The notes: a model not told the origin generated them from the sequence alone. Shown: positions 1-64,000, counted from the stretch's first letter. The stretch is DNA of 64,000 bases from Chitinophaga pinensis (GCA_945861665.1 CAMAVS010000007.1:7277-71276), one strand, 5' to 3'. A program made the numbers and translations.

Positions 1-107
1 TGCTAAAGCTGCTGTTGATGCTCCTAATACTACTGTTAAAAACAAAAAAGGTGCTAATATCTTTTTAACTGATGCATTCATATACTTTTCTATTATTGAA
101 TTACAAA

Positions 108-1007
108 TTATTTTATCCATTTGGTTCTAATCTCATCCACTTTAGTAATAATGGCAGCAATTTGCTCTGGAGTGGCTTTTATTTCACCGCCTTTACCAAC
201 TGTTGGAGTTCCTTCTTTAGAATTAGTTTCACCTTCAGATGGAGTGGATGTTTGACTAACTCCTTCGTAAATTGAATTTATAGCTTTTAAATCATTTAAA
301 ACTTCGGTAACTCCATCGTCGGCAGGATAACTTTCAATTAAGGCTATTAAATTGATAAGCGAAAGCTTTTGTTCTGAAATAGATTTAAGAATAACCTCGT
401 TTTTAGGATTTGTTTTCGCAATACGTGTAGAGATGTATAAGCCTTCCATCCAACCTCCGGCAATAACGAGTCCCGAAACATTTGCTCTGTCATTTTCCTT
501 TAGATACGCATCTGTTGCTAAATATGAATCCGAAATAATAACCAACAATGAATCTTTGTTATTGCTGTTTGATTCAATTCTACTAATCATCTCAGGAGTA
601 AAAGCTCCAGTAATACCTAATCCATCAGCCAATTTTTTACAGTTACCCATATAAAACATCGACTCTTGTGTTTGGTCAAATATAGATGTATAACTTAAAT
701 CTGCACCATATATGCCCAAATTAAACGCTTTTTTAGCATTGCTGGAATACTTTGATACGTTTTCAATTGGATTCAAAATTTCCTTATTGTAGTTTGCGCC
801 GCCATCTTTAATGATCTTCGACATCTCGATAGGAGACGGGATAGCATAAAACACTTTTTGTGCTTTTAAATTTGTTACATTAGATGCTGCAGAATCGGCT
901 GCGGTCATTCCACTATCTTCTTTACCATCGCCACCACAAGAGTAAAGCGCTAATGACGATACTGAAATGATAGTACCTAATACAATTTTTGAAAATGAAT
1001 TGTTCAT
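108..1007 (-). CDS. hypothetical lipoprotein (signal peptide + LYSCGG lipobox)
   Basis: 299-aa ORF; N-terminal hydrophobic segment followed by Cys (…SSLALYSCGG…) typical of SPII lipoproteins; Ser/Thr/Glu-rich C-terminal tail; no motif I can name. Confidence 0.5.
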   Translation of the reverse strand: MNNSFSKIVLGTIISVSSLALYSCGGDGKEDSGMTAADSAASNVTNLKAQKVFYAIPSPIEMSKIIKDGGANYNKEILNPIENVSKYSSNAKKAFNLGIYGADLSYTSIFDQTQESMFYMGNCKKLADGLGITGAFTPEMISRIESNSNNKDSLLVIISDSYLATDAYLKENDRANVSGLVIAGGWMEGLYISTRIAKTNPKNEVILKSISEQKLSLINLIALIESYPADDGVTEVLNDLKAINSIYEGVSQTSTPSEGETNSKEGTPTVGKGGEIKATPEQIAAIITKVDEIRTKWIK

Positions 1008-1155
1008 AGTTATTAATTTAACATTTTACGAAAACAAATATATAAAATATATTCAAACCCTTTACACTTTAAATAAAAAAACTCTTATGGGGAAATTTAT
1101 GCAATAATGTTGAAGATAATAATATTACTTTTAGAGGAAAAATTTCACAGACACT

Positions 1156-3216
1156 ATGTTTATTTACTTCCTTACAAAAAAAAATCTTGCCATGGGGGGA
1201 TTAGCAATTGGACTTAGCGCTTGTAATCCATCAAATAAGCAACCATCTTTGTTGGAAAAAGACCCCTTAGCAGAACATATTGACTCGGGGATTCGGCCGA
1301 AAGATGATTTTTTTCTTTTTGCAAATAATGGCTGGTTTAAGCAACATCCAATACCATCCTCGGAAAAAAGTAACGGTATTTTTCAAACTATACAGGACAG
1401 CATCAATGCGGATGTTCGGAAAATATGTGAACAATCTGCTAATAATACCACTGCAAAAAAAGGAAGCAACGAGCAAAAAATAGGTGGCTTCTTTTTTAGC
1501 GGAATGGATACAGTAGCTATTGAAAAAAAAGGACTTAGCCCACTAAACGAACAACTCAAAAGTATTGACGGTATAAAAAACATAAGCGATGTGATATCGG
1601 TTTCTGCGCAATTGCACTCAATTGGCGCCAACACATTGTTTTCATTTTACATCGGACAAGATCAAATAAACAGTTCGGTATACAGCATATACCTATCGCA
1701 AGCATCCCTTGGATTGCCGGAAAAAGATTATTATTTTAATACAAGTGAACGAACCTCAACGATACGAAGCGAATATGTAAAACACATTGCAAACCTTTTT
1801 AAAGTAATGGGTAAAGATGCCACTTTTTGCAAAGATAAAAGCGAAGCTATTCTGAAATTAGAAACCGATCTTGCAAGCTACAGTCGAAAAATGGAAGACT
1901 TGCGCGACCCCTATAAAAATTACAATAAAATGGGCATTGCCGATGTCGAAAAAAACAACCCCACTTTAAAATGGACTTCTATTTTAAAAAACTACAAATT
2001 GGCAAACGTTGACACTGTAATTGTTGGTCAGCCAGAATACTATAAAGGACTTGAAAGTGTTTTGAAAAAACATGATATAGAGACTTGGAAGGCTTATTTA
2101 ACCTTAAACTTGATAGATGAATTCGCTTCTGATTTAAGCAGTGATTTTGTTAAAGAAAATTTTCATTTCCATTCAACCATTATGCAAGGAGTGAAGGTAG
2201 AAAAGCCTCGCTGGAAAAAAATAGTAGAAAGCACCGATAGCTATTTGGGTGAGTTAATTGGGGAAATATATGTAAAAGATTATTTACCAAGCGGGTCGAA
2301 AGAAAAAATGTTGGAAATAGCAAATAATGTTCGATCTGTTTATGGAGAGCACATAAAAAAACTAGATTGGATGTCGGAGCCTACAAAAGAAAAAGCACTT
2401 ATTAAACTCAATAAAATTGGGATGAAAATTGGTTACCCCGACAAATGGAAAGATTTATCTGCCCTTGAAATATCACGCGACTCTTATGTTTCAAACATTA
2501 TTCGCACTTCCAATTGGCAATTTAACTATATGCTACAAAAATGGGGCAAGCCTGTGGATAGAAGTGAATGGAATATGACTCCTCAAACCTACAATGCCTA
2601 TTATGACCCTACTAATAATGAAATTGTTATACCTGCTTGCAACATTATTGTTCCAGGGTATGAAAACAGAATGCCCGATGATGCATTGCTGTATGCAATA
2701 ATAGGAGGCTCTACGATTGGTCACGAATTAACGCACGGCTTTGACGACCAAGGTTCGCAGTACGATGAAAACGGCAATTTAAAAAATTGGTGGACAGCAG
2801 AAGACAGAAAAAAATTTATGGAAAAAACCACCTTGATTGTTGAACAATTTAATAATTATGTTGTGTTAGATAGCTTACACATTAAGGGCGAAAATACACA
2901 AGGCGAAAATATTGCTGATTTGGGCGGTGCCATAATGGGTTATGAAGCGTTTAAAAAAACACCACTAGGTAAATCATCCGAAAAAATTGGAGGATACACT
3001 CCCGATCAACGTTACTTTTTAGGTTTTGGTTTTTCGTGGATGATACAACAAACAGATGCTGCTTTAGCAAATCAAGTGATGAGTAACGAACATTCACCCG
3101 CATCCTTTCGAGTAATTGGTCCGCTTTCTAACATTCCCGAGTTTTATACTGCATTTAACATAAAAACAGGCGACAAAATGTACCGAAATGACAAAATAAG
3201 GGTTAGAATATGGTAG
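1156..3216 (+). CDS. M13 family zinc metallopeptidase (neprilysin/PepO-like), lipoprotein
   Basis: 686 aa; HELTHGFDDQG (HExxH zinc site) and GENIADLGG motif diagnostic of neprilysin family; N-terminal signal with LSAC lipobox. Confidence 0.9.
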   Translation: MFIYFLTKKNLAMGGLAIGLSACNPSNKQPSLLEKDPLAEHIDSGIRPKDDFFLFANNGWFKQHPIPSSEKSNGIFQTIQDSINADVRKICEQSANNTTAKKGSNEQKIGGFFFSGMDTVAIEKKGLSPLNEQLKSIDGIKNISDVISVSAQLHSIGANTLFSFYIGQDQINSSVYSIYLSQASLGLPEKDYYFNTSERTSTIRSEYVKHIANLFKVMGKDATFCKDKSEAILKLETDLASYSRKMEDLRDPYKNYNKMGIADVEKNNPTLKWTSILKNYKLANVDTVIVGQPEYYKGLESVLKKHDIETWKAYLTLNLIDEFASDLSSDFVKENFHFHSTIMQGVKVEKPRWKKIVESTDSYLGELIGEIYVKDYLPSGSKEKMLEIANNVRSVYGEHIKKLDWMSEPTKEKALIKLNKIGMKIGYPDKWKDLSALEISRDSYVSNIIRTSNWQFNYMLQKWGKPVDRSEWNMTPQTYNAYYDPTNNEIVIPACNIIVPGYENRMPDDALLYAIIGGSTIGHELTHGFDDQGSQYDENGNLKNWWTAEDRKKFMEKTTLIVEQFNNYVVLDSLHIKGENTQGENIADLGGAIMGYEAFKKTPLGKSSEKIGGYTPDQRYFLGFGFSWMIQQTDAALANQVMSNEHSPASFRVIGPLSNIPEFYTAFNIKTGDKMYRNDKIRVRIW

Positions 3217-3290
3217 AATTGTTTAAAATATTTCCATTTCCAAAAGCATTTAATTAATTTAGCACTCCCAAAAAATTAAAAACATAACGT

Positions 3291-4571
3291 ATGTCTTATT
3301 TATTTACATCAGAATCAGTATCAGAAGGGCACCCAGACAAAGTAGCAGATCAGATATCTGACGCCATCATTGATGCATTTTTAACCTACGATAGCAATGC
3401 CAAAGTTGCCTGTGAAACATTTGTTACTACAGGAATGGTTGTAGTGGGTGGGGAAATAAAATGCAACGATACGGCTAAAGCAAAGGTTGATGTACAGCAA
3501 ATTACACGTGGCGTAATTAATCGTATCGGATACAACAAATCGGAATATCAATTTGATGCCGTTTCTTGTGGAATATTAAATGCTTTACACGAGCAATCTT
3601 CGGACATTAACCAAGGTGTTGAGCGTGCTAAAGAAGAAGAACAAGGTGCCGGTGACCAAGGAATGATGTTTGGATATGCTTGTCGCGAAACCGATAATTT
3701 TATGCCACTTCCATTAGAATTATCACATTTGTTATTAAAAGAGCTTGCTGCTATTCGTAGAGAAGGTAAAAAAATGAAATACTTACGTCCCGATGCAAAA
3801 TCACAAGTAACAATCCAGTATTCAGACAAAGGAAAACCTGAAAAAATAGAAACTATTGTACTTTCCACACAACATGATGATTTTGATAAAGACGATGCAA
3901 TGCTTGCAAAAATTCGTGAAGATGTTGTGAATATATTAATTCCTCGCGTTAAAAAATTATTGCCTGCACGTATTAAAAAATTATTTAGCAACGATATAAA
4001 ATTCCACGTTAACCCAACAGGCAAATTTGTTATCGGTGGACCACACGGTGATACTGGCTTAACAGGCAGGAAAATTATTGTTGACACTTATGGTGGACGT
4101 GGTGCTCACGGTGGTGGTGCATTCTCAGGAAAAGACTCTTCAAAAGTTGACCGTTCAGCAGCGTATGCCACACGCCACATTGCAAAAAATTTAGTGGCCG
4201 CGGGTGTTGCCGATGAGGTATTGGTACAAGTTGCCTACGCAATTGGTGTGGCACAACCTGTAGGTTTATACGTTTATACTTACGGAACAGCGAAAGCACG
4301 TAATACAGAAGGTAAAAAACTAAGCGATGGCGAAATTGCTTCGCGCATTGAAAAATTAATTGATATGCGTCCGAGCGCTATTATAAACCGTTTTGGTTTA
4401 AAGAATCCAATTTATAGTGAAACTGCTGCTTACGGACATATGGGAAGAACCCCAGGGACAGTGGAGGTAAACGGAAAAAAACACGAAACCTTTGGTTGGG
4501 AAAAATTGGATTTAGTAAATAGCTTTACAAAGGCCTTTGCCATAAAAACGAAAGAAACTGCCGAAGCATAA
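3291..4571 (+). CDS. metK: S-adenosylmethionine synthetase
   Basis: 426 aa; N-terminus [20 protein letters not shown]…, [10 protein letters not shown]-loop-like motif; full-length MetK architecture. Confidence 0.95.
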
Positions 4572-4592
4572 ATTTTATTTTCTATTATACAA

Positions 4593-4627
4593 AAGAGGGC
4601 TGAATAATTTAGCCCTCTTTTTATTTG
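4593..4627. terminator. rho-independent terminator-like hairpin between convergent metK and cupin genes
   Basis: agagggct-(9 nt loop)-agccctct followed by TTTTATTTG. Confidence 0.5.
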
Positions 4628-4644
4628 ACCTTCGTATAAAAAAA

Positions 4645-5043
4645 TTAATTCTCTTTGAGCACTCTATCCTTACCATCAAATAGTGGTGTTTGAACAGATA
4701 ACACTTTAATGGGAATAGAACTTTTCGATTTCACAGAGTGAAAAGTATTTTTAGGAATAAAAATAACATCGCCCTTTTTAATGTTGAATATTTTATCGCC
4801 TAAGGTCATTTCGCCTACACCTTGCAATATGGTTACTTGCTCAGTATGAGATTTGTGCTTGTGCTCTTTTACTTCCATAGGAATTATAATTACAAAACTG
4901 CTCATAAGCGAGTCGCTGTATAATTGCCGCACATAATTCTCCTTCAAGGGACCGGCACATTTAATTGTATCTAGCGATTGTATATTTTGCGCAAGGCAAA
5001 AAAAGGGCGAAGCGAATAATAAAACAATAAATACTTTTTTCAT
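4645..5043 (-). CDS. cupin domain protein, secreted
   Basis: 132 aa; signal peptide; C-terminal KGDVIFIPKNTFHSV…cupin beta-barrel signature. Confidence 0.5.
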   Translation of the reverse strand: MKKVFIVLLFASPFFCLAQNIQSLDTIKCAGPLKENYVRQLYSDSLMSSFVIIIPMEVKEHKHKSHTEQVTILQGVGEMTLGDKIFNIKKGDVIFIPKNTFHSVKSKSSIPIKVLSVQTPLFDGKDRVLKEN

Positions 5044-5115
5044 TTTAACGATTGTTTATTTTACAAAAGTAGGGTTAAATCAAGATCTTTTTGAAACAAT
5101 TCTTGTCCCTACAAA

Positions 5116-5736
5116 TTACTCAAATGAGATTTTTTTTATCTCTTTTTCGGGCAAAACAACGATTGCATATCCATCGTTTTCACAGTGAATGCTAGATGTA
5201 TAAACGCCTTTAGTATTATAGGCATTACAGTTAACTTCAAATGAATTCCTTTTAGGTAAATATTCAAATATGGAAACAATTACTTTTCCCGTGTGCTTCT
5301 TATTGAGTCCTTGCCAAGTATAATCTTGAATTCTTACATAAAATCCATCTTTGAAAATATACTTAAACATTCTACGATGTTTTGTATCGTAAAAATCCAC
5401 CATCCCATTCAACAATTTTGATTCTCCAGATGGAATTGCATTTTTATAAGTAACTGTGAAGTTTTTTTCAGGAAAAGGAAATTGCCAAAACCCTTTACAG
5501 TCTGCAAAAACATAGCACTCATAAACCGAAGGCGCATCCTTGGCAATCACTTTAAAATTCGAATCGACTCTCAACTTCAGCCAACCCGCTTTTTTCTTCA
5601 AATCTTCTTTGTTAATTAATTCCCCTTCCGTAAGCAAAGGCGTCTCTTGTGCAAATAATTTGACAGAAAACAGAATTATTAAAATAATTTGTGAAATTGC
5701 TTTCATAATATTATTTTTTAAAATTGTACTTAACAA
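5116..5736 (-). CDS. hypothetical secreted protein
   Basis: 206-aa ORF with N-terminal signal peptide (true start probably the internal MKAISQ…); no recognisable motif. Confidence 0.4.
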   Translation of the reverse strand: MLSTILKNNIMKAISQIILIILFSVKLFAQETPLLTEGELINKEDLKKKAGWLKLRVDSNFKVIAKDAPSVYECYVFADCKGFWQFPFPEKNFTVTYKNAIPSGESKLLNGMVDFYDTKHRRMFKYIFKDGFYVRIQDYTWQGLNKKHTGKVIVSIFEYLPKRNSFEVNCNAYNTKGVYTSSIHCENDGYAIVVLPEKEIKKISFE

Positions 5737-5907
5737 AATTATGAAATTAATCCAACTTCATTCCGATAATTATCATGATGTCGAAAATCAGATGTAAGTT
5801 AAAACAAAATTCCATAAATTAAAAATTAGTTTTTAACTATATCACGTTAAATAAAAATACATTCTCTTTTACAGTTAGCTCATACAACTACTATTTTTGT
5901 TAAAATA

Positions 5908-6798
5908 ATGAGCAAAATACTTCTCCTTTTCTTTTTAATTTCCTACCTGGTTTCGCATTCCCAAATGTTAAGTGGAATAATTCCTGGACGAGATGCAACG
6001 TTTTCGAATTCCTTCATTAGCAAATCGAAAATAAAAACCATTAAAATAGACAAGGCTGTAAAAAAAGACAATGGTAGAATAGAAAATACAGGAAACATTA
6101 CCATTTTTTATTTTAACGCTATGGGTATGGTGGCTAAAAAAATAATTATTTCCGTTAATGCCGAGGCCATTCTTGATACTATTTTTGAGTTTAATTATTA
6201 CAATAAACAACAACAATTAATAAACAAAAGGACCTTCAGTGCAAATTTAATTCGAACAATTTACTATACATACGACACCTTAGGATATCCAATTAAAATC
6301 GTTAACTGTAAGGAAACAAATATGCAAAGCGGTATGGAGTTTTTTCAATTAGGAAAACAAGAAGTGCTGTCAGTTGATAATTTTTATTTTGAAAAATTAA
6401 ATGCAAATCAAATAAAAAAAATGTTTTTAAACGATGAAGGGAGAATTTACAAAGAAGGTATTATGTATTACGATTCGAGCCAAAATTTAATTGAAGAAAA
6501 CTATAGATACGTTGCAACGAACGTTCGAATAAATTACAAATACACTTTTAATAAAAAAAACCAACTGATAGAATATGCCTATTATAGCGATGCGGCAGGT
6601 GAATACACAGAAAAAACAGTATATACCTACGAAGAAAGCGGGAATTTGTTAAAGCTTAATTATTCGGGCACACACAAACCAGCGGGAGAAATTTTCTATT
6701 TTCACAATAAGGTAAGCAAACAGTTGGAGGCATCACTTACAAAAAACCCAACAACAGGTGCTTTATTGATTGAAAAATACAGCATTGAAACTTATTAA
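5908..6798 (+). CDS. hypothetical secreted protein
   Basis: 296 aa, signal peptide, Tyr/Asn-rich; no recognisable motif. Confidence 0.4.
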   Translation: MSKILLLFFLISYLVSHSQMLSGIIPGRDATFSNSFISKSKIKTIKIDKAVKKDNGRIENTGNITIFYFNAMGMVAKKIIISVNAEAILDTIFEFNYYNKQQQLINKRTFSANLIRTIYYTYDTLGYPIKIVNCKETNMQSGMEFFQLGKQEVLSVDNFYFEKLNANQIKKMFLNDEGRIYKEGIMYYDSSQNLIEENYRYVATNVRINYKYTFNKKNQLIEYAYYSDAAGEYTEKTVYTYEESGNLLKLNYSGTHKPAGEIFYFHNKVSKQLEASLTKNPTTGALLIEKYSIETY

Positions 6799-6875
6799 TT
6801 GGCATAATACTTAAATTGTGTTAAATAAAGATTATTTGTCGATTTAGAGCGTTATTTTTGTGAAAACACATTGAA

Positions 6876-7586
6876 ATGAAAGACGAAAAAATAAAAATTT
6901 TATTGGTAGAGGACGATGCTAATTTAGGAATCCTACTGAAGGAGTATCTTGAGAGCAAGAATTTTATTGTTGAGTTAGCTGTTGATGGAAAAGAAGGATT
7001 AGATAAATTCAACAAAGGCAAATTTGAATTATGCATATTGGATGTAATGATGCCCTTTATGGATGGATTTACTTTAGCAAAAGAGATAAAAGTTAAAAAT
7101 TCAAACATTCCGATTGTTTTTTTAACAGCAAAATCGTTGAAAGAAGATGCAATAGAAGGATTTAAAATAGGTGCTGACGACTATGTAACAAAGCCTTTTA
7201 ATTCGGAAGAGTTGCTATTAAGAATAAAAGCCATTTTAAGACGAAGCAACGAGAACCACTCTATCATCGACTCGCCACAAAATAATTTTACATTGGGCAA
7301 CTACACCTTCGACTTCCAACATCAATTATTGGAAATAAACAGCAAACCTCAAAAATTAACTACTCGCGAGGCGCAATTGCTAAAATTATTGTGCATTAAC
7401 TCCAATGAAGTACTCGATCGTAATTTTGCACTAAAAACAATTTGGAACGATGACAATTATTTTAACGGACGCAGTATGGATGTATACATTACTAAATTGC
7501 GTAAATTTTTGAAAGAAGACCCTCGTATTGAAATTGTAAATGTTCACGGGAAAGGATTCAAGCTGCTTTCACCTAACAAATACTAA
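6876..7586 (+). CDS. OmpR-family two-component response regulator (REC + winged-helix)
   Basis: 236 aa; ILLVEDDANLG…LDVMMP…receiver motifs with phospho-acceptor Asp context; C-terminal Trans_reg_C-like domain (…RSMDVYITKLRKFL…). Confidence 0.85.
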   Translation: MKDEKIKILLVEDDANLGILLKEYLESKNFIVELAVDGKEGLDKFNKGKFELCILDVMMPFMDGFTLAKEIKVKNSNIPIVFLTAKSLKEDAIEGFKIGADDYVTKPFNSEELLLRIKAILRRSNENHSIIDSPQNNFTLGNYTFDFQHQLLEINSKPQKLTTREAQLLKLLCINSNEVLDRNFALKTIWNDDNYFNGRSMDVYITKLRKFLKEDPRIEIVNVHGKGFKLLSPNKY

Positions 7587-7597
7587 TAATTCAACTA

Positions 7598-8353
7598 GTG
7601 TATTCTTTACTAAAAAGGGCCATCAAGCTAATTGTTCCAAAAGAACTTCTTCGACAAACAGAGCCTTTTTTAAGAAAAATTTATTCTGTTTTTTATTTCG
7701 GAAACCAAGTTGAGTGTGCTATTTGCGGCAATCATTATTCGAAATTTGTGGTTTTAAAAAATGGTGTTGATACCCTTTGTATTAACTGCGGCAGCTTACC
7801 TCGTAACCGTTTACTGTGGTTGTACATGAACAACGAGTTAAACATCACACACACACACTATTCACTACTCCATTTTTCTCCTGCAAAAAGTATTAAAAGA
7901 AAAATAAATGAACTTAAAAACATAGAGTACACCACAACAGATTATGAAAAAGGCGAAGACAAACAATACGACATTACTGCCATAAATGATGCTGATAATC
8001 GCTATGATTTAATAATTTGCTATCACGTATTCGAACACATTTTGGAAGATTCAAAAGCAATGAAAGAATTGTGTAGAGTATTGAAATCGGGAGGCAAAGC
8101 ATTGCTACAAGTGCCATTAAAAGAGGGTGATACGTATGAAGACATCTCGGTTACTTCACCAACAGAGCGACTTAAACATTTCGGACAAGATGATCACGTA
8201 CGTATCTACGGCAAAAATAATTTCGAGGAACGTTTAAGCAATGCCGGTTTTTCGGTGAAAGCATTTTCTTATGCAACGACTTTTAGTGATGAAATAATTG
8301 ACAGAAATGGATTGAACAAACAAGAATTAATTTTTATCTGTTCAAAAAAATAA
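7598..8353 (+). CDS. class I SAM-dependent methyltransferase with N-terminal Cys4 zinc ribbon
   Basis: 251 aa; CAICGN…CINCGS zinc-ribbon, then DLIICYHVFEHI and LKSGGKALLQVP methyltransferase type-11-like motifs; starts 12 nt after the response regulator stop. Confidence 0.7.
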   Translation: MYSLLKRAIKLIVPKELLRQTEPFLRKIYSVFYFGNQVECAICGNHYSKFVVLKNGVDTLCINCGSLPRNRLLWLYMNNELNITHTHYSLLHFSPAKSIKRKINELKNIEYTTTDYEKGEDKQYDITAINDADNRYDLIICYHVFEHILEDSKAMKELCRVLKSGGKALLQVPLKEGDTYEDISVTSPTERLKHFGQDDHVRIYGKNNFEERLSNAGFSVKAFSYATTFSDEIIDRNGLNKQELIFICSKK

Positions 8354-8685
8354 TCACACTCTTATTATAAATCACAAGCACATCGTCTAAATGTTTCAGG
8401 TTACCTTCCCAACTTACAAATACGTAGTACAAATATTTCTTTCTGTTCTTCCATTGTATTGTCTTGACATATAATTTATGATAATAAGCAGTTATATATG
8501 AAAAATGTTAGAACGTAGTTTTCATATCAAAAGCCTTCAAAACTTCCAAAAATGCTAATTTTGGCTCAATAAGCTGCACTATACGCCAATAATTGAGCAA
8601 TTTTTGCTTTTTTTATTATCAGCAAAAATACGTTACTTTTGTATGCTTTTTTAGAAAGTAATTAAAACTAAGAACCACATACAGA

Positions 8686-11600
8686 ATGTTAGATTTTATA
8701 AATAAATCCATAGGAAAGCTTTTTGGCAATAAATCGCAAAAAGACATCAAAGAAATACAACCCATTGTTGAAAAAATATTGGCTGCAGGTGAGCAATTAA
8801 AAAATATAAGCAACGATGAACTTAGAGCAAAAACAGTAGACTTCAAAAAACGGATAGCCGACTACATTGCGAAAGAAGAAAAAGAGATTGTTGATTTAAG
8901 AGCACTCACGGAAGCAAATCCGGATATGGATGTGCAAGAAAAGGAAAAACATTACAATGCCATTGATCAGAACAAGAAAACAATAAAAACAAAAATACAG
9001 GAAATACTAAACGAAATACTGCCCGAAGCTTTTGCAGTTGTAAAAGAAACAGCAAAACGTTTTAAGGAAAATACGAGCTTAGAAGTAACTGCCACTCAAA
9101 TGGACCGTGATATGGCTGCTGCTCGCGAGAGTGTGAAAATACAAGGTGAAAAAGCCCACTTTAGCAATACCTGGATGGCAGCAGGGAACAAAGTTACCTG
9201 GGATATGGTACACTACGATGTTCAGCTGATTGGCGGTATCGTGTTGCACCAAGGAAAAATATCGGAGATGGCTACAGGGGAAGGAAAAACACTTGTTGGA
9301 ACACTTCCCATTTATTTGAATGCACTTGCCGGAAAAGGAGTGCACATTGTTACCGTAAACACCTACTTATCGAAACGAGATTCGGAATGGAACGGACCAA
9401 TTTTTGAATTTCACGGATTAAAAGTAGATTGTATTGACAAGCACGACCCAAACTCTGACGAAAGAAAAAAAGCCTATTTAGCAGATATTACTTACGGTAC
9501 AAATAACGAATACGGATTCGATTACCTCCGCGATAATATGGCGCGCTCACCAGAAGATTTGGTTCAACGTGAACACAACTATGCTATAGTGGATGAGGTG
9601 GACAGTGTATTGATTGACGATGCTCGTACTCCCCTTATTATATCGGGACCAACTGCGAAAGGTGATACACACGAATTTTTTCAATTAAAACCGCGTGTAG
9701 AAAAATTGGTGAATGCACAACGTAATTATGTAAATACAGTGCTTGCCGATGCTAAAAAAATATTGGCACTAAACGATTCTAAAAAAAATGAAGAAGGTGG
9801 ATTTGCTTTGCTACGCGCCTTTAGAGGATTGCCAAAGAACAAAGCATTGATAAAGTTTTTAAGTGAACCGGGCATAAAAGCACAATTGCAAAAAGTTGAA
9901 AACCACTATATGCAAGACCACGGCAGAGAGATGCCAAAGGTGGATGCTGAATTGTATTTTGTGATTGACGAAAAAAATAATTCCATTGAATTAACTGAAA
10001 AAGGAATAGAGTTAATGTCATCGGGTTCGCCTGAGGATGCTAAGTTTTTTGTGTTGCCCGATGTAGGAAGCGAAATGGTTGAGATTGATAAATCAACTTT
10101 ACCTGCGGAACAAAAATTACAACGCAAAGAGGAGCTAATGAGAAACTTCTCGATAGCATCGGAAAGGGTTCATACAGTTAATCAATTGCTAAAATCATAT
10201 ACCTTGTTTGAGATTGACGTGGATTATGTGGTGATGGAAAACAAAATTAAAATTGTGGATGAGCAAACAGGTCGTATACTCGAAGGCAGAAGATATTCCG
10301 ATGGTTTACACCAAGCCATTGAAGCAAAAGAAAATGTAAAAGTAGAAGCCAGCACACAAACATTTGCTACCGTTACTTTGCAAAATTATTTTAGAATGTA
10401 CAACAAATTGGCGGGTATGACCGGTACTGCCGAAACAGAAGCAGGTGAATTTTGGGATATATACAAATTGGATTGCGTTGTAATACCAACAAACAGAGCC
10501 ATTTCAAGAACCGACAGAGAAGATTTAGTATACAAAACAAAACGTGAAAAATACAATGCGGTTATAGAAAACATTATTGAAGAAGTTGGAAAAGGGCGAC
10601 CGATATTGGTAGGTACAACATCCGTTGAAATATCGGAATTGCTAAGCAGAATGCTTAAACTGAAAGGCATAAAGCACAATGTATTGAATGCAAAATTACA
10701 CCAACGTGAAGCTGAAATTGTTGCAGAAGCAGGTCAAGCAGGTACTGTTACCATTGCCACCAATATGGCCGGTAGGGGAACGGATATAAAATTAGGAGCA
10801 GGAGTAAAAGATGCAGGAGGGCTAGCCATTATTGGTACTGAACGACACGATTCACGAAGGGTTGACAGACAATTAAGAGGGCGTGCCGGTCGTCAGGGTG
10901 ACCCGGGAACATCACAGTTTTTTGTTTCCTTGGAAGATGATTTAATGCGTTTGTTTGGATCGGATAGAATTGCAAAATTAATGGACCGAATGGGTATTGA
11001 AGAAGGTGAAGTAATTCAACATTCAATGATTACCAACTCGATAGAACGTGCACAGAAAAAAGTAGAAGAGAACAATTTTGGAACACGTAAGCGTTTGTTG
11101 GAATACGATGATGTGATGAACTCGCAACGTGAAGTGGTATACAAAAAACGCAGACATGCATTGTTCGGTGAACGTTTGTCGTTGGACATTTCCAATATGC
11201 TGTACGATGTATCGGAAAGTATTTGTACCAATACACAGGAGCAAAAAGATTTTGAAGGATTCGCCTTTGAATTAATAAAAACATTCTCCATTGAAAATCC
11301 GGTTTCGGAAAACGATTTTATGAAATTGCCTACCAACGAACTTACCGAAAGAGTATTTGATGTTGCATACAGACACTACATTAAAAAATCGCAGGAAATG
11401 GGCGAAGCTACTTTCCCTGTGGTGAAAAATGTATACGAGAACAGCGCACATATGTACGAGAATATTATTATTCCTTTTACCGATGGAATAAAAACATTAC
11501 AGGTTCTTTCCAATCTAAAAAAATCGTACGAATCGAAAGGACGTGAAGTATTCACCGCTTTCGAAAAAGGTGTTACACTCTCCATTATTGACGAAGCATG

Positions 11601-11997
11601 GAAAGACCATTTACGTGCTATGGACGAATTAAAACAATCGGTACAAAATGCTGTATACGAGCAGAAGGATCCTTTGTTAGTATATAAATTTGAATCCTTT
11701 GGTTTGTTTAAAAATTTGATGAGCGAGGTAAACAACGATATTATTTCCTTCTTACAAAAAGGCTATTTGACAGCCGAAAATCAACAAGCCGTGCGTGAAG
11801 TACAAGCAGCACCAAAGGCCGACCTAAAAAATTTACAAGCAACAAAAACCGAAGTTACAAGCAGTGGCAGAGAAGAACTTCCGAACGAACAAGAAAAACC
11901 AAAAGCACAACCCATACGCGTTGAAAAACAAGTAGGAAGAAACGATCCTTGTCCTTGTGGTAACGGGAAGAAGTTTAAGCATTGTCATGGAAAGTAG
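8686..11997 (+). CDS. secA: preprotein translocase ATPase SecA
   Basis: 1103 aa; DEAD-like motor motifs ([27 protein letters not shown]), C-terminal zinc-binding tail [15 protein letters not shown]. Confidence 0.97.
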
Positions 11998-12003
11998 ATA
12001 GGT

Positions 12004-12026
12004 GGTCACGCAAAGAATGTGTGCGC
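12004..12026. repeat. left arm of 23-bp imperfect inverted repeat (ggtcacgcaaagaatgtgtgcgc)
   Basis: 21/23 match to reverse complement of 12755-12777; immediately followed by gtgagag-g-ctctcac hairpin (12029-12043). Confidence 0.7.
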
Positions 12027-12397
12027 TAGTGAGAGGCTCTCACGAACAAAAAAAACACAACACCAATAAGTGCTATAGAAAAAAACCTACTCTAACACAA
12101 TTTTCCTTACCTCTGTTTCTCCTTGTTGACAGGGACCACAATCGCTTTACAGTTAAAACAAATTTAGTTGGCTTGTTGCTTGCTACTAATATGCAGGAGC
12201 ACATTTCTGTTGAAATTGCTGACCACAGCGAAGTGTCAGTTTTTCTTGATTAATAATTATTTTTACTCAGCTCTTTCAAAATTTACTTTCCACGGGGCAC
12301 AATTCCAGAAGTTCCAGATTTTATTGACCCCTCTTCTATTACCATTTTTCTATTTCTCGTCCTCCCTCTTCTCTTTTTTTCATACAGATAAAGCATA

Positions 12398-12781
12398 TTA
12401 TTCAACAATAATTTTTTCGGTATAAATTTTCTCTCCGGCATAAACTTTCACAAAATAAATTCCTTTTGCAGCGCTAGAAAGGTCTATTTCATTTGTGTTT
12501 TGTTTTTGAAATACACTTTCTCCGAACAAGTTATAAATTTCAACACTTGTGATCTGCTGCTGGTTTGAAAATACAATATTAAACTTGCCTGTGGATGGAT
12601 TAGGATAAATTGAAAATAAATTTTTGCTGTATTCATTGTTATTAATTCCTGTAGCAGTTTGAAAATATTTGGCAACAAAAATATCGCCGCCACCTGCATG
12701 ATTTAAATTGGCAACTCCGGCACCCGGGTCAAAGTCGACTGTTCCACCAAACGGGCGCGCACATTCTGTGCGTGACCTTTT
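12398..12781 (-). pseudogene. start-less 3' gene fragment encoding a T9SS type-A C-terminal sorting domain (orphan CTD remnant)
   Basis: Own translation of minus strand: …GDIFVAKYFQTATGINNNEYSKNLFSIYPNPSTGKFNIVFSNQQQITSVEIYNLFGESVFQKQNTNEIDLSSAAKGIYFVKVYAGEKIYTEKIIVE*; no in-frame Met; frame opens directly after taa-tag-taa following the ABC-F stop. Confidence 0.6.
12755..12777. repeat. right arm of 23-bp imperfect inverted repeat (gcgcgcacattctgtgcgtgacc)
   Basis: reverse complement ggtcacgcacagaatgtgcgcgc vs left arm; coincides with the 5' truncation point of the orphan CTD fragment. Confidence 0.7.
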
Positions 12782-12787
12782 TTACTA

Positions 12788-14713
12788 TTACACCCTCTCC
12801 AAGTCAATCTGCAAGACTTCCCAATTTTTCATTTCAGCTTCCAGTTTCTTTTTAAGTTCTTCGTAATTGGCAAAAATGCTTTTATCGTTCATTGCCTTTT
12901 GGTAGGTTTCGGGGTTCATTAAGGAGTCATCAATGTCTTTGATTTGCTTTTCAAGCGAATCAATTTCCTTTTCCGATTTGCTTATTTTTTGCTGAATATT
13001 TTTTAGTTCCTTTTGCTTTTTTTGTTCGTCTTGTTTGTTAGTATCAACCGCTTTCGGTGTTTCAGCAACAACAGCCTTCTTTTTTATTTGCAATTCATTC
13101 AAAGAACTTATTTTGCGTGCAGCTAAATAATCTCTCAAATCGCCAATGTGTTCTTTAATGCTTCCATTTCTAAACTCGTATACTTTGTTTGTTAAGCCCT
13201 CTAAAAAATCTCTGTCGTGGGAAACAACAATGAGTGTTCCATCGTAATTCAATAAAGCTTGTTTTAAAATATCCTTTGAGCGCATATCCAAGTGGTTGGT
13301 TGGCTCATCCAAAACCAAAAGGTTATATGGCTGCAGCAAAAGCTTACACATCGCCAAACGCGATTTTTCACCACCGCTAAGTACCTTTACTTTTTTATCT
13401 ACATCATCGTCCTTAAAAAGAAAGGAGCCGAGTAGATTACGCACATTTTTACGCATATCGCCCACCGCCACATCGTCAATAATTTCGAAAACCGTTTTTT
13501 CTCCATTCAAGGTCTCTGCTTGATTCTGCGCATAATACCCAATGGATACATTGTGGCCGATTTTTATTTCACCGTCAAATTTTTCAGCACCCACAATTAA
13601 CTTCGATAAGGTTGTTTTTCCTTCACCGTTTTTACCTACAAAAGCAATTCGCTCTTGCCGCTCAATCATAAAATTTATTTTGCTGAAGATGACTTTCTCA
13701 TCGTACTGCTTTTTCAAATTAACAGCTTCAACAATTACTTTTCCGGAAGAAGCCGCAGGAGGAAAACGAAAACGAATGGATGCATTGTCTTGATCGTCAA
13801 CTTCAATAATATCGAGCTTATCCAGTTTTTTTATAAGCGATTGTGCAAAGGATGCCTTGCTTGCTTTAGCGCGGTACTTATCAATAAGCACTTCTGTTTT
13901 CTCAATGTACTTCTGCTGATTTTTTGCTGCAGACTCTTGCTGTTCTCTGCGCTCATTTCTGAGTGTTACATATTTCGAATAGTTCGCTTTATAATCGAAT
14001 ATCTTTCCCAATGATATTTCAACAGTTCGTGTGGTGATATTATCTAAAAAGGTTTTATCGTGCGACACTAAAATTACAGCTCCGTTATAATCAATTAAAA
14101 AATCTTCTAGCCATTGAATGGATTCTATGTCGAGGTGGTTCGTTGGTTCATCGAGCAATAATACATCAGGTTTTTGAAGCAAAATTTTCGCTAACTCAAT
14201 GCGCATTCTCCAGCCTCCACTAAATTCATCGGTTAAGCGCGTAAAATCAGTTCGTTCAAAACCAAGTCCCAATAATATTTTTTCAATGTCGGCCTCAATT
14301 GAGTATCCACCCAAAAGCATAAAACGCTCATTGTACTCATTCAAATTATGTATAAGCTGCATATACTCATCCGATTCATAATCAGTGCGGATGGTAAGCT
14401 GTTCGTTTACCTGTTCAATTTTTTTTTCGAGATTTTTTATTTCGGCAAAGGAACTGGCTGTTTCATTAAAAACTGTTTTGCCCAAGTTATGTACCATATC
14501 TTGAGGCAAATAACCAACCGTTGCACCTTGCTGAATGGAAATTTCACCGCTATCGGGTGGCATAAGTCCGCACAATATTTTAAGAAAGGTTGATTTTCCT
14601 GCACCGTTTTTCCCTGCTAATCCAATACGGTCGCGGCTATTTACCAAAAATGAAATTTCCTCGTATAAAGGAACTCCACTAAAACTTACGGTAAGATTGC
14701 TTACGGATATCAC
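12788..14713 (-). CDS. ABC-F family ATPase (tandem ABC domains, Uup/YheS/EttA-like translation factor) with C-terminal coiled-coil
   Basis: 641 aa; two Walker A (GKNGAGKST, GKNGEGKTT), two LSGG signature motifs, no TM domain; charged coiled-coil C-terminal extension. Confidence 0.9.
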   Translation of the reverse strand: MISVSNLTVSFSGVPLYEEISFLVNSRDRIGLAGKNGAGKSTFLKILCGLMPPDSGEISIQQGATVGYLPQDMVHNLGKTVFNETASSFAEIKNLEKKIEQVNEQLTIRTDYESDEYMQLIHNLNEYNERFMLLGGYSIEADIEKILLGLGFERTDFTRLTDEFSGGWRMRIELAKILLQKPDVLLLDEPTNHLDIESIQWLEDFLIDYNGAVILVSHDKTFLDNITTRTVEISLGKIFDYKANYSKYVTLRNERREQQESAAKNQQKYIEKTEVLIDKYRAKASKASFAQSLIKKLDKLDIIEVDDQDNASIRFRFPPAASSGKVIVEAVNLKKQYDEKVIFSKINFMIERQERIAFVGKNGEGKTTLSKLIVGAEKFDGEIKIGHNVSIGYYAQNQAETLNGEKTVFEIIDDVAVGDMRKNVRNLLGSFLFKDDDVDKKVKVLSGGEKSRLAMCKLLLQPYNLLVLDEPTNHLDMRSKDILKQALLNYDGTLIVVSHDRDFLEGLTNKVYEFRNGSIKEHIGDLRDYLAARKISSLNELQIKKKAVVAETPKAVDTNKQDEQKKQKELKNIQQKISKSEKEIDSLEKQIKDIDDSLMNPETYQKAMNDKSIFANYEELKKKLEAEMKNWEVLQIDLERV

Positions 14714-14813
14714 TGTTTTTTAAAATAAGGGTGCAAATATAGAAATCTATAGGGCATTAAAGACAAAAGCCCCTCGGAATAATTCTGAGAGGCTTTTAAA
14801 GGGGATTTATAAC

Positions 14814-15239
14814 TTATGCTGTTCTCTCTATTTGGTCTTCATTAATAACATCAACGCGAATATCTTTTACCACAGCACCCATTTCGCAGCCACCCGAAAA
14901 ATTAGCCCCGGGTTCAATAGCTAGTTTATTTGTACTTATATCGCCTTTTAAATTGGAAGAAATTTTTAATGTAAGAATTTCTGAAACAGAAATGTTTCCT
15001 GAAATACTTCCCGAAATATCCGCATTCTGACAAATGATATCGCCTTCAATATTTCCGCTTTGCCCTAACACTAACTTTCCTTTTAATGTAACAGAACCTA
15101 TTACAGTGCCATCAATGCGTAAATTTTCATTTGATTTAATTTCACCTATTATGGTGGTTCCTACTCCTATTTGGTTAATCGATAGCGAACTTATATCGTT
15201 GTTTTTTGCCATTGATAAAGTGTTTTTAAAAATAAACAT
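14814..15239 (-). CDS. bactofilin (polymer-forming cytoskeletal protein, DUF583)
   Basis: 141 aa; repetitive beta-helical I/VxGxI/V motifs (TVIGSVTLKGKLVLGQSGNIEGDIICQNADISGSISGNISV…) typical of bactofilin/CcmA. Confidence 0.75.
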   Translation of the reverse strand: MFIFKNTLSMAKNNDISSLSINQIGVGTTIIGEIKSNENLRIDGTVIGSVTLKGKLVLGQSGNIEGDIICQNADISGSISGNISVSEILTLKISSNLKGDISTNKLAIEPGANFSGGCEMGAVVKDIRVDVINEDQIERTA

Positions 15240-15295
15240 TGTCTATTTATAAGTCATTAAACAAATATACTAAAAAATTTGCATTTTAAAAACCC

Positions 15296-17779
15296 TTATT
15301 TTAGTTGCAATTTCGTAATTTTAATCTCTGTTCTTCGGTTCTGCTTGTGCTCATCCTCAGTACACGTTACGCCATTTTTGCAACGATTCAATATCTTTGA
15401 TTCTCCCATTCCAGCTCCTACAATTCGAATAGGGTCGCCACCCTTTGAAACAATATAATCAATTGCTGTTTTAGCGCGTTTTTGAGAAAGGACTAAATTT
15501 TTATCATCACTGTCACGTGCATCGGTGTGCGAAAAAAGCTCAATGGCAATATTTGGGTTGCTTATTAAGATAGAAACCACTTTATCCAATTGCGCTGAAC
15601 CTTCTGGTTTAATATCCCATTTACCTAAGTCGTAATAAATATTTTCGGCTGCTTGCCCCTCCTTTATACTTACGTTAAGCGATGTGTTTTGTTCATCTAC
15701 CAATGAAAGTTTATTATAATCGGTTGAAAGGCTTTCGAAACGAAAAAAACCATCGGCATCTGTTTTGGTTGATTTTAATACTGCACCCTTTGCTCCTCCC
15801 AGTATAACACTTACGTTTGCAGTTGGGTCATCGGGCATACCGTTAACCAATACTTTACCCAATACAGTATGTTTTTTACTGGTGCTAATTTTAGGATTAG
15901 TTTCGTCAATAATAACAATATAGTTATTATCGGTTGCTAGTTTTTCGAAACGGAAAAATCCATCTGACCCTACCTTTGTTTTTGCAATCACATTACCTTG
16001 TTGGTCGTTTAACACTACTTCAACACCTTCTCCTGCCTGGTTAAGTTCATCACCTATCATAACCTTACCAATAATCACCACATTTTTTTTAACATTAAGA
16101 GTTACATTTTCCTCATCCATTAAATTAAGTGTATTGAAATCGGTGTTCAGTTTTTCAAATTTAAAAAAACCTTTTTCATCGGCTACTACTTCACGCATTG
16201 CAACACCTTGTTTATTTCTAACAATAATTTTGGCATTTATTCCCGGTTGCCCTTCGTTGTAGTATAATTTACCATACACTTTTGATGCTTTAGCTTTTGT
16301 ATTTAGGCCTGTTTCATCTGCATCCAATAGTATAATATAGCTTTGTTCTGTTGATAGTTTTTCAAAACCAAAAAACCCCAAATTTGTAGTTTTTCCTACT
16401 TTAATAATTTCCCCTTTTTGATTGAGCAATTTTACATTAAAATTGTTTGCTGGATCTAACTCATTTTTCATAAGCTGTCCTGAAATGGACGTAATTTTTA
16501 TGTCTGCAACTTTAGATTTAAAACGATAAATATCATCACTACCCTTTCCACCTAATCTGTTTGAGGAAAAATATCCTTTCTTATCATCATCAGTAAACAT
16601 GATTCCAAAATCGTCAGTAGAAGAATTTATAGGCGTTTGTAAATTTGTTACCGATGTCCACGTATTGTCAATATTACGTGCAGAAAATATATCTAATCCT
16701 CCAATTCCGATATGGCCGTTTGAAGAAAAATAGAGTGTTCCTGTGGAGCTGTAAAATGGATAGCATTCATCTGCATCAGTATTTATTTCAGAACCTAAAT
16801 TTTCGGATTTCCCCCAAGTTGTTCCTTCTCTTTTACAAACATATAAATCTTTTCCTCCATATCCACCAGGCATATCTGAAGTGAAGAATAACAATTGTCC
16901 ATCAGTTGACAAAGCTGGGTGAGCACATGAATAATCATCACTATTAAAAGACAACAGCGTTACATCCTTCCAACCTGATGTTGTGGCTTCAATAGATTTA
17001 GCAGAATATATTTTAGGTCGAAAAACAGCTTCCTGACCTTTCTTTTGGGATGTATTTGTTTTATCAACACGGGTAAAAAACATTTCTTTAAAGTCGGCAC
17101 TAAAGGTGCAAGGTCCATTATGGTATTCTGTGTTTACTCGACTTGGGAATGAGCGCCCTTCTTCAAAGAAGGTGTTGTTTTTTTTAGTTTTTAATTCGCT
17201 ATAGAATAACGCTAAATAAGGCTTATCGGTCCAGCCATACGTAGTGTTGTTAAGCAAATCTTTTTCTCGTTCTGATACAAATGCTATTCCGGTTTTATAC
17301 ATAATAGGGCAAAAGTCGGCATTTTCCGTATTTAACTCCCCTACGTTAGAAACATCGTATTCTTGTGGCTTTTGGGACCACACTTTTGTCATTACACATG
17401 ACATAATAAATGCTTCTGTTCGCTTGTTGGGTGTTACTTCTTTAGAATACAACGTAAATTGCTGTTTTGCTTCTTCTAATTTATTGTTATTCTTAAGTGC
17501 TTCGCCAAAGTAAAGATGATTTACAGGAGCAACATCTTGCTGCTGAAACAGTTTAGCATAGTACCTTTCAGACTCTTGGTAATTGTTGGTTAAACGATAG
17601 CAATTTGCAACTTTTTCAATGGCTTCTTTGTTATTCTTTTTAACCTTTTTCAAGTACAAAGGAATTGCTTTTGAGTAGTAATAATCGTTGTATAATTTAT
17701 TTGCTTTTTTATTTTGCGCAATGACACTACTTCCTAAAATTAGAAGCAATGCAAACAAAAATATTTTCTTCAGTTTCAT
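15296..17779 (-). CDS. OmpA family protein: N-terminal TPR, TolB-like WD40/beta-propeller repeats, five CarboxypepD_reg-like repeats, C-terminal OmpA peptidoglycan-binding domain
   Basis: 827 aa; signal peptide; repeated …DGFFRFEKL… modules; C-terminus …SHTDARDSD…LSQKRAKTA…NRRTEIKI is OmpA_C signature. Confidence 0.85.
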   Translation of the reverse strand: MKLKKIFLFALLLILGSSVIAQNKKANKLYNDYYYSKAIPLYLKKVKKNNKEAIEKVANCYRLTNNYQESERYYAKLFQQQDVAPVNHLYFGEALKNNNKLEEAKQQFTLYSKEVTPNKRTEAFIMSCVMTKVWSQKPQEYDVSNVGELNTENADFCPIMYKTGIAFVSEREKDLLNNTTYGWTDKPYLALFYSELKTKKNNTFFEEGRSFPSRVNTEYHNGPCTFSADFKEMFFTRVDKTNTSQKKGQEAVFRPKIYSAKSIEATTSGWKDVTLLSFNSDDYSCAHPALSTDGQLLFFTSDMPGGYGGKDLYVCKREGTTWGKSENLGSEINTDADECYPFYSSTGTLYFSSNGHIGIGGLDIFSARNIDNTWTSVTNLQTPINSSTDDFGIMFTDDDKKGYFSSNRLGGKGSDDIYRFKSKVADIKITSISGQLMKNELDPANNFNVKLLNQKGEIIKVGKTTNLGFFGFEKLSTEQSYIILLDADETGLNTKAKASKVYGKLYYNEGQPGINAKIIVRNKQGVAMREVVADEKGFFKFEKLNTDFNTLNLMDEENVTLNVKKNVVIIGKVMIGDELNQAGEGVEVVLNDQQGNVIAKTKVGSDGFFRFEKLATDNNYIVIIDETNPKISTSKKHTVLGKVLVNGMPDDPTANVSVILGGAKGAVLKSTKTDADGFFRFESLSTDYNKLSLVDEQNTSLNVSIKEGQAAENIYYDLGKWDIKPEGSAQLDKVVSILISNPNIAIELFSHTDARDSDDKNLVLSQKRAKTAIDYIVSKGGDPIRIVGAGMGESKILNRCKNGVTCTEDEHKQNRRTEIKITKLQLK

Positions 17780-17784
17780 TTCAA

Positions 17785-18726
17785 TTAAAAATAACGCGGT
17801 GAAAGGGTTTTGTCCTTTGTAATATCCAAATCAAAACCAATAAATAATTCATGTGAGCCATTACTTACTGTTTTCAACTTATTCATTTGGTAATCGTACG
17901 CATAGCCTAAACGCAACTTTCTAGTTGGATTAATTTCAAAATTAAAAACCAATCCGTTATTACTACGTATGCCAAGTCCAAACCAAAAATTTCCGCTGAA
18001 TAAAAAGCTGGCGTTCAAATCAACACTTCCGGGAGCATTTTTAACAGTTTTAATAACCATTGAAGGCTTAAACGTTACTGCATCACTAAAGCGAAAAGCT
18101 TTCCCTACGGTTCCTATAAAGTGTCGCGACAAAGAGGCCGTTGCACCACTAAAGCCGTTACTGGCAGTGTAATTGTCTTCATCAAGATGCGATATAGCTC
18201 CGCCAATGTAATATGAATTGGTATAATAATACATGCCGAAATCGTATGTGCTTACTATTTTTTGTGCTTGTGATGAACTGTTGTAAATATCTGTAGCGTC
18301 CTTGTAATCAATTTCATTCCACTTAAAACGATAGCTATATACCCCAGCTCTTATTCCAAATGCAAGTTTCCCGCTTTTAAGTTTAATTCTATAAGCAAAA
18401 GAACCAAGAACTCCGGCTGTACTTTTAGGACCAATTTCGTCTGTAAGTATGTGGAATCCAATTCCCAATTTTTGATTTTTTAGTGGAGTATGTACACTTA
18501 ATGTATTTGTTTTTGGTGCCCCAGGGATACCAACCCACTGATTCCTATGCAATGCAACAATACTAATAGACTCACGACTTCCGGCATAAGCAGGATTTAG
18601 AACTAAAGAGTTAAACATATATTGTGAGTATTGTGCATCTTGTTGAGCAAAGGAGACACCCGCCAAAAAAAACAAGCAAATAACCCCAATTTTATTTTTC
18701 ATTTGATATACTGTTTTTCTATTCAT
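17785..18726 (-). CDS. type IX secretion system membrane protein, PorP/SprF family
   Basis: 313 aa; N-terminal AQQDAQYSQYMFNSLVLNPAYAGSRE… is the family hallmark; beta-barrel-like Gly/Tyr-rich C-terminus ending …RYF. Confidence 0.85.
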   Translation of the reverse strand: MNRKTVYQMKNKIGVICLFFLAGVSFAQQDAQYSQYMFNSLVLNPAYAGSRESISIVALHRNQWVGIPGAPKTNTLSVHTPLKNQKLGIGFHILTDEIGPKSTAGVLGSFAYRIKLKSGKLAFGIRAGVYSYRFKWNEIDYKDATDIYNSSSQAQKIVSTYDFGMYYYTNSYYIGGAISHLDEDNYTASNGFSGATASLSRHFIGTVGKAFRFSDAVTFKPSMVIKTVKNAPGSVDLNASFLFSGNFWFGLGIRSNNGLVFNFEINPTRKLRLGYAYDYQMNKLKTVSNGSHELFIGFDLDITKDKTLSPRYF

Positions 18727-18736
18727 TTTTCAAAAC

Positions 18737-19513
18737 CTATTTTGTAATCTCAACCCAACCTTTATAGATATTGTTTGGTACTTTGTCGGTTAAAACTATA
18801 ATATAAAAGTATGTTCCATCGGGAAGTGGCTGACTGTTTGTTTGGTAATTTCCTTCAAATACCACTTTCACATTATCATATTTTGGAGCACTGTAAACAA
18901 TGGTTCCGTACCTATTAAAAATGGAAACCCCGTTGTTAGGAAACAAATCAATTCCATCAATAATCCATTTATCATTTATCCCATCACCGTTTGGAGAGAA
19001 TCCTTTGTAAATTGTTAAATCGCATTCCCCTGCAAAACTCAACTCAATGATTACAGTGTCTACAGCTATCTCAGCCGTTTCTGCGTCCGTTACTGTTATA
19101 ATATAAGATCCCTCTTGCAACCCAAAAATGGAATCTTTATTGGACGAAATAGGTGACCATTCGTAGCTAAAATTACCCGAACCTCCACTAGCATAAACCT
19201 TTGCCCAACCATTATTGGCTGTTTTACAACGGGAGTTTGAGAACTTAATGGAATCAATATGTATTGCCAATTTGCCTGATGGTTGATGAAAACCTTGAGT
19301 AATATAATTCGTCCCATTTTGTATGGTAGTTACGCAAGGTTCGCCTACAGACCAAGCAATGTTCATTGTCCCCAAATCATAACCTGCATTTCCTACATTG
19401 GAAATTAAAAAAGGTGTAATGCTAGGGGTTTGCGCAACTAATATAGTACTACCCATCAATAGGAGTATAAACAGTTTGTATTTTGTATTGTTTATCCGTT
19501 TCATTTTAATCAA
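18737..19513 (-). CDS. small T9SS type-B (gliding-motility-associated) C-terminal-domain protein with a single SprB-type repeat
   Basis: 258 aa; signal peptide; CKTANNGWAKVYASGGSGNFSYEWSP…GSYIITVTDAE resembles SprB repeat; C-terminal …YKGFSPNGDGINDKWIIDGIDLFPNNGVSIFNRYGTIVYSA…GWVEITK matches type-B CTD; 10-nt gap to PorP/SprF gene. Confidence 0.8.
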   Translation of the reverse strand: MIKMKRINNTKYKLFILLLMGSTILVAQTPSITPFLISNVGNAGYDLGTMNIAWSVGEPCVTTIQNGTNYITQGFHQPSGKLAIHIDSIKFSNSRCKTANNGWAKVYASGGSGNFSYEWSPISSNKDSIFGLQEGSYIITVTDAETAEIAVDTVIIELSFAGECDLTIYKGFSPNGDGINDKWIIDGIDLFPNNGVSIFNRYGTIVYSAPKYDNVKVVFEGNYQTNSQPLPDGTYFYIIVLTDKVPNNIYKGWVEITK

Positions 19514-22289
19514 CTTTTGTAATGGTATACTTTATTTTTGCACCATAAATTGCTGTGTGAGAGAGAGGATTGGTATACGTAACGGCACTATACCGTATCC
19601 AATATTTGTAAACTCCTGTTTCAATAATTGGGTTAGTTATGGAATTTGTTGTTTGGGTAGTTTGCCCAGCATTAAAAACTGCTGAAGTTGAAACTGTTGC
19701 CATAGTTATTGTAGTTCCTCCGGCCGTTGCGCGTACAAGTTCAGCGGTATTGCCAAATAATATAGTATTGTCAGAAAAAGTTGCTTCAAAATCAGTTACA
19801 GTAGCTGAATCTGGCAAATAAATTGGTGCCGATAAATAAACAATTTGACCGGCATTTCCAGTAACTGATTTCGCCCAAACCCATAATTGAGAAGGGTCAC
19901 TAGTAATATCAAAGATATCATTGTTGGCACCCGCCTCAACAAATGCAATACAAGGAACGGAAATAGCTTTTGCTTTTATATTCCTAAACCTGTAATCACT
20001 TACAGCATCAATTTTAATGTTACCGCCAACAACATCAAGTTTTGCCGATGGGGCAATGATGCCAATACCAACATTGCCATCAAAGTACGCTGCAGAACTG
20101 GAGGCTCCTTGTTTTGCATACAATGCTGTCCAAAGGCCTGCCCGATTAGCAAGTACAGCAAACTCTGTATTCAACAACGGTCCACCTGCTGGATAGAGGG
20201 CGCGAATAGCACTATTTCCAGAAGACCCTGCCGTGGAGGATACATCCAACATATGGCCATTAGGGTTTGTAGTCCCAATACCCACCCTTCCATTATTATC
20301 AATTATCATTTTATTAAGAACCCCATTTAGTCCGTGAAAAGAAATTGTATCGGCATTTAATTTTATTCTTTGTGTGGTTTCTAAAATAATATGTCCTCCC
20401 GAATTTTGGTTTTCCACCATCAAACGATTCATAGGGGAAGGAACAAAAGATAATTTTGCTGCCATATTTGAACTTTTTAGTAAAACCGTACTTGGGCTAT
20501 TAACTGTGTTGTAAATTAATACACTGGTACCAAATATATTTGAACCATTAAAACGACCAACCGTTGTATCGCTAACTGTACCAACAACAGACAATGGAGC
20601 TAATGGACTCGTTGTTCCTATACCAACCCTTCCTATACCATTTAAACCAGGAGCGGGACTTATGTGCATTGTAGGGACATTAGAACCCATTCCGAATTGA
20701 ATTGAATTTGGAATGGTATTGCTAAGAGGTAAAATAGCACTAATGCCGCTTCCTATTACACAATTATTTGGAGCACTAGTTATTACATTTACTCCTAAGG
20801 CAATCGCATTATTAGCATTTGAAACAGCATTTGCTCCAATTGCTACAGAGCCTTGGTTATTTGCTTTTGAGAAAAATCCGAAGGAATAAGAAAAAAGTCC
20901 TAATGCTTCGGACCTATAACCAATTGCCATGGAATTTACACCGGTAGCTTTTGTTTTTGAACCAATAGCAATTGAGGCAAGGCCACTTGCGGTTGGAGTA
21001 TTACCTAAAGCAATTGAAGAGTCGCCACTAGCTGTAGGATTGTATCCAAGCGCTGCTGAATACCCCCCTAAAGATGCATCGTTCCATTGCGTACCATTAA
21101 CAGCTCCTGCTCTAAATGCTGATTTTTTGGGATACCAAATCATCCAACTTCCTGCATTAGCATCCCATGGTGTTCCAGCTCCATGTGTTCCTCTAAACCA
21201 AATCCCATCATTGCCTGAAACTTGTAAATTAGGTACAACACTAACATTACCCCCTATATGAATTTTATCGGTTATGTTATTTGGGTATAATGTTCCGCTT
21301 ATGTTCTTCCATAAACTTGTTCCTCCGGGTAAATCAGAAGCTTTTATTGAGTCTGCTATAAAATAACTTCCATTTGCTCTTAAATACTTCCCGGCAACAG
21401 CAGTTCCATTATACTTATACCCTAATGTTGTGTTTGCTCCACCAACAACATCTAACTGCTGAACAGGTGCATTATTATTAATTCCAACTTTGTCACCAAG
21501 GTTTGCAGGATAAATATTCGTTCCAGATCTAGTCCAGGGGGGAAACGCAATTGCTGCAGGTAAATCAGCTAATTTAATAGAGTCTGCGATAAAATAAGAA
21601 CCATTTCCTCGTAAGTATTTTCCGGTAACTGCCGAATTTTTATATTTATAACCATTCAATGTGTTTACATAACTTCCTGCACTTATTTTGCTATTTGACA
21701 TAATGGAGTCTGTAGCATGAATGTCGCCAGTTACATCTAATTTGGAGGTAGGGCTATTACCAATACCAACATTTTGGTTAATGTCAATCCGCATTGCTTC
21801 GAGGCTGTTTGTTTTAAAAATTAAAGGATTTAAGTTAATTGTCCCTAAATAATCATTCGCTTCTGTAACATTTCCACTTCTATTCCAACCTAAGAAAGAA
21901 GCGTAACTGAAAAGGGAAAATGGAACTGCTTCGAATTGCGTTTTGGGCCCCATAGTCATATAAGAAACTCCTCCTGCAGTGTCAACAGACACCTCTAGGT
22001 CTATCCCGAAATCCCAAGGGAGAACTGCAAATTGCAACGGAGCTTGACTCCCAAGAACATATGTAAAAAGTCCAAACTTATTTGTTGTAGTATTTATAGT
22101 TTCGTTATAGACAGATAGCCCTGAAACGTGATTAAATAATTCAAACTTTACTCCAATATTTTGAGCATCGAAACCCTTTCCATTCGCATCTCTTACCACT
22201 CCTTGATAATTGAAACCATTAAACGGAAATTGAGCAAAACTTGCAATTGAAATTGCAGAAAAAAGAAGTACTAATAATTTAAATTTCAT
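19506..22289 (-). CDS. large secreted fibre-like protein (phage tail-fibre-like Gly/Thr-rich beta repeats), no T9SS CTD
   Basis: 927 aa; signal peptide; N-terminal domain paralogous to 22294-23589 product; duplicated ~35-aa segment (…NSAVTGKYLRGNGSYFIADSIKLADLP… / …GTAVAGKYLRANGSYFIADSIKASDLP…); recurring VGIGTTxPxxKLDVxG motifs; 8-nt overlap with downstream type-B CTD gene. Confidence 0.6.
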   Translation of the reverse strand: MKFKLLVLLFSAISIASFAQFPFNGFNYQGVVRDANGKGFDAQNIGVKFELFNHVSGLSVYNETINTTTNKFGLFTYVLGSQAPLQFAVLPWDFGIDLEVSVDTAGGVSYMTMGPKTQFEAVPFSLFSYASFLGWNRSGNVTEANDYLGTINLNPLIFKTNSLEAMRIDINQNVGIGNSPTSKLDVTGDIHATDSIMSNSKISAGSYVNTLNGYKYKNSAVTGKYLRGNGSYFIADSIKLADLPAAIAFPPWTRSGTNIYPANLGDKVGINNNAPVQQLDVVGGANTTLGYKYNGTAVAGKYLRANGSYFIADSIKASDLPGGTSLWKNISGTLYPNNITDKIHIGGNVSVVPNLQVSGNDGIWFRGTHGAGTPWDANAGSWMIWYPKKSAFRAGAVNGTQWNDASLGGYSAALGYNPTASGDSSIALGNTPTASGLASIAIGSKTKATGVNSMAIGYRSEALGLFSYSFGFFSKANNQGSVAIGANAVSNANNAIALGVNVITSAPNNCVIGSGISAILPLSNTIPNSIQFGMGSNVPTMHISPAPGLNGIGRVGIGTTSPLAPLSVVGTVSDTTVGRFNGSNIFGTSVLIYNTVNSPSTVLLKSSNMAAKLSFVPSPMNRLMVENQNSGGHIILETTQRIKLNADTISFHGLNGVLNKMIIDNNGRVGIGTTNPNGHMLDVSSTAGSSGNSAIRALYPAGGPLLNTEFAVLANRAGLWTALYAKQGASSSAAYFDGNVGIGIIAPSAKLDVVGGNIKIDAVSDYRFRNIKAKAISVPCIAFVEAGANNDIFDITSDPSQLWVWAKSVTGNAGQIVYLSAPIYLPDSATVTDFEATFSDNTILFGNTAELVRATAGGTTITMATVSTSAVFNAGQTTQTTNSITNPIIETGVYKYWIRYSAVTYTNPLSHTAIYGAKIKYTITKVD

Positions 22290-22293
22290 GTTT

Positions 22294-23589
22294 TTATAGT
22301 TCGTAAGTGATTAGAATTGTAAAGGTTTTACTATATATTGCGCTTGAATTTGATATAGTATTTTGAACATCAATGGTTCCTGTGGCATTATTTATATAAT
22401 AGTTGTATTCAGTAGCTCCAATGTTATTTGAAGGTGGGATAAATAAATTTCCAGTGGCTACAAGAATACTAACAGATAATATTTTGCTAGATGTTACTCC
22501 GTGAAATATCGTTACAGTGCCACCTGAAACGCCAGAAGTGGTTCCTGTAATTTTTTTTGTTTGAATAGCCGGAGCACCGTTACCCAGACTTGTATAATTA
22601 TACATTGTTGCATTTCCTGCTGCATCTATAGACATTCTATTTGCGCCACTTGTTCCTAAATAAAGTGGAGTTGCATCATAATTTAATATGCTCACAGCAA
22701 TATTACTGTAATCTAACCGGAAATTAGCACCACCAGTTCTGCTCAATTTTATTTGCGGGTTGTTTACGTCAAACACATCTAATTTCGCAGTAGGTGTACT
22801 TGTTCCTATTCCAACATTTAAACCATTATTAAACACATTGCTATTATTTACTACCCAAATAGATCCATTCCAATAAGGTGTATTTCCCGCAATCATACCA
22901 TTTGGCAATAACCCCGTTATACCTTGAACTCCTTGAATTCCTTGAAGGCCCTGAAACCCTTGCAATCCCTGGATCCCTAGTGGGCCTTGTATCCCTTGTA
23001 TTCCCTGTATTCCCTGTGGACCCTGAGGTCCAACAGGGCCAACCAAACTAACACCCTGAGGCCAAGAGCCAACCGTTTTTGGTCCGTAAAATGTATTGGT
23101 TAATACATCAATGTAAAAATCGCCATCATTACCTGTACCCTGTAAAGGTGATATGTTACCACTTATAATTGTATTTGCATTAACGCCACCAGCCGAAGCT
23201 GCATATAAGGCATATGGTACCGACTGAAAAGGCTGAGCTGCGCCTAAAGGAACAAAATTAGTCCCACCTGCAATTGTATCAATATATACTTGTATAGAAT
23301 GTATCCCTGACGACCAATTGATTTGTTGGAAAGACGGATTGTTCTGGCTTCCTAACACTACGGTAAATAACCCAAAAGCATTTGTTGTAATAAGTCCTAC
23401 ATGCTGCTCTGTAAATTCAATCGCATTGGCATTATCCAAAATCTCAAATTTGATACTTATAGACTGAGCAGACAGCGCTTTCTTGTTTGCATCTCTGGCA
23501 ATTCCTTGATAATTTATTCCTTGGGGTGGCGCTTGCGCTAATACAAAAGTTGAAAATGCAAAAAACAATAATGTTAAATTCTGTTTCAT
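22294..23589 (-). CDS. collagen-like (GXY triple-helix repeat) secreted protein, no T9SS CTD
   Basis: 431 aa; signal peptide; N-terminal domain paralogous to the 927-aa protein (…[13 protein letters not shown]…[11 protein letters not shown]…); uninterrupted G-X-Y tract [45 protein letters not shown]; 4-nt gap to next gene. Confidence 0.65.
22915..23050. repeat. 9-bp-periodic collagen-like (GXY)n coding repeat
   Basis: cttgaactccttgaattccttgaaggccctgaaacccttgcaatccctgg… on + strand = (GIQ/GLQ)n codons on minus strand. Confidence 0.7.
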
Positions 23590-23656
23590 ATAAATTATCT
23601 CGTTATTTCTACCCAGCCCTTTTTAGAATTGGTATTGTTATTTTTAGTTATAAGTA

Positions 23657-23983
23657 TTAATTCATAAAGACTATTACATATTTACTAATAGATCCTCCAT
23701 TTTCTGTAGCTTTACGATTGGAATATGAAAGTGTTTGAGTTGCTTCAAATGAGCACCACAAATCTTTGGATTGAGCATGTTTTACTCCCTGTGCTGCAAA
23801 AGCATTATTGCCAATTTCAACAAGGAGGAAGGTTGGTGCTCCGAAAAGTTCCGGTATAGGGAGATTCATTAAACCCTTTTCACTGCAAGGGCTGCCACTG
23901 GGTGAAGGAACAGCAAATGCGCTTAAAAACGCAATACATAAGACACTTAACAGGGCAAAAGAAAAGTACTGCATTTTTCTCAT
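23657..23983 (-). CDS. small secreted hypothetical protein
   Basis: 108 aa; signal peptide; two Cys; 67 nt upstream of collagen-like gene, same strand. Confidence 0.35.
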   Translation of the reverse strand: MRKMQYFSFALLSVLCIAFLSAFAVPSPSGSPCSEKGLMNLPIPELFGAPTFLLVEIGNNAFAAQGVKHAQSKDLWCSFEATQTLSYSNRKATENGGSISKYVIVFMN

Positions 23984-24051
23984 TTAATTGCGCAATCAAT
24001 TCAGTTTACAAATTAAGGGAAATATACAAACAAATACAATTTTTTTGCTGA

Positions 24052-25851
24052 CTAATTGACTTTAAACCCTATAACTAAAATGTCGTCTACTTGCTCTTGT
24101 GCTCCTCTCCATTTTTCAATAATTGAGTCGAGGGTTGATTTTTGTTCATCAACCGATAATTGGTGCAATTCCATCAGCGTTCTGCGAAACTGATTCACCA
24201 TAAATTTTTTTCCTTTAGGTCCGCCAAACTGGGAAGCATAACCATCCGAGAAAACGTAAACACAGTCTCCTGTTTGAAGAGGAATAACGTGGTTGGTATA
24301 TGGCTTTGTATCTTCTCCTACATAATACCCTATAGGGAATTTATTCGCTTTGATTTCTATTAGTGTTCCATCTCTAATAATCAACAGTGGATTAAAAGCC
24401 CCTGCATATTGCAATTCCTTCTTTTTGTAATCAATAGTACACAGCGTAATGTCCATTCCATCTTTAGAAGTTGACCCTTTGTATGATTGGTGAAGTGTTT
24501 CATTCACACCAATATTTAAGGCATCCAAAATTTTTGCAGGCTCTGTAATTCCGCTATTATTTACAACATACTTAAGAATGTTAAAGCCTACTATACTCAT
24601 AAATGCTCCGGGAACACCGTGGCCAGTACAATCAACTGCTGCAAAAAGTGTTTTTCCATCCTTTTCTTCCATCCAATAAAAATCACCACTCACAATATCT
24701 TTGGGTTTATAAAGTATAAAAGAATTTGGCAGTAATTTTCTAACCAAATTCCGAGGAGGAAGAATAGCTTCCTGAATGCGTTTAGCATAAAAAATACTAT
24801 CGGTAACTTGTTTATAAAGCACCTCTAAAATTTCGGTTTTAGACTGGATTTCTTCTTTTTGTTTCACAACCTCCTCTGTTCTTTCAATCACCTTTGCTTC
24901 TAATAATTTTTCATTTTCAGCCAAATCGGTACGCATTTTTAATAATGCTTGACCAAGTTCATCTTCACCACTTAATGGATTATATTCTGACCCAAAATTT
25001 CCGGAACCAACTTGGTTTGCGAATTCTGTAGTGCTCCTCATTCCGTCCACTAAAAAATTTAAAGCTGTACCCATTTCTCCGATTTCATCGTTTCTGTTTT
25101 GAATTTTTTCAGTGGGCAATACCCCTTTACCCATTCCAAGCAAAATTCTCTTAAAGGAGTTAATTGGTTGGACGATTGAAATAACAGTAAAAAATGCAAT
25201 TAATATGCCTCCAACTGGAAGGGCAATGGTAAGAATCATTACTGCTAATTGTAAAAAATTTAGTGACTTGTTCATTTCATTACTCACGCTGTTTGCGAAA
25301 TTTTTTTGAATATCAATGATTTTTTCGAGGTTTGCTAATGTTCTTGTGGTGGATGAAAAAATGGGGCCCTCAGTTACCGATTCGCGCGATTGGAAAACAG
25401 CCAATGTATTATTTTCGCTATAATCTTCCATTTTATCGAGCTGCAACATCAGATCGTGGTACATGCTAAACAAAGAATCAATGGATAAAAAAACAGAATC
25501 GATTTGCATACGTTCAGCGTCTTTCCACTTATACGATATTCTTTGAAGTTGCTTTTTTTGTACAGGAAACAAATCGTCCATTAACAAGCGAAGTTCTTTT
25601 TTCTCTGCTTTATCGCTGCCACTGGCAACCCAAATCCAATTGTTGATAAGCCCCTTAGACTTCACTAACAACAATTTTAATTGCTGTAATGACGTTACAG
25701 ACGGAGAGAAAATATCGTTTATGTCATCGTTTATCTGTTTGCTTTTTTTGCTCGTTTGTTGGGTGAGAAGAAAAGCTCCTAACGTAAGAAATATCAAAAC
25801 ACCAAACCCAAGTCCGATTTTTCTCCCAATGCTGAATTTAAACTTTTTCAA
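24052..25851 (-). CDS. membrane sensor PP2C-type Ser/Thr phosphatase (periplasmic sensor - TM - HAMP - coiled coil - SpoIIE/PP2C)
   Basis: 599 aa; two TM segments flanking ~170-aa extracytoplasmic region, HAMP-like segment, C-terminal …DIVSGDFYWMEEKDGKTLFAAVDCTGHGVPGAFMSIVG… PP2C/SpoIIE catalytic motifs. Confidence 0.8.
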   Translation of the reverse strand: MKKFKFSIGRKIGLGFGVLIFLTLGAFLLTQQTSKKSKQINDDINDIFSPSVTSLQQLKLLLVKSKGLINNWIWVASGSDKAEKKELRLLMDDLFPVQKKQLQRISYKWKDAERMQIDSVFLSIDSLFSMYHDLMLQLDKMEDYSENNTLAVFQSRESVTEGPIFSSTTRTLANLEKIIDIQKNFANSVSNEMNKSLNFLQLAVMILTIALPVGGILIAFFTVISIVQPINSFKRILLGMGKGVLPTEKIQNRNDEIGEMGTALNFLVDGMRSTTEFANQVGSGNFGSEYNPLSGEDELGQALLKMRTDLAENEKLLEAKVIERTEEVVKQKEEIQSKTEILEVLYKQVTDSIFYAKRIQEAILPPRNLVRKLLPNSFILYKPKDIVSGDFYWMEEKDGKTLFAAVDCTGHGVPGAFMSIVGFNILKYVVNNSGITEPAKILDALNIGVNETLHQSYKGSTSKDGMDITLCTIDYKKKELQYAGAFNPLLIIRDGTLIEIKANKFPIGYYVGEDTKPYTNHVIPLQTGDCVYVFSDGYASQFGGPKGKKFMVNQFRRTLMELHQLSVDEQKSTLDSIIEKWRGAQEQVDDILVIGFKVN

Positions 25852-25880
25852 TTGTTCTCGTTGATAGAATTAATGCTAAA

Positions 25881-26792
25881 TTATTTTTTCTCTAATGCAA
25901 CCAACCTATTGTTGTACTCCTGCTTCTTTTCGTCATCCAATAGGGCTTGATAAATTTGCCTTAAACCAACTAATGTTTCACGTCTATTTGGTCTTAAATC
26001 GTCTGCTTTTAACATTAGAGGTAAACTATTTTTAAATATTTCAGATGTTTTATCCAATATATCTGTCATTATCAAAATATCCTCGTCAACAGGCATAGAA
26101 TTAATCATCTCAGCACCTTGATTATAATACAATATAGCTTGGTTAAAATTCGCATCGTAATTGTTTGAATCAATTGACAATACTTTATAATAATACTCTA
26201 TCGCTTGTTGGAAATGCTCCTCTAACACTTTTTTCAATACATCGTTTGGATTTTGAGTTATATTTTTTTCATATATGCCTTTATGAACTGAGGCTAAGGC
26301 ATTGTAAAACTCAATATCCTTTGTCTTAAAATCTGTGGATGGGTTAACGTATAATTGACATTGTTTATAATTATCCATCGAGATGATTGCATACGCAATA
26401 TTTGTGGAGTCTAAGAACTTTGCTGCATAATTGTTAAAGTAAACAGAAAGGTTATATATGCTCTTATTATTCTCTATACGATTTTCGGAGGAGGTGTCAA
26501 TTCTATTTGATTCTAAGAATGAATTGTAAGCCACTTCGCCAAGCCATTTAATATTTTTTGGTTCAGGGAAACTTTTTCGGAATACTTGACTGTAAACATA
26601 TCCTCTAATATACCAGGCCCTGCCATCATTGAAATAATCTGGCATAAGTACCGTAGAGTCGATTGATTGCATTGCTCTCGTTAGATCACCTTTTTCAACA
26701 TACGTAATCGCAATAGACACTTTATCTACCTGAGCGTTGGCAGTAAACACCACCAAGAACAGTATCGCAAATATGTATTTATTAAATCTCAT
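25881..26792 (-). CDS. TPR-like repeat secreted protein
   Basis: 303 aa; signal peptide; helical-repeat Tyr/Asn/Ala composition (…AILYYNQGAEM…YYKVLSIDSNNYDANFNQA…); 6-nt gap to DUF4154 gene. Confidence 0.4.
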   Translation of the reverse strand: MRFNKYIFAILFLVVFTANAQVDKVSIAITYVEKGDLTRAMQSIDSTVLMPDYFNDGRAWYIRGYVYSQVFRKSFPEPKNIKWLGEVAYNSFLESNRIDTSSENRIENNKSIYNLSVYFNNYAAKFLDSTNIAYAIISMDNYKQCQLYVNPSTDFKTKDIEFYNALASVHKGIYEKNITQNPNDVLKKVLEEHFQQAIEYYYKVLSIDSNNYDANFNQAILYYNQGAEMINSMPVDEDILIMTDILDKTSEIFKNSLPLMLKADDLRPNRRETLVGLRQIYQALLDDEKKQEYNNRLVALEKK

Positions 26793-26798
26793 TTCTAC

Positions 26799-27320
26799 TT
26801 ATTCAACTTTTATACTCAATGATTCCAAATTTGAACTCACTTTTAAACCATACTTTTCGGCATTCGCCTTATTTAGCTCAAATTTTTGTTTATTGTCCTT
26901 TACTACAAAATTTATTGCTGCACCTTGTTTAGCTAAGCCTGGTTTTTCTGTAACAAGCAACGTGTTACTTCCTTTGATCTTCAATAAAACATCTTTCATT
27001 GCATTCTTATAATCTTCTGAAACGTATAGAATATGACATTTTGAAATAGCCCCTGTATTATTAAACGTTTTTATTTCAAAAATCTGACTAGCTGCCTTTT
27101 TAGTTAGAGCCATATTGTTAAGTTCATTAATGATGGCAGAAGTTCCAAGAATTCCAATCACAAAATTGCCTTGCTTTTGGGAACCTGGCCACTCAATATA
27201 TTTTGTGAAATTATATACAAAAACAGCCTTAACTTTTGAGGTCGTATCATCTGCCCCTCTCGTAACTGTGGTGATAAAAATAATAACAAAAGAAATAACT
27301 ATTCTTAAGACTTTATTCAT
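26799..27320 (-). CDS. YfiR/DUF4154-like periplasmic protein
   Basis: 173 aa; signal peptide; …VFVYNFTKYIEWPG…GNFVIGILG…KCHILYVSE… resembles DUF4154 (YfiR family) core. Confidence 0.5.
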   Translation of the reverse strand: MNKVLRIVISFVIIFITTVTRGADDTTSKVKAVFVYNFTKYIEWPGSQKQGNFVIGILGTSAIINELNNMALTKKAASQIFEIKTFNNTGAISKCHILYVSEDYKNAMKDVLLKIKGSNTLLVTEKPGLAKQGAAINFVVKDNKQKFELNKANAEKYGLKVSSNLESLSIKVE

Positions 27321-27403
27321 TTTAGCTAAAACCCTTTCTCAAAAAAATAAAAGGGTCACAAATATATATTAAATATATTCCTTTTTTACTAGATTTTTAA
27401 CCC

Positions 27404-28480
27404 TTATTTATATTTTGCTGGACTTTTTTTGAAAAACTTTAAAAATCGATCAATTGAAATTTCTTTATCCAAAGCCTTACCATCTTGGATAAAAGTGCTG
27501 AAAACATGAGCCATTAGAGGTGCTATCATTATACCTTTTGTTCCCATTCCGTTAAATATTGCCACTTTATTTTCAATCGGGTGAAATCCCAATATTGGTC
27601 TGCGATCAATTACAGCCGGTCGTATGCCTGCATTTTGTGAAATTATCTCGTAAGGTGCTGTAATTACTTTATCTAATTTTTTAGTTAATTCAAGTCTTGC
27701 CATTTCTGTTGAAATTTCGTTTAAATCGTCCCACTCGTAAGTTGCTCCCACTTTGTATATGTCGTTTGAAATTGGCAATATAAACACCCCTTTGTTTACA
27801 ATGTCAGTTAAATTTAAACCGCTTGCTTTTATAGTAAGCAACTCTCCTTTTGCCAGTTTAAAAGGCAGCCAATTAAAAAATGGATTCTGAGTTACTTTAT
27901 GCCCTTCGCAAAAAATAATTTTTTTTGCACTAATTGTTTTGTAGCTTACTTTTTGCTCTGAAATAAATAAGGCATCAAAATCAAATTGCTCTTGTAAAAA
28001 GGCCTCTAATTTTTTTAAATGTTCACACGTACAATGTATAAATTTCGCTACATTCAACACTCCTCCTTTATTTACACTCGCAGTTCCAAAAGGGCTGACT
28101 AAGCTCTGGTACAATTGACTTGAAGGGGTGTTTAAATAATTTATTAACTCTTTTTCTAATACTTTCTTTTCCCAAAAATCGACTTCTTGTTGTTCTGCAA
28201 AAACTTTAACAATACTCTTCTTTTCGAGAAAATTACTTCCAAAGAGTTTTTCTATTTCATTGTAAAAATCTTCTGCAAAGGATATTAGTTCATCTGCTCT
28301 CCAACTTTTAACCAAGCGCTTAAACACAATAGGGTTATAAATTCCAGCTGCAATCAATGATGCCGAACTGGTTGGGGCATCGTCAATAACAACCACTTTA
28401 TACCCCACTTTTTGTAACATTAGCGATAATACCGAGCCCGCTATGCCTTGCCCAACTATAATAAAATCAACTGAATTCAA
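27404..28480 (-). CDS. FAD-dependent oxidoreductase (DAO family, MnmC-C-terminal-like)
   Basis: 358 aa; N-terminal Rossmann FAD motif DFIIVGQGIAGSVLSLML; no further specificity visible. Confidence 0.7.
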   Translation of the reverse strand: MNSVDFIIVGQGIAGSVLSLMLQKVGYKVVVIDDAPTSSASLIAAGIYNPIVFKRLVKSWRADELISFAEDFYNEIEKLFGSNFLEKKSIVKVFAEQQEVDFWEKKVLEKELINYLNTPSSQLYQSLVSPFGTASVNKGGVLNVAKFIHCTCEHLKKLEAFLQEQFDFDALFISEQKVSYKTISAKKIIFCEGHKVTQNPFFNWLPFKLAKGELLTIKASGLNLTDIVNKGVFILPISNDIYKVGATYEWDDLNEISTEMARLELTKKLDKVITAPYEIISQNAGIRPAVIDRRPILGFHPIENKVAIFNGMGTKGIMIAPLMAHVFSTFIQDGKALDKEISIDRFLKFFKKSPAKYK

Positions 28481-28597
28481 TTTCTGTTTTTATGAAACAA
28501 ATATATCACTTATACATTAACCCATATATTAAATTAAAGTCTTTTATGTTTTATATTCAAATTATTTTATCATTTTTGTAAAATAAACAAAAGTGCA

Positions 28598-29893
28598 ATG
28601 AATACAGCAGCAATAGCTTTAGAAGCCGAATTAAAAGTTTCAATTATGGCCGAAAGCTTAATTGGTTCGGAAATCATTAAACTGGCAGGAGAGATAAATG
28701 AAAAAATTCGAAACGGTGAAAAAATATACAATCTAACTATTGGTGATTTTAATCCGAAGTTGTTTCCTATTCCGGCTCTTTTAAAAAAAGAAATAATTGC
28801 AGCCTATACAAATGATGAAACAAATTACCCCCCGGCAGATGGTATTTTACAGCTTAGACAAGTATTGTCATCACAATTAAAAAATAGAATGAAGTTGGAT
28901 TACCCAGCTGATCAAATTTTAATAGCAGGTGGCGCACGACCTCTTATTTATGCTACTTTTCAAGCAATTGTTGATTCAGGTGATAAAGTATTATTTCCTG
29001 TGCCTTCGTGGAACAACAATCATTATTCACACTTGTCGAGTACGCAACAATTGGCTGTTGAGACCAAACCGGAAAATAATTTTATGCCAACTGCCGATGA
29101 GTTAAGGCCATACATTGGCGAAGCAAATTTATTAGCCTTGTGTTCACCACTTAATCCAACAGGCACTGTATTTACAGAAGCAGGATTAAAAGAAATTTGT
29201 GAGTTGATACTTTCCGAAAATAAAAAAAGGGTAGCCAAAGGCAGTAAGCCATTGTACTTAATGTACGATCAAATATACTGGACATTAACATTTGGAAACA
29301 CCTTACATTTCGACCCTGTTAGTATCTGCCCTGAGATGAAACAATACACTGTATTTATAGATGGATTATCGAAATCATTTGCTGCAACTGGTGTGCGTGT
29401 CGGGTGGGCTTTTGGACCAAAAAAGTTAATCGACAAAATGAAAGCTATACTTGGTCACGTTGGTGCTTGGGCGCCAAAACCTGAACAAGTTGCGAGTGCA
29501 AATTATATGAAACACGAAAATGAAGTTGATTCATTTTTAGTAGAGATAAAAGGGAAAATAAGTTCTCGACTGGATGCGATTTACAAAGGGGTAATTTTAT
29601 TAAAAAATGAAGGTTATCCTATTAACGCAATTCCTCCACAAGCTGCATTGTATTTAACTGTTCAACTAAATTTAGTAGGTGCGAAAACAATGGATGGCAA
29701 TATTTTAAGCAACAGCAAAGAAGTAAATAAATACATACTGGATGAAGCAAAAATTGGAATCGTTCCTTTTTCTGCCTTTGGCTCTTCGTCCGATTCAACC
29801 TGGTACAGAATTTCTGTTGGCACATGCACTTTGGAAGAAATACCACAACTTGTTTCAAATTTAAAAAATGCTTTAAGGAAATTACAATTTTAG
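28598..29893 (+). CDS. pyridoxal-phosphate-dependent aminotransferase, class I/II
   Basis: 431 aa; PLP-lysine context FIDGLSKSFAATGVRVGW; aspartate-aminotransferase-like fold features. Confidence 0.8.
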   Translation: MNTAAIALEAELKVSIMAESLIGSEIIKLAGEINEKIRNGEKIYNLTIGDFNPKLFPIPALLKKEIIAAYTNDETNYPPADGILQLRQVLSSQLKNRMKLDYPADQILIAGGARPLIYATFQAIVDSGDKVLFPVPSWNNNHYSHLSSTQQLAVETKPENNFMPTADELRPYIGEANLLALCSPLNPTGTVFTEAGLKEICELILSENKKRVAKGSKPLYLMYDQIYWTLTFGNTLHFDPVSICPEMKQYTVFIDGLSKSFAATGVRVGWAFGPKKLIDKMKAILGHVGAWAPKPEQVASANYMKHENEVDSFLVEIKGKISSRLDAIYKGVILLKNEGYPINAIPPQAALYLTVQLNLVGAKTMDGNILSNSKEVNKYILDEAKIGIVPFSAFGSSSDSTWYRISVGTCTLEEIPQLVSNLKNALRKLQF

Positions 29894-29905
29894 ATTCACT
29901 ATCCG

Positions 29906-30994
29906 ATGAAAAATAATTACTGTGTAATAATGGCAGGTGGCATAGGAAGTCGTTTTTGGCCGGTAAGTCGTGTTTCAATGCCAAAGCAATTTATTGACAT
30001 TTTAGGTACAGGCAAAACATTGTTACAACAAACATACGATAGATTTAAACGCATTTGTCCGAAAGAAAATATTTTTATTATTACTAATGATACTTACGAA
30101 AAAATTGTATTAGAACAACTTGTTGGCATAAACCCTAACAATGTATTATTGGAACCTGCAAGAAGAAATACAGCACCTTGTATTGCTTATGCTTGTTATA
30201 AAATTTCAAGTATCAATCCGAAAGCAAATATTGTTGTCGCTCCATCCGATCATTTAATATTAAAAGAAGATACTTTTATAAAAGCCATAAAGTCGTGTTA
30301 TAAAAAAGCAGAATCAGAAGATTGCCTGTTAACACTGGGCATTAAGCCTACTCGACCCGATACCGGTTACGGTTATATACAATTTGTAAACAGTCCGACC
30401 AAAGAGAAGGACATCCGAATGAAGAAGGTTAAAACTTTTACAGAAAAGCCCGACTTAGATATGGCTAATTTTTTTATGGAAAGTGGTGATTTTTTATGGA
30501 ACTCTGGCATTTTTATTTGGAGTGCCCGTTCCATTATTATAGCTTTTTCCATCCATATGCCCGATATAGCAATGATGTTTAAAAACGGATTGAATATTTA
30601 CAATACAACAAAGGAAAAAGAATTTATAAATGAAGTATATCCACAATGTAAAAACATTTCCATCGACTATGCTATTTTAGAAAAAGCAACAAATGTTTAT
30701 GTACGCTCATCTGCCATAGGCTGGAGCGATTTGGGAACGTGGGGTTCACTATACCAACACATAGAAAAAGACAAAAAAAACAATGCTATTGTAGGCAAAA
30801 ATGTAATGCTGTATGATTCAGAAAACTGCATTGTTAATGTCCCAAACAATAAATTGGTTGTATTGGAAGGTTTAAGCGGATACATTGTTGTTGAGTCGGA
30901 TAATATTCTTCTTATCTGCAAAAAGGAAGAAGAGCAACATATTCGCCAATTTGTGAACGATGTGAAAACAAAAAAGGGCGATAAGTATGTTTAG
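29906..30994 (+). CDS. mannose-1-phosphate guanylyltransferase (GDP-mannose pyrophosphorylase, no isomerase domain)
   Basis: 362 aa; N-terminal IMAGGIGSRFWPVSR…PKQF nucleotidyltransferase motif; length indicates transferase-only form. Confidence 0.85.
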   Translation: MKNNYCVIMAGGIGSRFWPVSRVSMPKQFIDILGTGKTLLQQTYDRFKRICPKENIFIITNDTYEKIVLEQLVGINPNNVLLEPARRNTAPCIAYACYKISSINPKANIVVAPSDHLILKEDTFIKAIKSCYKKAESEDCLLTLGIKPTRPDTGYGYIQFVNSPTKEKDIRMKKVKTFTEKPDLDMANFFMESGDFLWNSGIFIWSARSIIIAFSIHMPDIAMMFKNGLNIYNTTKEKEFINEVYPQCKNISIDYAILEKATNVYVRSSAIGWSDLGTWGSLYQHIEKDKKNNAIVGKNVMLYDSENCIVNVPNNKLVVLEGLSGYIVVESDNILLICKKEEEQHIRQFVNDVKTKKGDKYV

Positions 30995-31012
30995 GTTATT
31001 TTTTATTAATAA

Positions 31013-31381
31013 TCACTCCGTTATTACACCACTTATTTCTACTTGACCTGCAGCAAAATCAACAGGAGTTTCACCAAACAATTCACCATTTTTATATATA
31101 CGAGCAATGAAGGTTGCTTGTGAAGAATGGCTTTGTATTTTAAATGCAACAAAATCGCCTACCTTTTTTTTGTAAATAAGTGAGTTCCAATTTGTATTAC
31201 TAAGTGGGCCCTCCGTTTTTGTTATTCCACCATCGGTTGTATAATTTACAGTAAAAGCGCCACCCGTAGTTGATGTCTGTTTGACGGTATACACAATTGA
31301 TACCGTTGAACCCTCTTTGTTACAGGCACTGACAAAAACAATCCATGAAAGGGCCAATAAAAAGAGGAAGTATTTTTTCAA
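31013..31381 (-). CDS. hypothetical lipoprotein
   Basis: 122 aa; signal peptide with VSAC lipobox. Confidence 0.4.
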   Translation of the reverse strand: MKKYFLFLLALSWIVFVSACNKEGSTVSIVYTVKQTSTTGGAFTVNYTTDGGITKTEGPLSNTNWNSLIYKKKVGDFVAFKIQSHSSQATFIARIYKNGELFGETPVDFAAGQVEISGVITE

Positions 31382-31391
31382 AACGAAGGGA

Positions 31392-32708
31392 TTATTTTAG
31401 CCCGTATTTTTGCTTGTACTTGTTGTATAATTGAAGCTGTTCATTTGGCAGTTCAACCTCTTTGCCGTCAATAAATGCCTTTACAACATTGTTGCTTATC
31501 ATATCCAAAGCATCTCCTTCAGAAATAAAGAAAGTCGCCTGCTTATTTTCTTCCAATACACCAACTCTATCCTCAATCCCTAAAATTTTTGCAGTATTCG
31601 ATGTGATAAGCATCAATGCTTCTTCCTTAGTAAGTCCATAAGCTACTGTTGTTCCCGCCTGAAAAGGCAAATTCCTTGTCCCCATTGCTTCCATACCACC
31701 TTCGTTGGTAAGGCAAACAAGAACTCCTGCTTTAAATAATTCAGCCGCTCTTTTGTATGGCAAGTCAACATCATCATCAATGTTCTCAGGCAACTCGTGC
31801 ACGCGTGCTAAAATTACAGGAACATTGTTTTCCTTTAAAATGGCTGTTGCTAAATAGGCATCACGGGCACCTACCAACACATATTTTTTAATTTCAAATT
31901 TCTTGGTAAATGCAATTACTTCTATAATATCTTTTAACGAGTTTGTGTGTACATATAATATTTTCTCTCCAGTTATGATCCCCTTCATCGCTTCAAAACG
32001 AATATTTTTTTCATCGTGCACAATTTGACTATAAGCCTTCGCATCAGCAAAAAAATTTGTTACATTGCTAATACTTGTGTTGTAATTTTTAACACGCTCA
32101 TTGTAGGATTGATCCGTTTCTCTTATTATTTTTGGAGCATTCATTTCAGGCCAATTAAGATGTATCCCATCATCCGCCTTCAGCACAGCATCTTCCCAGT
32201 TCCAACCATCCAGCTTCATAATGGAAGATGAACCTGATATTAAACCTCCACGGGGGCTTGCCTGAACCAATAAAATCCCGTTTGTGCGTATGGTAGGTAT
32301 TATTTTTGAATCGGTGTTATATGATATTAGACTTCGAACATGTGGATTAATATATCCCACTTCACTAAAATCGTTTGTTGCTCGAACTGCATCTAATTCA
32401 TTCAATCCAATGGTAGAACTTGGTGCAATAATACCGGGATAAACGTGTTTTCCTGTAATGGTAATTCTTTCGTCAAACACACTTCCATCAATTCTTGCGG
32501 TGGCTGCATCTGTTATTAAAATAATCTTGCCGTCTTTAATTCCAATCAACGAGTTCTCAATCACCCTCCCATTGCCTAAATGGGCAATTCCCCCTTTAAA
32601 TAAAATTGCTTTTGTTGAAGGAGTAACTACTGCCGTTTGAGCAAAAGGCTTTAAGGCAGTAAACAGTATTATTGCCAAAATAAATAAAAGAGAGTATTTA
32701 ATCTTCAT
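31392..32708 (-). CDS. amidohydrolase family protein (secreted)
   Basis: 438 aa; signal peptide; metal-dependent hydrolase fold features; overlaps upstream 999-aa amidohydrolase gene by 11 nt. Confidence 0.7.
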   Translation of the reverse strand: MKIKYSLLFILAIILFTALKPFAQTAVVTPSTKAILFKGGIAHLGNGRVIENSLIGIKDGKIILITDAATARIDGSVFDERITITGKHVYPGIIAPSSTIGLNELDAVRATNDFSEVGYINPHVRSLISYNTDSKIIPTIRTNGILLVQASPRGGLISGSSSIMKLDGWNWEDAVLKADDGIHLNWPEMNAPKIIRETDQSYNERVKNYNTSISNVTNFFADAKAYSQIVHDEKNIRFEAMKGIITGEKILYVHTNSLKDIIEVIAFTKKFEIKKYVLVGARDAYLATAILKENNVPVILARVHELPENIDDDVDLPYKRAAELFKAGVLVCLTNEGGMEAMGTRNLPFQAGTTVAYGLTKEEALMLITSNTAKILGIEDRVGVLEENKQATFFISEGDALDMISNNVVKAFIDGKEVELPNEQLQLYNKYKQKYGLK

Positions 32709-35697
32709 TGTCTGTTTCTAAATCATCACAATCATATAATCTTGGCTTCTTAAAAATCACTTTTTGTGTTGGAGCGCCTTCCTTTTTGGTAATAATCATT
32801 TTTTGAATCAAGCGATTTCTTTCCACTGCAATTTGCTCTCTCATTTTTTTATCTTGTTGCGCATCAAAATAACATACCCCATCTACAAATGTTTTTTCCA
32901 CTTTAGCATAAACAGACAATGGGTTGTCTGACCATAAAACAACATCGGCATCCTTGCCAATTTTAATACTGCCAATTTTAGTATCAAGGTGCAATAATTT
33001 TGCAGGATTAAGTGTTACTAATTTTAATGCATCTTCTTGACTAAGTCCACCGTACTTAACTGCTTTAGATGCTTCTTGATTTAATCTCCTTGCCATTTCT
33101 GCATCATCCGAATTAACTGCTGTTACAACACCCATTTGAGAAAGCAAGGCAGCATTGTATGGAATAGCATCTTTTACTTCAAATTTGTAAGCCCACCAAT
33201 CACTAAAAGTTGAAGCTCCTACTCCATGCTTTTTCATTTTATCGGCCACTTTATACCCTTCTAAAATATGTGTAAATGTATTTACCTTAAAGCCCATAGA
33301 ATCTGCCACATGCATCAGCATATTTATTTCGGATTGCACATACGAATGGCAAGTAATGAATCTCTTTTTGTTGAGTATTTCTACCAATGCATCTAACTCA
33401 ATATCTTTACGTGGAACAGCGCTACTGATTTTTAGAGCAGGTGATAATGCACTATACTTTTTCCATTTCAGTTCATATTCTTTTGCTCGTTGAAATGCAT
33501 CGTAGTAAACTTGTTCAACACCCATTCGTGTTTGCGGAAAACGAATAACATTTCGTGGTCCCCAATTGCTTTGTTTTACATTTTCACCTAAAGCAAATTT
33601 TATAAATCCATCTGCACCCTCTATTTTCATTTTTTCGGGTGCAAGTCCCCATCGCAATTTAATTATTGCCGACTGTCCGCCAATTGGATTTGCTGAACCG
33701 TGCAATAATTGAGATGTTGTAACGCCTCCTGAAAGTTGGCGATAAATATTAACATCATCAGAGGTAACCACATCACCAATCCTAACTTCGGCAGTGCTGG
33801 CTTGTGCCCCTTCATTCACTCCGTTGCTTATTGCTATATGAGAATGTTCATCAACAATGCCAGGACTAAGATGTTTTCCGCTACCATCAATTACAATTAC
33901 ATTGGCAGGAATTACTTGTATTGCAGGAGCTACATTTGCAATTTTTCCGTTTTGTATCAAAACATCACCTACAAAAATACCGGTACTTTCGTTCGACCAA
34001 ATAGTTACATTTTTTATAAGTACAATTTCTTGTTTCGGCTGATCTGTCCATCCATAAGCCATATTTGGAAAATATAGTTTTCCTATTTCTGATTTTACTT
34101 TTGCTGTATCCTTCTTTTCAACTGTCTTTATAGAATCTGAATAGCTTGCTATCCACTCAAGCCATTTCCCATCTTCCCACTGACCTTTTCCTTTAAAACC
34201 ATTTGTTGCTTTTTGATTCAATGCACCTGCCAAACGAATTGCACCCAGTTTAGTTTCAAAACTAATTCCTATGTTATTTCCATTGAGATTTATTTTTGCA
34301 TTGTATTTAAAAGTATCAATACTTACTATAGTTTGGTAGGCATTCAACTCTCCCGCTATTTTAAGTCTATAATTTTTTTGATCCAATAGTAAACTGTAAT
34401 TTCCTCTTAAATCAATTGTATTGTAATTTACTATTTCATACTGGATACCTTGCACCCAATTTTGATATATGATACATTTTTCATTAAAGATAGGAGTAGA
34501 AGTGATTATGAAGTTTGCAATCATCCCATCCTTTAATGCTCCAATTTTATTACCCATTCCCAGCATATTTGCTGGCGTATAGGTTAATGCCTTTAATGCT
34601 TCTCTTTCCGACAATCCCAATTCGATCGCCTTCAATATATTTTTTCGAAAATCTGCTTTGTCTTTTAAATCGCTTGTTGTAAGCGCAAATGGAATTTGCG
34701 CTTTTTCAAAAGCCATAGGATTGCTAGGAGCCATTTCCCAATTTTTCAGCTGGTCCAATGAAATCATCATTGCATCATAAGGATCAGAAACATCATAAGT
34801 CATTGGAAAATTAAGAGGTAAAATAAAAGCTGCTTTTGTGTTTTTTACTTCTTCTATTCTTTGGTATTCATCGCCTCCAGCTTTGATAATATACTGCAGC
34901 CCAAATTCATCCCCCACCTTATCGGCACGTAAAACAGAAAATTTATCTTGCGCTTCAAAAATTTGTGGCATTTTTTGCTGAGCAATCAATGCTTCCAACG
35001 AAAGGTTTTTTTCCCTTTTTGTTTTATCCAATGCATACCATTGAGCATCGTAATATGTTTGTCGTAGCAATGCAATGGAGCCCATTTGCGAAGAGGGGTA
35101 ATCTTGTCCTGACACACCTTTGTCAAAAGAGTAATTGGCAGTAACATTACTTGCAATCATCAAGTGATTTTCATTCCCATCTCCTAAACTTACTAAAGCG
35201 GAAGTACCTCTAACAATGCCATCTTTTTGTAAAGTTAGAGCTGTTCCAAAACCCAATTTTCTCATTTCAGTTGCCGATTGCGGATCGGCAACAAATAGCT
35301 TCGAAGCATCTGTTTCTGGCTTCACAGCTTGATTCCAGCAAAAAGCCCCCTTTGTATTTGATTCAATCTGTGGCTGTGGTGCAGAAGATGGTTTAGCATC
35401 GGCTATGCCATAATTAGAATATACATCTATAAAAGAAGGATAAATGTATTTCCCTGCTAAGTCAACAACAACTGCTCCTTTAGGTAGAATAATTCCTATT
35501 CCTACTTTCTCTACAATTCCATTTTTTACAATCAGTGTTGCTTTATCAATTTTAGTTTGATAATCTATATATACAGACGCATTTGTAAAAGCATACACCG
35601 TATTGTTTTTATTGTGTGTGCCATTAACAGGAAAGGTTTCCTGTGCTATTACGCTGCGACAAAATAAAACAACAACTCCTATTAGTACCTTTTTCAT
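32698..35697 (-). CDS. large amidohydrolase family protein with two amidohydrolase-like domains (secreted)
   Basis: 999 aa; signal peptide; two segments with metal-binding His patterns (…VDEHSHIAIS…, …ITCHSYVQSE…). Confidence 0.7.
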   Translation of the reverse strand: MKKVLIGVVVLFCRSVIAQETFPVNGTHNKNNTVYAFTNASVYIDYQTKIDKATLIVKNGIVEKVGIGIILPKGAVVVDLAGKYIYPSFIDVYSNYGIADAKPSSAPQPQIESNTKGAFCWNQAVKPETDASKLFVADPQSATEMRKLGFGTALTLQKDGIVRGTSALVSLGDGNENHLMIASNVTANYSFDKGVSGQDYPSSQMGSIALLRQTYYDAQWYALDKTKREKNLSLEALIAQQKMPQIFEAQDKFSVLRADKVGDEFGLQYIIKAGGDEYQRIEEVKNTKAAFILPLNFPMTYDVSDPYDAMMISLDQLKNWEMAPSNPMAFEKAQIPFALTTSDLKDKADFRKNILKAIELGLSEREALKALTYTPANMLGMGNKIGALKDGMIANFIITSTPIFNEKCIIYQNWVQGIQYEIVNYNTIDLRGNYSLLLDQKNYRLKIAGELNAYQTIVSIDTFKYNAKINLNGNNIGISFETKLGAIRLAGALNQKATNGFKGKGQWEDGKWLEWIASYSDSIKTVEKKDTAKVKSEIGKLYFPNMAYGWTDQPKQEIVLIKNVTIWSNESTGIFVGDVLIQNGKIANVAPAIQVIPANVIVIDGSGKHLSPGIVDEHSHIAISNGVNEGAQASTAEVRIGDVVTSDDVNIYRQLSGGVTTSQLLHGSANPIGGQSAIIKLRWGLAPEKMKIEGADGFIKFALGENVKQSNWGPRNVIRFPQTRMGVEQVYYDAFQRAKEYELKWKKYSALSPALKISSAVPRKDIELDALVEILNKKRFITCHSYVQSEINMLMHVADSMGFKVNTFTHILEGYKVADKMKKHGVGASTFSDWWAYKFEVKDAIPYNAALLSQMGVVTAVNSDDAEMARRLNQEASKAVKYGGLSQEDALKLVTLNPAKLLHLDTKIGSIKIGKDADVVLWSDNPLSVYAKVEKTFVDGVCYFDAQQDKKMREQIAVERNRLIQKMIITKKEGAPTQKVIFKKPRLYDCDDLETDNED

Positions 35698-35787
35698 ACA
35701 GTATTGAAGTACTAAAGTAATTAAAAATAAATAGGCTCTTTAAAAATTAATTATATTTTTGTATTTAAATAATCAAAAACATAAGCT

Positions 35788-36717
35788 ATGAAAAAAGAGA
35801 TACTTTCACTCGGTTTTGTTATTGCAATGAGCTTAACCTCTTTTGCGCAAGTAATAAATCTTGGTTTCGAGAATTGGACTCCCGGTGGTAATCCTCAATT
35901 TGATGAACCGGATGGATGGGCAACCTTTAATAGCGCATTATACCCAATAGGGGTAACAAATTATACTGCATCAAAAGGAACCCCCGCACAAAATGGTTCT
36001 TATGCTCTTAGGTTAGAAACAAAAGTAATAGGTGCGCCAGTAAACGATACTTTAACAGCATTTGCAGTTTGCGGATCAATGAGCATTATTCCTTTTCCTT
36101 TTGACATTAAAATAAAAGGTAAAGCATTGAATCAACGACCAATGTCCGTTTCGGGATTTTACAAATATGCTACTCCAGGTTTAACAGATACCGCTGCTAT
36201 GGGCGTTTTTGTAACAAAATGGAATGGTACTTCGACCGATACCTTGGGTATAGGTTCTGGTAAAGGTGGCCCGACAGCAAACTATAGCCCTTTCACTTTC
36301 AACATGTTTTATGACCCTCAATTTAACGGAGTAATCCCCGATTCTGTTTTAATATTAATATTATCAAGTTCAAACGATGTTTACCGTACAGTAGGCAGTG
36401 TGCTTTACATTGATAATTTAACCTTGAATGGAGTTGATTTTAGTACCGTTCAACTCCTTTCAAGTAATCCAGCAGAAAGTTACACTATTTACCCAAATCC
36501 TGCAAATGATGTTTTTAATATTGCAGCTGCCAAAATCGGAATGAATAGAGATTTCATCCTATACGATGCAATAGGAAGAGAAGTTATGAATATTAAAATA
36601 AATGATTTAAGTACTTCTGTCTCGGTTTCTAAACTACCTGAAGGACTTTACCACTATAAAATACTAAGCTCAGGGAATGATATTATCCACTCGGGCAAAA
36701 TAGATATTTTACGTTAA
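35788..36717 (+). CDS. T9SS type-A sorting-domain protein (unknown N-terminal domain)
   Basis: 309 aa; signal peptide; C-terminus …YTIYPNPANDVFNI…ILYDAIGREVMNIKINDLSTSVSVSKLPEGLYHYKIL… = Por_Secre_tail. Confidence 0.7.
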   Translation: MKKEILSLGFVIAMSLTSFAQVINLGFENWTPGGNPQFDEPDGWATFNSALYPIGVTNYTASKGTPAQNGSYALRLETKVIGAPVNDTLTAFAVCGSMSIIPFPFDIKIKGKALNQRPMSVSGFYKYATPGLTDTAAMGVFVTKWNGTSTDTLGIGSGKGGPTANYSPFTFNMFYDPQFNGVIPDSVLILILSSSNDVYRTVGSVLYIDNLTLNGVDFSTVQLLSSNPAESYTIYPNPANDVFNIAAAKIGMNRDFILYDAIGREVMNIKINDLSTSVSVSKLPEGLYHYKILSSGNDIIHSGKIDILR

Positions 36718-36737
36718 AAAAATTAGAATTGAAATAA

Positions 36738-36775
36738 AACAGCCTCAGAAAAATTTTTCTGAGGCTGTTTTATTC
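36738..36775. terminator. rho-independent terminator
   Basis: perfect 14-bp stem acagcctcagaaaa/ttttctgaggctgt followed by TTTTATTCT. Confidence 0.6.
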
Positions 36776-36803
36776 TGTAGCTTTGGCAATCAAAAAAAGA
36801 TAA

Positions 36804-37439
36804 ATGGAAGCACTAAAATATACACACATAGTATCGGCATTTTTATTTATGCTTATTTATATAGTTAAAACAACTATGCTTGTTTTAGATAAAAATGAAG
36901 CATTAACAAAATTTAAAAAAGCAACACGAATTCCCGAAATGATTGTAAGTACGCTGTTTTTAGTAACAGGAGTTTGGTTGTTTATTGAAATTGGCGATAT
37001 TAAATTCTTACAAATAATAAAATTGATATGTGTATTTGCTTCTATTCCACTTGCTATTATTGGATTTAAGAAAGGAAACAAAGCCCTTGCAGTTATCTCT
37101 GTATTGCTTATCATCATGTCTTACGGACTGGCAGAAATGGCTAAAAAGAAACCCTTCCCCGTTAAGCATATTGAAGAAAACACTACAAGTACAACCAATA
37201 TTAGTGATGACTATAAGTTTGGTGGAGATGTATACAAAGCAAATTGTGCTGTTTGTCATGGCTTAGATGGAATGAAAAGATTGGGAGGAGCAACAGACTT
37301 AAGTAAATCAATGTTGGATAAAAATGGCATTGTGGAATTAATTAACAATGGGAGAGGAAGTATGGCTGCTTACAAAGACCAATTAACTGAAAATGAAATC
37401 GATAAAACTGCCACCTTTATTTTATCCCTTAAAAAATAA
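36804..37439 (+). CDS. membrane-anchored monoheme c-type cytochrome
   Basis: 211 aa; 3-4 N-terminal TM helices then CAVCHG (CxxCH) heme-binding motif. Confidence 0.65.
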   Translation: MEALKYTHIVSAFLFMLIYIVKTTMLVLDKNEALTKFKKATRIPEMIVSTLFLVTGVWLFIEIGDIKFLQIIKLICVFASIPLAIIGFKKGNKALAVISVLLIIMSYGLAEMAKKKPFPVKHIEENTTSTTNISDDYKFGGDVYKANCAVCHGLDGMKRLGGATDLSKSMLDKNGIVELINNGRGSMAAYKDQLTENEIDKTATFILSLKK

Positions 37440-37448
37440 TTTTATACT

Positions 37449-38636
37449 TTGTTTGACACAGAAAGAAGAGAAGAGTCGTCCGTCCTGATTGGAATTATAA
37501 ATCAGCAGCAGGATGAATATACTTCGGAGGAATATTTGAGTGAGTTGGCTTTTCTGTCTGAAACCGCAGGATTTAAACCTGTAAAACGTTTTTCGCAAAA
37601 AGTAAGTAAGCAAGATCCACGTACCTTTATTGGAAGCGGAAAAATTGCCCTTATTGCCGAATACATCAAAGAACACAAAGTTGATATAGCTATTTTTGAC
37701 GATGAGTTAAGTCCATCTCAATTGCGAAATATTGAGAAAGAATTGAATTGCAAAATTCTTGATCGTACCACACTCATATTGGAAATATTTGCGCAACGGG
37801 CGCAAACAGCACACGCAAAAACACAAGTCGATCTTGCCTATTATCAATATATGTTGCCGCGACTGAAAGGGATGTGGACACATTTGGAAAGGCAACGAGG
37901 TGGCACAGGTACAAGAGGTGGTTCAGGTGAGAAAGAGATAGAAACGGATAAACGTGTTATTCAACACAAAATAACTTTGCTAAAAGAAAAGTTGGTTGAG
38001 ATTGATAAACAAATGTCGACTCAACGAAAAAACAGGGGCGACATGATTCGGGTTGCTTTGGTTGGATATACCAATGTAGGGAAATCAACAATTATGAATT
38101 TACTCAGCAAATCAACCGTATTTGCTGAAAATAAATTGTTTGCTACATTGGATACAACTGTACGCAAAGTGGTGATAGATAATCTTCCTTTTTTACTTTC
38201 GGATACTGTAGGTTTTATACGCAAATTACCTACCAATTTAATTGAATCGTTTAAATCAACATTGGATGAAGTGCGCGAAGCAGATGTGTTGATACACGTG
38301 GTAGATATTTCGCAGCGCAACTTCGAAGACCAAATGAATGTGGTGAACGATACCTTGCGCGACTTAAAAGCATTAGATAAAAAAACAATATTGGTGTTTA
38401 ATAAAATTGATGCTTTTAGGTATATTCAAAAAGAAGAAGACGATTTAACGCCTTTTACACGGGAAAACATTTCGTTAGACGACCTTAAAAAAAGCTGGAT
38501 GAGTAAGCTCAATAGCCCTTGTATATTTATTTCGGCAACCGACAAAGAAAACGTTGATGAGTTTAAAAACACCATTTACAATTTGGTGAAGGAGTTGCAC
38601 GTAAAACGCTTTCCTTATAATAATTTATTGTACTAA
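37449..38636 (+). CDS. hflX: GTPase HflX
   Basis: 395 aa; HflX N-domain + G-domain (GYTNVGKST, DTVGF, NKID motifs). Confidence 0.9.
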   Translation: MFDTERREESSVLIGIINQQQDEYTSEEYLSELAFLSETAGFKPVKRFSQKVSKQDPRTFIGSGKIALIAEYIKEHKVDIAIFDDELSPSQLRNIEKELNCKILDRTTLILEIFAQRAQTAHAKTQVDLAYYQYMLPRLKGMWTHLERQRGGTGTRGGSGEKEIETDKRVIQHKITLLKEKLVEIDKQMSTQRKNRGDMIRVALVGYTNVGKSTIMNLLSKSTVFAENKLFATLDTTVRKVVIDNLPFLLSDTVGFIRKLPTNLIESFKSTLDEVREADVLIHVVDISQRNFEDQMNVVNDTLRDLKALDKKTILVFNKIDAFRYIQKEEDDLTPFTRENISLDDLKKSWMSKLNSPCIFISATDKENVDEFKNTIYNLVKELHVKRFPYNNLLY

Positions 38637-38710
38637 TAAATTGCTTTAAACAAGCAGTATTGATACATTTGCGCATTCAACTTTTCCAACAAAGTTCTTT
38701 ATAAATATAT

Positions 38711-38782
38711 GGTTTCGTAGTTCAACGGATAGAATAGAAGTTTCCTAAACTTTTGATCCCAGTTCGATTCTGGGCGAGACTA
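38711..38782 (+). tRNA. tRNA-Arg (anticodon CCT)
   Basis: Manually folded: acceptor GGTTTCG/CGAGACT (two G-U), D arm GTTC-AACGGATA-GAAT, anticodon stem GAAGT/ACTTT with loop TTCCTAA (CCT), 4-nt variable, T arm CCCAG-TTCGATT-CTGGG, discriminator A; no encoded CCA. Confidence 0.75.
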
Positions 38783-38808
38783 CTTTGATTTTAAAAACGT
38801 TTTTTACT

Positions 38809-39888
38809 CTATTTCCGTTTCATCCTATTCTTTACCCTTTCTATAAAACCTAACTCTGCTTTAGCACTTTCAATTTCGCCAATCAGAAAACCGTAAGGTT
38901 TTAACGATTCGATGTGATCGCAAACAATTTTAAACATTGCGATAAGAGGAATGGCAAGAAAAATTCCCGGTATACCCCAAACCAATTCACCAATAACCAA
39001 TGCTATGATAGTAAACAATGGATTAATCTTTACCTGTGAACCAACAATGAAAGGTTCCAGCAACCATCCTTGTATAAATTGTACTATACCATAAGTACCT
39101 ACAATTCCTATCAGAACAAAAAAATTAGCTCCATTCACAGCAGCTATTAATACTGTAATAATTGTACCTGTGATATTTCCAATGAAAGGTACAATTTCTA
39201 ATAAGCCGCAAAGAAATGCGAAAAATAAAGGATTTTTAAGTCCTAAAATTGAAAAGCCAATTCCATACATTATCCATAAACATACAATCATTTTTGCTAA
39301 CCCGAGAAGATACTGCTGCGATACGTTAGCCGCCATATAAACAACTTTTTCCATTTCCATTTGCTTTGAAGGAGGCGAAAGTTTAACAAAGAAATTCTTA
39401 ATATGACCACGATAATATAACAGACCAAAAACATAAACCAATATCAAAATTAAACCACTTAAGATACTCGCAAGTGACCCTGCCATAAAAGATATTCCGC
39501 CAGTAACAGTAGACTGCTGATCCTTCAGCAATTGCCATTGCTTTTCAACTGTAATGCCAAGCTGAGATGATATATATTCTTGAATTCGATTCGCTGTTTC
39601 AATTGCACGTTGCTTTATAAGTACAACGTCACCAGTTAGTTCTGAAATCTGCCACCCTAAGAGTGAAAAAACACCAACTATTAAAAACAGCAATACAAAT
39701 AAACATATAAGTGCAGCAATTCCCCTATGCAATTTCTTCTCCATCCATCTACAAAACGGCAAGAAGAGAGTTGCTAAAACAGAGCCAATAGCAAGTGGCA
39801 TAAGAAAATCTTTCGCAAAATGCAATCCTGCAAAAACAAGAAAAATAATCAAAAGTTTTTTTAAAATTGAATTGGTGCTAGTTGTCAT
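38809..39888 (-). CDS. AI-2E family transporter (PerM/UPF0118)
   Basis: 359 aa; ~8 TM helices with the characteristic long central loop and the GxxGxFLAIPL-like C-terminal helix. Confidence 0.75.
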   Translation of the reverse strand: MTTSTNSILKKLLIIFLVFAGLHFAKDFLMPLAIGSVLATLFLPFCRWMEKKLHRGIAALICLFVLLFLIVGVFSLLGWQISELTGDVVLIKQRAIETANRIQEYISSQLGITVEKQWQLLKDQQSTVTGGISFMAGSLASILSGLILILVYVFGLLYYRGHIKNFFVKLSPPSKQMEMEKVVYMAANVSQQYLLGLAKMIVCLWIMYGIGFSILGLKNPLFFAFLCGLLEIVPFIGNITGTIITVLIAAVNGANFFVLIGIVGTYGIVQFIQGWLLEPFIVGSQVKINPLFTIIALVIGELVWGIPGIFLAIPLIAMFKIVCDHIESLKPYGFLIGEIESAKAELGFIERVKNRMKRK

Positions 39889-40087
39889 ATTTTAAATATT
39901 TATAAACTTCTTTATCAAAAAAATAATGAAACAAGTAAGCAATCCATTAAGATTCGGGTAGATTTTGCAATACAAATTTATCATAATTTCCTTACACTTA
40001 TATATGCATTAGGCCTCATTGACTTAGTAATAAATAATAAAATTAATTGCATATTGTTTCTTTTTATATCTTAGTAAACCAAATCAA

Positions 40088-41353
40088 TTGATTATGTACA
40101 GCAAAAGACACTTTATTAAAACGCTACTCCTTTCGGCAACTATCCCCTTTGCTTTAAAGGCTAAAAATATAATGAAACAAATACCAGAAGCTTTAAGCGA
40201 CCCTATACCCGATGATTTTTGGTTACAAATACGAAATGACTACAAACTGAAATCAGACTATATCAATCTTGAAAATGGCTATTACAGTATGATGGCACAA
40301 CCGGTTTTAGAAAATTATTTGAAAGATCTCCAAAGAGTAAATTTGGAAGGGTCTTACTATATGAGAACCGTTCAATATGAAGAAAGGCAAAAAATAAAGG
40401 AGCGCTTGGCAGCATTTATAGGATGTGACTCAACCGAACTAATTATTACACGAAATACAACAGAGTCGTTAGACACCATTATTTCGGGTTATAAATGGAC
40501 ATCGGGAGATGAAGCATTAATGGCAGAACAAGATTATGGAAGTATGTTGGATATGTTTAAACAACAAGCTAAGAGGGTTGGAATAATTAACAAAATGGTT
40601 TCTATCCCACTAAATCCCAAAAGTGATGAGGATATAGTTGGCTTGTACGAAAAGGCAATTACACCAAAAACAAAATTGCTGATGATATCGCATATCATAA
40701 ACATTACTGGACACATTTTACCTGTAAAAAAAATATGCGATATGGCACATCGTAAAGGCGTTGAAGTAATGGTGGACGGTGCACATGCAATAGCCCATTT
40801 TGATTTTAAAATATCTGAATTGGGCTGCGATTACTACGGAAGCAGTCTGCATAAATGGTTAGGAACTCCATTGGGAGCAGGTATTTTATATGTTCGTAAA
40901 GAAAAAATTAACACTATTTGGCCTTTGTTTGGAGAACTTGCTTATGCCGACAATGATATTCTTAAATTAAATCATACAGGAACAACAACCGTGGCTTGTA
41001 ACATTGCAATTCATCATGCAATAGATTATCATAATAAAATTGGTACTAAACGTAAAGAAGAGCGACTTCGATTTTTACAACAATATTGGACAAGCAAAGT
41101 AAAACCTGTTACTAATATTTATTTAAACACACCGAATGATATTAACAGAAGTTGCGCCATAGCAAATGTGGGAATTACAGGGATTAAACCCTCTGACTTA
41201 GCAAAAACATTGTTGAAAAAATACAAAATATGGACGGTCGCCATTGATTCGGCAAATGTTCAAGGAGTTCGTGTAACGCCTCATATATACACAACAATCG
41301 AGGAACTCGATTTGTTTGTTACAGCTCTAAAAGAAATTGCCAAGGGTAATTGA
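40088..41353 (+). CDS. class V aminotransferase-fold PLP-dependent enzyme with N-terminal export (possibly Tat-like KRHFIK) signal
   Basis: 421 aa; PLP-lysine context YGSSLHKWLGTPLGAG; cysteine-desulfurase/isopenicillin-N-epimerase-like fold. Confidence 0.75.
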   Translation: MIMYSKRHFIKTLLLSATIPFALKAKNIMKQIPEALSDPIPDDFWLQIRNDYKLKSDYINLENGYYSMMAQPVLENYLKDLQRVNLEGSYYMRTVQYEERQKIKERLAAFIGCDSTELIITRNTTESLDTIISGYKWTSGDEALMAEQDYGSMLDMFKQQAKRVGIINKMVSIPLNPKSDEDIVGLYEKAITPKTKLLMISHIINITGHILPVKKICDMAHRKGVEVMVDGAHAIAHFDFKISELGCDYYGSSLHKWLGTPLGAGILYVRKEKINTIWPLFGELAYADNDILKLNHTGTTTVACNIAIHHAIDYHNKIGTKRKEERLRFLQQYWTSKVKPVTNIYLNTPNDINRSCAIANVGITGIKPSDLAKTLLKKYKIWTVAIDSANVQGVRVTPHIYTTIEELDLFVTALKEIAKGN

Positions 41354-41380
41354 TTAGCTAATCAAATGTTAATATATTTG
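41350..41380 (+). promoter_or_regulatory. candidate Bacteroidota-type promoter (TTG …20 nt… TATATTTG)
   Basis: TATATTTG matches TAnnTTTG -7 consensus, 37 nt upstream of ATG at 41417; partial -33 TTG at 41350. Confidence 0.25.
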
Positions 41381-41416
41381 TACGGCTTGATTTACACAAT
41401 TTAACACTCAACATTT

Positions 41417-43891
41417 ATGATAATTCAATACCGCTTCCCCTTCAAAAACTTTAGTTTTTTTGCTACACTTTTCTGTTTCTTGCATTTTAATACAAATGCT
41501 CAAGTTAAACTATATGGATTAACAAGCGCAGGCGGTACAGATGGAATAGGAACCATTTTTGAATTTAACCCTACGGGAGCTACACATACACTAAAGCAGT
41601 CTATGAAAAATTTGGCTCCGGGGAGTTTTCCTGCATACTTAGAACTAACTGATGGTGGTAACGGAAAGTTTTATGGTGTTGCCTCTGAAGGAGGCTCAAC
41701 AGATGAAGGTGTTATTTTTGAATGGGACCCAGCTACTAATATATATATCCGCAAAATTGATATGAATGGCGCAGGAGGTAGTTATCCATTTAGTACTATT
41801 GTATTGAACGCAGGAAAATTCTACGGAATGACACACTTGGGTGGAGCAAACGGCTTAGGTGCTATTTTTGAATGGGACCCCGTTACAAACATCTATATAA
41901 AGAAAAAAGATTTTGACCTTACTACCGGTGGACTTCCTTATGGCACATTAACACTTTACAATGGAAAGTTTTACGGACTTACACAGTATGGCGGTGCTAA
42001 TTTTTTCGGAACACTTTTTGAATGGGACCCTGTTACTAATATCTGTATAGCAAAGGTGAATTTCTCCGCTGCTATCGGAAGTAAGCCCTATGGCTCTTTA
42101 ACAGTTAGTGGTACCAAACTATACGGAATGACCCGTGATGGTGGAGCAACTAACGAAGGGGTAATTTTTGAATGGAATCCTGCTAATAACATCTATACAA
42201 AAAAAATAGATTTGAGCGCAACTCTCGGAAGTAGTCCTTACGGAACAATGATATTGAATGGAAGTAAATTCTACGGAATGACGAATGTCGGAGGAGCAAA
42301 CGGTAAAGGAGTAATTTTTGAATGGAATCCGGTAGGGAATGTGTATACAAAAAAAATTGATTTCACCGGAACAAACGGTGGTAACCCATACAGTAAATTA
42401 ACTCTTAATGGCACAAAATTATATGGTATAACCTACGGCGGTGGAGCAAACTCATTGGGCGTGATTTTTGAGTGGGACCCTATAGCTAACACCTACACTA
42501 AAAAAATAGATCTTAGCGCTTCAGGTGGCAGCAACCCTTTTAGTTCACTTGCTTTTGCAGGAGGTAAATTTTATGGCACCACTAATACCGGAGGAGCAAG
42601 AAACAAAGGAGTTATTTTTGAATGGGATCCAGCAGGAAATACCTACACTAAAAAAATTGATTTAAACATCAGTATAGGTAGTAATCCTTATGCGACATTG
42701 ACTTCGGATGGAGTAAGTAAATTTTATGGCAGCACTCTAAATGGAGGAGCAAATGCAGGTGGAATTATTTTTGAATGGAATCCTGTAAGCAATACCTATA
42801 CAAGTAAAATTGACCTCAGTACTGCGAACGGAATTAATCCACACGGAACAATGGTATGGTACAACAATAAGTTTTACGGAATGACTGAAAAAGGTGGGGT
42901 AAACGGACTCGGTGTTATATTTGAATGGGACCCTATAGCGAATGTGTATACCAAAAAAATTGACTTAACAAAAACAAATGGTAATAGTCCTTGGGGGAAC
43001 CTTACACTCAACGGAAATAAGTTTTACGGAATGACACACAATGGAGGAGCAACGGAGGAGGGAGTGATATTTGAATGGGATCCTGCAAGCAATGTGTATA
43101 CAAAAAAGAGAGATTTTAGCGCAGCAAGTGGTAGCAGCCCTTTCGGTTCATTAACAGAATACAATGGTAAACTTTATGGTATGACCAACAGTGGTGGTGC
43201 AAACAATGCAGGTGTTATTTTTGAGTGGGACCCAGTAACAAATACCTACACAAAAAAAATCGACTTTATAGCAGGAAATGGAACCAACCCTTTTGGATCA
43301 TTAACATTGGCTAACGGAAAATTCTATGGTCTTACTTATCAGGGCGGAGCAAACTTTGCAGGTGTTATTTTTAAATGGGACCCAGTAACAAATACCTACA
43401 CCAATAAAGCTGATTTTATGGGCCCTATAGGCAAAAACCCTTATGGTGCTATGACACTCATTGGAAGTAAGTTTTACGGTATGACCTCACAAGGGGGCGC
43501 AAACAATGTAGGGGTAATTTTTGAATGGGATACACTTACGAATATCTATTCCAAAGTTTTTGATTTTAGCCTTTCATTAGGGAGCATTCCATACGGAGAC
43601 TTCCTTGCATTTGATATTTCAATTATATCTGTGAAAGAAACTGCGTTATCAGATAAGTATATAAACATATATCCCAATCCGGCAAAATCAACACTTACAG
43701 TAGAAGCTAAAAATGGGGTGCTCGCAAAAAATGATTTGAGAATTACAACTATTTTGGGGCAAGAAATGCAAGTTAAAATTGACAATATAAATGTTTCAAA
43801 GGCAGCATTGGATGTCAGCGGACTTAGCCCAGGCTTCTATATACTACATTACGGTACAGATAAGCATATGGTAAAATTTGTAAAGGAGTAA
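41417..43891 (+). CDS. T9SS type-A CTD protein built from ~15 tandem ~44-aa beta-propeller-type repeats (GloVer-like)
   Basis: 824 aa; signal peptide; repeat consensus KFYGMTxxGGANxxGVIFEWDPxTNxYTKKIDFxxxxGSNPYGSLTLxNG; C-terminal …INIYPNPAKSTLTVEA…GFYILHYGTDKHMVKFVKE CTD. Confidence 0.7.
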   Translation: MIIQYRFPFKNFSFFATLFCFLHFNTNAQVKLYGLTSAGGTDGIGTIFEFNPTGATHTLKQSMKNLAPGSFPAYLELTDGGNGKFYGVASEGGSTDEGVIFEWDPATNIYIRKIDMNGAGGSYPFSTIVLNAGKFYGMTHLGGANGLGAIFEWDPVTNIYIKKKDFDLTTGGLPYGTLTLYNGKFYGLTQYGGANFFGTLFEWDPVTNICIAKVNFSAAIGSKPYGSLTVSGTKLYGMTRDGGATNEGVIFEWNPANNIYTKKIDLSATLGSSPYGTMILNGSKFYGMTNVGGANGKGVIFEWNPVGNVYTKKIDFTGTNGGNPYSKLTLNGTKLYGITYGGGANSLGVIFEWDPIANTYTKKIDLSASGGSNPFSSLAFAGGKFYGTTNTGGARNKGVIFEWDPAGNTYTKKIDLNISIGSNPYATLTSDGVSKFYGSTLNGGANAGGIIFEWNPVSNTYTSKIDLSTANGINPHGTMVWYNNKFYGMTEKGGVNGLGVIFEWDPIANVYTKKIDLTKTNGNSPWGNLTLNGNKFYGMTHNGGATEEGVIFEWDPASNVYTKKRDFSAASGSSPFGSLTEYNGKLYGMTNSGGANNAGVIFEWDPVTNTYTKKIDFIAGNGTNPFGSLTLANGKFYGLTYQGGANFAGVIFKWDPVTNTYTNKADFMGPIGKNPYGAMTLIGSKFYGMTSQGGANNVGVIFEWDTLTNIYSKVFDFSLSLGSIPYGDFLAFDISIISVKETALSDKYINIYPNPAKSTLTVEAKNGVLAKNDLRITTILGQEMQVKIDNINVSKAALDVSGLSPGFYILHYGTDKHMVKFVKE
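41500..43570. repeat. ~132-bp coding tandem repeat array (≈15 copies)
   Basis: recurring ggtgttatttttgaatgggaccc… units visible directly in DNA. Confidence 0.7.
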
Positions 43892-43897
43892 AGATTA

Positions 43898-45364
43898 CTA
43901 CCCCTTTATTCCAATAACAAGTATATCATCGGTTTGGTCGAAATTCTTTTTCCAATTATCTAAGGTTTTTCTGATTGCCTTTTCCTGCTCATTCATTGAG
44001 AGATTGTGTATGGAAAACAAGAGTTCCTTAAATGTTTTGCTTTTGAATTTTTTACCTGCTGGTCCTCCCATCTGATCAACAAAACCATCGGTAAAAACAT
44101 AAAGCGAATCGCCCGAATGAATTTTAATAGTGTGATTTGTAAAGGGCTTTAACTCGCTCAAATAAATGCCTATGGGTTGCTTGTCGGCCTTTATTTCTTC
44201 AATTACATTAGGAGGTAAAGTATTCGTAAGCACATTTGAAATGGCAAATTGTTTTTCGCTTGTTCCGTTTTTTTCTTCGTTGTTTCGAATAATCCATAAC
44301 GGGTTGTTCGCACCCGCATACTCAACAGTCCCTTCCTTATCATCAAAACTAAGCAATGAAATATCCATTCCATCCTTGTTTTCACCATCTACACCCGATT
44401 GTTTCAAGGAAGAAATGATGAGCACTCTTAGTTGATCCAAAATTTCGGAAGGGGTAGTAATACCCTTTTCATTTACTATTTGATTTAGAAAACCATTCCC
44501 AATCATACTCATAAATGCACCCGGCACACCGTGACCTGTAGAGTCCACGGCTGCTAATAATTTCTTCCCATTCTTTTCCGAGAACCAATAAAAATCGCCC
44601 GATACAATATCCCTTGGCTGGAACAACAAAAAAGAATCTGGAAACAATTTATTTTTCAATTCTTTAGGTGGAAGTATCGCTTCTTGTATCCGCTTCGCAG
44701 AGTTTATACTGTCCGTTATATCCTTGTTCTTTTCTTCGATTATTTCGTTTTTTACCTCAAGGAGTTTGTTGGATTCAACCAGTGCAAGCCGAGAAATAAT
44801 TTCTTTTTTTGTTAGGGAGTATCTTGAATGTATAAGTACAACGCAAATGAAAGCAACTGTTGCAACCAACATTCCGCCGTTCACCAAAATATCTTGTATG
44901 CTTAAAGGGCTCAATCCCTTTAAGAAAATAATATTTGCAATCAAAGAAATCACAACTACTGATATGGACCAAATAGGTTTCCACAGCACAAGCATACCTG
45001 CACCAATGAAAAGTGCGATGTAAGCAAAAACGTGTTTTTGAAGCATAGGAACATCCATTACACTCCACATGTAAGCGTTCTGCAAGGAGATGCCCATCAC
45101 AGGAATAAATATTAAAACTTCAGTGCTGATGTTTAATTTTTTACGAAGCAGTACGCCCAATAAGACAAGTGAAGTAACTCCTATACGCACTGCAAAAAAG
45201 GTTTTCCAGTATTCAGGTATTGTAAAATAATCGGCAACAAACCACATAGGGTTAAGCACAATAGCCACCCAACAAACAATTACATGGTGCTTGGTAGCAA
45301 TCCTTTCGAGTTCTATTTCCCAATCGGGTTTTAAAGGTATGTTCTTTTTAGCAGACAAGGTCAT
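43898..45364 (-). CDS. multi-pass membrane sensor PP2C-type phosphatase (SpoIIE family), paralog of 24052-25851 product
   Basis: 488 aa; ~6 N-terminal TM helices; C-terminal …DIVSGDFYWFSEKNGKKLLAAVDSTGHGVPGAFMSMIG… nearly identical motif set to the other phosphatase. Confidence 0.75.
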   Translation of the reverse strand: MTLSAKKNIPLKPDWEIELERIATKHHVIVCWVAIVLNPMWFVADYFTIPEYWKTFFAVRIGVTSLVLLGVLLRKKLNISTEVLIFIPVMGISLQNAYMWSVMDVPMLQKHVFAYIALFIGAGMLVLWKPIWSISVVVISLIANIIFLKGLSPLSIQDILVNGGMLVATVAFICVVLIHSRYSLTKKEIISRLALVESNKLLEVKNEIIEEKNKDITDSINSAKRIQEAILPPKELKNKLFPDSFLLFQPRDIVSGDFYWFSEKNGKKLLAAVDSTGHGVPGAFMSMIGNGFLNQIVNEKGITTPSEILDQLRVLIISSLKQSGVDGENKDGMDISLLSFDDKEGTVEYAGANNPLWIIRNNEEKNGTSEKQFAISNVLTNTLPPNVIEEIKADKQPIGIYLSELKPFTNHTIKIHSGDSLYVFTDGFVDQMGGPAGKKFKSKTFKELLFSIHNLSMNEQEKAIRKTLDNWKKNFDQTDDILVIGIKG

Positions 45365-45434
45365 GGATGGCTTTACACAAAGCTAATCAATTAATTATAC
45401 TATGTAACAGACAAAACTACATTTTAGTTTATGC

Positions 45435-47219
45435 CTATTGATTATTTATAACAATCAATTTACCACGCAACAAAACATTGGAGCCCTTTTGTAAGGCATA
45501 AAAATAGGATCCGCTTTCGACTTCATTCAATACTATTTCATTTCCATTGAGAGCAACTATTTTCACTTTATCTCCCATTAAATTATAGATGGTTAGCACA
45601 CACTGAGTATCTTCATAAACTCCTATCCCTTCAATGTATATTCGATCATTACATGGATTGGGGAACAGGCTAATTTTCGGTTTTACATCAGTGATTATTA
45701 TTTGCTCTACCAATTTATAATCAACAGCACAATCAGTAAATGCACTTCCTTGTAGTTGCCTTTGTTGAGCCGGAATAGTTCCGCTGCTAATAATGTTGGG
45801 GATACCTATGCTTGGCCACGTTGCATTAAAAGCAATGTAACCAGGCTTTATTTTTTTATAATAAGAAGTGTCGTTTAATGTATTTGTATTAGCAGGTTGT
45901 ATTGTTCCTTTAATGTTATTTCCGTGAGCAAAATGTCCGTTGCCACTTAATTGATACATTCCCATAAACGGGCCATTGTTTGTTACTTCATTGCCAACAA
46001 AATTCTGGTTGTTGCTTGGTGGATTGCTATTCATAAATATTCCATATAAATCAGCTCGGTTTCTAAAATAAGTATTGTAAGGACCATTTATTCCGTGCGA
46101 ATCATCAATTACAATGTTCTGCCCTGTATTACCTTCAAATAAATTTAAAAATGTATAATTACCGTGTAACACCATATCTCCTGCCGAGTTCGCGGGAAGT
46201 GCTCCGCTTACCCAATATGGGTTAACAGATGAATTGTATGCATATACGTTGCCATTTGCACCCGACTGAATTAACATAGAATGACGCAAGTGGTTAAATA
46301 CATTGTTCTCGATTAAACATTCGCCAGATGTGGCCTGCGCAACAACACCGTAAGCTTGTCCACCTCCACCGTATGCAAATGCATCGTGAAAATAGCATCC
46401 GCTAATTTCAATATTACTTGAATTTGAAATGGCAATATGTGCAAAATTGCAGGTATCACTCTCTACTCCTTTTACCCAACAATTGACGGCATAATTTATA
46501 TCGATGTTTGTAGTTTGACCTAAACTTTGATCGAGTCGCTTTATTTTCAAACACTCAATTCCCACTTCCTTTACAGGCAACATTTTTCTCACTCTACAAC
46601 TATCATTCAATACAAAACTCTTACGCAAGGGACTGTTTAAATTTATTCTGTTTCCAACAATTGTACTTATTTGTACTATTTGTCCTACTGAGCCGTATGC
46701 CCAATTTGAAAAAAGCAATGCGCTATCGTTTTGGAAAATTTTAATATAATCGTTTGCCTGAAATAATTGTGGATTGTCCAGTACAATAAAACTGCTATCC
46801 TTATCAGCATTGGCAATAAAACGAGCAATAGTGTTGCTGACAGAACCGTTAACGCGTATTAAATCACTTGCACCACTTAAATCAAAACTCAGTGTTGTGC
46901 TATCGGAAGAATTTCCTTTTAAAACAATGCTATCATTTAATACAATAGAGGATTGAAATAAATAATTACCTGAAGGAAAATAAATTATACTGCTGTTTCC
47001 ATTCAAAGAAGCAATGGCATTTTGTATGGCAACATCGTTTACTGTTAGGCCATCACCTACTCCGGCAAAATTTGTAATGTCAATTATATTTGCCGAAACA
47101 GTAATTGCTCCGCGATGACCCGCCAAGCTCCAATCGGTTCGCCTTGCAGATGGAATTACTTGAGCAAATAAAGATTGAACGGTTAATACTAAAAAAAGGA
47201 ATAGTGTTTTAAAATGCAT
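45435..47219 (-). CDS. right-handed parallel beta-helix (pectate-lyase-fold) protein with T9SS type-A CTD
   Basis: 594 aa; signal peptide; beta-helix repeats (…NSSNIEISGCYFHDAFAYGGGGQAYG…); C-terminus …ISLFPNPCNDRIYIEG…YNLMGDKVKIVAL…SGSYFYAL… CTD. Confidence 0.7.
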   Translation of the reverse strand: MHFKTLFLFLVLTVQSLFAQVIPSARRTDWSLAGHRGAITVSANIIDITNFAGVGDGLTVNDVAIQNAIASLNGNSSIIYFPSGNYLFQSSIVLNDSIVLKGNSSDSTTLSFDLSGASDLIRVNGSVSNTIARFIANADKDSSFIVLDNPQLFQANDYIKIFQNDSALLFSNWAYGSVGQIVQISTIVGNRINLNSPLRKSFVLNDSCRVRKMLPVKEVGIECLKIKRLDQSLGQTTNIDINYAVNCWVKGVESDTCNFAHIAISNSSNIEISGCYFHDAFAYGGGGQAYGVVAQATSGECLIENNVFNHLRHSMLIQSGANGNVYAYNSSVNPYWVSGALPANSAGDMVLHGNYTFLNLFEGNTGQNIVIDDSHGINGPYNTYFRNRADLYGIFMNSNPPSNNQNFVGNEVTNNGPFMGMYQLSGNGHFAHGNNIKGTIQPANTNTLNDTSYYKKIKPGYIAFNATWPSIGIPNIISSGTIPAQQRQLQGSAFTDCAVDYKLVEQIIITDVKPKISLFPNPCNDRIYIEGIGVYEDTQCVLTIYNLMGDKVKIVALNGNEIVLNEVESGSYFYALQKGSNVLLRGKLIVINNQ

Positions 47220-47418
47220 TTTACAAACCTATGCATTTTTTTCAACAGATTTTTTTGGTCTTAATTGCTTGTAAGTTGAAAAAAATTAGAGTGAATATTT
47301 TTAAAAAAAATAATAATTATTATACATTGAAATAATATAGATTTAATTTCCAGCTATTATCATTGCTGCCGTCAAAACAAATAATCAATTATAATAAAAA
47401 CCACTTAAAAACAATTTT

Positions 47419-50400
47419 ATGAAAAAAAAATTTTTTACAATTTTATCCTTAACATTATTTTCCTTTGGGGTTATGGCACAAGCGCCTACACAACAATGGG
47501 CAAAGGAATACGACAATCCGAACGGTGGTAGCAATCAAGACACTCCTGAGGAAGGAGGTATAGTTGTTGATGGAAGCGGCAACAGCTATGTTACAGGCAG
47601 GTCTTATAACCAAAGTGCCTCTTATAATATAGTTACTGTAAAGTATGACCCTTCAGGTGTTCAATTATGGTCGGTTGAATATGATAATGGCTATAATAAT
47701 ACTGACGAAGGTAAAGGAATATGCTTAGATGCACAAGGAAATGTGTTTGTGGCAGGCTTTGTTTATAATAGTAATAGCTACTATGACTATATTACTATTA
47801 AATACGATAACAACGGAAATCTTTTATGGTCGCAAACTGCAAATGGATCGGGAAACAGTTACGATAATCCGAGTGCAATTACGGTTGACCAAAACACAGG
47901 CAACGTATTCGTTACGGGAGCAATGTACACAAGAAACTCCTATACTGATGATTATGGCACTGTAGCGTACGATAATAATGGAAACTTTTTGTGGAAGAAT
48001 GAATTCAATAATCCTAATTATTATAACTCATATGATTATGCTGTAGATTTGGTTGTTGATGGAGCAGGAAACGTTTTTGTTACAGGGAATACAAATAACC
48101 AATATTTAAATGGCTATCGTTATCAGGATTATGGTACAATAAAAATTGATCCGAATGGAACCACACAATGGTTTAATAGCTTCGACTTTTTGAATGATTA
48201 TTATGGTTACTTTTATGGAAATTATGATAATGCAAAAGCCATTGCGATTGATGCAAGTGGAAATGTTGCAATTACAGGTGATTGCAGAAATAACTATCTT
48301 GGAAGCGGGAATGATATTAACACAGTATGTTATGACAACAACGGTAATAGAATGTGGCTAAATTCATACAATGGCCCAAGTTATTCTAATGACTATGGTT
48401 ATGATATTACAACTGATGGATCAGGTAATTTTTACATTGGAGGAAGCCAATACAATAATAATGGCGGAGACAATATGGTTGCAATTAAACTTGACCAAAG
48501 CGGAAATCAGCAATGGATAAGCGAATACAACGGTGCTTCCAACAACACCGATCAGGCTTATAACATTGCGTTAGATTCAAATAGCAATGTTTATCTTTCA
48601 GGAAATACTTATAACAATAACCAACAAATGAATTTTGGAGTTGTAAGTTTCGACAATAACGGTACCCAATTATGGGCTATTGAATACAATGGAAGTGGGA
48701 GTGGTTATGATTATTTAAACAAAAAAGCCTTGGCTGTTGATTCTACAGGAAGTATCTATATTACGGGTCGCGTTTATGGCGCTTCAGGAGGCAATAATTA
48801 TGCTACCGTAAAATACTGTAACTCACCGGTTGCTGCAGGAGTAATTACAGGAACACCTGTTGTATGTCAAGGACAAACTGCTGTTACTTATTCAGTAACT
48901 GCTATACAACATGCTACTGGGTATAACTGGGTATTGCCTTTAGGTGCTACCATTACGGCAGGAGCAAATACAAATTCAATTACTGTTGATTTTGGAAACA
49001 ATGCTGTTACAGGAGACATAACTGTGCAAGGTACCAATTCATGTTCAAACGGTGCCTTTTCAACGGATTATTCTGTCATTGTAAATCCTTTACCAATTGC
49101 TGCAGGAACAATAAGTGGTCCTGCAAATGTTTGTGTAGGACAAACTTTCGTTAATTATTCTGTTAGTGTAATAACCTTTGCTACTGCTTATACTTGGACA
49201 TTGCCTGCTGGTGCAACTATTGTTGCAGGTAACAATACCAACAGTATATCTGTGAATTTTGCTCTTAATGCTGCTAGTGGAAACATTACAGTGAAAGGAA
49301 CTAACTCTTGTGGCGATGGAACTATTTCAGCTAATTTCCCAATCATTGTTAACCCTTTACCTGCTGCTGCGGGAGCTATAGTAGGTTTGGCAAATGTTTG
49401 TCAAGGGCAGATGGGTATTACTTATTCAATAGTTTCTATTGCAAATGCAACTGGTTATAATTGGACGTTGCCTGCGGGCGCTACAATTATTTCAGGTGCG
49501 AATACGAATAGCATTTCCGTTGACTACTCAGCGAATGCTGCAAGTGGAAACGTTATGGTAACGGGAACAAATACTTGTGGAAATGGTGCCGTTAAAACAT
49601 TGGCTGTAACTGTTAATCCATTGGTTGCTGCTGCCGGAACTGTAAACGGTTTAGCTACTGTTTGTGCAGGTCAAATGAATGTAAATTATTTTGTGAACAC
49701 CATTGCGAATGCTGCCGGATATAACTGGGTGCTTCCTGCGGGCGCTACTATTATTTCAGGAGCTAACACAAACAGTATTGTGGTAAATTTTGCTAACAAT
49801 GCTGTAAGTGGTAATGTTAGTGTTAATGGTTCAAATACTTGTGGTAATGGTGCTGCTTCTATGTTGGCTGTAACAGTTAATCCTTTACCGGATGTTGCTG
49901 GTATCATCACCGGTTCCGATACTGTATGTGCTGGTCAAATGGGGGTTACTTATTCAGTAGCTTCTATTGCAAATGCTACTGGTTATAACTGGACATTGCC
50001 TTCAGGTGCTACAATTGCTACGGGAGCAAACACAAACAGTATTACTGTTGATTTTGGAGCAGGTGCTATGAGTGGAATGATTTGGGTAGAAGGAACAAAT
50101 TCTTGTGGAATTGGTACTTCAAGCAGTTTTGCTATCGTTGTTAACTCACCGGCTGCTGCTACTTCTATTATGGGACCTTTAGCTGTTTGTGAAGGACAAA
50201 TAGGTGTAATGTATTCTGTTTCTCCTATTGCAAATGCAGTGGGTTACAACTGGACATTACCAGTAGGTGCAACAATAGCTGCAGGAGCTAACACCAATGT
50301 TATTTGGGTTGACTTTGCTGCAAATGCAGTTAGTGGAACAATTTCAGTAGCGGGCACCAATGCTTGCGGAACCGGACTTGTTACATCTATCGCAGTAACT

Positions 50401-50928
50401 GTAAATCCAATGCCAATTGTTACATTTAGTTTAGCGGTTATGGATACAGTATGCTTGGATGAGTGGCACCAAAATGGTGTTCTTTTAACAGGAGGAACTC
50501 CTGCACGAGGAAATTACTCCGGCTTAGGTACAGTTAACGGATTCTTCTACCCTGCATTAGCAGGAGTTGGAACACACGTTATTACTTATACTTATACGAA
50601 TGCTATCGGTTGTTCTAATACTGCAACGGATACTATATTTGTAAGTACTTGTACCAATGTAACTGAATTAGGCAACAACAACAACATATCTGTATATCCT
50701 AATCCAACTAAAGGTTCATTTACTATCAATGGCACTTTTGCTTCTGACGATAAAGCAAATATTTTGCTTTGTAATATGTTTGGAGAGTTAGTTCTAGTAA
50801 TAGAAAATGGAAACATTGCAACAACATACAATAAGCAAGTAAACATTGATGAGCTTGCTAATGGAATTTATTTCCTTACTATACAAACAAACGGAAATAA
50901 CGTAACAACAAAAATAGTTAAAAACTAA
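47419..50928 (+). CDS. large T9SS type-A CTD adhesin-like protein: SBBP-type beta-propeller repeats + eight ~89-aa Ig-like repeats
   Basis: 1169 aa; signal peptide; N-terminal …DGSGNxYVTG…YDxNGNxLW… repeats; middle VCxGQxxVxYSV…GYNWxLPxGATIxxGANTNSIxVxF…SGNIxVxGTNxCG ×8; C-terminal …ISVYPNPTKGSFTING…GIYFLTIQTNGNNVTTKIVKN CTD. Confidence 0.75.
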   Translation: MKKKFFTILSLTLFSFGVMAQAPTQQWAKEYDNPNGGSNQDTPEEGGIVVDGSGNSYVTGRSYNQSASYNIVTVKYDPSGVQLWSVEYDNGYNNTDEGKGICLDAQGNVFVAGFVYNSNSYYDYITIKYDNNGNLLWSQTANGSGNSYDNPSAITVDQNTGNVFVTGAMYTRNSYTDDYGTVAYDNNGNFLWKNEFNNPNYYNSYDYAVDLVVDGAGNVFVTGNTNNQYLNGYRYQDYGTIKIDPNGTTQWFNSFDFLNDYYGYFYGNYDNAKAIAIDASGNVAITGDCRNNYLGSGNDINTVCYDNNGNRMWLNSYNGPSYSNDYGYDITTDGSGNFYIGGSQYNNNGGDNMVAIKLDQSGNQQWISEYNGASNNTDQAYNIALDSNSNVYLSGNTYNNNQQMNFGVVSFDNNGTQLWAIEYNGSGSGYDYLNKKALAVDSTGSIYITGRVYGASGGNNYATVKYCNSPVAAGVITGTPVVCQGQTAVTYSVTAIQHATGYNWVLPLGATITAGANTNSITVDFGNNAVTGDITVQGTNSCSNGAFSTDYSVIVNPLPIAAGTISGPANVCVGQTFVNYSVSVITFATAYTWTLPAGATIVAGNNTNSISVNFALNAASGNITVKGTNSCGDGTISANFPIIVNPLPAAAGAIVGLANVCQGQMGITYSIVSIANATGYNWTLPAGATIISGANTNSISVDYSANAASGNVMVTGTNTCGNGAVKTLAVTVNPLVAAAGTVNGLATVCAGQMNVNYFVNTIANAAGYNWVLPAGATIISGANTNSIVVNFANNAVSGNVSVNGSNTCGNGAASMLAVTVNPLPDVAGIITGSDTVCAGQMGVTYSVASIANATGYNWTLPSGATIATGANTNSITVDFGAGAMSGMIWVEGTNSCGIGTSSSFAIVVNSPAAATSIMGPLAVCEGQIGVMYSVSPIANAVGYNWTLPVGATIAAGANTNVIWVDFAANAVSGTISVAGTNACGTGLVTSIAVTVNPMPIVTFSLAVMDTVCLDEWHQNGVLLTGGTPARGNYSGLGTVNGFFYPALAGVGTHVITYTYTNAIGCSNTATDTIFVSTCTNVTELGNNNNISVYPNPTKGSFTINGTFASDDKANILLCNMFGELVLVIENGNIATTYNKQVNIDELANGIYFLTIQTNGNNVTTKIVKN
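48820..50415. repeat. ~267-bp coding tandem repeat array (8 copies)
   Basis: Ig-like domain repeats with high DNA-level similarity (…aatacaaacagtatt…gttaatcctttacc…). Confidence 0.65.
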
Positions 50929-50948
50929 TTTGAAAAATTGAAAATTAA

Positions 50949-50980
50949 AACGTCCCGCAAAATTTGCGGGACGTTTTTTA
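50949..50980 (+). terminator. rho-independent terminator
   Basis: acgtcccgc-aaaattt-gcgggacgt followed by TTTTTT, 21 nt after stop of 47419-50928. Confidence 0.7.
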
Positions 50981-51045
50981 ATCATACATAAAAAGTTAGA
51001 TATACCTTTTGGACTTAATAAAAACATTAACTTAATACTTAAAAA

Positions 51046-51633
51046 ATGAAGCCATTAATAAAATTTACGTTTGTTTTAACTACAGTACTGTTGTTTATGG
51101 CATTTAATATTCCAAAAGGGTGGAACAAATCGGGCAGCGATCCAGATAAATATGAAATGAATATTGAAAAAGGTGCAGGGCAAGATGGTAAAATTGCGGC
51201 AACTATAAAGTCATTATCAGATTTAAAACCTAACAGTTCGGCTGCTATGACACAAACCTTTGCAGCTGAAAAGTATCTTGGCAAAAGAATACGCATGACA
51301 GCCTTTATGAAAACAAAAGATGTTTTAGGTTGGACGGGGTTTATGTTGCGTGTTGATCAGAATGGTCCTCCTGGACAAAATCAAATACCTGCTATTGATA
51401 ATATGAGAGACAGACAAATAAAAGGAAGTACCGATTGGAAAAAACATGAAATAGTATTAGATGTTGTTGCTAATGCATCAAACATTATTTTTGGAGCTTC
51501 ACTTAATGGAGAAGGTCAAATTTGGTTTGATAATTTTTCATTCGAAATTGTGGACAACACTGTTCCATTAACAGGTAGCGGAGCAAAAAACATTACAAAA
51601 GCACAACCTGAAAATTTGAATTTCGAAGAATAA
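51046..51633 (+). CDS. hypothetical secreted protein
   Basis: 195 aa; signal peptide; beta-rich; no nameable motif. Confidence 0.4.
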   Translation: MKPLIKFTFVLTTVLLFMAFNIPKGWNKSGSDPDKYEMNIEKGAGQDGKIAATIKSLSDLKPNSSAAMTQTFAAEKYLGKRIRMTAFMKTKDVLGWTGFMLRVDQNGPPGQNQIPAIDNMRDRQIKGSTDWKKHEIVLDVVANASNIIFGASLNGEGQIWFDNFSFEIVDNTVPLTGSGAKNITKAQPENLNFEE

Positions 51634-51653
51634 TCTGAAAATAGTTTATTTAA

Positions 51654-51695
51654 AATCGGACGATAAATAATTTATCGTCCGATTTTGTTTTTCTT
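51654..51695. terminator. bidirectional terminator-like hairpin between convergent genes
   Basis: aatcggacgataaat-aa-tttatcgtccgatt followed by TTGTTTTTCTT. Confidence 0.6.
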
Positions 51696-51715
51696 CAAAT
51701 AGTACTTTAACAACA

Positions 51716-52342
51716 CTACATTTTTACCTCACCAACATCCAATACCGAATTAACACGGTATTTTTTGTGTGCTTTTATAGACACTGCTACGTCCCATTTC
51801 CCTTTCTTCAACATTATTTTTCTATGTGCAGTATCGGCAATTCCTTCGTCAATCAACAAATCAATTACAATGGCAAGTGGGTCTTTAAACCCATATTGAC
51901 AACACTCTCCAACACTTTTGTATTTATGTTTAATACCCTTGAATCGCTTGGCAAAATCTCCGTGCCCCAGCGCTCCTGCCTCACCCATTTTTTGCGCGTG
52001 TAATTGTGCGATGTTAGCCAGCCATTTGCTTGCATTTAATACTGGCAATTCACTTTGCATTTCTAATTCACTTTTTAAAGAAATAAGATAACTGTTATTT
52101 TTAATGTTGGCAGAATCAACATAGTGCTTTAAAAATGTTTCGGAAAATAGTTTTCCATTGATGCGTACCAGGTTCCAATAAAAGATTACTTGTTTCTCTT
52201 GCGGGCTTAAATAACTTACACCCTTAGATGTATTGGCTTTACCGAGTGCTTGTTTGTCCCATTTATCAATCGGCGATTGCGCTTGAAGTAAACGAGGATT
52301 GCCGATTAAAAAAAATAAAAAAAGAGAAATAAACACTTTCAA
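51716..52342 (-). CDS. CAP (SCP/PR-1, YkwD-like) domain secreted protein
   Basis: 208 aa; signal peptide; HAQKMGEAGALGHGD… and C-terminal …AHRKIMLKKGKWDVAVS… resemble CAP-domain HxxxM/GHRKNIL motifs. Confidence 0.5.
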   Translation of the reverse strand: MKVFISLFLFFLIGNPRLLQAQSPIDKWDKQALGKANTSKGVSYLSPQEKQVIFYWNLVRINGKLFSETFLKHYVDSANIKNNSYLISLKSELEMQSELPVLNASKWLANIAQLHAQKMGEAGALGHGDFAKRFKGIKHKYKSVGECCQYGFKDPLAIVIDLLIDEGIADTAHRKIMLKKGKWDVAVSIKAHKKYRVNSVLDVGEVKM

Positions 52343-52430
52343 AATGCTATACTATAACAATAAATGTTTCCAATAATAAGTATGTTTCTGACTCATTTAA
52401 AACAGTTATCTGTTAATGCAAAGAGCCCTC

Positions 52431-53711
52431 TTAGCATAACGCTTCACCAAAGACCATTGCCGTTTTTCCCAAGTCTTCATAAGTATGCGCTTCGCTAACA
52501 AAACCAACTTCATATCCTGATGGGCCTAGATAAACTCCTCGCTCCAACAATCCCTTGTGCAATTTTTTAAAATATTCCATACTTGCCACATCAATTGCTT
52601 CAGCGGAACGAATAAACTCAACGTTTGTAAAGGATATCCAAAAAATGCTACCAATGGAAAAAATTTGGATATTAGATATTGGATATTGATCTGATGAAAG
52701 AATTTTTTTAATTAGAAATTGTGTTTTATCTTCCAAGGCTTTATAAAAATTGGGCTTTAAGCATTCTGTCAACTGCGCTATTCCTGCTGCCATTGCAACC
52801 GGGTTTCCACTAAGAGTTCCTGCTTGGTAAACTGCACCTTCGGGAGAAACACAAGACATTATACTTGCACTTGCACCATAAGCACCTACCGGCAAACCTC
52901 CGCCAATAATTTTTCCGTAAGTAATTATATCTGGTGCAATATTATAATGCCCTGCAGCACCTGTAAAACCAATTCTAAAACCACTTATCACCTCGTCAAA
53001 AATTAACAGCGACTTATTTGCAGTACATATTTCTCGCAAAAATGTAAGGTATTCTTTACGTTGTAAAAGCAGGCCGTTATTAGCAGGAATGGGCTCAATG
53101 ATAACACAAGCAATTTGATCTTTAAAATCAGCAAATGCTTTTTTGACTGCTATTTCGTTATCCAAGGAAACAACAATTGTTTCGTTCACAAAACTTTCAG
53201 GAATCCCTGCTGATGAACTGTTGCCAAAAGTTACCAATCCTGAACCCGCTTTTACCAATAAAGAATCGGTATGGCCATGATAGCAACCTTCAAATTTTAA
53301 TATTTTATTTCGTTTGGTGTACCCTCTTGCTAAACGGATTGCACTCATAACAGCTTCGGTTCCTGAACTTACAAAACGTATTTTTTCAATGAATTTATTA
53401 TTGCTCAAAATCAATTCTGCTAAGTCATTTTCCAATGCAGTAGGGGCACCAAAAGAACTTCCTTTTTTTACAGTTTCTGTAATGGCCTCTATTACCTTTT
53501 TATTTGCATGGCCTAATATAAGTGGTCCCCAGGAACAGCAATAGTCAATAAACTCATTGTTGTCTGCATCCCAAATATGCGACCCTTTTCCTCTATCAAT
53601 AAACAAGGGTGTGCCACCAACCGAACGAAATGCTCTTACGGGACTGTTTACACCACCTGGAAAATATGTTTTTGCCTTTTCAAAAAGTGCTTCAGATTGT
53701 TCTCTTTTCAT
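52431..53711 (-). CDS. hemL: glutamate-1-semialdehyde 2,1-aminomutase
   Basis: 426 aa; N-terminus …SEALFEKAKTYFPGGVNSPVRAFRSVGGTPLFIDRGKG…; PLP-lysine YGKIIGGGLPVGAYG context. Confidence 0.92.
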   Translation of the reverse strand: MKREQSEALFEKAKTYFPGGVNSPVRAFRSVGGTPLFIDRGKGSHIWDADNNEFIDYCCSWGPLILGHANKKVIEAITETVKKGSSFGAPTALENDLAELILSNNKFIEKIRFVSSGTEAVMSAIRLARGYTKRNKILKFEGCYHGHTDSLLVKAGSGLVTFGNSSSAGIPESFVNETIVVSLDNEIAVKKAFADFKDQIACVIIEPIPANNGLLLQRKEYLTFLREICTANKSLLIFDEVISGFRIGFTGAAGHYNIAPDIITYGKIIGGGLPVGAYGASASIMSCVSPEGAVYQAGTLSGNPVAMAAGIAQLTECLKPNFYKALEDKTQFLIKKILSSDQYPISNIQIFSIGSIFWISFTNVEFIRSAEAIDVASMEYFKKLHKGLLERGVYLGPSGYEVGFVSEAHTYEDLGKTAMVFGEALC

Positions 53712-54170
53712 AAAATTTGTGCAAATATAGGATGTAATGCCGGTAAAAAGAAAAACTTGTCATTTTACGACAAGGTTTTATTTTATAATTCACTGTTGTT
53801 ATTAATTTTGCTTCAACGGTTATGCTATGGGGGTAGCGATTTAAGTAATGATCCATTTCATTTAAAATAGAATTTATTATCATTATACCCAATAACTAGA
53901 CTATTAAGTTATCGTTACCAGAACTCTTATTAGAACAGTCATTCTCGCAAGAATAAATCACTATAAGGAATGGTGGCCAGCCAAAAAAAGGCTTGTTTTA
54001 AAAATTTCATAATAAATCCACTTATATTGGTAGTTAAAGCAATCAATAAATTATTGGAATTATTATGAAAAAAAAGGTGATTTATTTTGTATATCTAAAA
54101 TAAGATTTTAATATTGTATGTTGAAAATAAAAATGGAATACGAGTTTGTTGTAGTAATTAATAGAAATTT

Positions 54171-54974
54171 ATGAGAAAAAGAAAATTATCATTGTTAGTT
54201 AGTTCGATAATTTTTTCATTGAGCAGTTATGCAGCAGGAGTTATTACACTAGAAGGAAACTATCAAGGTAAAAATTTGTTTGTTCAAAACCCTTTTACTG
54301 GAAGCGGTGTTGGTTTTTGTGCCTTTGAAGTATCAATAAATGGACAAGTTTCAACGGATGAATTACAATCCAGTGCATTTGAAATTGACTTTACCCCTTA
54401 CCAACTAACAATTGGCGACAAAGTTATAGTTACCATTACCCACAAAGATGATTGCAAACCGAAGGTGTTGAACCCCGAGGTGCTTAAATCAAAAAGCACA
54501 TTTGAAGTAGTTCCAAATTCAATGAAAGTTGGAATGGATGGAACCTTAAGTTGGACAACTAAAGCGGAAAGCGGAAAATTGAATTTCGTAGTAGAGCAGT
54601 ACCGCTGGAACAAATGGGTTAAAGTAGGTGAGGTTGAAGGGAAAGGAAAACCTGCTGCTGCTTCCTATACTGTAAAAGTTATTCCTCATTCGGGTGAAAA
54701 CAAGTTTAGAGTTAAACAAGTAGATTTTAGTCCTCAACCACGTTACTCCGATCCTGTTAAATTCAGAGCAGTGATCCCCGAGGTAACATTTGGACCATTA
54801 AAGGCTGATAAAGAAATTCTATTCTCGGACGAAACGATGTTTGAGATCTTTGATATGTTCGGAGATATTGTTAAAAAGGGATTTGGTAAAGCTGTAGAAA
54901 TTGGTGCATTAAAAAAAGGTGCTTATTATATTAATTACGACAATAAAACAGGAGAAACATTTATTAAGAAGTAA
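54171..54974 (+). CDS. hypothetical secreted protein (possible degenerate T9SS CTD)
   Basis: 267 aa; signal peptide; C-terminal …MFEIFDMFGDIVKKGFGKAVEIGALKKGAYYINYDNKTGETFIKK loosely fits CTD pattern. Confidence 0.4.
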   Translation: MRKRKLSLLVSSIIFSLSSYAAGVITLEGNYQGKNLFVQNPFTGSGVGFCAFEVSINGQVSTDELQSSAFEIDFTPYQLTIGDKVIVTITHKDDCKPKVLNPEVLKSKSTFEVVPNSMKVGMDGTLSWTTKAESGKLNFVVEQYRWNKWVKVGEVEGKGKPAAASYTVKVIPHSGENKFRVKQVDFSPQPRYSDPVKFRAVIPEVTFGPLKADKEILFSDETMFEIFDMFGDIVKKGFGKAVEIGALKKGAYYINYDNKTGETFIKK

Positions 54975-54997
54975 TCAAATAAGAATACACCACAAAT

Positions 54998-55035
54998 TAA
55001 AATAGCCCTTGTTAATTCAGGGGCTATTTTTTTAC
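54998..55035 (+). terminator. rho-independent terminator
   Basis: aaaatagccc-(loop)-gggctatttt followed by TTTTTTT. Confidence 0.55.
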
Positions 55036-55065
55036 CCTTTAAAGAGTTAAAACAAAACATATTTA

Positions 55066-55467
55066 ATGAAAAAGATAGAACATATAGGAATAGCTGTAAG
55101 AAGCTTAGAGAATGCAAATAAATTGTTCGCCTCCCTATTTGGTGTGGAGCATTATAAAATTGAAAACGTAGAAAGTGAGCATGTTGCAACTTCCTTTTTT
55201 AAAATAGGAGATGATAAAATAGAATTATTAGAAGCCACTTCTCCCGAAAGTGCCATATCTAAATTTATTAAAAAAAAGGGGGAAGGTGTGCACCATATTG
55301 CATTCGAGGTTGAAAACATTTATGCCGAGATTGAAAGATTAAAAAATGAAGGATTTCAAATGATACACGATGCCCCAAAAAAAGGCGCTGATAATAAACT
55401 GATTTGTTTTTTGCATCCGAAATTAACGAATGGTGTATTAATAGAATTGTGTCAGGAAATAAAGTAG
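55066..55467 (+). CDS. mce: methylmalonyl-CoA epimerase (VOC/glyoxalase fold)
   Basis: 133 aa; …IEHIGIAV…ELLEAT…GEGVHHIAFEV…FLHPK…GVLIEL… matches MCE metal-ligand pattern. Confidence 0.8.
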   Translation: MKKIEHIGIAVRSLENANKLFASLFGVEHYKIENVESEHVATSFFKIGDDKIELLEATSPESAISKFIKKKGEGVHHIAFEVENIYAEIERLKNEGFQMIHDAPKKGADNKLICFLHPKLTNGVLIELCQEIK

Positions 55468-55601
55468 AATATATTTTATTATTGATTAACAGCAATCAAC
55501 TTCATTTCAATATCATCAATATATATTGTTTGGGATGAGATGTTCAAAAGATAAACATTGATTATGTCTCCCGAACGTCTTTCTTTAGTTAGAGTAACAC
55601 T

Positions 55602-56530
55602 TCAGTATGCATCTGTCCACTTGTTACTCACACTTAAATAATCCAACACATTTACATTTGCTTGTAAATAATTGCTTGTTCCATTTTTGCAATTAATAGA
55701 CACAAATGCATCCGTCTTTTTAATATCTCCAACTACCATAACTTTTAAACGACAGGAAAGAATAATCGTTTGTTGAAAGGAGAAAGAATCGGGGATTGTG
55801 TATTCAAACATCAGGCGTCAATAAAAAATAGTCGTTCAACAAAAGCTGTTTTGAACTTGGCCGATTCAATGATGTAATGATTTGCGTAGATCTGTAAAAA
55901 TTAATTCCGGCATCAAATTCAGGACTTATACCCAGTGTTATATTGAACTTTTCGCTCACGTTTTGTTTCGCTTTTAATTCTGTAATTGCTGCTTTTATAT
56001 CCGCATCCGCTTTCCATTCAAATACGTAGTTAAAATTTACAGTAAAAGAAAAATGCACAACAACAAAAATCGCACTTATAAATAGCAAGTGCTTGAATAT
56101 TCGAACTTCATTGTATAATATCACAAGCGTGCTGCTCAAAAAAACAGCAAACAAAACTGTTATAAATAAAGCGGTTCGATAAATTAGATACAGCGTTTGA
56201 AAGATCTAATGTTGTGCTATTGAAAAAACAACTATTCCGATTAATAAAAACAGCAAAGCATTCAAAAAAAATTGTGGAATATCTTTTTTGCGTATACCTT
56301 TCAGTACATATAAAACTACTATAAAGCTGACAGTTGCGATTATACTAACAAAAACATATTTAAGTGCCGAGGGATAATAGATGGAATAAAATTATTTTTT
56401 CTTACATAATCAAGATACGTAACCGTCTCATCATAGGTAATCGAAAGTAAGTATGCCCGTGATAATGTATAGCAAAAAACAAGAAAGCCAGCTATCCAAA
56501 GTACCCTATTATTAGGCTTGTTGGAAATTA
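55602..56530 (-). pseudogene. frameshift-fragmented membrane-protein gene (at least three frames)
   Basis: Minus-strand pieces in different frames: …RVLWIAGFLVFCYTLSRAYLLSITYDETVTYLDYVRK… (no start), then 116-aa and 69-aa ORFs (55804-56154, 55602-55811); ~930 bp otherwise lacks an intact ORF in a gene-dense region. Confidence 0.4.
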
Positions 56531-56539
56531 CTCACATTC

Positions 56540-57196
56540 TTAATCCAAATGCATTTCAGGGATATCACCTTCTATAATAAGTCTGCCAAGTGTGGCATTT
56601 TTTATTTGTTCAACACTAATACCAGGAGCTCTTTCCAATAATTTAAATCCCTGTTGAGTAACATCCAATACTGCTAATTCTGTTACTATTTTTTTCACAC
56701 AACCCACACCGGTTAAAGGCAAAGAACACTTCGGCAACAATTTTGATTCTCCTGCTTTATTCACGTGTTGCATTGCTACAATTATATTTTTTGCAGAAGC
56801 TACTAAGTCCATTGCCCCTCCCATCCCTTTCACCATTTTTCCGGGAATTTTCCAGTTGGCAATATCGCCATTGTCTGACACTTCCATTGCACCCAAAATA
56901 GTTAAATCTACTTTGCAAGAACGTATCATTCCAAAACTCATTGCGCTGTCAAAAAATGAAGAGCCGGGTAATGTAGTAATGGTTTGTTTTCCTGCATTAA
57001 TTAAATCAGCATCTTCTTCTCCATCAAATGGAAAAGGCCCCATTCCTAACAATCCATTTTCTGATTGCAACACTACATCAAATCCTTGAGGTATATAATT
57101 CGCAACCAAGGTTGGTATACCTATTCCTAGATTTACATAATAACCCCTCTTTACTTCCTTTGCAATGCGTTTTGCAATTCCTGTTTTGTCAAGCAT
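56540..57196 (-). CDS. scoB: 3-oxoacid CoA-transferase subunit B
   Basis: 218 aa; CoA-transferase beta subunit motifs (…LGIGIPTLV…, catalytic-Glu region …GAMEVS…). Confidence 0.85.
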   Translation of the reverse strand: MLDKTGIAKRIAKEVKRGYYVNLGIGIPTLVANYIPQGFDVVLQSENGLLGMGPFPFDGEEDADLINAGKQTITTLPGSSFFDSAMSFGMIRSCKVDLTILGAMEVSDNGDIANWKIPGKMVKGMGGAMDLVASAKNIIVAMQHVNKAGESKLLPKCSLPLTGVGCVKKIVTELAVLDVTQQGFKLLERAPGISVEQIKNATLGRLIIEGDIPEMHLD

Positions 57197-57219
57197 ATAT
57201 TAATTTAAAAATTTGGAAA

Positions 57220-57915
57220 TCAACTCTTCCTTACTGTCCTTTGTTCAATTCGTTTCTCGTAATTTACTCCCTTAAAAATTCGATGCACATAAATTCCAGG
57301 TGTATGAATTTGATCAGGGTCTAAATCTCCTGCTGGAACTAATTCTTCCACCTCTGCAATGGTTATTTTACCAGCCATTGCCATCATAGGATTAAAATTA
57401 CGAGCCGTTTCTCTGTAAATCAAATTGCCGTGCGGGTCACCTTTCCAGGCTTTTACAATAGCAAAATCAGCATCAAAAGCATATTCCATTAAATAATCTT
57501 TTCCATTAAAATTTCGTACTTCTTTTCCAATGGCAACTTCAGTACCAACACCTGCTGGGGTATATATGGCAGGCATACCATAACCTGAAGCCATACAGCG
57601 TGTGGCCAATGTTCCTTGCGGAATAAGTTCCACTTCTAACTCTCCACTTAATAGTTGACGTTCAAATTCAGCATTTTCACCTACATAAGATGAAATCATT
57701 TTTTTTACCTGACGTGTTTGAAGCATTAATCCAATTCCGAAATCATCTACTCCTGCATTGTTTGAAATACAAGTTAATCCTTTCACTCCCTTCTTTACTA
57801 AGGCTGTAATACAATTTTCAGGAATGCCGCACAAACCAAAGCCCCCTAACATCAAGGTTGCGTTATCTTGAATATCTTTTATTGCTTCGTCTGCATTGTC
57901 TACTACTTTATTCAT
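57220..57915 (-). CDS. scoA: 3-oxoacid CoA-transferase subunit A
   Basis: 231 aa; alpha-subunit signature (…[12 protein letters not shown]…SNNAG…); directly upstream of subunit B. Confidence 0.85.
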
Positions 57916-57938
57916 TGTTTGTGTGTATGAAATTTATT

Positions 57939-60200
57939 TTATTCATTGTCTCCAAACTCGATATGCTCTTCTTCTTCATCAAACTTATCATACTTTGCGC
58001 AATCCAATTCTATTTTTATATCATCAAAATTCTCAGGCTTTTCAAAATCTCCTTTCGATATTTTTAGTTTTTTATCGGCATATACTTTTTTCATATACAT
58101 TGCCCAAATAGGTAATGCCATTTCAGCACCTTGCCCTTGTGAGGTGTTTCGAAAGTGTACACTTCTATCCTCACAACCAACCCATACGCCTGATACCAAA
58201 TCGGGAGTAATCCCCATAAACCATCCATCGGAATTATTTTGTGTAGTTCCTGTTTTACCAGCAATAGGGTTTGTTAAGCCAAAACGGTAACCTAGACGCG
58301 TAGCTGTTCCATATCCTTGAACAACACCTTTCATTAAACTAATAGTCATATAGGCTGTTTCTTCGCTCAATGCTTCTACCCTTTTAGGTGTGAATTCTGC
58401 TATCACATTCCCATTTCTATCTTCTATATGTGTAATAAAAACAGGCTCTGTCCACACGCCTTGATTTGCAAAAGTTGAATTGGCACCAACCATTTCGTAA
58501 ACCGAAATATCGGGCGTTCCTAAGCAAATAGATGGCACGGCATCCATTTGGCTGGTTATTCCCATTTTGCGTGCAAGGTCAACTACTGCTTGTGCCCCGA
58601 ATTGTTTTAATACGTATGCTGTAATGGTATTAACAGACATCGCCAAACCCTTTTTTAAGGTCATCATTCCTCCGTATTTACCATCGGAGTTGTGCGGAAC
58701 CCAAGTGCCACCTTCTGGCAAATCAAAAGAAACTGGAATGTTAGGAACCTGATAACAAGGGCTCCACCCTTCCTGCATGGCAAGGGTATACACAAATGGC
58801 TTAAAAGTAGAGCCTACTTGACGCTTTCCTTGGCGTACGTGATCGTACTTAAAATGTTTATAGTTAATTCCTCCCACCCAAGCCTTTATATATCCTGTGT
58901 GTGGGTCCATCGACATAAAACCTGTTTGTATAAAATGTTTGTAATACCGCATTGAGTCCATTGGGGTCATTATTGTATCTAAATCTCCTTTCCATTTAAA
59001 AATGGTCATTTCTGTTGGAGTATTAAAATTGGCTATTATTTCCTCGTTACTCTTACCTGCTTTTTTCAATATTCTATAGCGTTCTGAACGCTTCATAGAG
59101 CTATTCATTAAATTGTCTATTTCTTTTTGTGTCATTCGATAAAAAGGAGCATTCTTTACATTTTTCCAATGTTTAAAAAACTTAGGTTGTAGGTCGCCAC
59201 CTACCCATTCTGTTACCGCTTGCTCGGCATAAATTTGCATACGAGAGTCGAGGGTGGTATATATTTTTAGTCCATCTTTGTACAAATCGTATGATGTACC
59301 ATCCGGTTTTTTATTTGTCCTAAAGTATTTTTTTAAATAATCGCGCAAGTATTCTCTAAAATAAGTTGCCGAACCTTGGCTATGATCGTCCGATTGAAAG
59401 TTTAATGTCATCGGTAAATTTTTCAATGAATCAAATGCTTGCTTTGTGATGTATTTGTATTTCATCATTTGTCCCAACACCACATTTCTTCTTTGCAAGG
59501 TTGTATCAACTCGTCTAGTATTATGAGGATTAAATAATGCAGGATTTTTTGCCATTCCTACTAACATTGCAGCCTGTTCAATTTTTAGTGAATCGGGGCT
59601 GGTATTAAAATATATATGTGCCGCCGATTTAATGCCAACTGCATTGTTAACAAAATCAAACTTGTTAAGGTACATTGCAATAATTTCATCCTTAGTATAA
59701 TTGCGTTCTAGTCGGATGGCAATAACCCACTCCTTTAATTTTCTGAGTAAAACTTGTGACTTTGAAAGTTTCTCACGCGGGAAAAGCATTTTTGCCAATT
59801 GCTGTGTAAGTGTACTTCCTCCACCGGCATTATCGTTTCCTACTAATACGCCTTTAATGGATCGAGCCAAAGCTCTTAAGTCGACCCCCGAGTGCGTATA
59901 AAAACGAGCATCTTCGGTAGCTAACAATCCATTTACTAAATATGGTGAAAGACTTTCGAAGCGAATATTTGTACGGTTTTCAATATAATACCTTCCAAGT
60001 GTTTTTTGGTCGGAAGAAATAATTTCGGAAGCTAAATTACTTTTCGTATTTTCAAGTTCCTGTAAAGATGGTAACTCGGCAAAAAATACAATGTAGATGA
60101 AAACACTGGCAATAGATAACACAGGAAGTGATGCGCCTATCCATAACAAGGCAATGTATTTTTTGAATCCGTTTAATTTTACTTCCTTGTCCTTTGCCAT
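57939..60200 (-). CDS. class A penicillin-binding protein 1A (glycosyltransferase + transpeptidase)
   Basis: 753 aa; N-terminal TM anchor; GT51 motifs EDARFYTHSGVD and GGSTLTQQLAK; transpeptidase STFKP/SxN/KTG motifs. Confidence 0.9.
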   Translation of the reverse strand: MAKDKEVKLNGFKKYIALLWIGASLPVLSIASVFIYIVFFAELPSLQELENTKSNLASEIISSDQKTLGRYYIENRTNIRFESLSPYLVNGLLATEDARFYTHSGVDLRALARSIKGVLVGNDNAGGGSTLTQQLAKMLFPREKLSKSQVLLRKLKEWVIAIRLERNYTKDEIIAMYLNKFDFVNNAVGIKSAAHIYFNTSPDSLKIEQAAMLVGMAKNPALFNPHNTRRVDTTLQRRNVVLGQMMKYKYITKQAFDSLKNLPMTLNFQSDDHSQGSATYFREYLRDYLKKYFRTNKKPDGTSYDLYKDGLKIYTTLDSRMQIYAEQAVTEWVGGDLQPKFFKHWKNVKNAPFYRMTQKEIDNLMNSSMKRSERYRILKKAGKSNEEIIANFNTPTEMTIFKWKGDLDTIMTPMDSMRYYKHFIQTGFMSMDPHTGYIKAWVGGINYKHFKYDHVRQGKRQVGSTFKPFVYTLAMQEGWSPCYQVPNIPVSFDLPEGGTWVPHNSDGKYGGMMTLKKGLAMSVNTITAYVLKQFGAQAVVDLARKMGITSQMDAVPSICLGTPDISVYEMVGANSTFANQGVWTEPVFITHIEDRNGNVIAEFTPKRVEALSEETAYMTISLMKGVVQGYGTATRLGYRFGLTNPIAGKTGTTQNNSDGWFMGITPDLVSGVWVGCEDRSVHFRNTSQGQGAEMALPIWAMYMKKVYADKKLKISKGDFEKPENFDDIKIELDCAKYDKFDEEEEHIEFGDNE

Positions 60201-60265
60201 AATTGTTGTAAAATTACGAATTCAATCAAAAATATCTCTTATTTTGTAATAAATAAAACAGCAAA

Positions 60266-61429
60266 ATGCAAAAGAAAATAGTTCTGTTAGGATCGGGAGA
60301 ATTAGGAAAAGAATTTGTAATTGCCGTAAAACGTTTAGGTCATTACGTTATAGCGGTTGATTCGTATAACAATGCACCTGCTCAGCAAGTGGCTGATGAA
60401 CGTGAGGTGATTAATATGCTTGACGGTGCTGCCTTGGATGCAGTTATAGGCAAACACAAGCCTGACATTATTGTTCCGGAAATTGAAGCCATACGTACAG
60501 AACGCTTTTATGATTATGAAAAAAAAGGCATACAAGTTGTCCCCAGCGCTAAAGCTGCTAATTTTACGATGAACAGAAAAGCAATTCGTGACTTAGCAGC
60601 TAGGGAATTAGGGTTAAAAACTGCGAACTATGCATATGCGAATAATTTAGAAGAGCTCATTATTTCTGTTAAAAAAGTAGGTATGCCTTGTGTTATAAAA
60701 CCGTTAATGAGTTCGTCTGGCAAAGGTCAATCAGTAATAAAAACAGAACCCGATATTGAAAAAGCTTGGAATTATGCACAAGCAGGCAAACGTGGCGACT
60801 ACACAGAAGTAATAGCAGAAGCATTTGTTAAATTTAATTCAGAAATCACCTTGCTAACTGTTACGCAAAAAAACGGAATCACCTTATTTTGTCCTCCTAT
60901 TGGACACCGCCAAGAAAGAGGCGATTACCAAGAGAGTTGGCAGCCCGCAGAGATAAGTACTACGCACTTAAAAGAAGCGCAGCAAATGGCCGACAAAGTT
61001 ACTCGAGCACTTACCGGTGAAGGACTTTGGGGCGTAGAATTTTTTTTAGCAGACGATGGAGTATATTTTTCAGAGCTTTCACCAAGGCCACACGATACAG
61101 GTATGGTGACTTTAGCAGGCACACAAAATTTTTCAGAGTTTGAATTACACGCACGTGCCGTATTAGGTTTGCCTATTCCTGAAATAACATTGGAACGTGC
61201 TGGAGCAAGTGCCGTAATTTTAGCAGACAGAGATGGAGTAAATCCCAGTTACAACGGAGTAGAAAATGCGATGGCAAATTTACAAAGTGATATACGTATT
61301 TTTGGTAAACCTACTATGCGTCCATATCGCAGAATGGCAGTAGCATTAGCATACGATATAGTTGGAAGCAATATAGGCAAAGTAAAAGAAAAGGCCATTG
61401 GAATAGCAAAGCTTGTTAAAGTAAGTTAG
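60266..61429 (+). CDS. purT: formate-dependent phosphoribosylglycinamide formyltransferase
   Basis: 387 aa; …[11 protein letters not shown]…[14 protein letters not shown]…[13 protein letters not shown]… collinear with PurT. Confidence 0.9.
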
Positions 61430-61485
61430 TGATATATAAAACTAAAAATATTAACGTTATTCATACATCCTAAACCCAAAGCCAA

Positions 61486-63321
61486 ATGAAATTTCCTTCC
61501 CTTCAATCGCTTGTCAAAAATGCACTCTCAACACTGTTACGTTTCCCTTTGCCAATTGCAGCATCCTTTATAGGAACAGCCGTGGCTATTTATTTAACAC
61601 GCTTAGATTACCAACAAAAAGAATTAACAGAACAGCTTGGGAAAATTGTTATGGTGTGTTCTTTGGCCTTACCACTATTATTTTCTATACATATTTTTAT
61701 TGAGAACAATGTTGGCCTAAGTCAACAAAAGAAAATTGGAATGTTCTCTGTGGCTATTATTTTGTTGGCCTTGTATTATGTTAGTTTATCAGGCAAATTA
61801 GAAGCAACTGAATTTATTCGCTTTTTTGTATTAAACATTGGCTTGCATTTATTGGTTGCGTATGCAGCCTTTATTGGCAAACAGCAAATTAGTGCCTACT
61901 GGCAATTTAACAAAACTTTGTTCCTTCGATTCCTAACTTCTGTATTTTATTCAGGAGTTCTATACCTTGGATTAACACTTGCTATGTTAGCTGTAGATAA
62001 TTTGCTAGGAGTTAAAATAAACGAAAAATGGTATTTGCGTTTATGGATATTTATGGCTGGTATTTTTAATACTTGGTTTCTTTTAGCGGCTGTTCCAAAA
62101 GACATTTCAGCCTTGGAAGAAAATAATGAGTATCCAAAAGGACTAAAAATATTTACACAGTTTGTATTGTTGCCCTTGGTTACTTTATACTTAGCAATAT
62201 TATATGCTTACAGTGGAAAAATATTGGTGTTGTGGAGTCTCCCAAAAGGCTGGGTCTCTTATTTGGTATTGGGCTTTTCTATTTTAGGAATATTATCCAT
62301 TTTACTTATTTACCCCATTCGTGAAAAGCAAGAAAATAGTTGGATAAAAGTTTTTTCCCGTTGGTTTTACCGTGCTTTATTTCCTCTAATTATCCTATTG
62401 GGAGTAGCCATAGGAAAACGTGTAATGGAATATGGAATTACCGAAAATCGTTATTTTATATTGATACTTGCAATGTGGTTAACATCGGTGGCAATTTATT
62501 TTTTAGTGAGCAAAAATAAAAACATCAAATTAATTCCAATAACATTGAGTGTATTAGCATTTATAAGTTGTTTTGGTCCGCTGAGTGCTTTTTCTGTTTC
62601 ACTAAGAAGTCAAGTAAAACAACTGGAGAATTTGCTTACCGATACTCGTATTTTAGTGAATGGTAAAATACAGAAAGGAACAGGAAAAATTGACAAAGAA
62701 AAATCCGTACAAATAAATTCTATAATTAAATATTTAAATAAAACAGACGGTTATAATACACTTCAACCTTGGTTTGACAAAAGTATGGAAGAGCTATTTA
62801 AACCTAAGGAAATAGATGGATATGTAAATAAACCAACAGTAATACTAAGTGCAATGGGTGTTAAGGAAATAGATGAATGGGGTAATGAAGATCGAAATAA
62901 TTTTTATGCGTCCGCGAACTATCAGAATGTGGTAGAAATTTCAGGGTACGATTATATAGTTTCGTATAATGTTAACTATAACAACACTGTAAGTGCTCTT
63001 AATGGATATAAACTTGGAACCGATAGTATTACCGTAAATTATAGACAAAAGAATAATGTATTTACAATAGTTTCAAACAGCAATACGCTTATTGCATTTA
63101 GTCTGAAAGAATTTCTTTCGGGGGTAAAAAATTATTCCGACTCAATGAATCTCAGCAATTATAATGCTCAATTGCCAATGGAAAAAATGAGTTTTTTAGC
63201 TCAAAACGATTCGGTAATGGTGAAAATTGCTTTTAAAAATTTCTCCTGTGATATTGATAGTACCAATGCTTATGCAATCAGTTACGGAGATGCTGATTTA
63301 CTTTACAAGAAAAAGCGTTAA
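61486..63321 (+). CDS. DUF4153-like polytopic membrane protein with C-terminal soluble domain
   Basis: 611 aa; ~10 TM helices over first ~370 aa then Asn/Tyr-rich soluble region; domain assignment from memory only. Confidence 0.5.
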
Positions 63322-63326
63322 CCCAT

Positions 63327-64000
63327 ATGCTTTCAAATACCCAATTAATAAAGCAAGAATGCAAACGTTTGGGATTTGATTATTGCGGTATTTCCAAAGC
63401 CGGTTTTTTGGAAGAAGAAGCCCCTCGACTTGAAGCCTGGTTAAATAATAGAATGCAGGGAGAAATGGGATATATGGAGCGCAATTTTGATAAAAGGCTC
63501 GATCCTAGATTGTTAGTAGACAATGCAAAATCCGTTATTTCCTTACTCCTTAATTATTATCCTAAAAACAAACAAACGATACTAGATTATAAAATATCTA
63601 AATACGCATACGGTGAGGATTATCACGAGGTAATAAAAGAAAAGTTGAATGAGCTACTTCTCTTCATCAAACAAAAATTGGGCGATGTAAATGGTCGCGC
63701 ATTTGTTGATTCGGCCCCCGTGCTTGACAAAGCCTGGGCTAAAAAATCAGGATTGGGTTGGATTGGTAAAAATTCAAATCTTATAAACAAACAAAGCGGT
63801 TCTTTTTACTTTATTGCCGAACTCATAGTTGATATTGACTTGGAATACGATAATGCTATAAAAGATTATTGCGGAACTTGTACAAAATGTATTGATGCGT
63901 GTCCTACGGATGCAATTGTGGAGCCTTATATTGTGGATGGGAGTAAATGCATTTCTTATTTTACGATTGAGCTAAAAGAAAACATTCCGGGGGATATGAA
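63327..64000 (+). CDS. queG: epoxyqueuosine reductase (partial, runs off window end)
   Basis: Own translation from ATG 63327: [60 protein letters not shown]… and downstream [16 protein letters not shown] 4Fe-4S motif. Confidence 0.8.

What the first reader, a model, noticed from the sequence alone, without database searches (positions are those of the whole stretch)
14814..23983. Tight operon joining a T9SS type-B module (mini-SprB + PorP/SprF + TPR/TolB/OmpA) to two CTD-less fibre proteins and a bactofilin: candidate undescribed surface-filament system
Seven co-directional minus-strand genes sit with gaps or overlaps of -8 to +10 nt between the core five. In transcription order they are a small secreted protein, a collagen-like protein, a tail-fibre-like protein, a 258-aa type-B CTD protein with one SprB repeat, a PorP/SprF protein, a TPR-WD40-CarboxypepD_reg-OmpA protein, and a bactofilin 56 nt later. 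Type-B CTD cargo is normally a giant adhesin encoded next to its cognate PorP/SprF. Here the type-B CTD protein is tiny. The large fibre-like proteins, one with a collagen triple helix and one with a phage-tail-fibre-like beta structure, carry no CTD at all but sit immediately upstream. One hypothesis is that the mini-SprB/PorP pair acts as an anchor or adaptor for a composite fibre. The OmpA protein and the bactofilin would then provide peptidoglycan and cytoskeletal coupling. I cannot match this combination to any described gliding or T9SS apparatus.
Basis: partly seen in the sequence, partly recalled or inferred. Interest (0 to 1): 0.75.

Follow-up and report, generated by a model that had tools for sequence, protein, structure and literature searches.

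The report
T9SS adaptor anchoring CTD-less surface fibres
Two trimeric fibre proteins with no secretion tag sit beside a small tagged protein whose only other part is a conserved 55-residue "head". [quoted passage not shown]

Summary
The gene cluster is real and tightly packed. Its right half is a known arrangement: a cargo protein with a type-B C-terminal secretion domain (CTD), a PorP/SprF shuttle and a PorE-like wall tether. This is the static-anchoring module described in F. johnsoniae and P. gingivalis.

- The 108-aa "small secreted protein" is a deletion remnant of a large type-B cargo gene.
- The bactofilin is conserved only in close relatives and has its own promoter-like motif, so it is probably unrelated.
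- The fibres are relatives of the Bdellovibrio MAT (mosaic adhesive trimer) fibres, sharing the same N-terminal domain, here called the N-dom.

The new result concerns the first ~55 mature residues of the mini protein, the "head", which has no Pfam or NCBIfam model.
- The head defines a family of about 7,900 clusters with the layout signal peptide + head + T9SS CTD. Among top hits, 92% carry a CTD, mostly type A.
- These genes lie next to N-dom fibre genes on the same strand: 39 of 39 head ORFs in fibre-seeded loci, and 52 of 80 head-seeded loci.
- No N-dom protein carries a CTD.

Best reading (about 0.6): the head docks the fibre N-dom, so the CTD is supplied by a separate protein. All evidence is computational.

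The parts
22294..23589 (-). Fibre 1 (431 aa). Layout: Sec signal peptide; MAT-like N-dom (aa ~19-131, nt 23197-23535); GDFY motif; 14 collagen Gly-X-Y triplets (aa 184-226); C-terminal tip. No T9SS CTD.
   Evidence: Collagen PF01391; NF053851 Bdello_MAT_N at E 7.7e-13 and 48.6 bits, cut-off 60. (AF2: N-dom pLDDT 84-95). (tip aa 321-429 resembles phrog_3018). (more than 3,500 homologues).
19506..22289 (-). Fibre 2 (927 aa). Layout: signal peptide; the same N-dom (aa ~20-129, nt 21903-22232); repeated NVGIG..KLDV stalk motifs; YadA-type trimeric head (aa ~396-552, nt 20634-21104); C-terminal tip. No CTD and no YadA membrane anchor.
   Evidence: (PDB BpaC 7o23 at 6e-11, YadA 1p9h at 5e-10). No YadA_anchor or CTD hit at E<=0.01.
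18737..19513 (-). Adaptor ('mini-SprB', 258 aa). Layout: signal peptide; conserved head (aa ~25-80, nt 19274-19441; motif ..SWSVGE..ITQGFHQP); one SprB Ig-like repeat (aa 91-122); type-B CTD (aa 167-256, nt 18746-19015).
17785..18726 (-). PorP/SprF-family outer-membrane beta-barrel. It is the presumed cognate shuttle and anchor for the type-B CTD of the adaptor.
   Evidence: PF11751 at 251 bits; TIGR03519 at 264 bits. It follows the head/type-B gene in every locus with enough downstream flank.
15296..17779 (-). PorE-like protein (827 aa) with TPR, PD40 beta-propeller, CarboxypepD_reg repeats and an OmpA_C peptidoglycan-binding domain. It is the presumed tether from PorP to the cell wall.
   Evidence: NF052230 T9SS_PorE at 352 bits and NF053607 at 416 bits, both below cut-off. 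Synteny. Literature: PMC9143113, PMC12618676.
23590..23983 (-). Pseudogene remnant of a ~960-aa type-B CTD cargo gene. The 5' ~330 nt are fused to the last ~70 nt (encoding ..KGWVEITR*) by an internal deletion of ~2.5 kb.
   Evidence: 52% identity to residues 1-121 of the L001 964-aa protein. (the DNA aligns to both ends of the L001 gene).
24052..27320 (-). Conserved upstream trio: DUF4154/YfiR-like (26799-27320), TPR protein (25881-26792) and HAMP-SpoIIE/PP2C phosphatase (24052-25851). This is a candidate sensor or regulator of the type-B fibre cluster. Its role is inferred from synteny only.
   Evidence: domains. (same trio upstream in L001, L003, L016, L092, L093, L113, L163).

Best explanation

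The fibres. The two fibre proteins are Sec-exported, trimeric, mosaic adhesin-like fibres related to the Bdellovibrio MAT fibres. They have no T9SS signal of their own.

The adaptor. The 258-aa protein supplies the signal from a separate polypeptide. Its ~55-residue N-terminal head binds the conserved fibre N-dom (inferred). Its type-B CTD is taken through the T9SS translocon and handed to the cognate PorP-like barrel (by analogy with SprB-SprF and PG1035-PorP). The PorE-like protein ties that barrel to peptidoglycan through its OmpA_C domain (by analogy with PorE).

The result would be statically anchored fibres with interchangeable tips.

The more common version elsewhere in the phylum has the same head fused to a type-A CTD. 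PorU would exchange that CTD for anionic LPS, leaving an LPS-linked docking peg.

What is shown: gene anatomy, domain identities, and reciprocal, order-independent gene linkage across the phylum.

What is inferred: physical head-N-dom binding, and whether the fibre crosses the outer membrane together with the adaptor (piggyback) or docks afterwards.
For: 1. Fibre-seeded scan of 185,579 species genomes. All 39 head ORFs in 38 of 82 loci are on the same strand as an N-dom fibre ORF, and 36 of 39 lie within ~100 nt of it. None lies elsewhere in ~1.0 Mb of flanks. Of 42 loci with both flanks visible, 26 have the pair.
2. Reciprocal head-seeded metagenome scan. 52 of 80 loci have an adjacent same-strand N-dom ORF. 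At least 5 more show a fibre cut off by the contig end.
3. Gene order varies but adjacency persists. The head gene is usually upstream with type-A CTDs, and downstream in 18 of 19 type-B loci (upstream in L058). The CTD type also swaps while the head stays.
4. CTD content of head proteins: 19 type A and 9 type B of 30; 108 type A and 4 type B of 122 representatives.
5. None of 168 N-dom ORFs and none of 113 N-dom proteins has a CTD. 64 other CTD-bearing ORFs in the same loci lack the head.
6. Minimal adaptors of 160-190 aa are only signal peptide + head + CTD, so binding is the only function left for them.
7. In AF2 the head is strongly conserved yet poorly predicted alone (pLDDT 42-60), while the rest of the protein scores above 90. 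This fits folding on a partner.
8. Head distances track N-dom distances (r = 0.34) better than CTD distances do (r = 0.25). The partial r is 0.29 and the permutation p about 0.001.
9. The type-B version is always followed by PorP, and by a PorE-like gene in nearly all loci with enough downstream flank. The exception is L073 (Pedobacter sp. Bi126), where none was found within ~6.8 kb.
10. [quoted passage not shown]
11. The surface partner of the MAT N-domain is explicitly unknown (PMC10769870).
Against: - There is no direct evidence of head-N-dom binding. Co-folding could not be run.
- 16 of 42 informative fibre loci have no adjacent head gene.
- About 8 kinds of head gene are orphans, and some heads sit on 450-1,400-aa proteins. 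The head may therefore have a more general role.
- Export of a CTD-less partner by the T9SS has no experimental precedent that I could find.
- Bdellovibrio lacks a T9SS yet displays MAT fibres, so the N-dom does not strictly need this route.
- The mirror-tree signal is modest, and CTD distances are near saturation.
- The literature library lacks most subscription journals.
Confidence: 0.6

Rival explanations
1. The genes are independent neighbours. The mini type-B protein is only a PG1035-like cap or cargo of an ordinary PorP/PorE static module. The fibres are unrelated secreted proteins that happen to share an operon of surface proteins.
For: The type-B + PorP-like + PorE-like operon is a standard unit: five such operons in F. 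johnsoniae (PMC12618676) and a PG1035-PorP-PorE complex (PMC9143113). In relatives a conventional large type-B cargo sits in the same cluster.
Against: The head-fibre linkage persists without PorP or PorE when the CTD is type A, and in either gene order. 119 of 120 mini-family members keep the head. All three independently sampled mini genes have an N-dom fibre immediately upstream.
Confidence: 0.15
2. The head-CTD protein is a secreted assembly or trimerisation chaperone, or a tip or cap factor for the fibres, analogous to phage tail-fibre assembly proteins encoded next to fibre genes. It would not be the anchor.
For: It is a small gene immediately adjacent to a fibre gene, as with phage Tfa proteins. 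The fibres use phage-like modules: collagen, S74 chaperone tips, and a tip resembling phrog_3018. The head is disordered alone.
Against: It always carries a signal peptide and a T9SS CTD that leads to surface attachment. It co-varies with the invariant N-dom, while the tips are interchangeable. Some fibres already carry their own S74 chaperone.
Confidence: 0.12
3. The fibres are prophage, tailocin or contractile-injection-system tail fibres, and the cluster is a mobile-element remnant.
For: Foldseek against BFVD and PHROGs hits tail-fibre and collagen proteins.
Against: Those hits are to the collagen repeat and generic fibre modules. The N-dom and head have no PHROG hit. There are only 2 N-dom loci in 2.9 million viral contigs, against at least 586 in species genomes. 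The fibres have Sec signal peptides. The window is chromosomal, with SecA, PBP1 and ABC-F and no phage genes nearby. GC content is unremarkable.
Confidence: 0.03
4. The full seven-gene apparatus of the first reader: the fibres are coupled through PorP/PorE to peptidoglycan and on to a bactofilin cytoskeleton.
For: The bactofilin is co-directional and only 56 nt downstream. It is also present in L001 and L082.
Against: L001 and L082 are close relatives: L082's head is 96% identical, and L001's adaptor and collagen fibre are 85% and 76% identical. None of the other 17 type-B clusters has a bactofilin. L001 has an extra gene between the PorE-like gene and the bactofilin. A TATATTTG (TAnnTTTG) promoter-like motif lies in the spacer. 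Bactofilins are cytoplasmic and nothing here spans the inner membrane.
Confidence: 0.04

Closest known systems
T9SS type-B cargo / PorP(SprF)-like shuttle / PorE-like tether operons (F. johnsoniae Fjoh_3952-3951-3950; P. gingivalis PG1035-PorP-PorE)
   Same: Same gene triad and order: a type-B CTD protein, then a PorP/SprF-family barrel, then a TPR/beta-propeller/CRD/OmpA_C protein. A small type-B protein of unknown function (PG1035, about 50 kDa) bound to PorP-PorE is a precedent. The presence of a PorE-like gene predicts a static, wall-tethered complex.
   Different: Here the type-B protein is reduced to a conserved head, with or without one Ig repeat. It is always preceded by a CTD-less fibre gene. 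The same head also occurs on type-A CTDs with no PorP or PorE. No described system uses a CTD supplied by a separate protein.
Bdellovibrio bacteriovorus MAT (mosaic adhesive trimer) fibres (Caulton et al. 2024, PMC10769870; NCBIfam NF053851)
   Same: A signal peptide followed directly by a conserved beta-rich N-domain, ~110 aa here against ~130 aa in the MATs. A trimeric stalk. Swappable C-terminal tips, including S74 chaperone-protease tips. 42 of 46 family members hit NF053851 (best E 6.8e-14).
   Different: All scores are below the curated cut-off of 60 bits. The hosts are non-predatory Bacteroidota. Collagen and YadA-head stalk modules are used. A candidate partner for the N-domain, the head-CTD protein, is identifiable here, whereas the Bdellovibrio partner is unknown and Bdellovibrio has no T9SS.
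Trimeric autotransporter adhesins (YadA/BpaC)
   Same: The 927-aa fibre contains YadA-type head repeats (PF05658; PDB 7o23, 1p9h).
   Different: It has no C-terminal YadA beta-barrel anchor and no type Vc secretion. Anchoring would be at the N-terminus through a separate protein.
Phage tail fibre plus adjacent small assembly/adaptor gene
   Same: A modular trimeric fibre with an invariant N-terminal attachment domain and variable tips, encoded next to a small partner gene.
   Different: The genes are cellular and Sec/T9SS-exported. The N-dom is almost absent from viral contigs (2 loci in IMG/VR).

Membership tests
T9SS type-B cargo + PorP-like + PorE-like static anchoring module | C-terminal type-B CTD (PF13585 / TIGR04131) on the cargo | tested here: met
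   258-aa protein: CHU_C at 85 bits (cut-off 27); TIGR04131 at 53 bits (cut-off 35)
T9SS type-B cargo + PorP-like + PorE-like static anchoring module | Adjacent PorP/SprF-family outer-membrane protein gene | tested here: met
   PF11751 at 251 bits and TIGR03519 at 264 bits, 10 nt downstream
T9SS type-B cargo + PorP-like + PorE-like static anchoring module | PorE-like protein with TPR, beta-propeller, CRD and OmpA_C domains next to PorP | tested here: met
   PD40, CarboxypepD_reg and OmpA all above Pfam cut-offs, plus a weak TPR. NF052230 T9SS_PorE scores 352 bits, below its 600-bit equivalog cut-off. It is therefore a PorE-like paralogue, not necessarily the core PorE
T9SS type-B cargo + PorP-like + PorE-like static anchoring module | Secretion and anchoring of the cargo depend on the cognate PorP-like protein | not testable with these tools
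   Needs genetics or biochemistry
MAT (mosaic adhesive trimer) fibres | Conserved beta-rich N-domain immediately after the signal peptide, matching NF053851 | tested here: inconclusive
   Significant E-values (7.7e-13 and 1.9e-06; 42 of 46 relatives hit), but all are below the curated 60-bit cut-off. AF2 models the domain as a confident beta domain. I read it as homologous but not a curated member
MAT (mosaic adhesive trimer) fibres | Trimeric fibre with interchangeable C-terminal tips, including S74 chaperone-protease tips | tested here: met
   Collagen triple-helix and YadA-head modules imply trimers. Tips across the family include Peptidase_S74, DUF7151, Lcl_C and CBM5/12
MAT (mosaic adhesive trimer) fibres | Surface display and a role in target-cell recognition | not testable with these tools
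   No expression or localisation data
Trimeric autotransporter adhesin (type Vc) | C-terminal YadA-like membrane anchor (PF03895) | tested here: not met
   Only YadA_head was found in the 927-aa protein at E<=0.01. NF033478 matches the head region only
T9SS cargo (for the two fibres themselves) | Own C-terminal type-A, type-B or type-C CTD | tested here: not met
   No CTD in either fibre, nor in any of 168 N-dom ORFs or 113 N-dom proteins
Bactofilin as part of the system | Conserved linkage of the bactofilin gene with the cluster | tested here: not met
   Present only in the window, L001 and L082 among 20 type-B clusters

The most novel reading that the evidence does not exclude
The T9SS can export and mount proteins that have no CTD, by using a dedicated ~55-residue head module that carries the CTD on a separate protein. 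Trimeric MAT-like fibres would fold in the periplasm, bind three head-CTD adaptors, and be carried through SprA. They would end up either LPS-linked (type A) or PorP/PorE-tethered (type B). The head family (about 7,900 clusters) would then be a general docking system for an interchangeable set of surface fibres in Bacteroidota. It would also identify the long-sought kind of partner for the MAT N-terminal domain.
Probability: 0.3. Interest if true: 0.85.

Novelty: new variant of a known kind. Interest (0 to 1): 0.72.

Why it matters
T9SS substrates are currently defined by having their own C-terminal domain. A CTD supplied by a separate adaptor would enlarge the predicted secretome of Bacteroidota, because hundreds to thousands of large adhesin-like fibres are at present invisible to CTD-based prediction.

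It would also explain how these bacteria can swap adhesive tips without touching the anchoring machinery. And it gives a concrete, testable candidate answer to an open question from the Bdellovibrio MAT work: what the invariant N-terminal domain binds.

The 55-residue head with a CTD could also serve as a compact surface-display handle.

Tried and rejected
- Bactofilin as a component was rejected on lack of conservation, an intervening gene in L001 and a promoter-like motif.
- The 108-aa ORF as a secreted component was rejected. It is a deletion remnant.
- Trimeric autotransporter was rejected because there is no anchor domain.
- Prophage or tailocin origin was rejected.
- A natural head + N-dom fusion (Rosetta stone) was searched for among 488 proteins and 12,421 ORFs. 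None was found.
- PDB sequence searches with the N-dom profile and the mini protein, and a Foldseek search of the fibre model against the PDB, gave no significant match.
- The search for homologous proteins with the 54-aa head profile returned only short fragments of 50-95 aa and was uninformative. The full HMMER scan of representatives was used instead.
- The first N-dom alignment was too divergent for the search for related loci. A narrower alignment worked.
- The afdb50 fold library was unavailable, so I could not retrieve Bdellovibrio MAT models for a direct structural comparison.
- Five literature searches for trimeric fibres, collagen-like or tail-fibre proteins, piggybacking or CTD-less cargo in the T9SS, or for the MAT N-domain's partner, found no description of this pairing.
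- The source organism could not be named. The exact-match clusters carry no taxon.

Full report
**Observation**

The seven co-directional minus-strand ORFs are present exactly as described.
- Gaps among the five core genes are 4 nt, -8 nt, 10 nt and 5 nt. The -8 nt overlap becomes a +1 nt gap if the ATG at 19504 is used.
- The 108-aa ORF lies 67 nt before the core genes, and the bactofilin lies 56 nt after them.

Pfam and NCBIfam confirm most of the domain calls.
- Bactofilin.
- An 827-aa PorE-like protein with PD40, CarboxypepD_reg and OmpA. It scores 352 bits against T9SS_PorE and 416 bits against CHU_0125_OmpA, both below the equivalog cut-offs.
- A PorP/SprF protein (251 bits).
- A 258-aa protein with one SprB repeat and a type-B CTD.
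- A 927-aa protein with YadA-head repeats.
- A 431-aa collagen-repeat protein.
- Neither fibre has any CTD.
- The two fibres share an N-terminal domain, here called the N-dom: 42% identity, E 2e-25.

**Corrections to the anatomy**

*The 108-aa ORF is a pseudogene remnant.* Its product aligns to residues 1-121 of a 964-aa type-B CTD protein that occupies the same position in the closest relative, L001. At the DNA level, the window matches the 5' ~330 nt and the last ~70 nt of that gene. The last ~70 nt still encode the ..KGWVEITR* end of a type-B CTD. About 2.5 kb was therefore deleted.

*The bactofilin is not part of the conserved unit.* Among 20 type-B clusters it occurs only in the window and two close relatives: L082, whose head is 96% identical, and L001, whose adaptor and collagen fibre are 85% and 76% identical. 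In L001 another gene separates it from the PorE-like gene. Its 56-nt upstream spacer contains TATATTTG. This fits the Bacteroidota -7 consensus TAnnTTTG, which I cite from my own knowledge.

**What is already known**

The type-B cargo + PorP-like + PorE-like triad is a described arrangement.
- PorE-PorP-PG1035 form a complex in P. gingivalis, and SprB binds SprF. PorE-like neighbours are proposed to mark non-mobile, wall-tethered cargo (PMC9143113).
- F. johnsoniae has five such operons, and Fjoh_3952 behaves as a static cargo (PMC12618676).

A small type-B protein next to PorP and PorE is therefore not anomalous in itself.

**The fibres**

The N-dom hits NCBIfam NF053851, the N-terminal domain of the Bdellovibrio mosaic adhesive trimer (MAT) fibres.
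- The 431-aa protein scores E 7.7e-13. The 927-aa protein scores E 1.9e-06.
- 42 of 46 relatives hit the model, with a best E of 6.8e-14. All are below the 60-bit naming cut-off.

Like the MATs, the family is mosaic. More than 3,500 homologues combine the N-dom with collagen and with varied tips: Peptidase_S74, DUF7151, Lcl_C and CBM5/12.

Structural and context evidence:
- AF2 models the N-dom as a confident beta domain, pLDDT 84-95. It has no significant PDB match.
- The YadA head implies a trimer, but there is no autotransporter anchor.
- The family is cellular, not viral. There are at least 586 matches in species genomes against 2 in 2.9 million viral contigs.
- The window is ordinary chromosome, with SecA, PBP1 and ABC-F.
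- The MAT paper states that the partner of the N-domain on the cell surface is unknown (PMC10769870).

**The new finding: the head module**

I profiled the part of the 258-aa protein that precedes its CTD. The first ~55 mature residues carry the consensus ..P.V..S.GG....LSWT.GE......LTQGFQQP. These residues recur in proteins encoded directly beside N-dom fibre genes in many loci that have no PorP at all.

*Fibre-seeded loci.* In 82 loci, all 39 head ORFs are on the fibre's strand, and 36 of 39 lie within ~100 nt of it. None occurs elsewhere in ~1.0 Mb of flanks. Of 42 loci with both flanks visible, 26 have the pair.

*Head proteins.* Of 30 scanned, 19 end in a type-A CTD, 9 in a type-B CTD, 1 in a dockerin and 1 in a GCX_COOH domain. 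No Pfam or NCBIfam model covers the head.

*Reciprocal scan.* I seeded a metagenome scan with the head alone.
- 52 of 80 loci have an adjacent same-strand N-dom ORF.
- Several of the rest are truncated fibres.
- About eight kinds are true orphans.

*Family size.* A full HMMER scan of 1.84 billion representatives finds 7,921 head-bearing clusters (2,381 at E<=1e-10). They are typically 155-175 aa, with the head at residues ~19-68. Of 122 scanned, 108 carry a type-A CTD and 4 a type-B CTD.

*Fibres and other cargo.*
- None of 168 N-dom ORFs or 113 N-dom proteins has a CTD.
- 64 other CTD-bearing ORFs in the same loci lack the head.
- No head + N-dom fusion was found.

**The type-B version**

The type-B cluster is a conserved unit in distant lineages: DUF4154/YfiR-like, TPR, HAMP-SpoIIE phosphatase, an optional large type-B cargo, one or more fibres, the head/type-B mini protein, PorP, and the PorE-like protein.

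Three independently sampled mini-family genes each have an N-dom fibre immediately upstream. 119 of 120 mini-family proteins keep the head.

**Mechanism**

The minimal adaptors consist only of signal peptide, head and CTD. Their only plausible activity is therefore to bind something and be placed on the surface by the T9SS.

The fibres have a conserved N-terminal domain but no lipobox, barrel or CTD. The simplest model is that the head docks the N-dom.
- With a type-A CTD, PorU would replace the CTD with anionic LPS, leaving an LPS-linked peg.
- With a type-B CTD, as in this window, the adaptor would be held by its PorP-like barrel. The PorE-like OmpA domain would tie that barrel to peptidoglycan.

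Two weaker observations fit this model.
- AF2 predicts the conserved head poorly on its own (pLDDT 42-60), while the Ig repeat and CTD score above 90. This suggests that the head folds on a partner.
- Across 52 non-redundant type-A pairs, head distances correlate with N-dom distances (r = 0.34). That is stronger than the correlation of CTD distances with N-dom distances (r = 0.25). The partial r is 0.29 and the permutation p about 0.001.

Whether the fibre is co-translocated with the adaptor (piggyback) or docks after crossing by another route is not resolved.

**Caveats**

- Everything is inferred from sequence and gene context.
- A sizeable minority of fibre loci lack an adjacent head gene.
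- Some heads are orphans or sit on large proteins.
- Bdellovibrio displays MAT fibres without a T9SS.
- The searchable literature is incomplete.

**Verdict**

The parts about the bactofilin and the small secreted protein are rejected.

The T9SS half is known, and the fibres are new members of a MAT-like kind. The head-CTD/fibre partnership appears undescribed. I rate it a new variant of a known kind, with interest of about 0.7.

Noticed in passing
window 24052-27320 (minus strand); also L001, L003, L016, L092, L093, L113, L163: A trio of DUF4154/YfiR-like, TPR and HAMP-SpoIIE (SiaA-like PP2C phosphatase) genes lies directly upstream of the type-B fibre cluster in at least 8 distant loci. It may be a dedicated envelope-sensing regulator of the fibres. 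No STAS or anti-sigma partner was seen nearby.
   Followed up: partly
window 23590-23983: The 108-aa ORF is the fused 5' and 3' ends of a ~960-aa type-B CTD cargo gene that is intact in L001. This lineage has lost the conventional large cargo of the PorP module but kept the fibres and the adaptor.
   Followed up: yes
window 15240-15295 and 14814-15239: The spacer before the bactofilin gene contains TATATTTG, which matches the Bacteroidota -7 promoter consensus TAnnTTTG. The bactofilin is probably transcribed on its own.
   Followed up: partly
window 41417-50928: Three T9SS type-A cargo genes lie here: 41417-43891; 45435-47219, a pectate-lyase-like beta-helix; and 47419-50928, a PKD/SBBP protein. 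A second SpoIIE-type phosphatase gene (43898-45364) abuts one of them. A SpoIIE phosphatase next to T9SS cargo thus occurs twice in this window.
   Followed up: no
P0318, P0319; P0381, P0434, P0370, P0387, P0397: Some head proteins carry two tandem heads before a type-A CTD. Others have a single head on passengers of 450-1,400 aa. The head may therefore also attach other cargo to the fibres, or have a wider docking role.
   Followed up: no
L109, L140, L147 (head ORFs at ~5900-6450): Orphan head + type-A CTD genes recur downstream of a peptidase gene and a transporter-like gene, with no fibre within 5 kb. L108, L116 and L132 carry a ~900-aa head protein in another conserved context.
   Followed up: partly
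L166 (IMG/VR UViG_2721755344_000003) 7422-9371: One of the only two 'viral' contigs with an N-dom fibre also has a head + type-A CTD gene immediately upstream of it. It is probably host DNA in a prophage call.
   Followed up: partly
L036 and L043: N-dom fibre loci are assigned to a Saccharibacteria MAG and a Bifidobacteriaceae MAG. L043 carries a head + type-A CTD gene, and L036 carries head and type-B CTD ORFs. These are probably mis-binned Bacteroidota contigs.
   Followed up: no
L021 (3709-11026) and L033 (4652-20324): Tandem arrays of 4 to 6 N-dom fibre genes with no adjacent head gene. These look like tip-diversified fibre sets that would need an adaptor encoded elsewhere.
   Followed up: no

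Follow-up and report, generated by a model that had tools for sequence, protein, structure and literature searches.

Two adjacent minus-strand genes of the window (the whole 64,000-nucleotide stretch that was analysed) encode fibre proteins, A and B, that begin with the same type of N-terminal domain and are followed by genes for a small T9SS cargo protein, which we call mini-SprB, a PorP/SprF-family protein and a PorE-like protein. On balance we favour the view that A and B are fibres of the mosaic adhesive trimer (MAT) type, docked via their N-domain on a T9SS-anchored adaptor, the contact with that adaptor included. The following features are referred to throughout.

22294..23589, minus strand: fibre A, ORF of 431 aa
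23197..23535, minus strand: N-domain of A, aa 19-131 (BLASTP to B, E=1e-25; AF2; Bdello_MAT_N)
22906..23040, minus strand: collagen triple-helix segment of A, aa 184-228 (regular expression and Pfam PF01391)
22297..22644, minus strand: C-terminal tip domain of A, aa 316-431 (similarity to the tip of the L009 923-aa fibre)
19506..22289, minus strand: fibre B, ORF of 927 aa
21900..22232, minus strand: N-domain of B, aa 20-130 (BLASTP to A; tblastn)
20730..21092, minus strand: YadA-head-like left-handed beta-roll repeats of B, aa ~400-520 (Pfam, NCBIfam and PDB sequence matches)
19509..20027, minus strand: C-terminal tip of B, aa 755-927 (similarity to the tip of the L009 599-aa fibre)
18737..19504, minus strand: mini-SprB, adaptor candidate (Pfam SprB and CHU_C, TIGR04131)
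19280..19420, minus strand: conserved 47-aa partner module, ITPFLISNVG...ITQGFHQP (phmmer, module HMM, alignment)
17785..18726, minus strand: PorP/SprF-family outer-membrane protein (Pfam PF11751, E=2e-74; TIGR03519)
15296..17779, minus strand: PorE-like protein (Pfam PD40 propeller, CarboxypepD_reg and OmpA_C; NF052230)

Two fibre proteins with a common N-terminal domain

The first-pass annotation had drawn attention to the interval 21890-23589, which corresponds to the whole of A and about the first 133 codons of B, both ORFs lying on the minus strand. Protein A consists of a signal peptide, the MAT-type N-domain, a 45-aa insert, a (GXY)15 collagen helix, a shaft motif and a C-terminal tip. 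Protein B has a signal peptide, the MAT-type N-domain, a beta-rich shaft with four capping-loop-like motifs, YadA-head-like repeats and a C-terminal tip. The collagen helix of A had been annotated exactly: residues 184-228 form 15 GXY triplets, and the Pfam Collagen match (residues 184-226) agrees.

A paralogous domain behind both signal peptides, as the first-pass annotation had claimed, is borne out by one strong BLASTP segment (A 5-130, B 6-128) with 42% identity over 126 aa, 61% positives and E=1e-25. The common domain is about 110 aa long. It begins at Gln19 in A and Gln20 in B, straight behind the predicted signal-peptidase I sites (cleavage between VLA and QA, and between SFA and QF, respectively). 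Loss of significance under composition correction had been named beforehand as a result that would count against the claim; the above E value was obtained with compositional matrix adjustment. When each N-domain was searched against the whole window by tblastn, only the two copies were found (cross-match E~2-4e-24, next best E>2). As the significance holds under composition correction and no third copy appears, the similarity between A and B is far above chance. The identity between the two N-domains (42%) lies within the range of that to family members from other genomes (38-49%), and nothing in the sequences points to a recent in-situ duplication.

Downstream of this domain the two proteins had been described as completely divergent. 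Shaft and tip are indeed otherwise unrelated, but a short motif, VGI[GN]xx(x)PxxxL, is common to the two shafts. A has a single copy (259-270) and B has four, a count reached in none of 2000 shuffles of B. The motif resembles the capping-loop motif of MATs (V-G-G/N-pi-x-x-P-x-x-x-L), with Ile rather than G/N at position 3 and one additional residue in three of the five copies.

Relationship of the N-domain to MAT fibres

[quoted passage not shown] 2024, PMC10769870). Both A and B carry such a domain at this position. The NCBIfam model NF053851 (Bdello_MAT_N) matches A with E=7.7e-13 (48.6 bits) and B with E=1.9e-6 (27.8 bits), both below the curated cut-off of 60 bits. It also matches 58 of 65 complete relatives at E<=0.001, all under that cut-off, and 13 of 13 N-domains stripped of their signal peptides at E<=0.01 (1e-11 for the A domain). 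From these profile matches, homology of the N-domain of A and B to the MAT superfamily is highly probable; the two proteins would be homologous to, yet outside, the Bdellovibrio subfamily for which NF053851 was built. Since Supplementary Table S3 of Caulton et al. 2024 (PMC10769870) already contains FCB-group MATs, among them ones from Bacteroidota and, as an example, a collagen-like protein of Saprospiraceae, A and B add to a known kind of protein.

The resemblance to the MATs of Bdellovibrio bacteriovorus goes beyond the beta-rich N-domain, conserved and significantly matched by NF053851, that comes immediately after the signal peptide. Both have long shafts, here predicted to be of obligately trimeric types, in which capping-loop-like V-G-x-x-x-x-P-x-x-x-L motifs occur; the C-terminal tips can be exchanged and, within the family, come in S74, TNF/C1q-like and lectin forms; and there are several paralogues per genome. 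A and B differ in scoring under the curated subfamily cut-off, in having collagen and YadA-head shafts, in coming from an uncultured, T9SS-bearing member of the Bacteroidota that is not a known predator, and in their linkage to genes for a small T9SS-sorted adaptor and PorP/PorE-like proteins, which has not been described for MATs.

A database search for further members, proposed in the first-pass annotation, revealed that the N-domain heads a very large family and is not private to this locus. Its profile matched 29,022 cluster representatives at E<=1e-3. Among the best 150 matches the N-domain starts at residue 3-42 of proteins of 170-1764 aa, and nearly all of the 200 related loci examined with organism labels are labelled Bacteroidota. 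An AF2 model of the N-domain alone is a beta-sandwich (pLDDT 84, residues 1-100 above 80). The most invariant motif of the domain is SVPYALYA; residues 101-110 of the monomer model have a pLDDT of 62. The profile found no homologue among PDB sequences (best E=0.97) and Foldseek of the model found none in the PDB at E<=1e-3 (best TM 0.45). Matches in BFVD were weak and Ig-like or transthyretin-like, and the structural neighbours as a whole reach TM 0.40-0.52. The first-pass annotation would have been undermined by a ubiquitous generic Ig fold with no locus specificity. The first half of this holds, as the domain is a generic beta-sandwich and ubiquitous in Bacteroidota, but where it sits in the protein and which genes surround it are highly specific.

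Mosaic shafts and tips

The idea of a common head with swappable shafts stood up across the family, in which the N-domain is the sole conserved part among the fibres and the remainder varies. The 65 complete relatives include matches to collagen (31), Peptidase_S74 (14), C1q (3), Lcl_C (2), lectins, a GDSL lipase (1) and a YadA head (1). Peptidase_S74 is a self-cleaving C-terminal chaperone; it is absent from 51 of the 65 fibres, and the tips of A and B are of other types. Shuffling is visible at one related locus, L009, where the tip of a 923-aa fibre is 42% identical to that of A (E=3e-16) and the tip of a 599-aa fibre is 28% identical to that of B over 174 aa (E=2e-12). The latter fibre carries the B-type tip on a collagen shaft, whereas B itself has a YadA-head shaft. 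The C-terminal tips are therefore variable and exchangeable, as in MATs. The tip of A is also matched by the C-terminus of phrog_3018 (E=4.8e-7).

Pfam YadA_head matches B with E=4.7e-16, and PDB sequence matches of B include BpaC (7o23, E=6e-11) and YadA (1p9h). Collagen and YadA-head are obligate trimer folds, and the sequence matches to them, together with the capping-loop-like motifs, suggest that A and B are trimeric along the fibre. A surface location is likewise suggested by the adhesin-type domains and the linkage to T9SS genes. Two known types of adhesin were considered and rejected. B shares YadA-head repeats (~400-520) with trimeric autotransporter adhesins such as YadA and BpaC but lacks their C-terminal YadA-type beta-barrel translocator and anchor, and the model NF033478 gives 46 bits against a cut-off of 750; attachment of B would be N-terminal, that is, of opposite polarity. 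Models for the collagen-like adhesins Scl/Lcl of Gram-positive bacteria and Legionella, a group recognised by full-length equivalog scores and an LPXTG anchor or Lcl_C domain, reach 20-28 bits against cut-offs of 325-500, via the GXY repeat only.

A T9SS sorting domain (CTD) of type A, B or C was found neither in A nor in B at E<=0.1, nor in any of the 65 relatives at E<=0.001. We thus rejected A and B as T9SS cargo by a C-terminal sorting domain of their own.

Mini-SprB and its neighbours

Mini-SprB consists of a signal peptide, the 47-aa partner module, one SprB repeat and a T9SS type B CTD. It is 255 aa long from ATG and 258 aa from an upstream TTG, and gene callers give 255 or 239 aa. The CTD matches PF13585 with 85.2 bits (cut-off 27) and TIGR04131 with 53.2 bits (cut-off 35), and a PorP/SprF gene is adjacent, the combination by which T9SS type B cargo is recognised. 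The PorP/SprF-like protein itself scores 263.8 bits with TIGR03519 (cut-off 90.55) and, as the predicted cognate protein, would shuttle the type B CTD and anchor it. The next protein matches NCBIfam T9SS_PorE (NF052230) with E=5.6e-105 and 352 bits, under the cut-off of 600. The PorE family has a TPR/WD40-like/CRD/OmpA_C architecture, and the protein here combines PD40, CarboxypepD_reg and a peptidoglycan-binding OmpA_C domain; by its sequence it is a PorE-like paralogue. The gaps from A through B, mini-SprB and the PorP/SprF-like gene to the PorE-like gene are 4, 1, 10 and 5 nt. A scan for promoters and terminators gave fewer sites than in shuffles and was uninformative. A cassette of one to four fibres, a ~258-aa partner, PorP and a PorE-like protein recurs at five loci (L005, L007, L015, L049 and L071).

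This arrangement is reminiscent of SprB-SprF and PG1035-PorP-PorE (Gorasia et al. 2022, PMC9143113; Paillat et al. 2025, PMC12618676), as mini-SprB has an SprB repeat and a CHU_C type B CTD and is directly followed by a PorP/SprF-family and a PorE-like gene. Such an order of genes has been proposed for non-mobile, cell-wall-anchored type B cargo (PMC9143113, PMC12618676). The cargo here differs in being tiny (255 aa), and its other conserved part is the 47-aa module that it shares with mini-proteins bearing a type A CTD. Mini-SprB gives the impression of carrying other proteins, not of acting as an adhesin itself.

Residues 1-95 of mini-SprB match the small partners of fibres elsewhere (phmmer, E 1e-11 to 1e-6), and the module HMM matches mini-SprB with E=1.1e-16. 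The module is the only part common to mini-SprB and the ~170-aa type A CTD partners of other genomes, and the sole conserved part of the partner outside the CTD; no Pfam or NCBIfam model covers it. All ten partners scanned have a T9SS sorting domain of type A or type B, and a mature type A partner would be about 65-75 aa, that is, module plus linker. Protein searches with the module matched only six short proteins, which is no measure of the size of the adaptor family. An AF2 model of mini-SprB from 7 sequences was unusable (pLDDT 42). In the literature on T9SS piggyback or adaptor mechanisms and on MAT fibres in Bacteroidetes we found no description of the partner.

Linkage of fibre and partner genes

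The neighbours of further N-domain genes, which the first-pass annotation had recommended for inspection, were examined in both directions, and a small T9SS cargo gene with the 47-aa module was found to adjoin the fibre genes. A partner is adjacent in 41 of 62 evaluable fibre runs, directly upstream in 33 and directly downstream in 8. In the other 21 the adaptor would act in trans or not be obligatory. For the reverse test, loci were picked solely by scanning DNA with a degenerate pattern that encodes ITQGFxQP. Of the 84 module genes in these loci, 52 had an N-domain gene on their own strand at a distance of no more than 150 bp. A further 18 lay too near a contig end to judge, and nine had room but no N-domain gene, five of these with an upstream fibre-like ORF cut at the locus edge. 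N-domain distances correlate with the distances of the adjacent modules (Spearman 0.32, reached in 0 of 2000 Mantel permutations) but not with the CTD distances of the same partners (0.06), a weak control, as the CTD alignment is almost saturated (mean distance 0.79). An attachment role of the N-domain, and its pairing with mini-SprB as put forward in the first-pass annotation, are suggested by this gene linkage.

The linkage might be read differently. The N-domain might be a trimerisation or assembly nucleus or a proximal spacer, with its neighbour an unrelated T9SS surface protein or accessory adhesin, co-regulated with the fibre but making no contact with it. The generic beta-sandwich with weak structural neighbours would suit this, as would the third of evaluable runs that lack an adjacent partner. 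In one probable T9SS cargo protein (P0016) the N-domain occurs as six tandem repeats, so it can also act as a plain structural module. We nevertheless consider this reading unlikely: in so small a mature type A partner a function of its own is hard to accommodate, fibre and partner genes adjoin each other in both directions of testing with only a few nucleotides between them, the distances among N-domains vary with those among modules, and SVPYALYA, the most invariant motif, is poorly placed in the monomer model, as would be expected of an interface.

In phages, small chaperone genes often accompany those for fibres. With this precedent, the tight translational coupling of the genes here and the lack of a built-in S74 chaperone in most fibres, the small protein might be a periplasmic folding or trimerisation chaperone instead of an anchor. 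A chaperone needs no T9SS sorting domain, yet every partner scanned has one, and the partner in the window comes with its own PorP/SprF shuttle and PorE-like anchor; we regard this role as improbable. Just as improbable, in our view, is that an outer-membrane machine (the T9SS or another) directly recognises the N-domain as a signal for export or targeting, the small cargo being merely co-regulated. The domain does lie directly behind the signal peptide, also in Bdellovibrio, where no partner was identified. However, the T9SS signals described in the literature consulted are C-terminal, and it would be left unexplained why the 47-aa module is conserved beside fibres whether the CTD is of type A or type B.

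The first-pass annotation had likened the head to phage tail-fibre N-termini, which holds as an analogy, the domain itself being essentially absent from phage genomes (0 of 50,697 GenBank phage records; 2 of 2.9 million IMG/VR contigs). The idea that A and B are the remnant of a prophage or contractile-injection-system tail fibre is effectively refuted by this absence and by a neighbourhood made up of T9SS and signalling genes and not of phage genes; GC content stays level along the region, while PHROG tail-fibre families match A only through the collagen repeat and the fold similarity to phage minor tail proteins is weak. Phage tail-fibre N-termini dock on baseplate or adaptor proteins, and BclA of the Bacillus exosporium, a collagen-like trimer, is attached via its N-terminal domain to BxpB/ExsFA. 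The system proposed here would resemble these in having an invariant N-terminus for attachment, a shaft that is trimeric and often collagen-like, a distal tip that varies and a small protein devoted to anchoring; it differs in the lack of sequence homology and in a candidate anchor that is a T9SS substrate.

Proposed model of fibre display

For docking on a T9SS-anchored adaptor we propose the following scheme, in which the contact between N-domain and module and the chain from PorE to the CTD are inferred. The five genes would form one operon for fibres and their socket, and the ~110-aa beta-sandwich would be the constant base of a fibre with mosaic, exchangeable shaft and tip. The PorE-like protein would bind peptidoglycan and hold the PorP/SprF-like outer-membrane barrel, which in turn would hold the uncleaved type B CTD of mini-SprB, an anchoring chain taken from Gorasia et al. 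2022 (PMC9143113). The 47-aa N-terminal module of mini-SprB would bind the fibre N-domain, and one adaptor could display two fibres that differ in reach and specificity. We propose that A and B keep the same N-domain because they share this partner. The fibre may pass the T9SS translocon bound to the adaptor, or leave by another route and dock afterwards. Bdellovibrio, which has MATs, is not known to possess a T9SS, so its N-domain must have another partner or a partner-independent role.

More tentatively, and at slightly less than even odds, we suggest that a widespread, undescribed two-component display system exists in Bacteroidota, in which a mini-adaptor carries CTD-less MAT fibres via their constant N-domain. 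The mini-adaptor would comprise little beyond the 47-aa docking module and a T9SS sorting domain; a type A form is predicted to be LPS-linked after cleavage, and a type B form would be held by PorP/PorE-like proteins. In this way a T9SS substrate would carry trimeric fibres, already fully folded, piggy-back to the surface. If this is true, the missing MAT anchor would be identified for one phylum and non-covalent hitch-hiking would join the T9SS repertoire.

What appears to be new here is the linked small T9SS-sorted gene. It offers a concrete, testable anchor candidate for an N-domain that was left without a partner by the work on MATs, and suggests that, by way of a dedicated carrier, the T9SS can also display proteins that have no sorting domain. 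It would explain how fibre genes can be swapped and stacked, one to four per cassette, with the anchoring hardware unchanged, and would provide a small module pair for surface display in Bacteroidota. An ORF upstream of A (23657-23983) has no homologue among the fetched loci and was left out of the system. Proteins identical to A are found on metagenome contigs from 47 blocks of the collection. Taibaiella koreensis THG-DT86 (L017), which carries the fibre/partner pair, is in culture and makes the idea testable.

Two adjacent fibre genes share an N-terminal domain

The two fibre proteins, A and B, are encoded by consecutive open reading frames.

22294–23589, minus strand: fibre A, 431 aa
19506–22289, minus strand: fibre B, 927 aa

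The first-pass annotation had described a paralogous domain at both N-termini, and this domain is real: residues 5–130 of A and 6–128 of B are 42% identical (BLASTP with compositional adjustment, E = 1e-25). A tblastn search with either N-domain found no further copy across all 64 kb. Both domains start at a glutamine right behind a signal-peptidase I type site (VLA/QA in A and SFA/QF in B, the slash marking the site). Because the N-domain of A is as far from that of B as from its homologues in other genomes (38–49% identity), the pair is, judged by these distances, not a recent tandem duplicate.

Behind the N-domain, A consists of a 45-aa insert, exactly 15 GXY triplets as had been read initially (residues 184–228), a shaft motif and a tip of about 115 aa. 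The insert (residues 136–180, window 23050–23184) separates the N-domain from the collagen helix; it is absent from the homologue at L009, one of the related loci compared, and present in an 80%-identical fragment (P0001). B continues as about 800 aa of beta-rich sequence with YadA-head-type repeats at residues ~400–520 (Pfam E = 4.7e-16; BpaC, PDB 7o23, E = 6e-11). The further claim that the two proteins diverge completely downstream holds for most of their length. It fails for the motif VGI[GN]xx(x)PxxxL, of which A has one copy and B has four (a count equalled in 0 of 2000 shuffles of B), so the downstream parts are not wholly unrelated.

The N-domain belongs to the mosaic adhesive trimer fibres

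No Pfam model describes the N-domain. The NCBIfam model NF053851 (Bdello_MAT_N) matches A (E = 7.7e-13), B (E = 1.9e-6), all 13 signal-peptide-less family domains tested (best 1e-11) and 58 of 65 complete relatives, with every score below the 60-bit subfamily cut-off. For the mosaic adhesive trimers (MATs) of Bdellovibrio, a capping-loop motif V-G-G/N-pi-x-x-P-x-x-x-L has been described and five members from the FCB group were listed, one of them a collagen-like Saprospiraceae protein (Caulton et al. 2024, PMC10769870); Table S3 of that paper includes KAOT1_09059 of Kordia algicida OT-1. On sequence grounds, A and B are new members of this known superfamily, MAT fibres of a kind already noted in the FCB group.

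An AF2 model built from 119 sequences folds the N-domain as a beta-sandwich (pLDDT 84, pTM 0.74). The PDB holds no sequence relative and a Foldseek search with the model returned nothing at E ≤ 1e-3, which agrees with the statement that the MAT N-domain is without a structural homologue (Caulton et al. 2024, PMC10769870). A profile of 13 N-domains, searched against 1.84 billion representative proteins, matched 29,022 at E ≤ 1e-3 and 8,651 at E ≤ 1e-30. Among the best 150 matches, the domain begins at residue 3–42 of proteins of 170–1764 aa. Database names for N-domain proteins are just "hypothetical" or "collagen-like protein".

The possibility that the A/B pair is a prophage remnant is effectively excluded, a phage origin being ruled out by the absence of the N-domain from 50,697 phage genomes and its presence in only 2 of 2.9 million IMG/VR contigs. 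The tip of A (residues 321–429, window 22297–22629) has its match in the C-terminal portion of PHROG 3018, annotated as 'head decoration protein' (E = 4.8e-7); unlike the N-domain, the tip domain seems to have counterparts among phage proteins.

Shafts and tips are mosaic

Our survey of shafts and tips covered 80 genome loci with 65 complete relatives. Nearly all the loci carry a Bacteroidota label, mostly Chitinophagales, and one cultured strain is among them, Taibaiella koreensis THG-DT86.

Pfam domains behind the N-domain in the 65 relatives
Collagen: 31
Peptidase_S74, a self-cleaving C-terminal chaperone: 14
C1q: 3
Lcl_C: 2
Lectins, GDSL lipase, YadA head: single cases, the YadA head in B only

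A T9SS sorting domain is present in none of the 65. At L009, the tip of A recurs in a 923-aa fibre whose shaft is much longer (42% identity over 118 aa, E = 3e-16). The tip of B recurs there in a 599-aa fibre with collagen in place of the YadA-head shaft (28% over 174 aa, E = 2e-12). As read from these alignments, the locus gives a direct view of shaft and tip shuffling. The earlier interpretation of a common head with swappable shafts is thus well supported. By itself, the A/B finding adds members to the known MAT fibres; what appears to be new is their linkage to a small T9SS-sorted protein.

The fibre genes are linked to a T9SS-sorted adaptor candidate

When the neighbours of N-domain genes at 81 loci were clustered, a single family dominated, present at 48 loci by single linkage. 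With false links removed, an HMM of its conserved N-terminal module found 43 ORFs in 40 loci, and the module was N-terminal in every one. A typical partner has about 155–190 aa and comprises a signal peptide, the ~47-aa module, a short linker and a T9SS type A C-terminal sorting domain (CTD; PF18962/TIGR04183). The module, for which neither Pfam nor NCBIfam has a model, aligns to the consensus xVIxxxG...IGE...T...hTQGFhQP. The mini-SprB, a small T9SS cargo of 255 aa encoded next to B, has this module at its N-terminal end (residues ~29–75; HMM E = 1.1e-16; phmmer E 1e-11 to 1e-6). A type A pair of partner and fibre is exemplified by L017 (9305–9814 with 9836–12265).

18737–19504: mini-SprB, consisting of the module, one SprB repeat and a type B CTD
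17785–18726: PorP/SprF-like protein (TIGR03519, 263.8 bits)
15296–17779: PorE-like protein with PD40, CarboxypepD_reg and OmpA_C (T9SS_PorE E = 5.6e-105, below the cut-off)

Counted from 85 runs of fibre genes, a partner lies directly upstream in 33 and directly downstream in 8; 21 have none and 23 could not be judged. About a third of the evaluable runs are therefore without an adjacent adaptor, which counts against the adaptor proposal. The linkage was also counted in reverse, from 120 metagenome stretches picked solely by a DNA pattern for ITQGFxQP. Among their 84 module ORFs, 52 have an N-domain gene on the same strand within 150 bp, a further 5 have one within 3 kb and 18 are too near a contig end to judge. 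The other 9 have none despite sufficient room; in 5 of these, an upstream fibre-like ORF is cut before its N-terminus by the locus edge.

Across 61 type A pairs, the pairwise distances of N-domains and adjacent modules are correlated (Spearman 0.32; Mantel test, 0 of 2000 permutations). N-domain distances and those of the same partners' CTDs are uncorrelated (0.06), and since the CTD alignment is near saturation, the comparison lends modest sequence-based support to pairing of N-domain and module. Two adaptor–fibre pairs stand in tandem at L037, L041 and L146; at the first two, nearly identical adaptor modules accompany fibres of unequal length, suggesting that the whole pair was duplicated and the fibre then diversified.

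What the comparison adds is that genes for MAT-type fibres and for a T9SS-sorted mini-adaptor are linked whichever of the two is counted from, and in the window the adaptor comes with a PorP/PorE-like anchor of its own. We found no description of such a linkage in the searchable literature. It offers a directly testable answer to the question of what the MAT N-domain may bind.

Proposed attachment of the fibres

We propose Sec export and trimerisation for the fibres, which the adaptor module would hold at the cell surface via the constant N-domain. Export may proceed by piggy-back through the translocon, or the fibre may dock afterwards. Homology, architecture, shuffling, linkage and the lack of sorting signals on the fibres are observed; the contact, trimer state, surface location and export route are inferred. 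One adaptor could serve several fibres, so A and B would keep the same base despite their different lengths and tips. In the window, the type B CTD of the mini-SprB would fix the adaptor to the PorP-like barrel and, via the PorE-like protein, to peptidoglycan. Type B CTD proteins are uncleaved and bound to PorP-like barrels, and PorP–PorE-like pairs have been proposed as the cell-wall anchor of non-mobile cargo (Gorasia et al. 2022, PMC9143113); cognate PorP/SprF shuttles have been shown as well (Paillat et al. 2025, PMC12618676). Most other genomes have a type A cargo as adaptor, predicted to become an anionic-LPS-linked peptide of about 65–75 residues (~7 kDa) once the CTD is removed.

The position of SVPYALYA, the N-domain motif that varies least, is of low confidence in the AF2 monomer model, as expected of an interface. 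The AF2 model of the mini-SprB is too poor for use (pLDDT 42). Alternatively, the N-domain could be a plain spacer or trimerisation domain. P0016 (916 aa) carries six tandem N-domain copies of ~100 aa each (E 1e-9 to 5e-29), with matches that do not reach the SVPYALYA end motif, and a FlgD_ig/T9SS-CTD-like C-terminus. The domain is thus also found as a repeated structural module within a probable T9SS cargo, which counts against the adaptor proposal. The same applies to Bdellovibrio, where MATs are present and no T9SS is known. As further rivals to the adaptor proposal, the small neighbour could be a chaperone, or the N-domain an N-terminal export signal.

Operon and neighbouring genes

A, B, the mini-SprB gene, the PorP/SprF-like gene and the next gene are separated by 4, 1, 10 and 5 nt. 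The same cassette, carrying 1–4 fibre genes, is found at L005, L007, L015, L049 and L071, where a further, large CHU_C (type B CTD) gene lies between the mini-SprB and PorP-like genes. The two that were scanned (L005 12678–14924; L071 12813–15695) both contain FG-GAP repeats. The window has no such gene at this position (18726–18737); it was either lost or never there.

Four minus-strand ORFs precede the fibre genes, the latter three in the stretch 24052–27320 directly upstream of the operon.

23657–23983, minus strand: 108-aa ORF with signal peptide (105 aa by gene callers), 67 nt upstream of fibre A
24052–25851, minus strand: HAMP+SpoIIE SiaA-like phosphatase, 595 aa
25881–26792, minus strand: TPR protein
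26799–27320, minus strand: YfiR-like periplasmic protein

The 108-aa ORF has no homologue in about 200 loci and no family match. In six other loci (L004, L006, L020, L029, L030 and L035), the gene for the 595-aa phosphatase likewise closely precedes fibre or CHU_C genes. These neighbours suggest biofilm-type signalling control over the fibres. Elsewhere in the window, the SecA of this organism (8686–11997, plus strand) has 1103 aa, and the 290-position SecA_DEAD profile covers its residues 11–590, which implies a motor domain with a large insertion.
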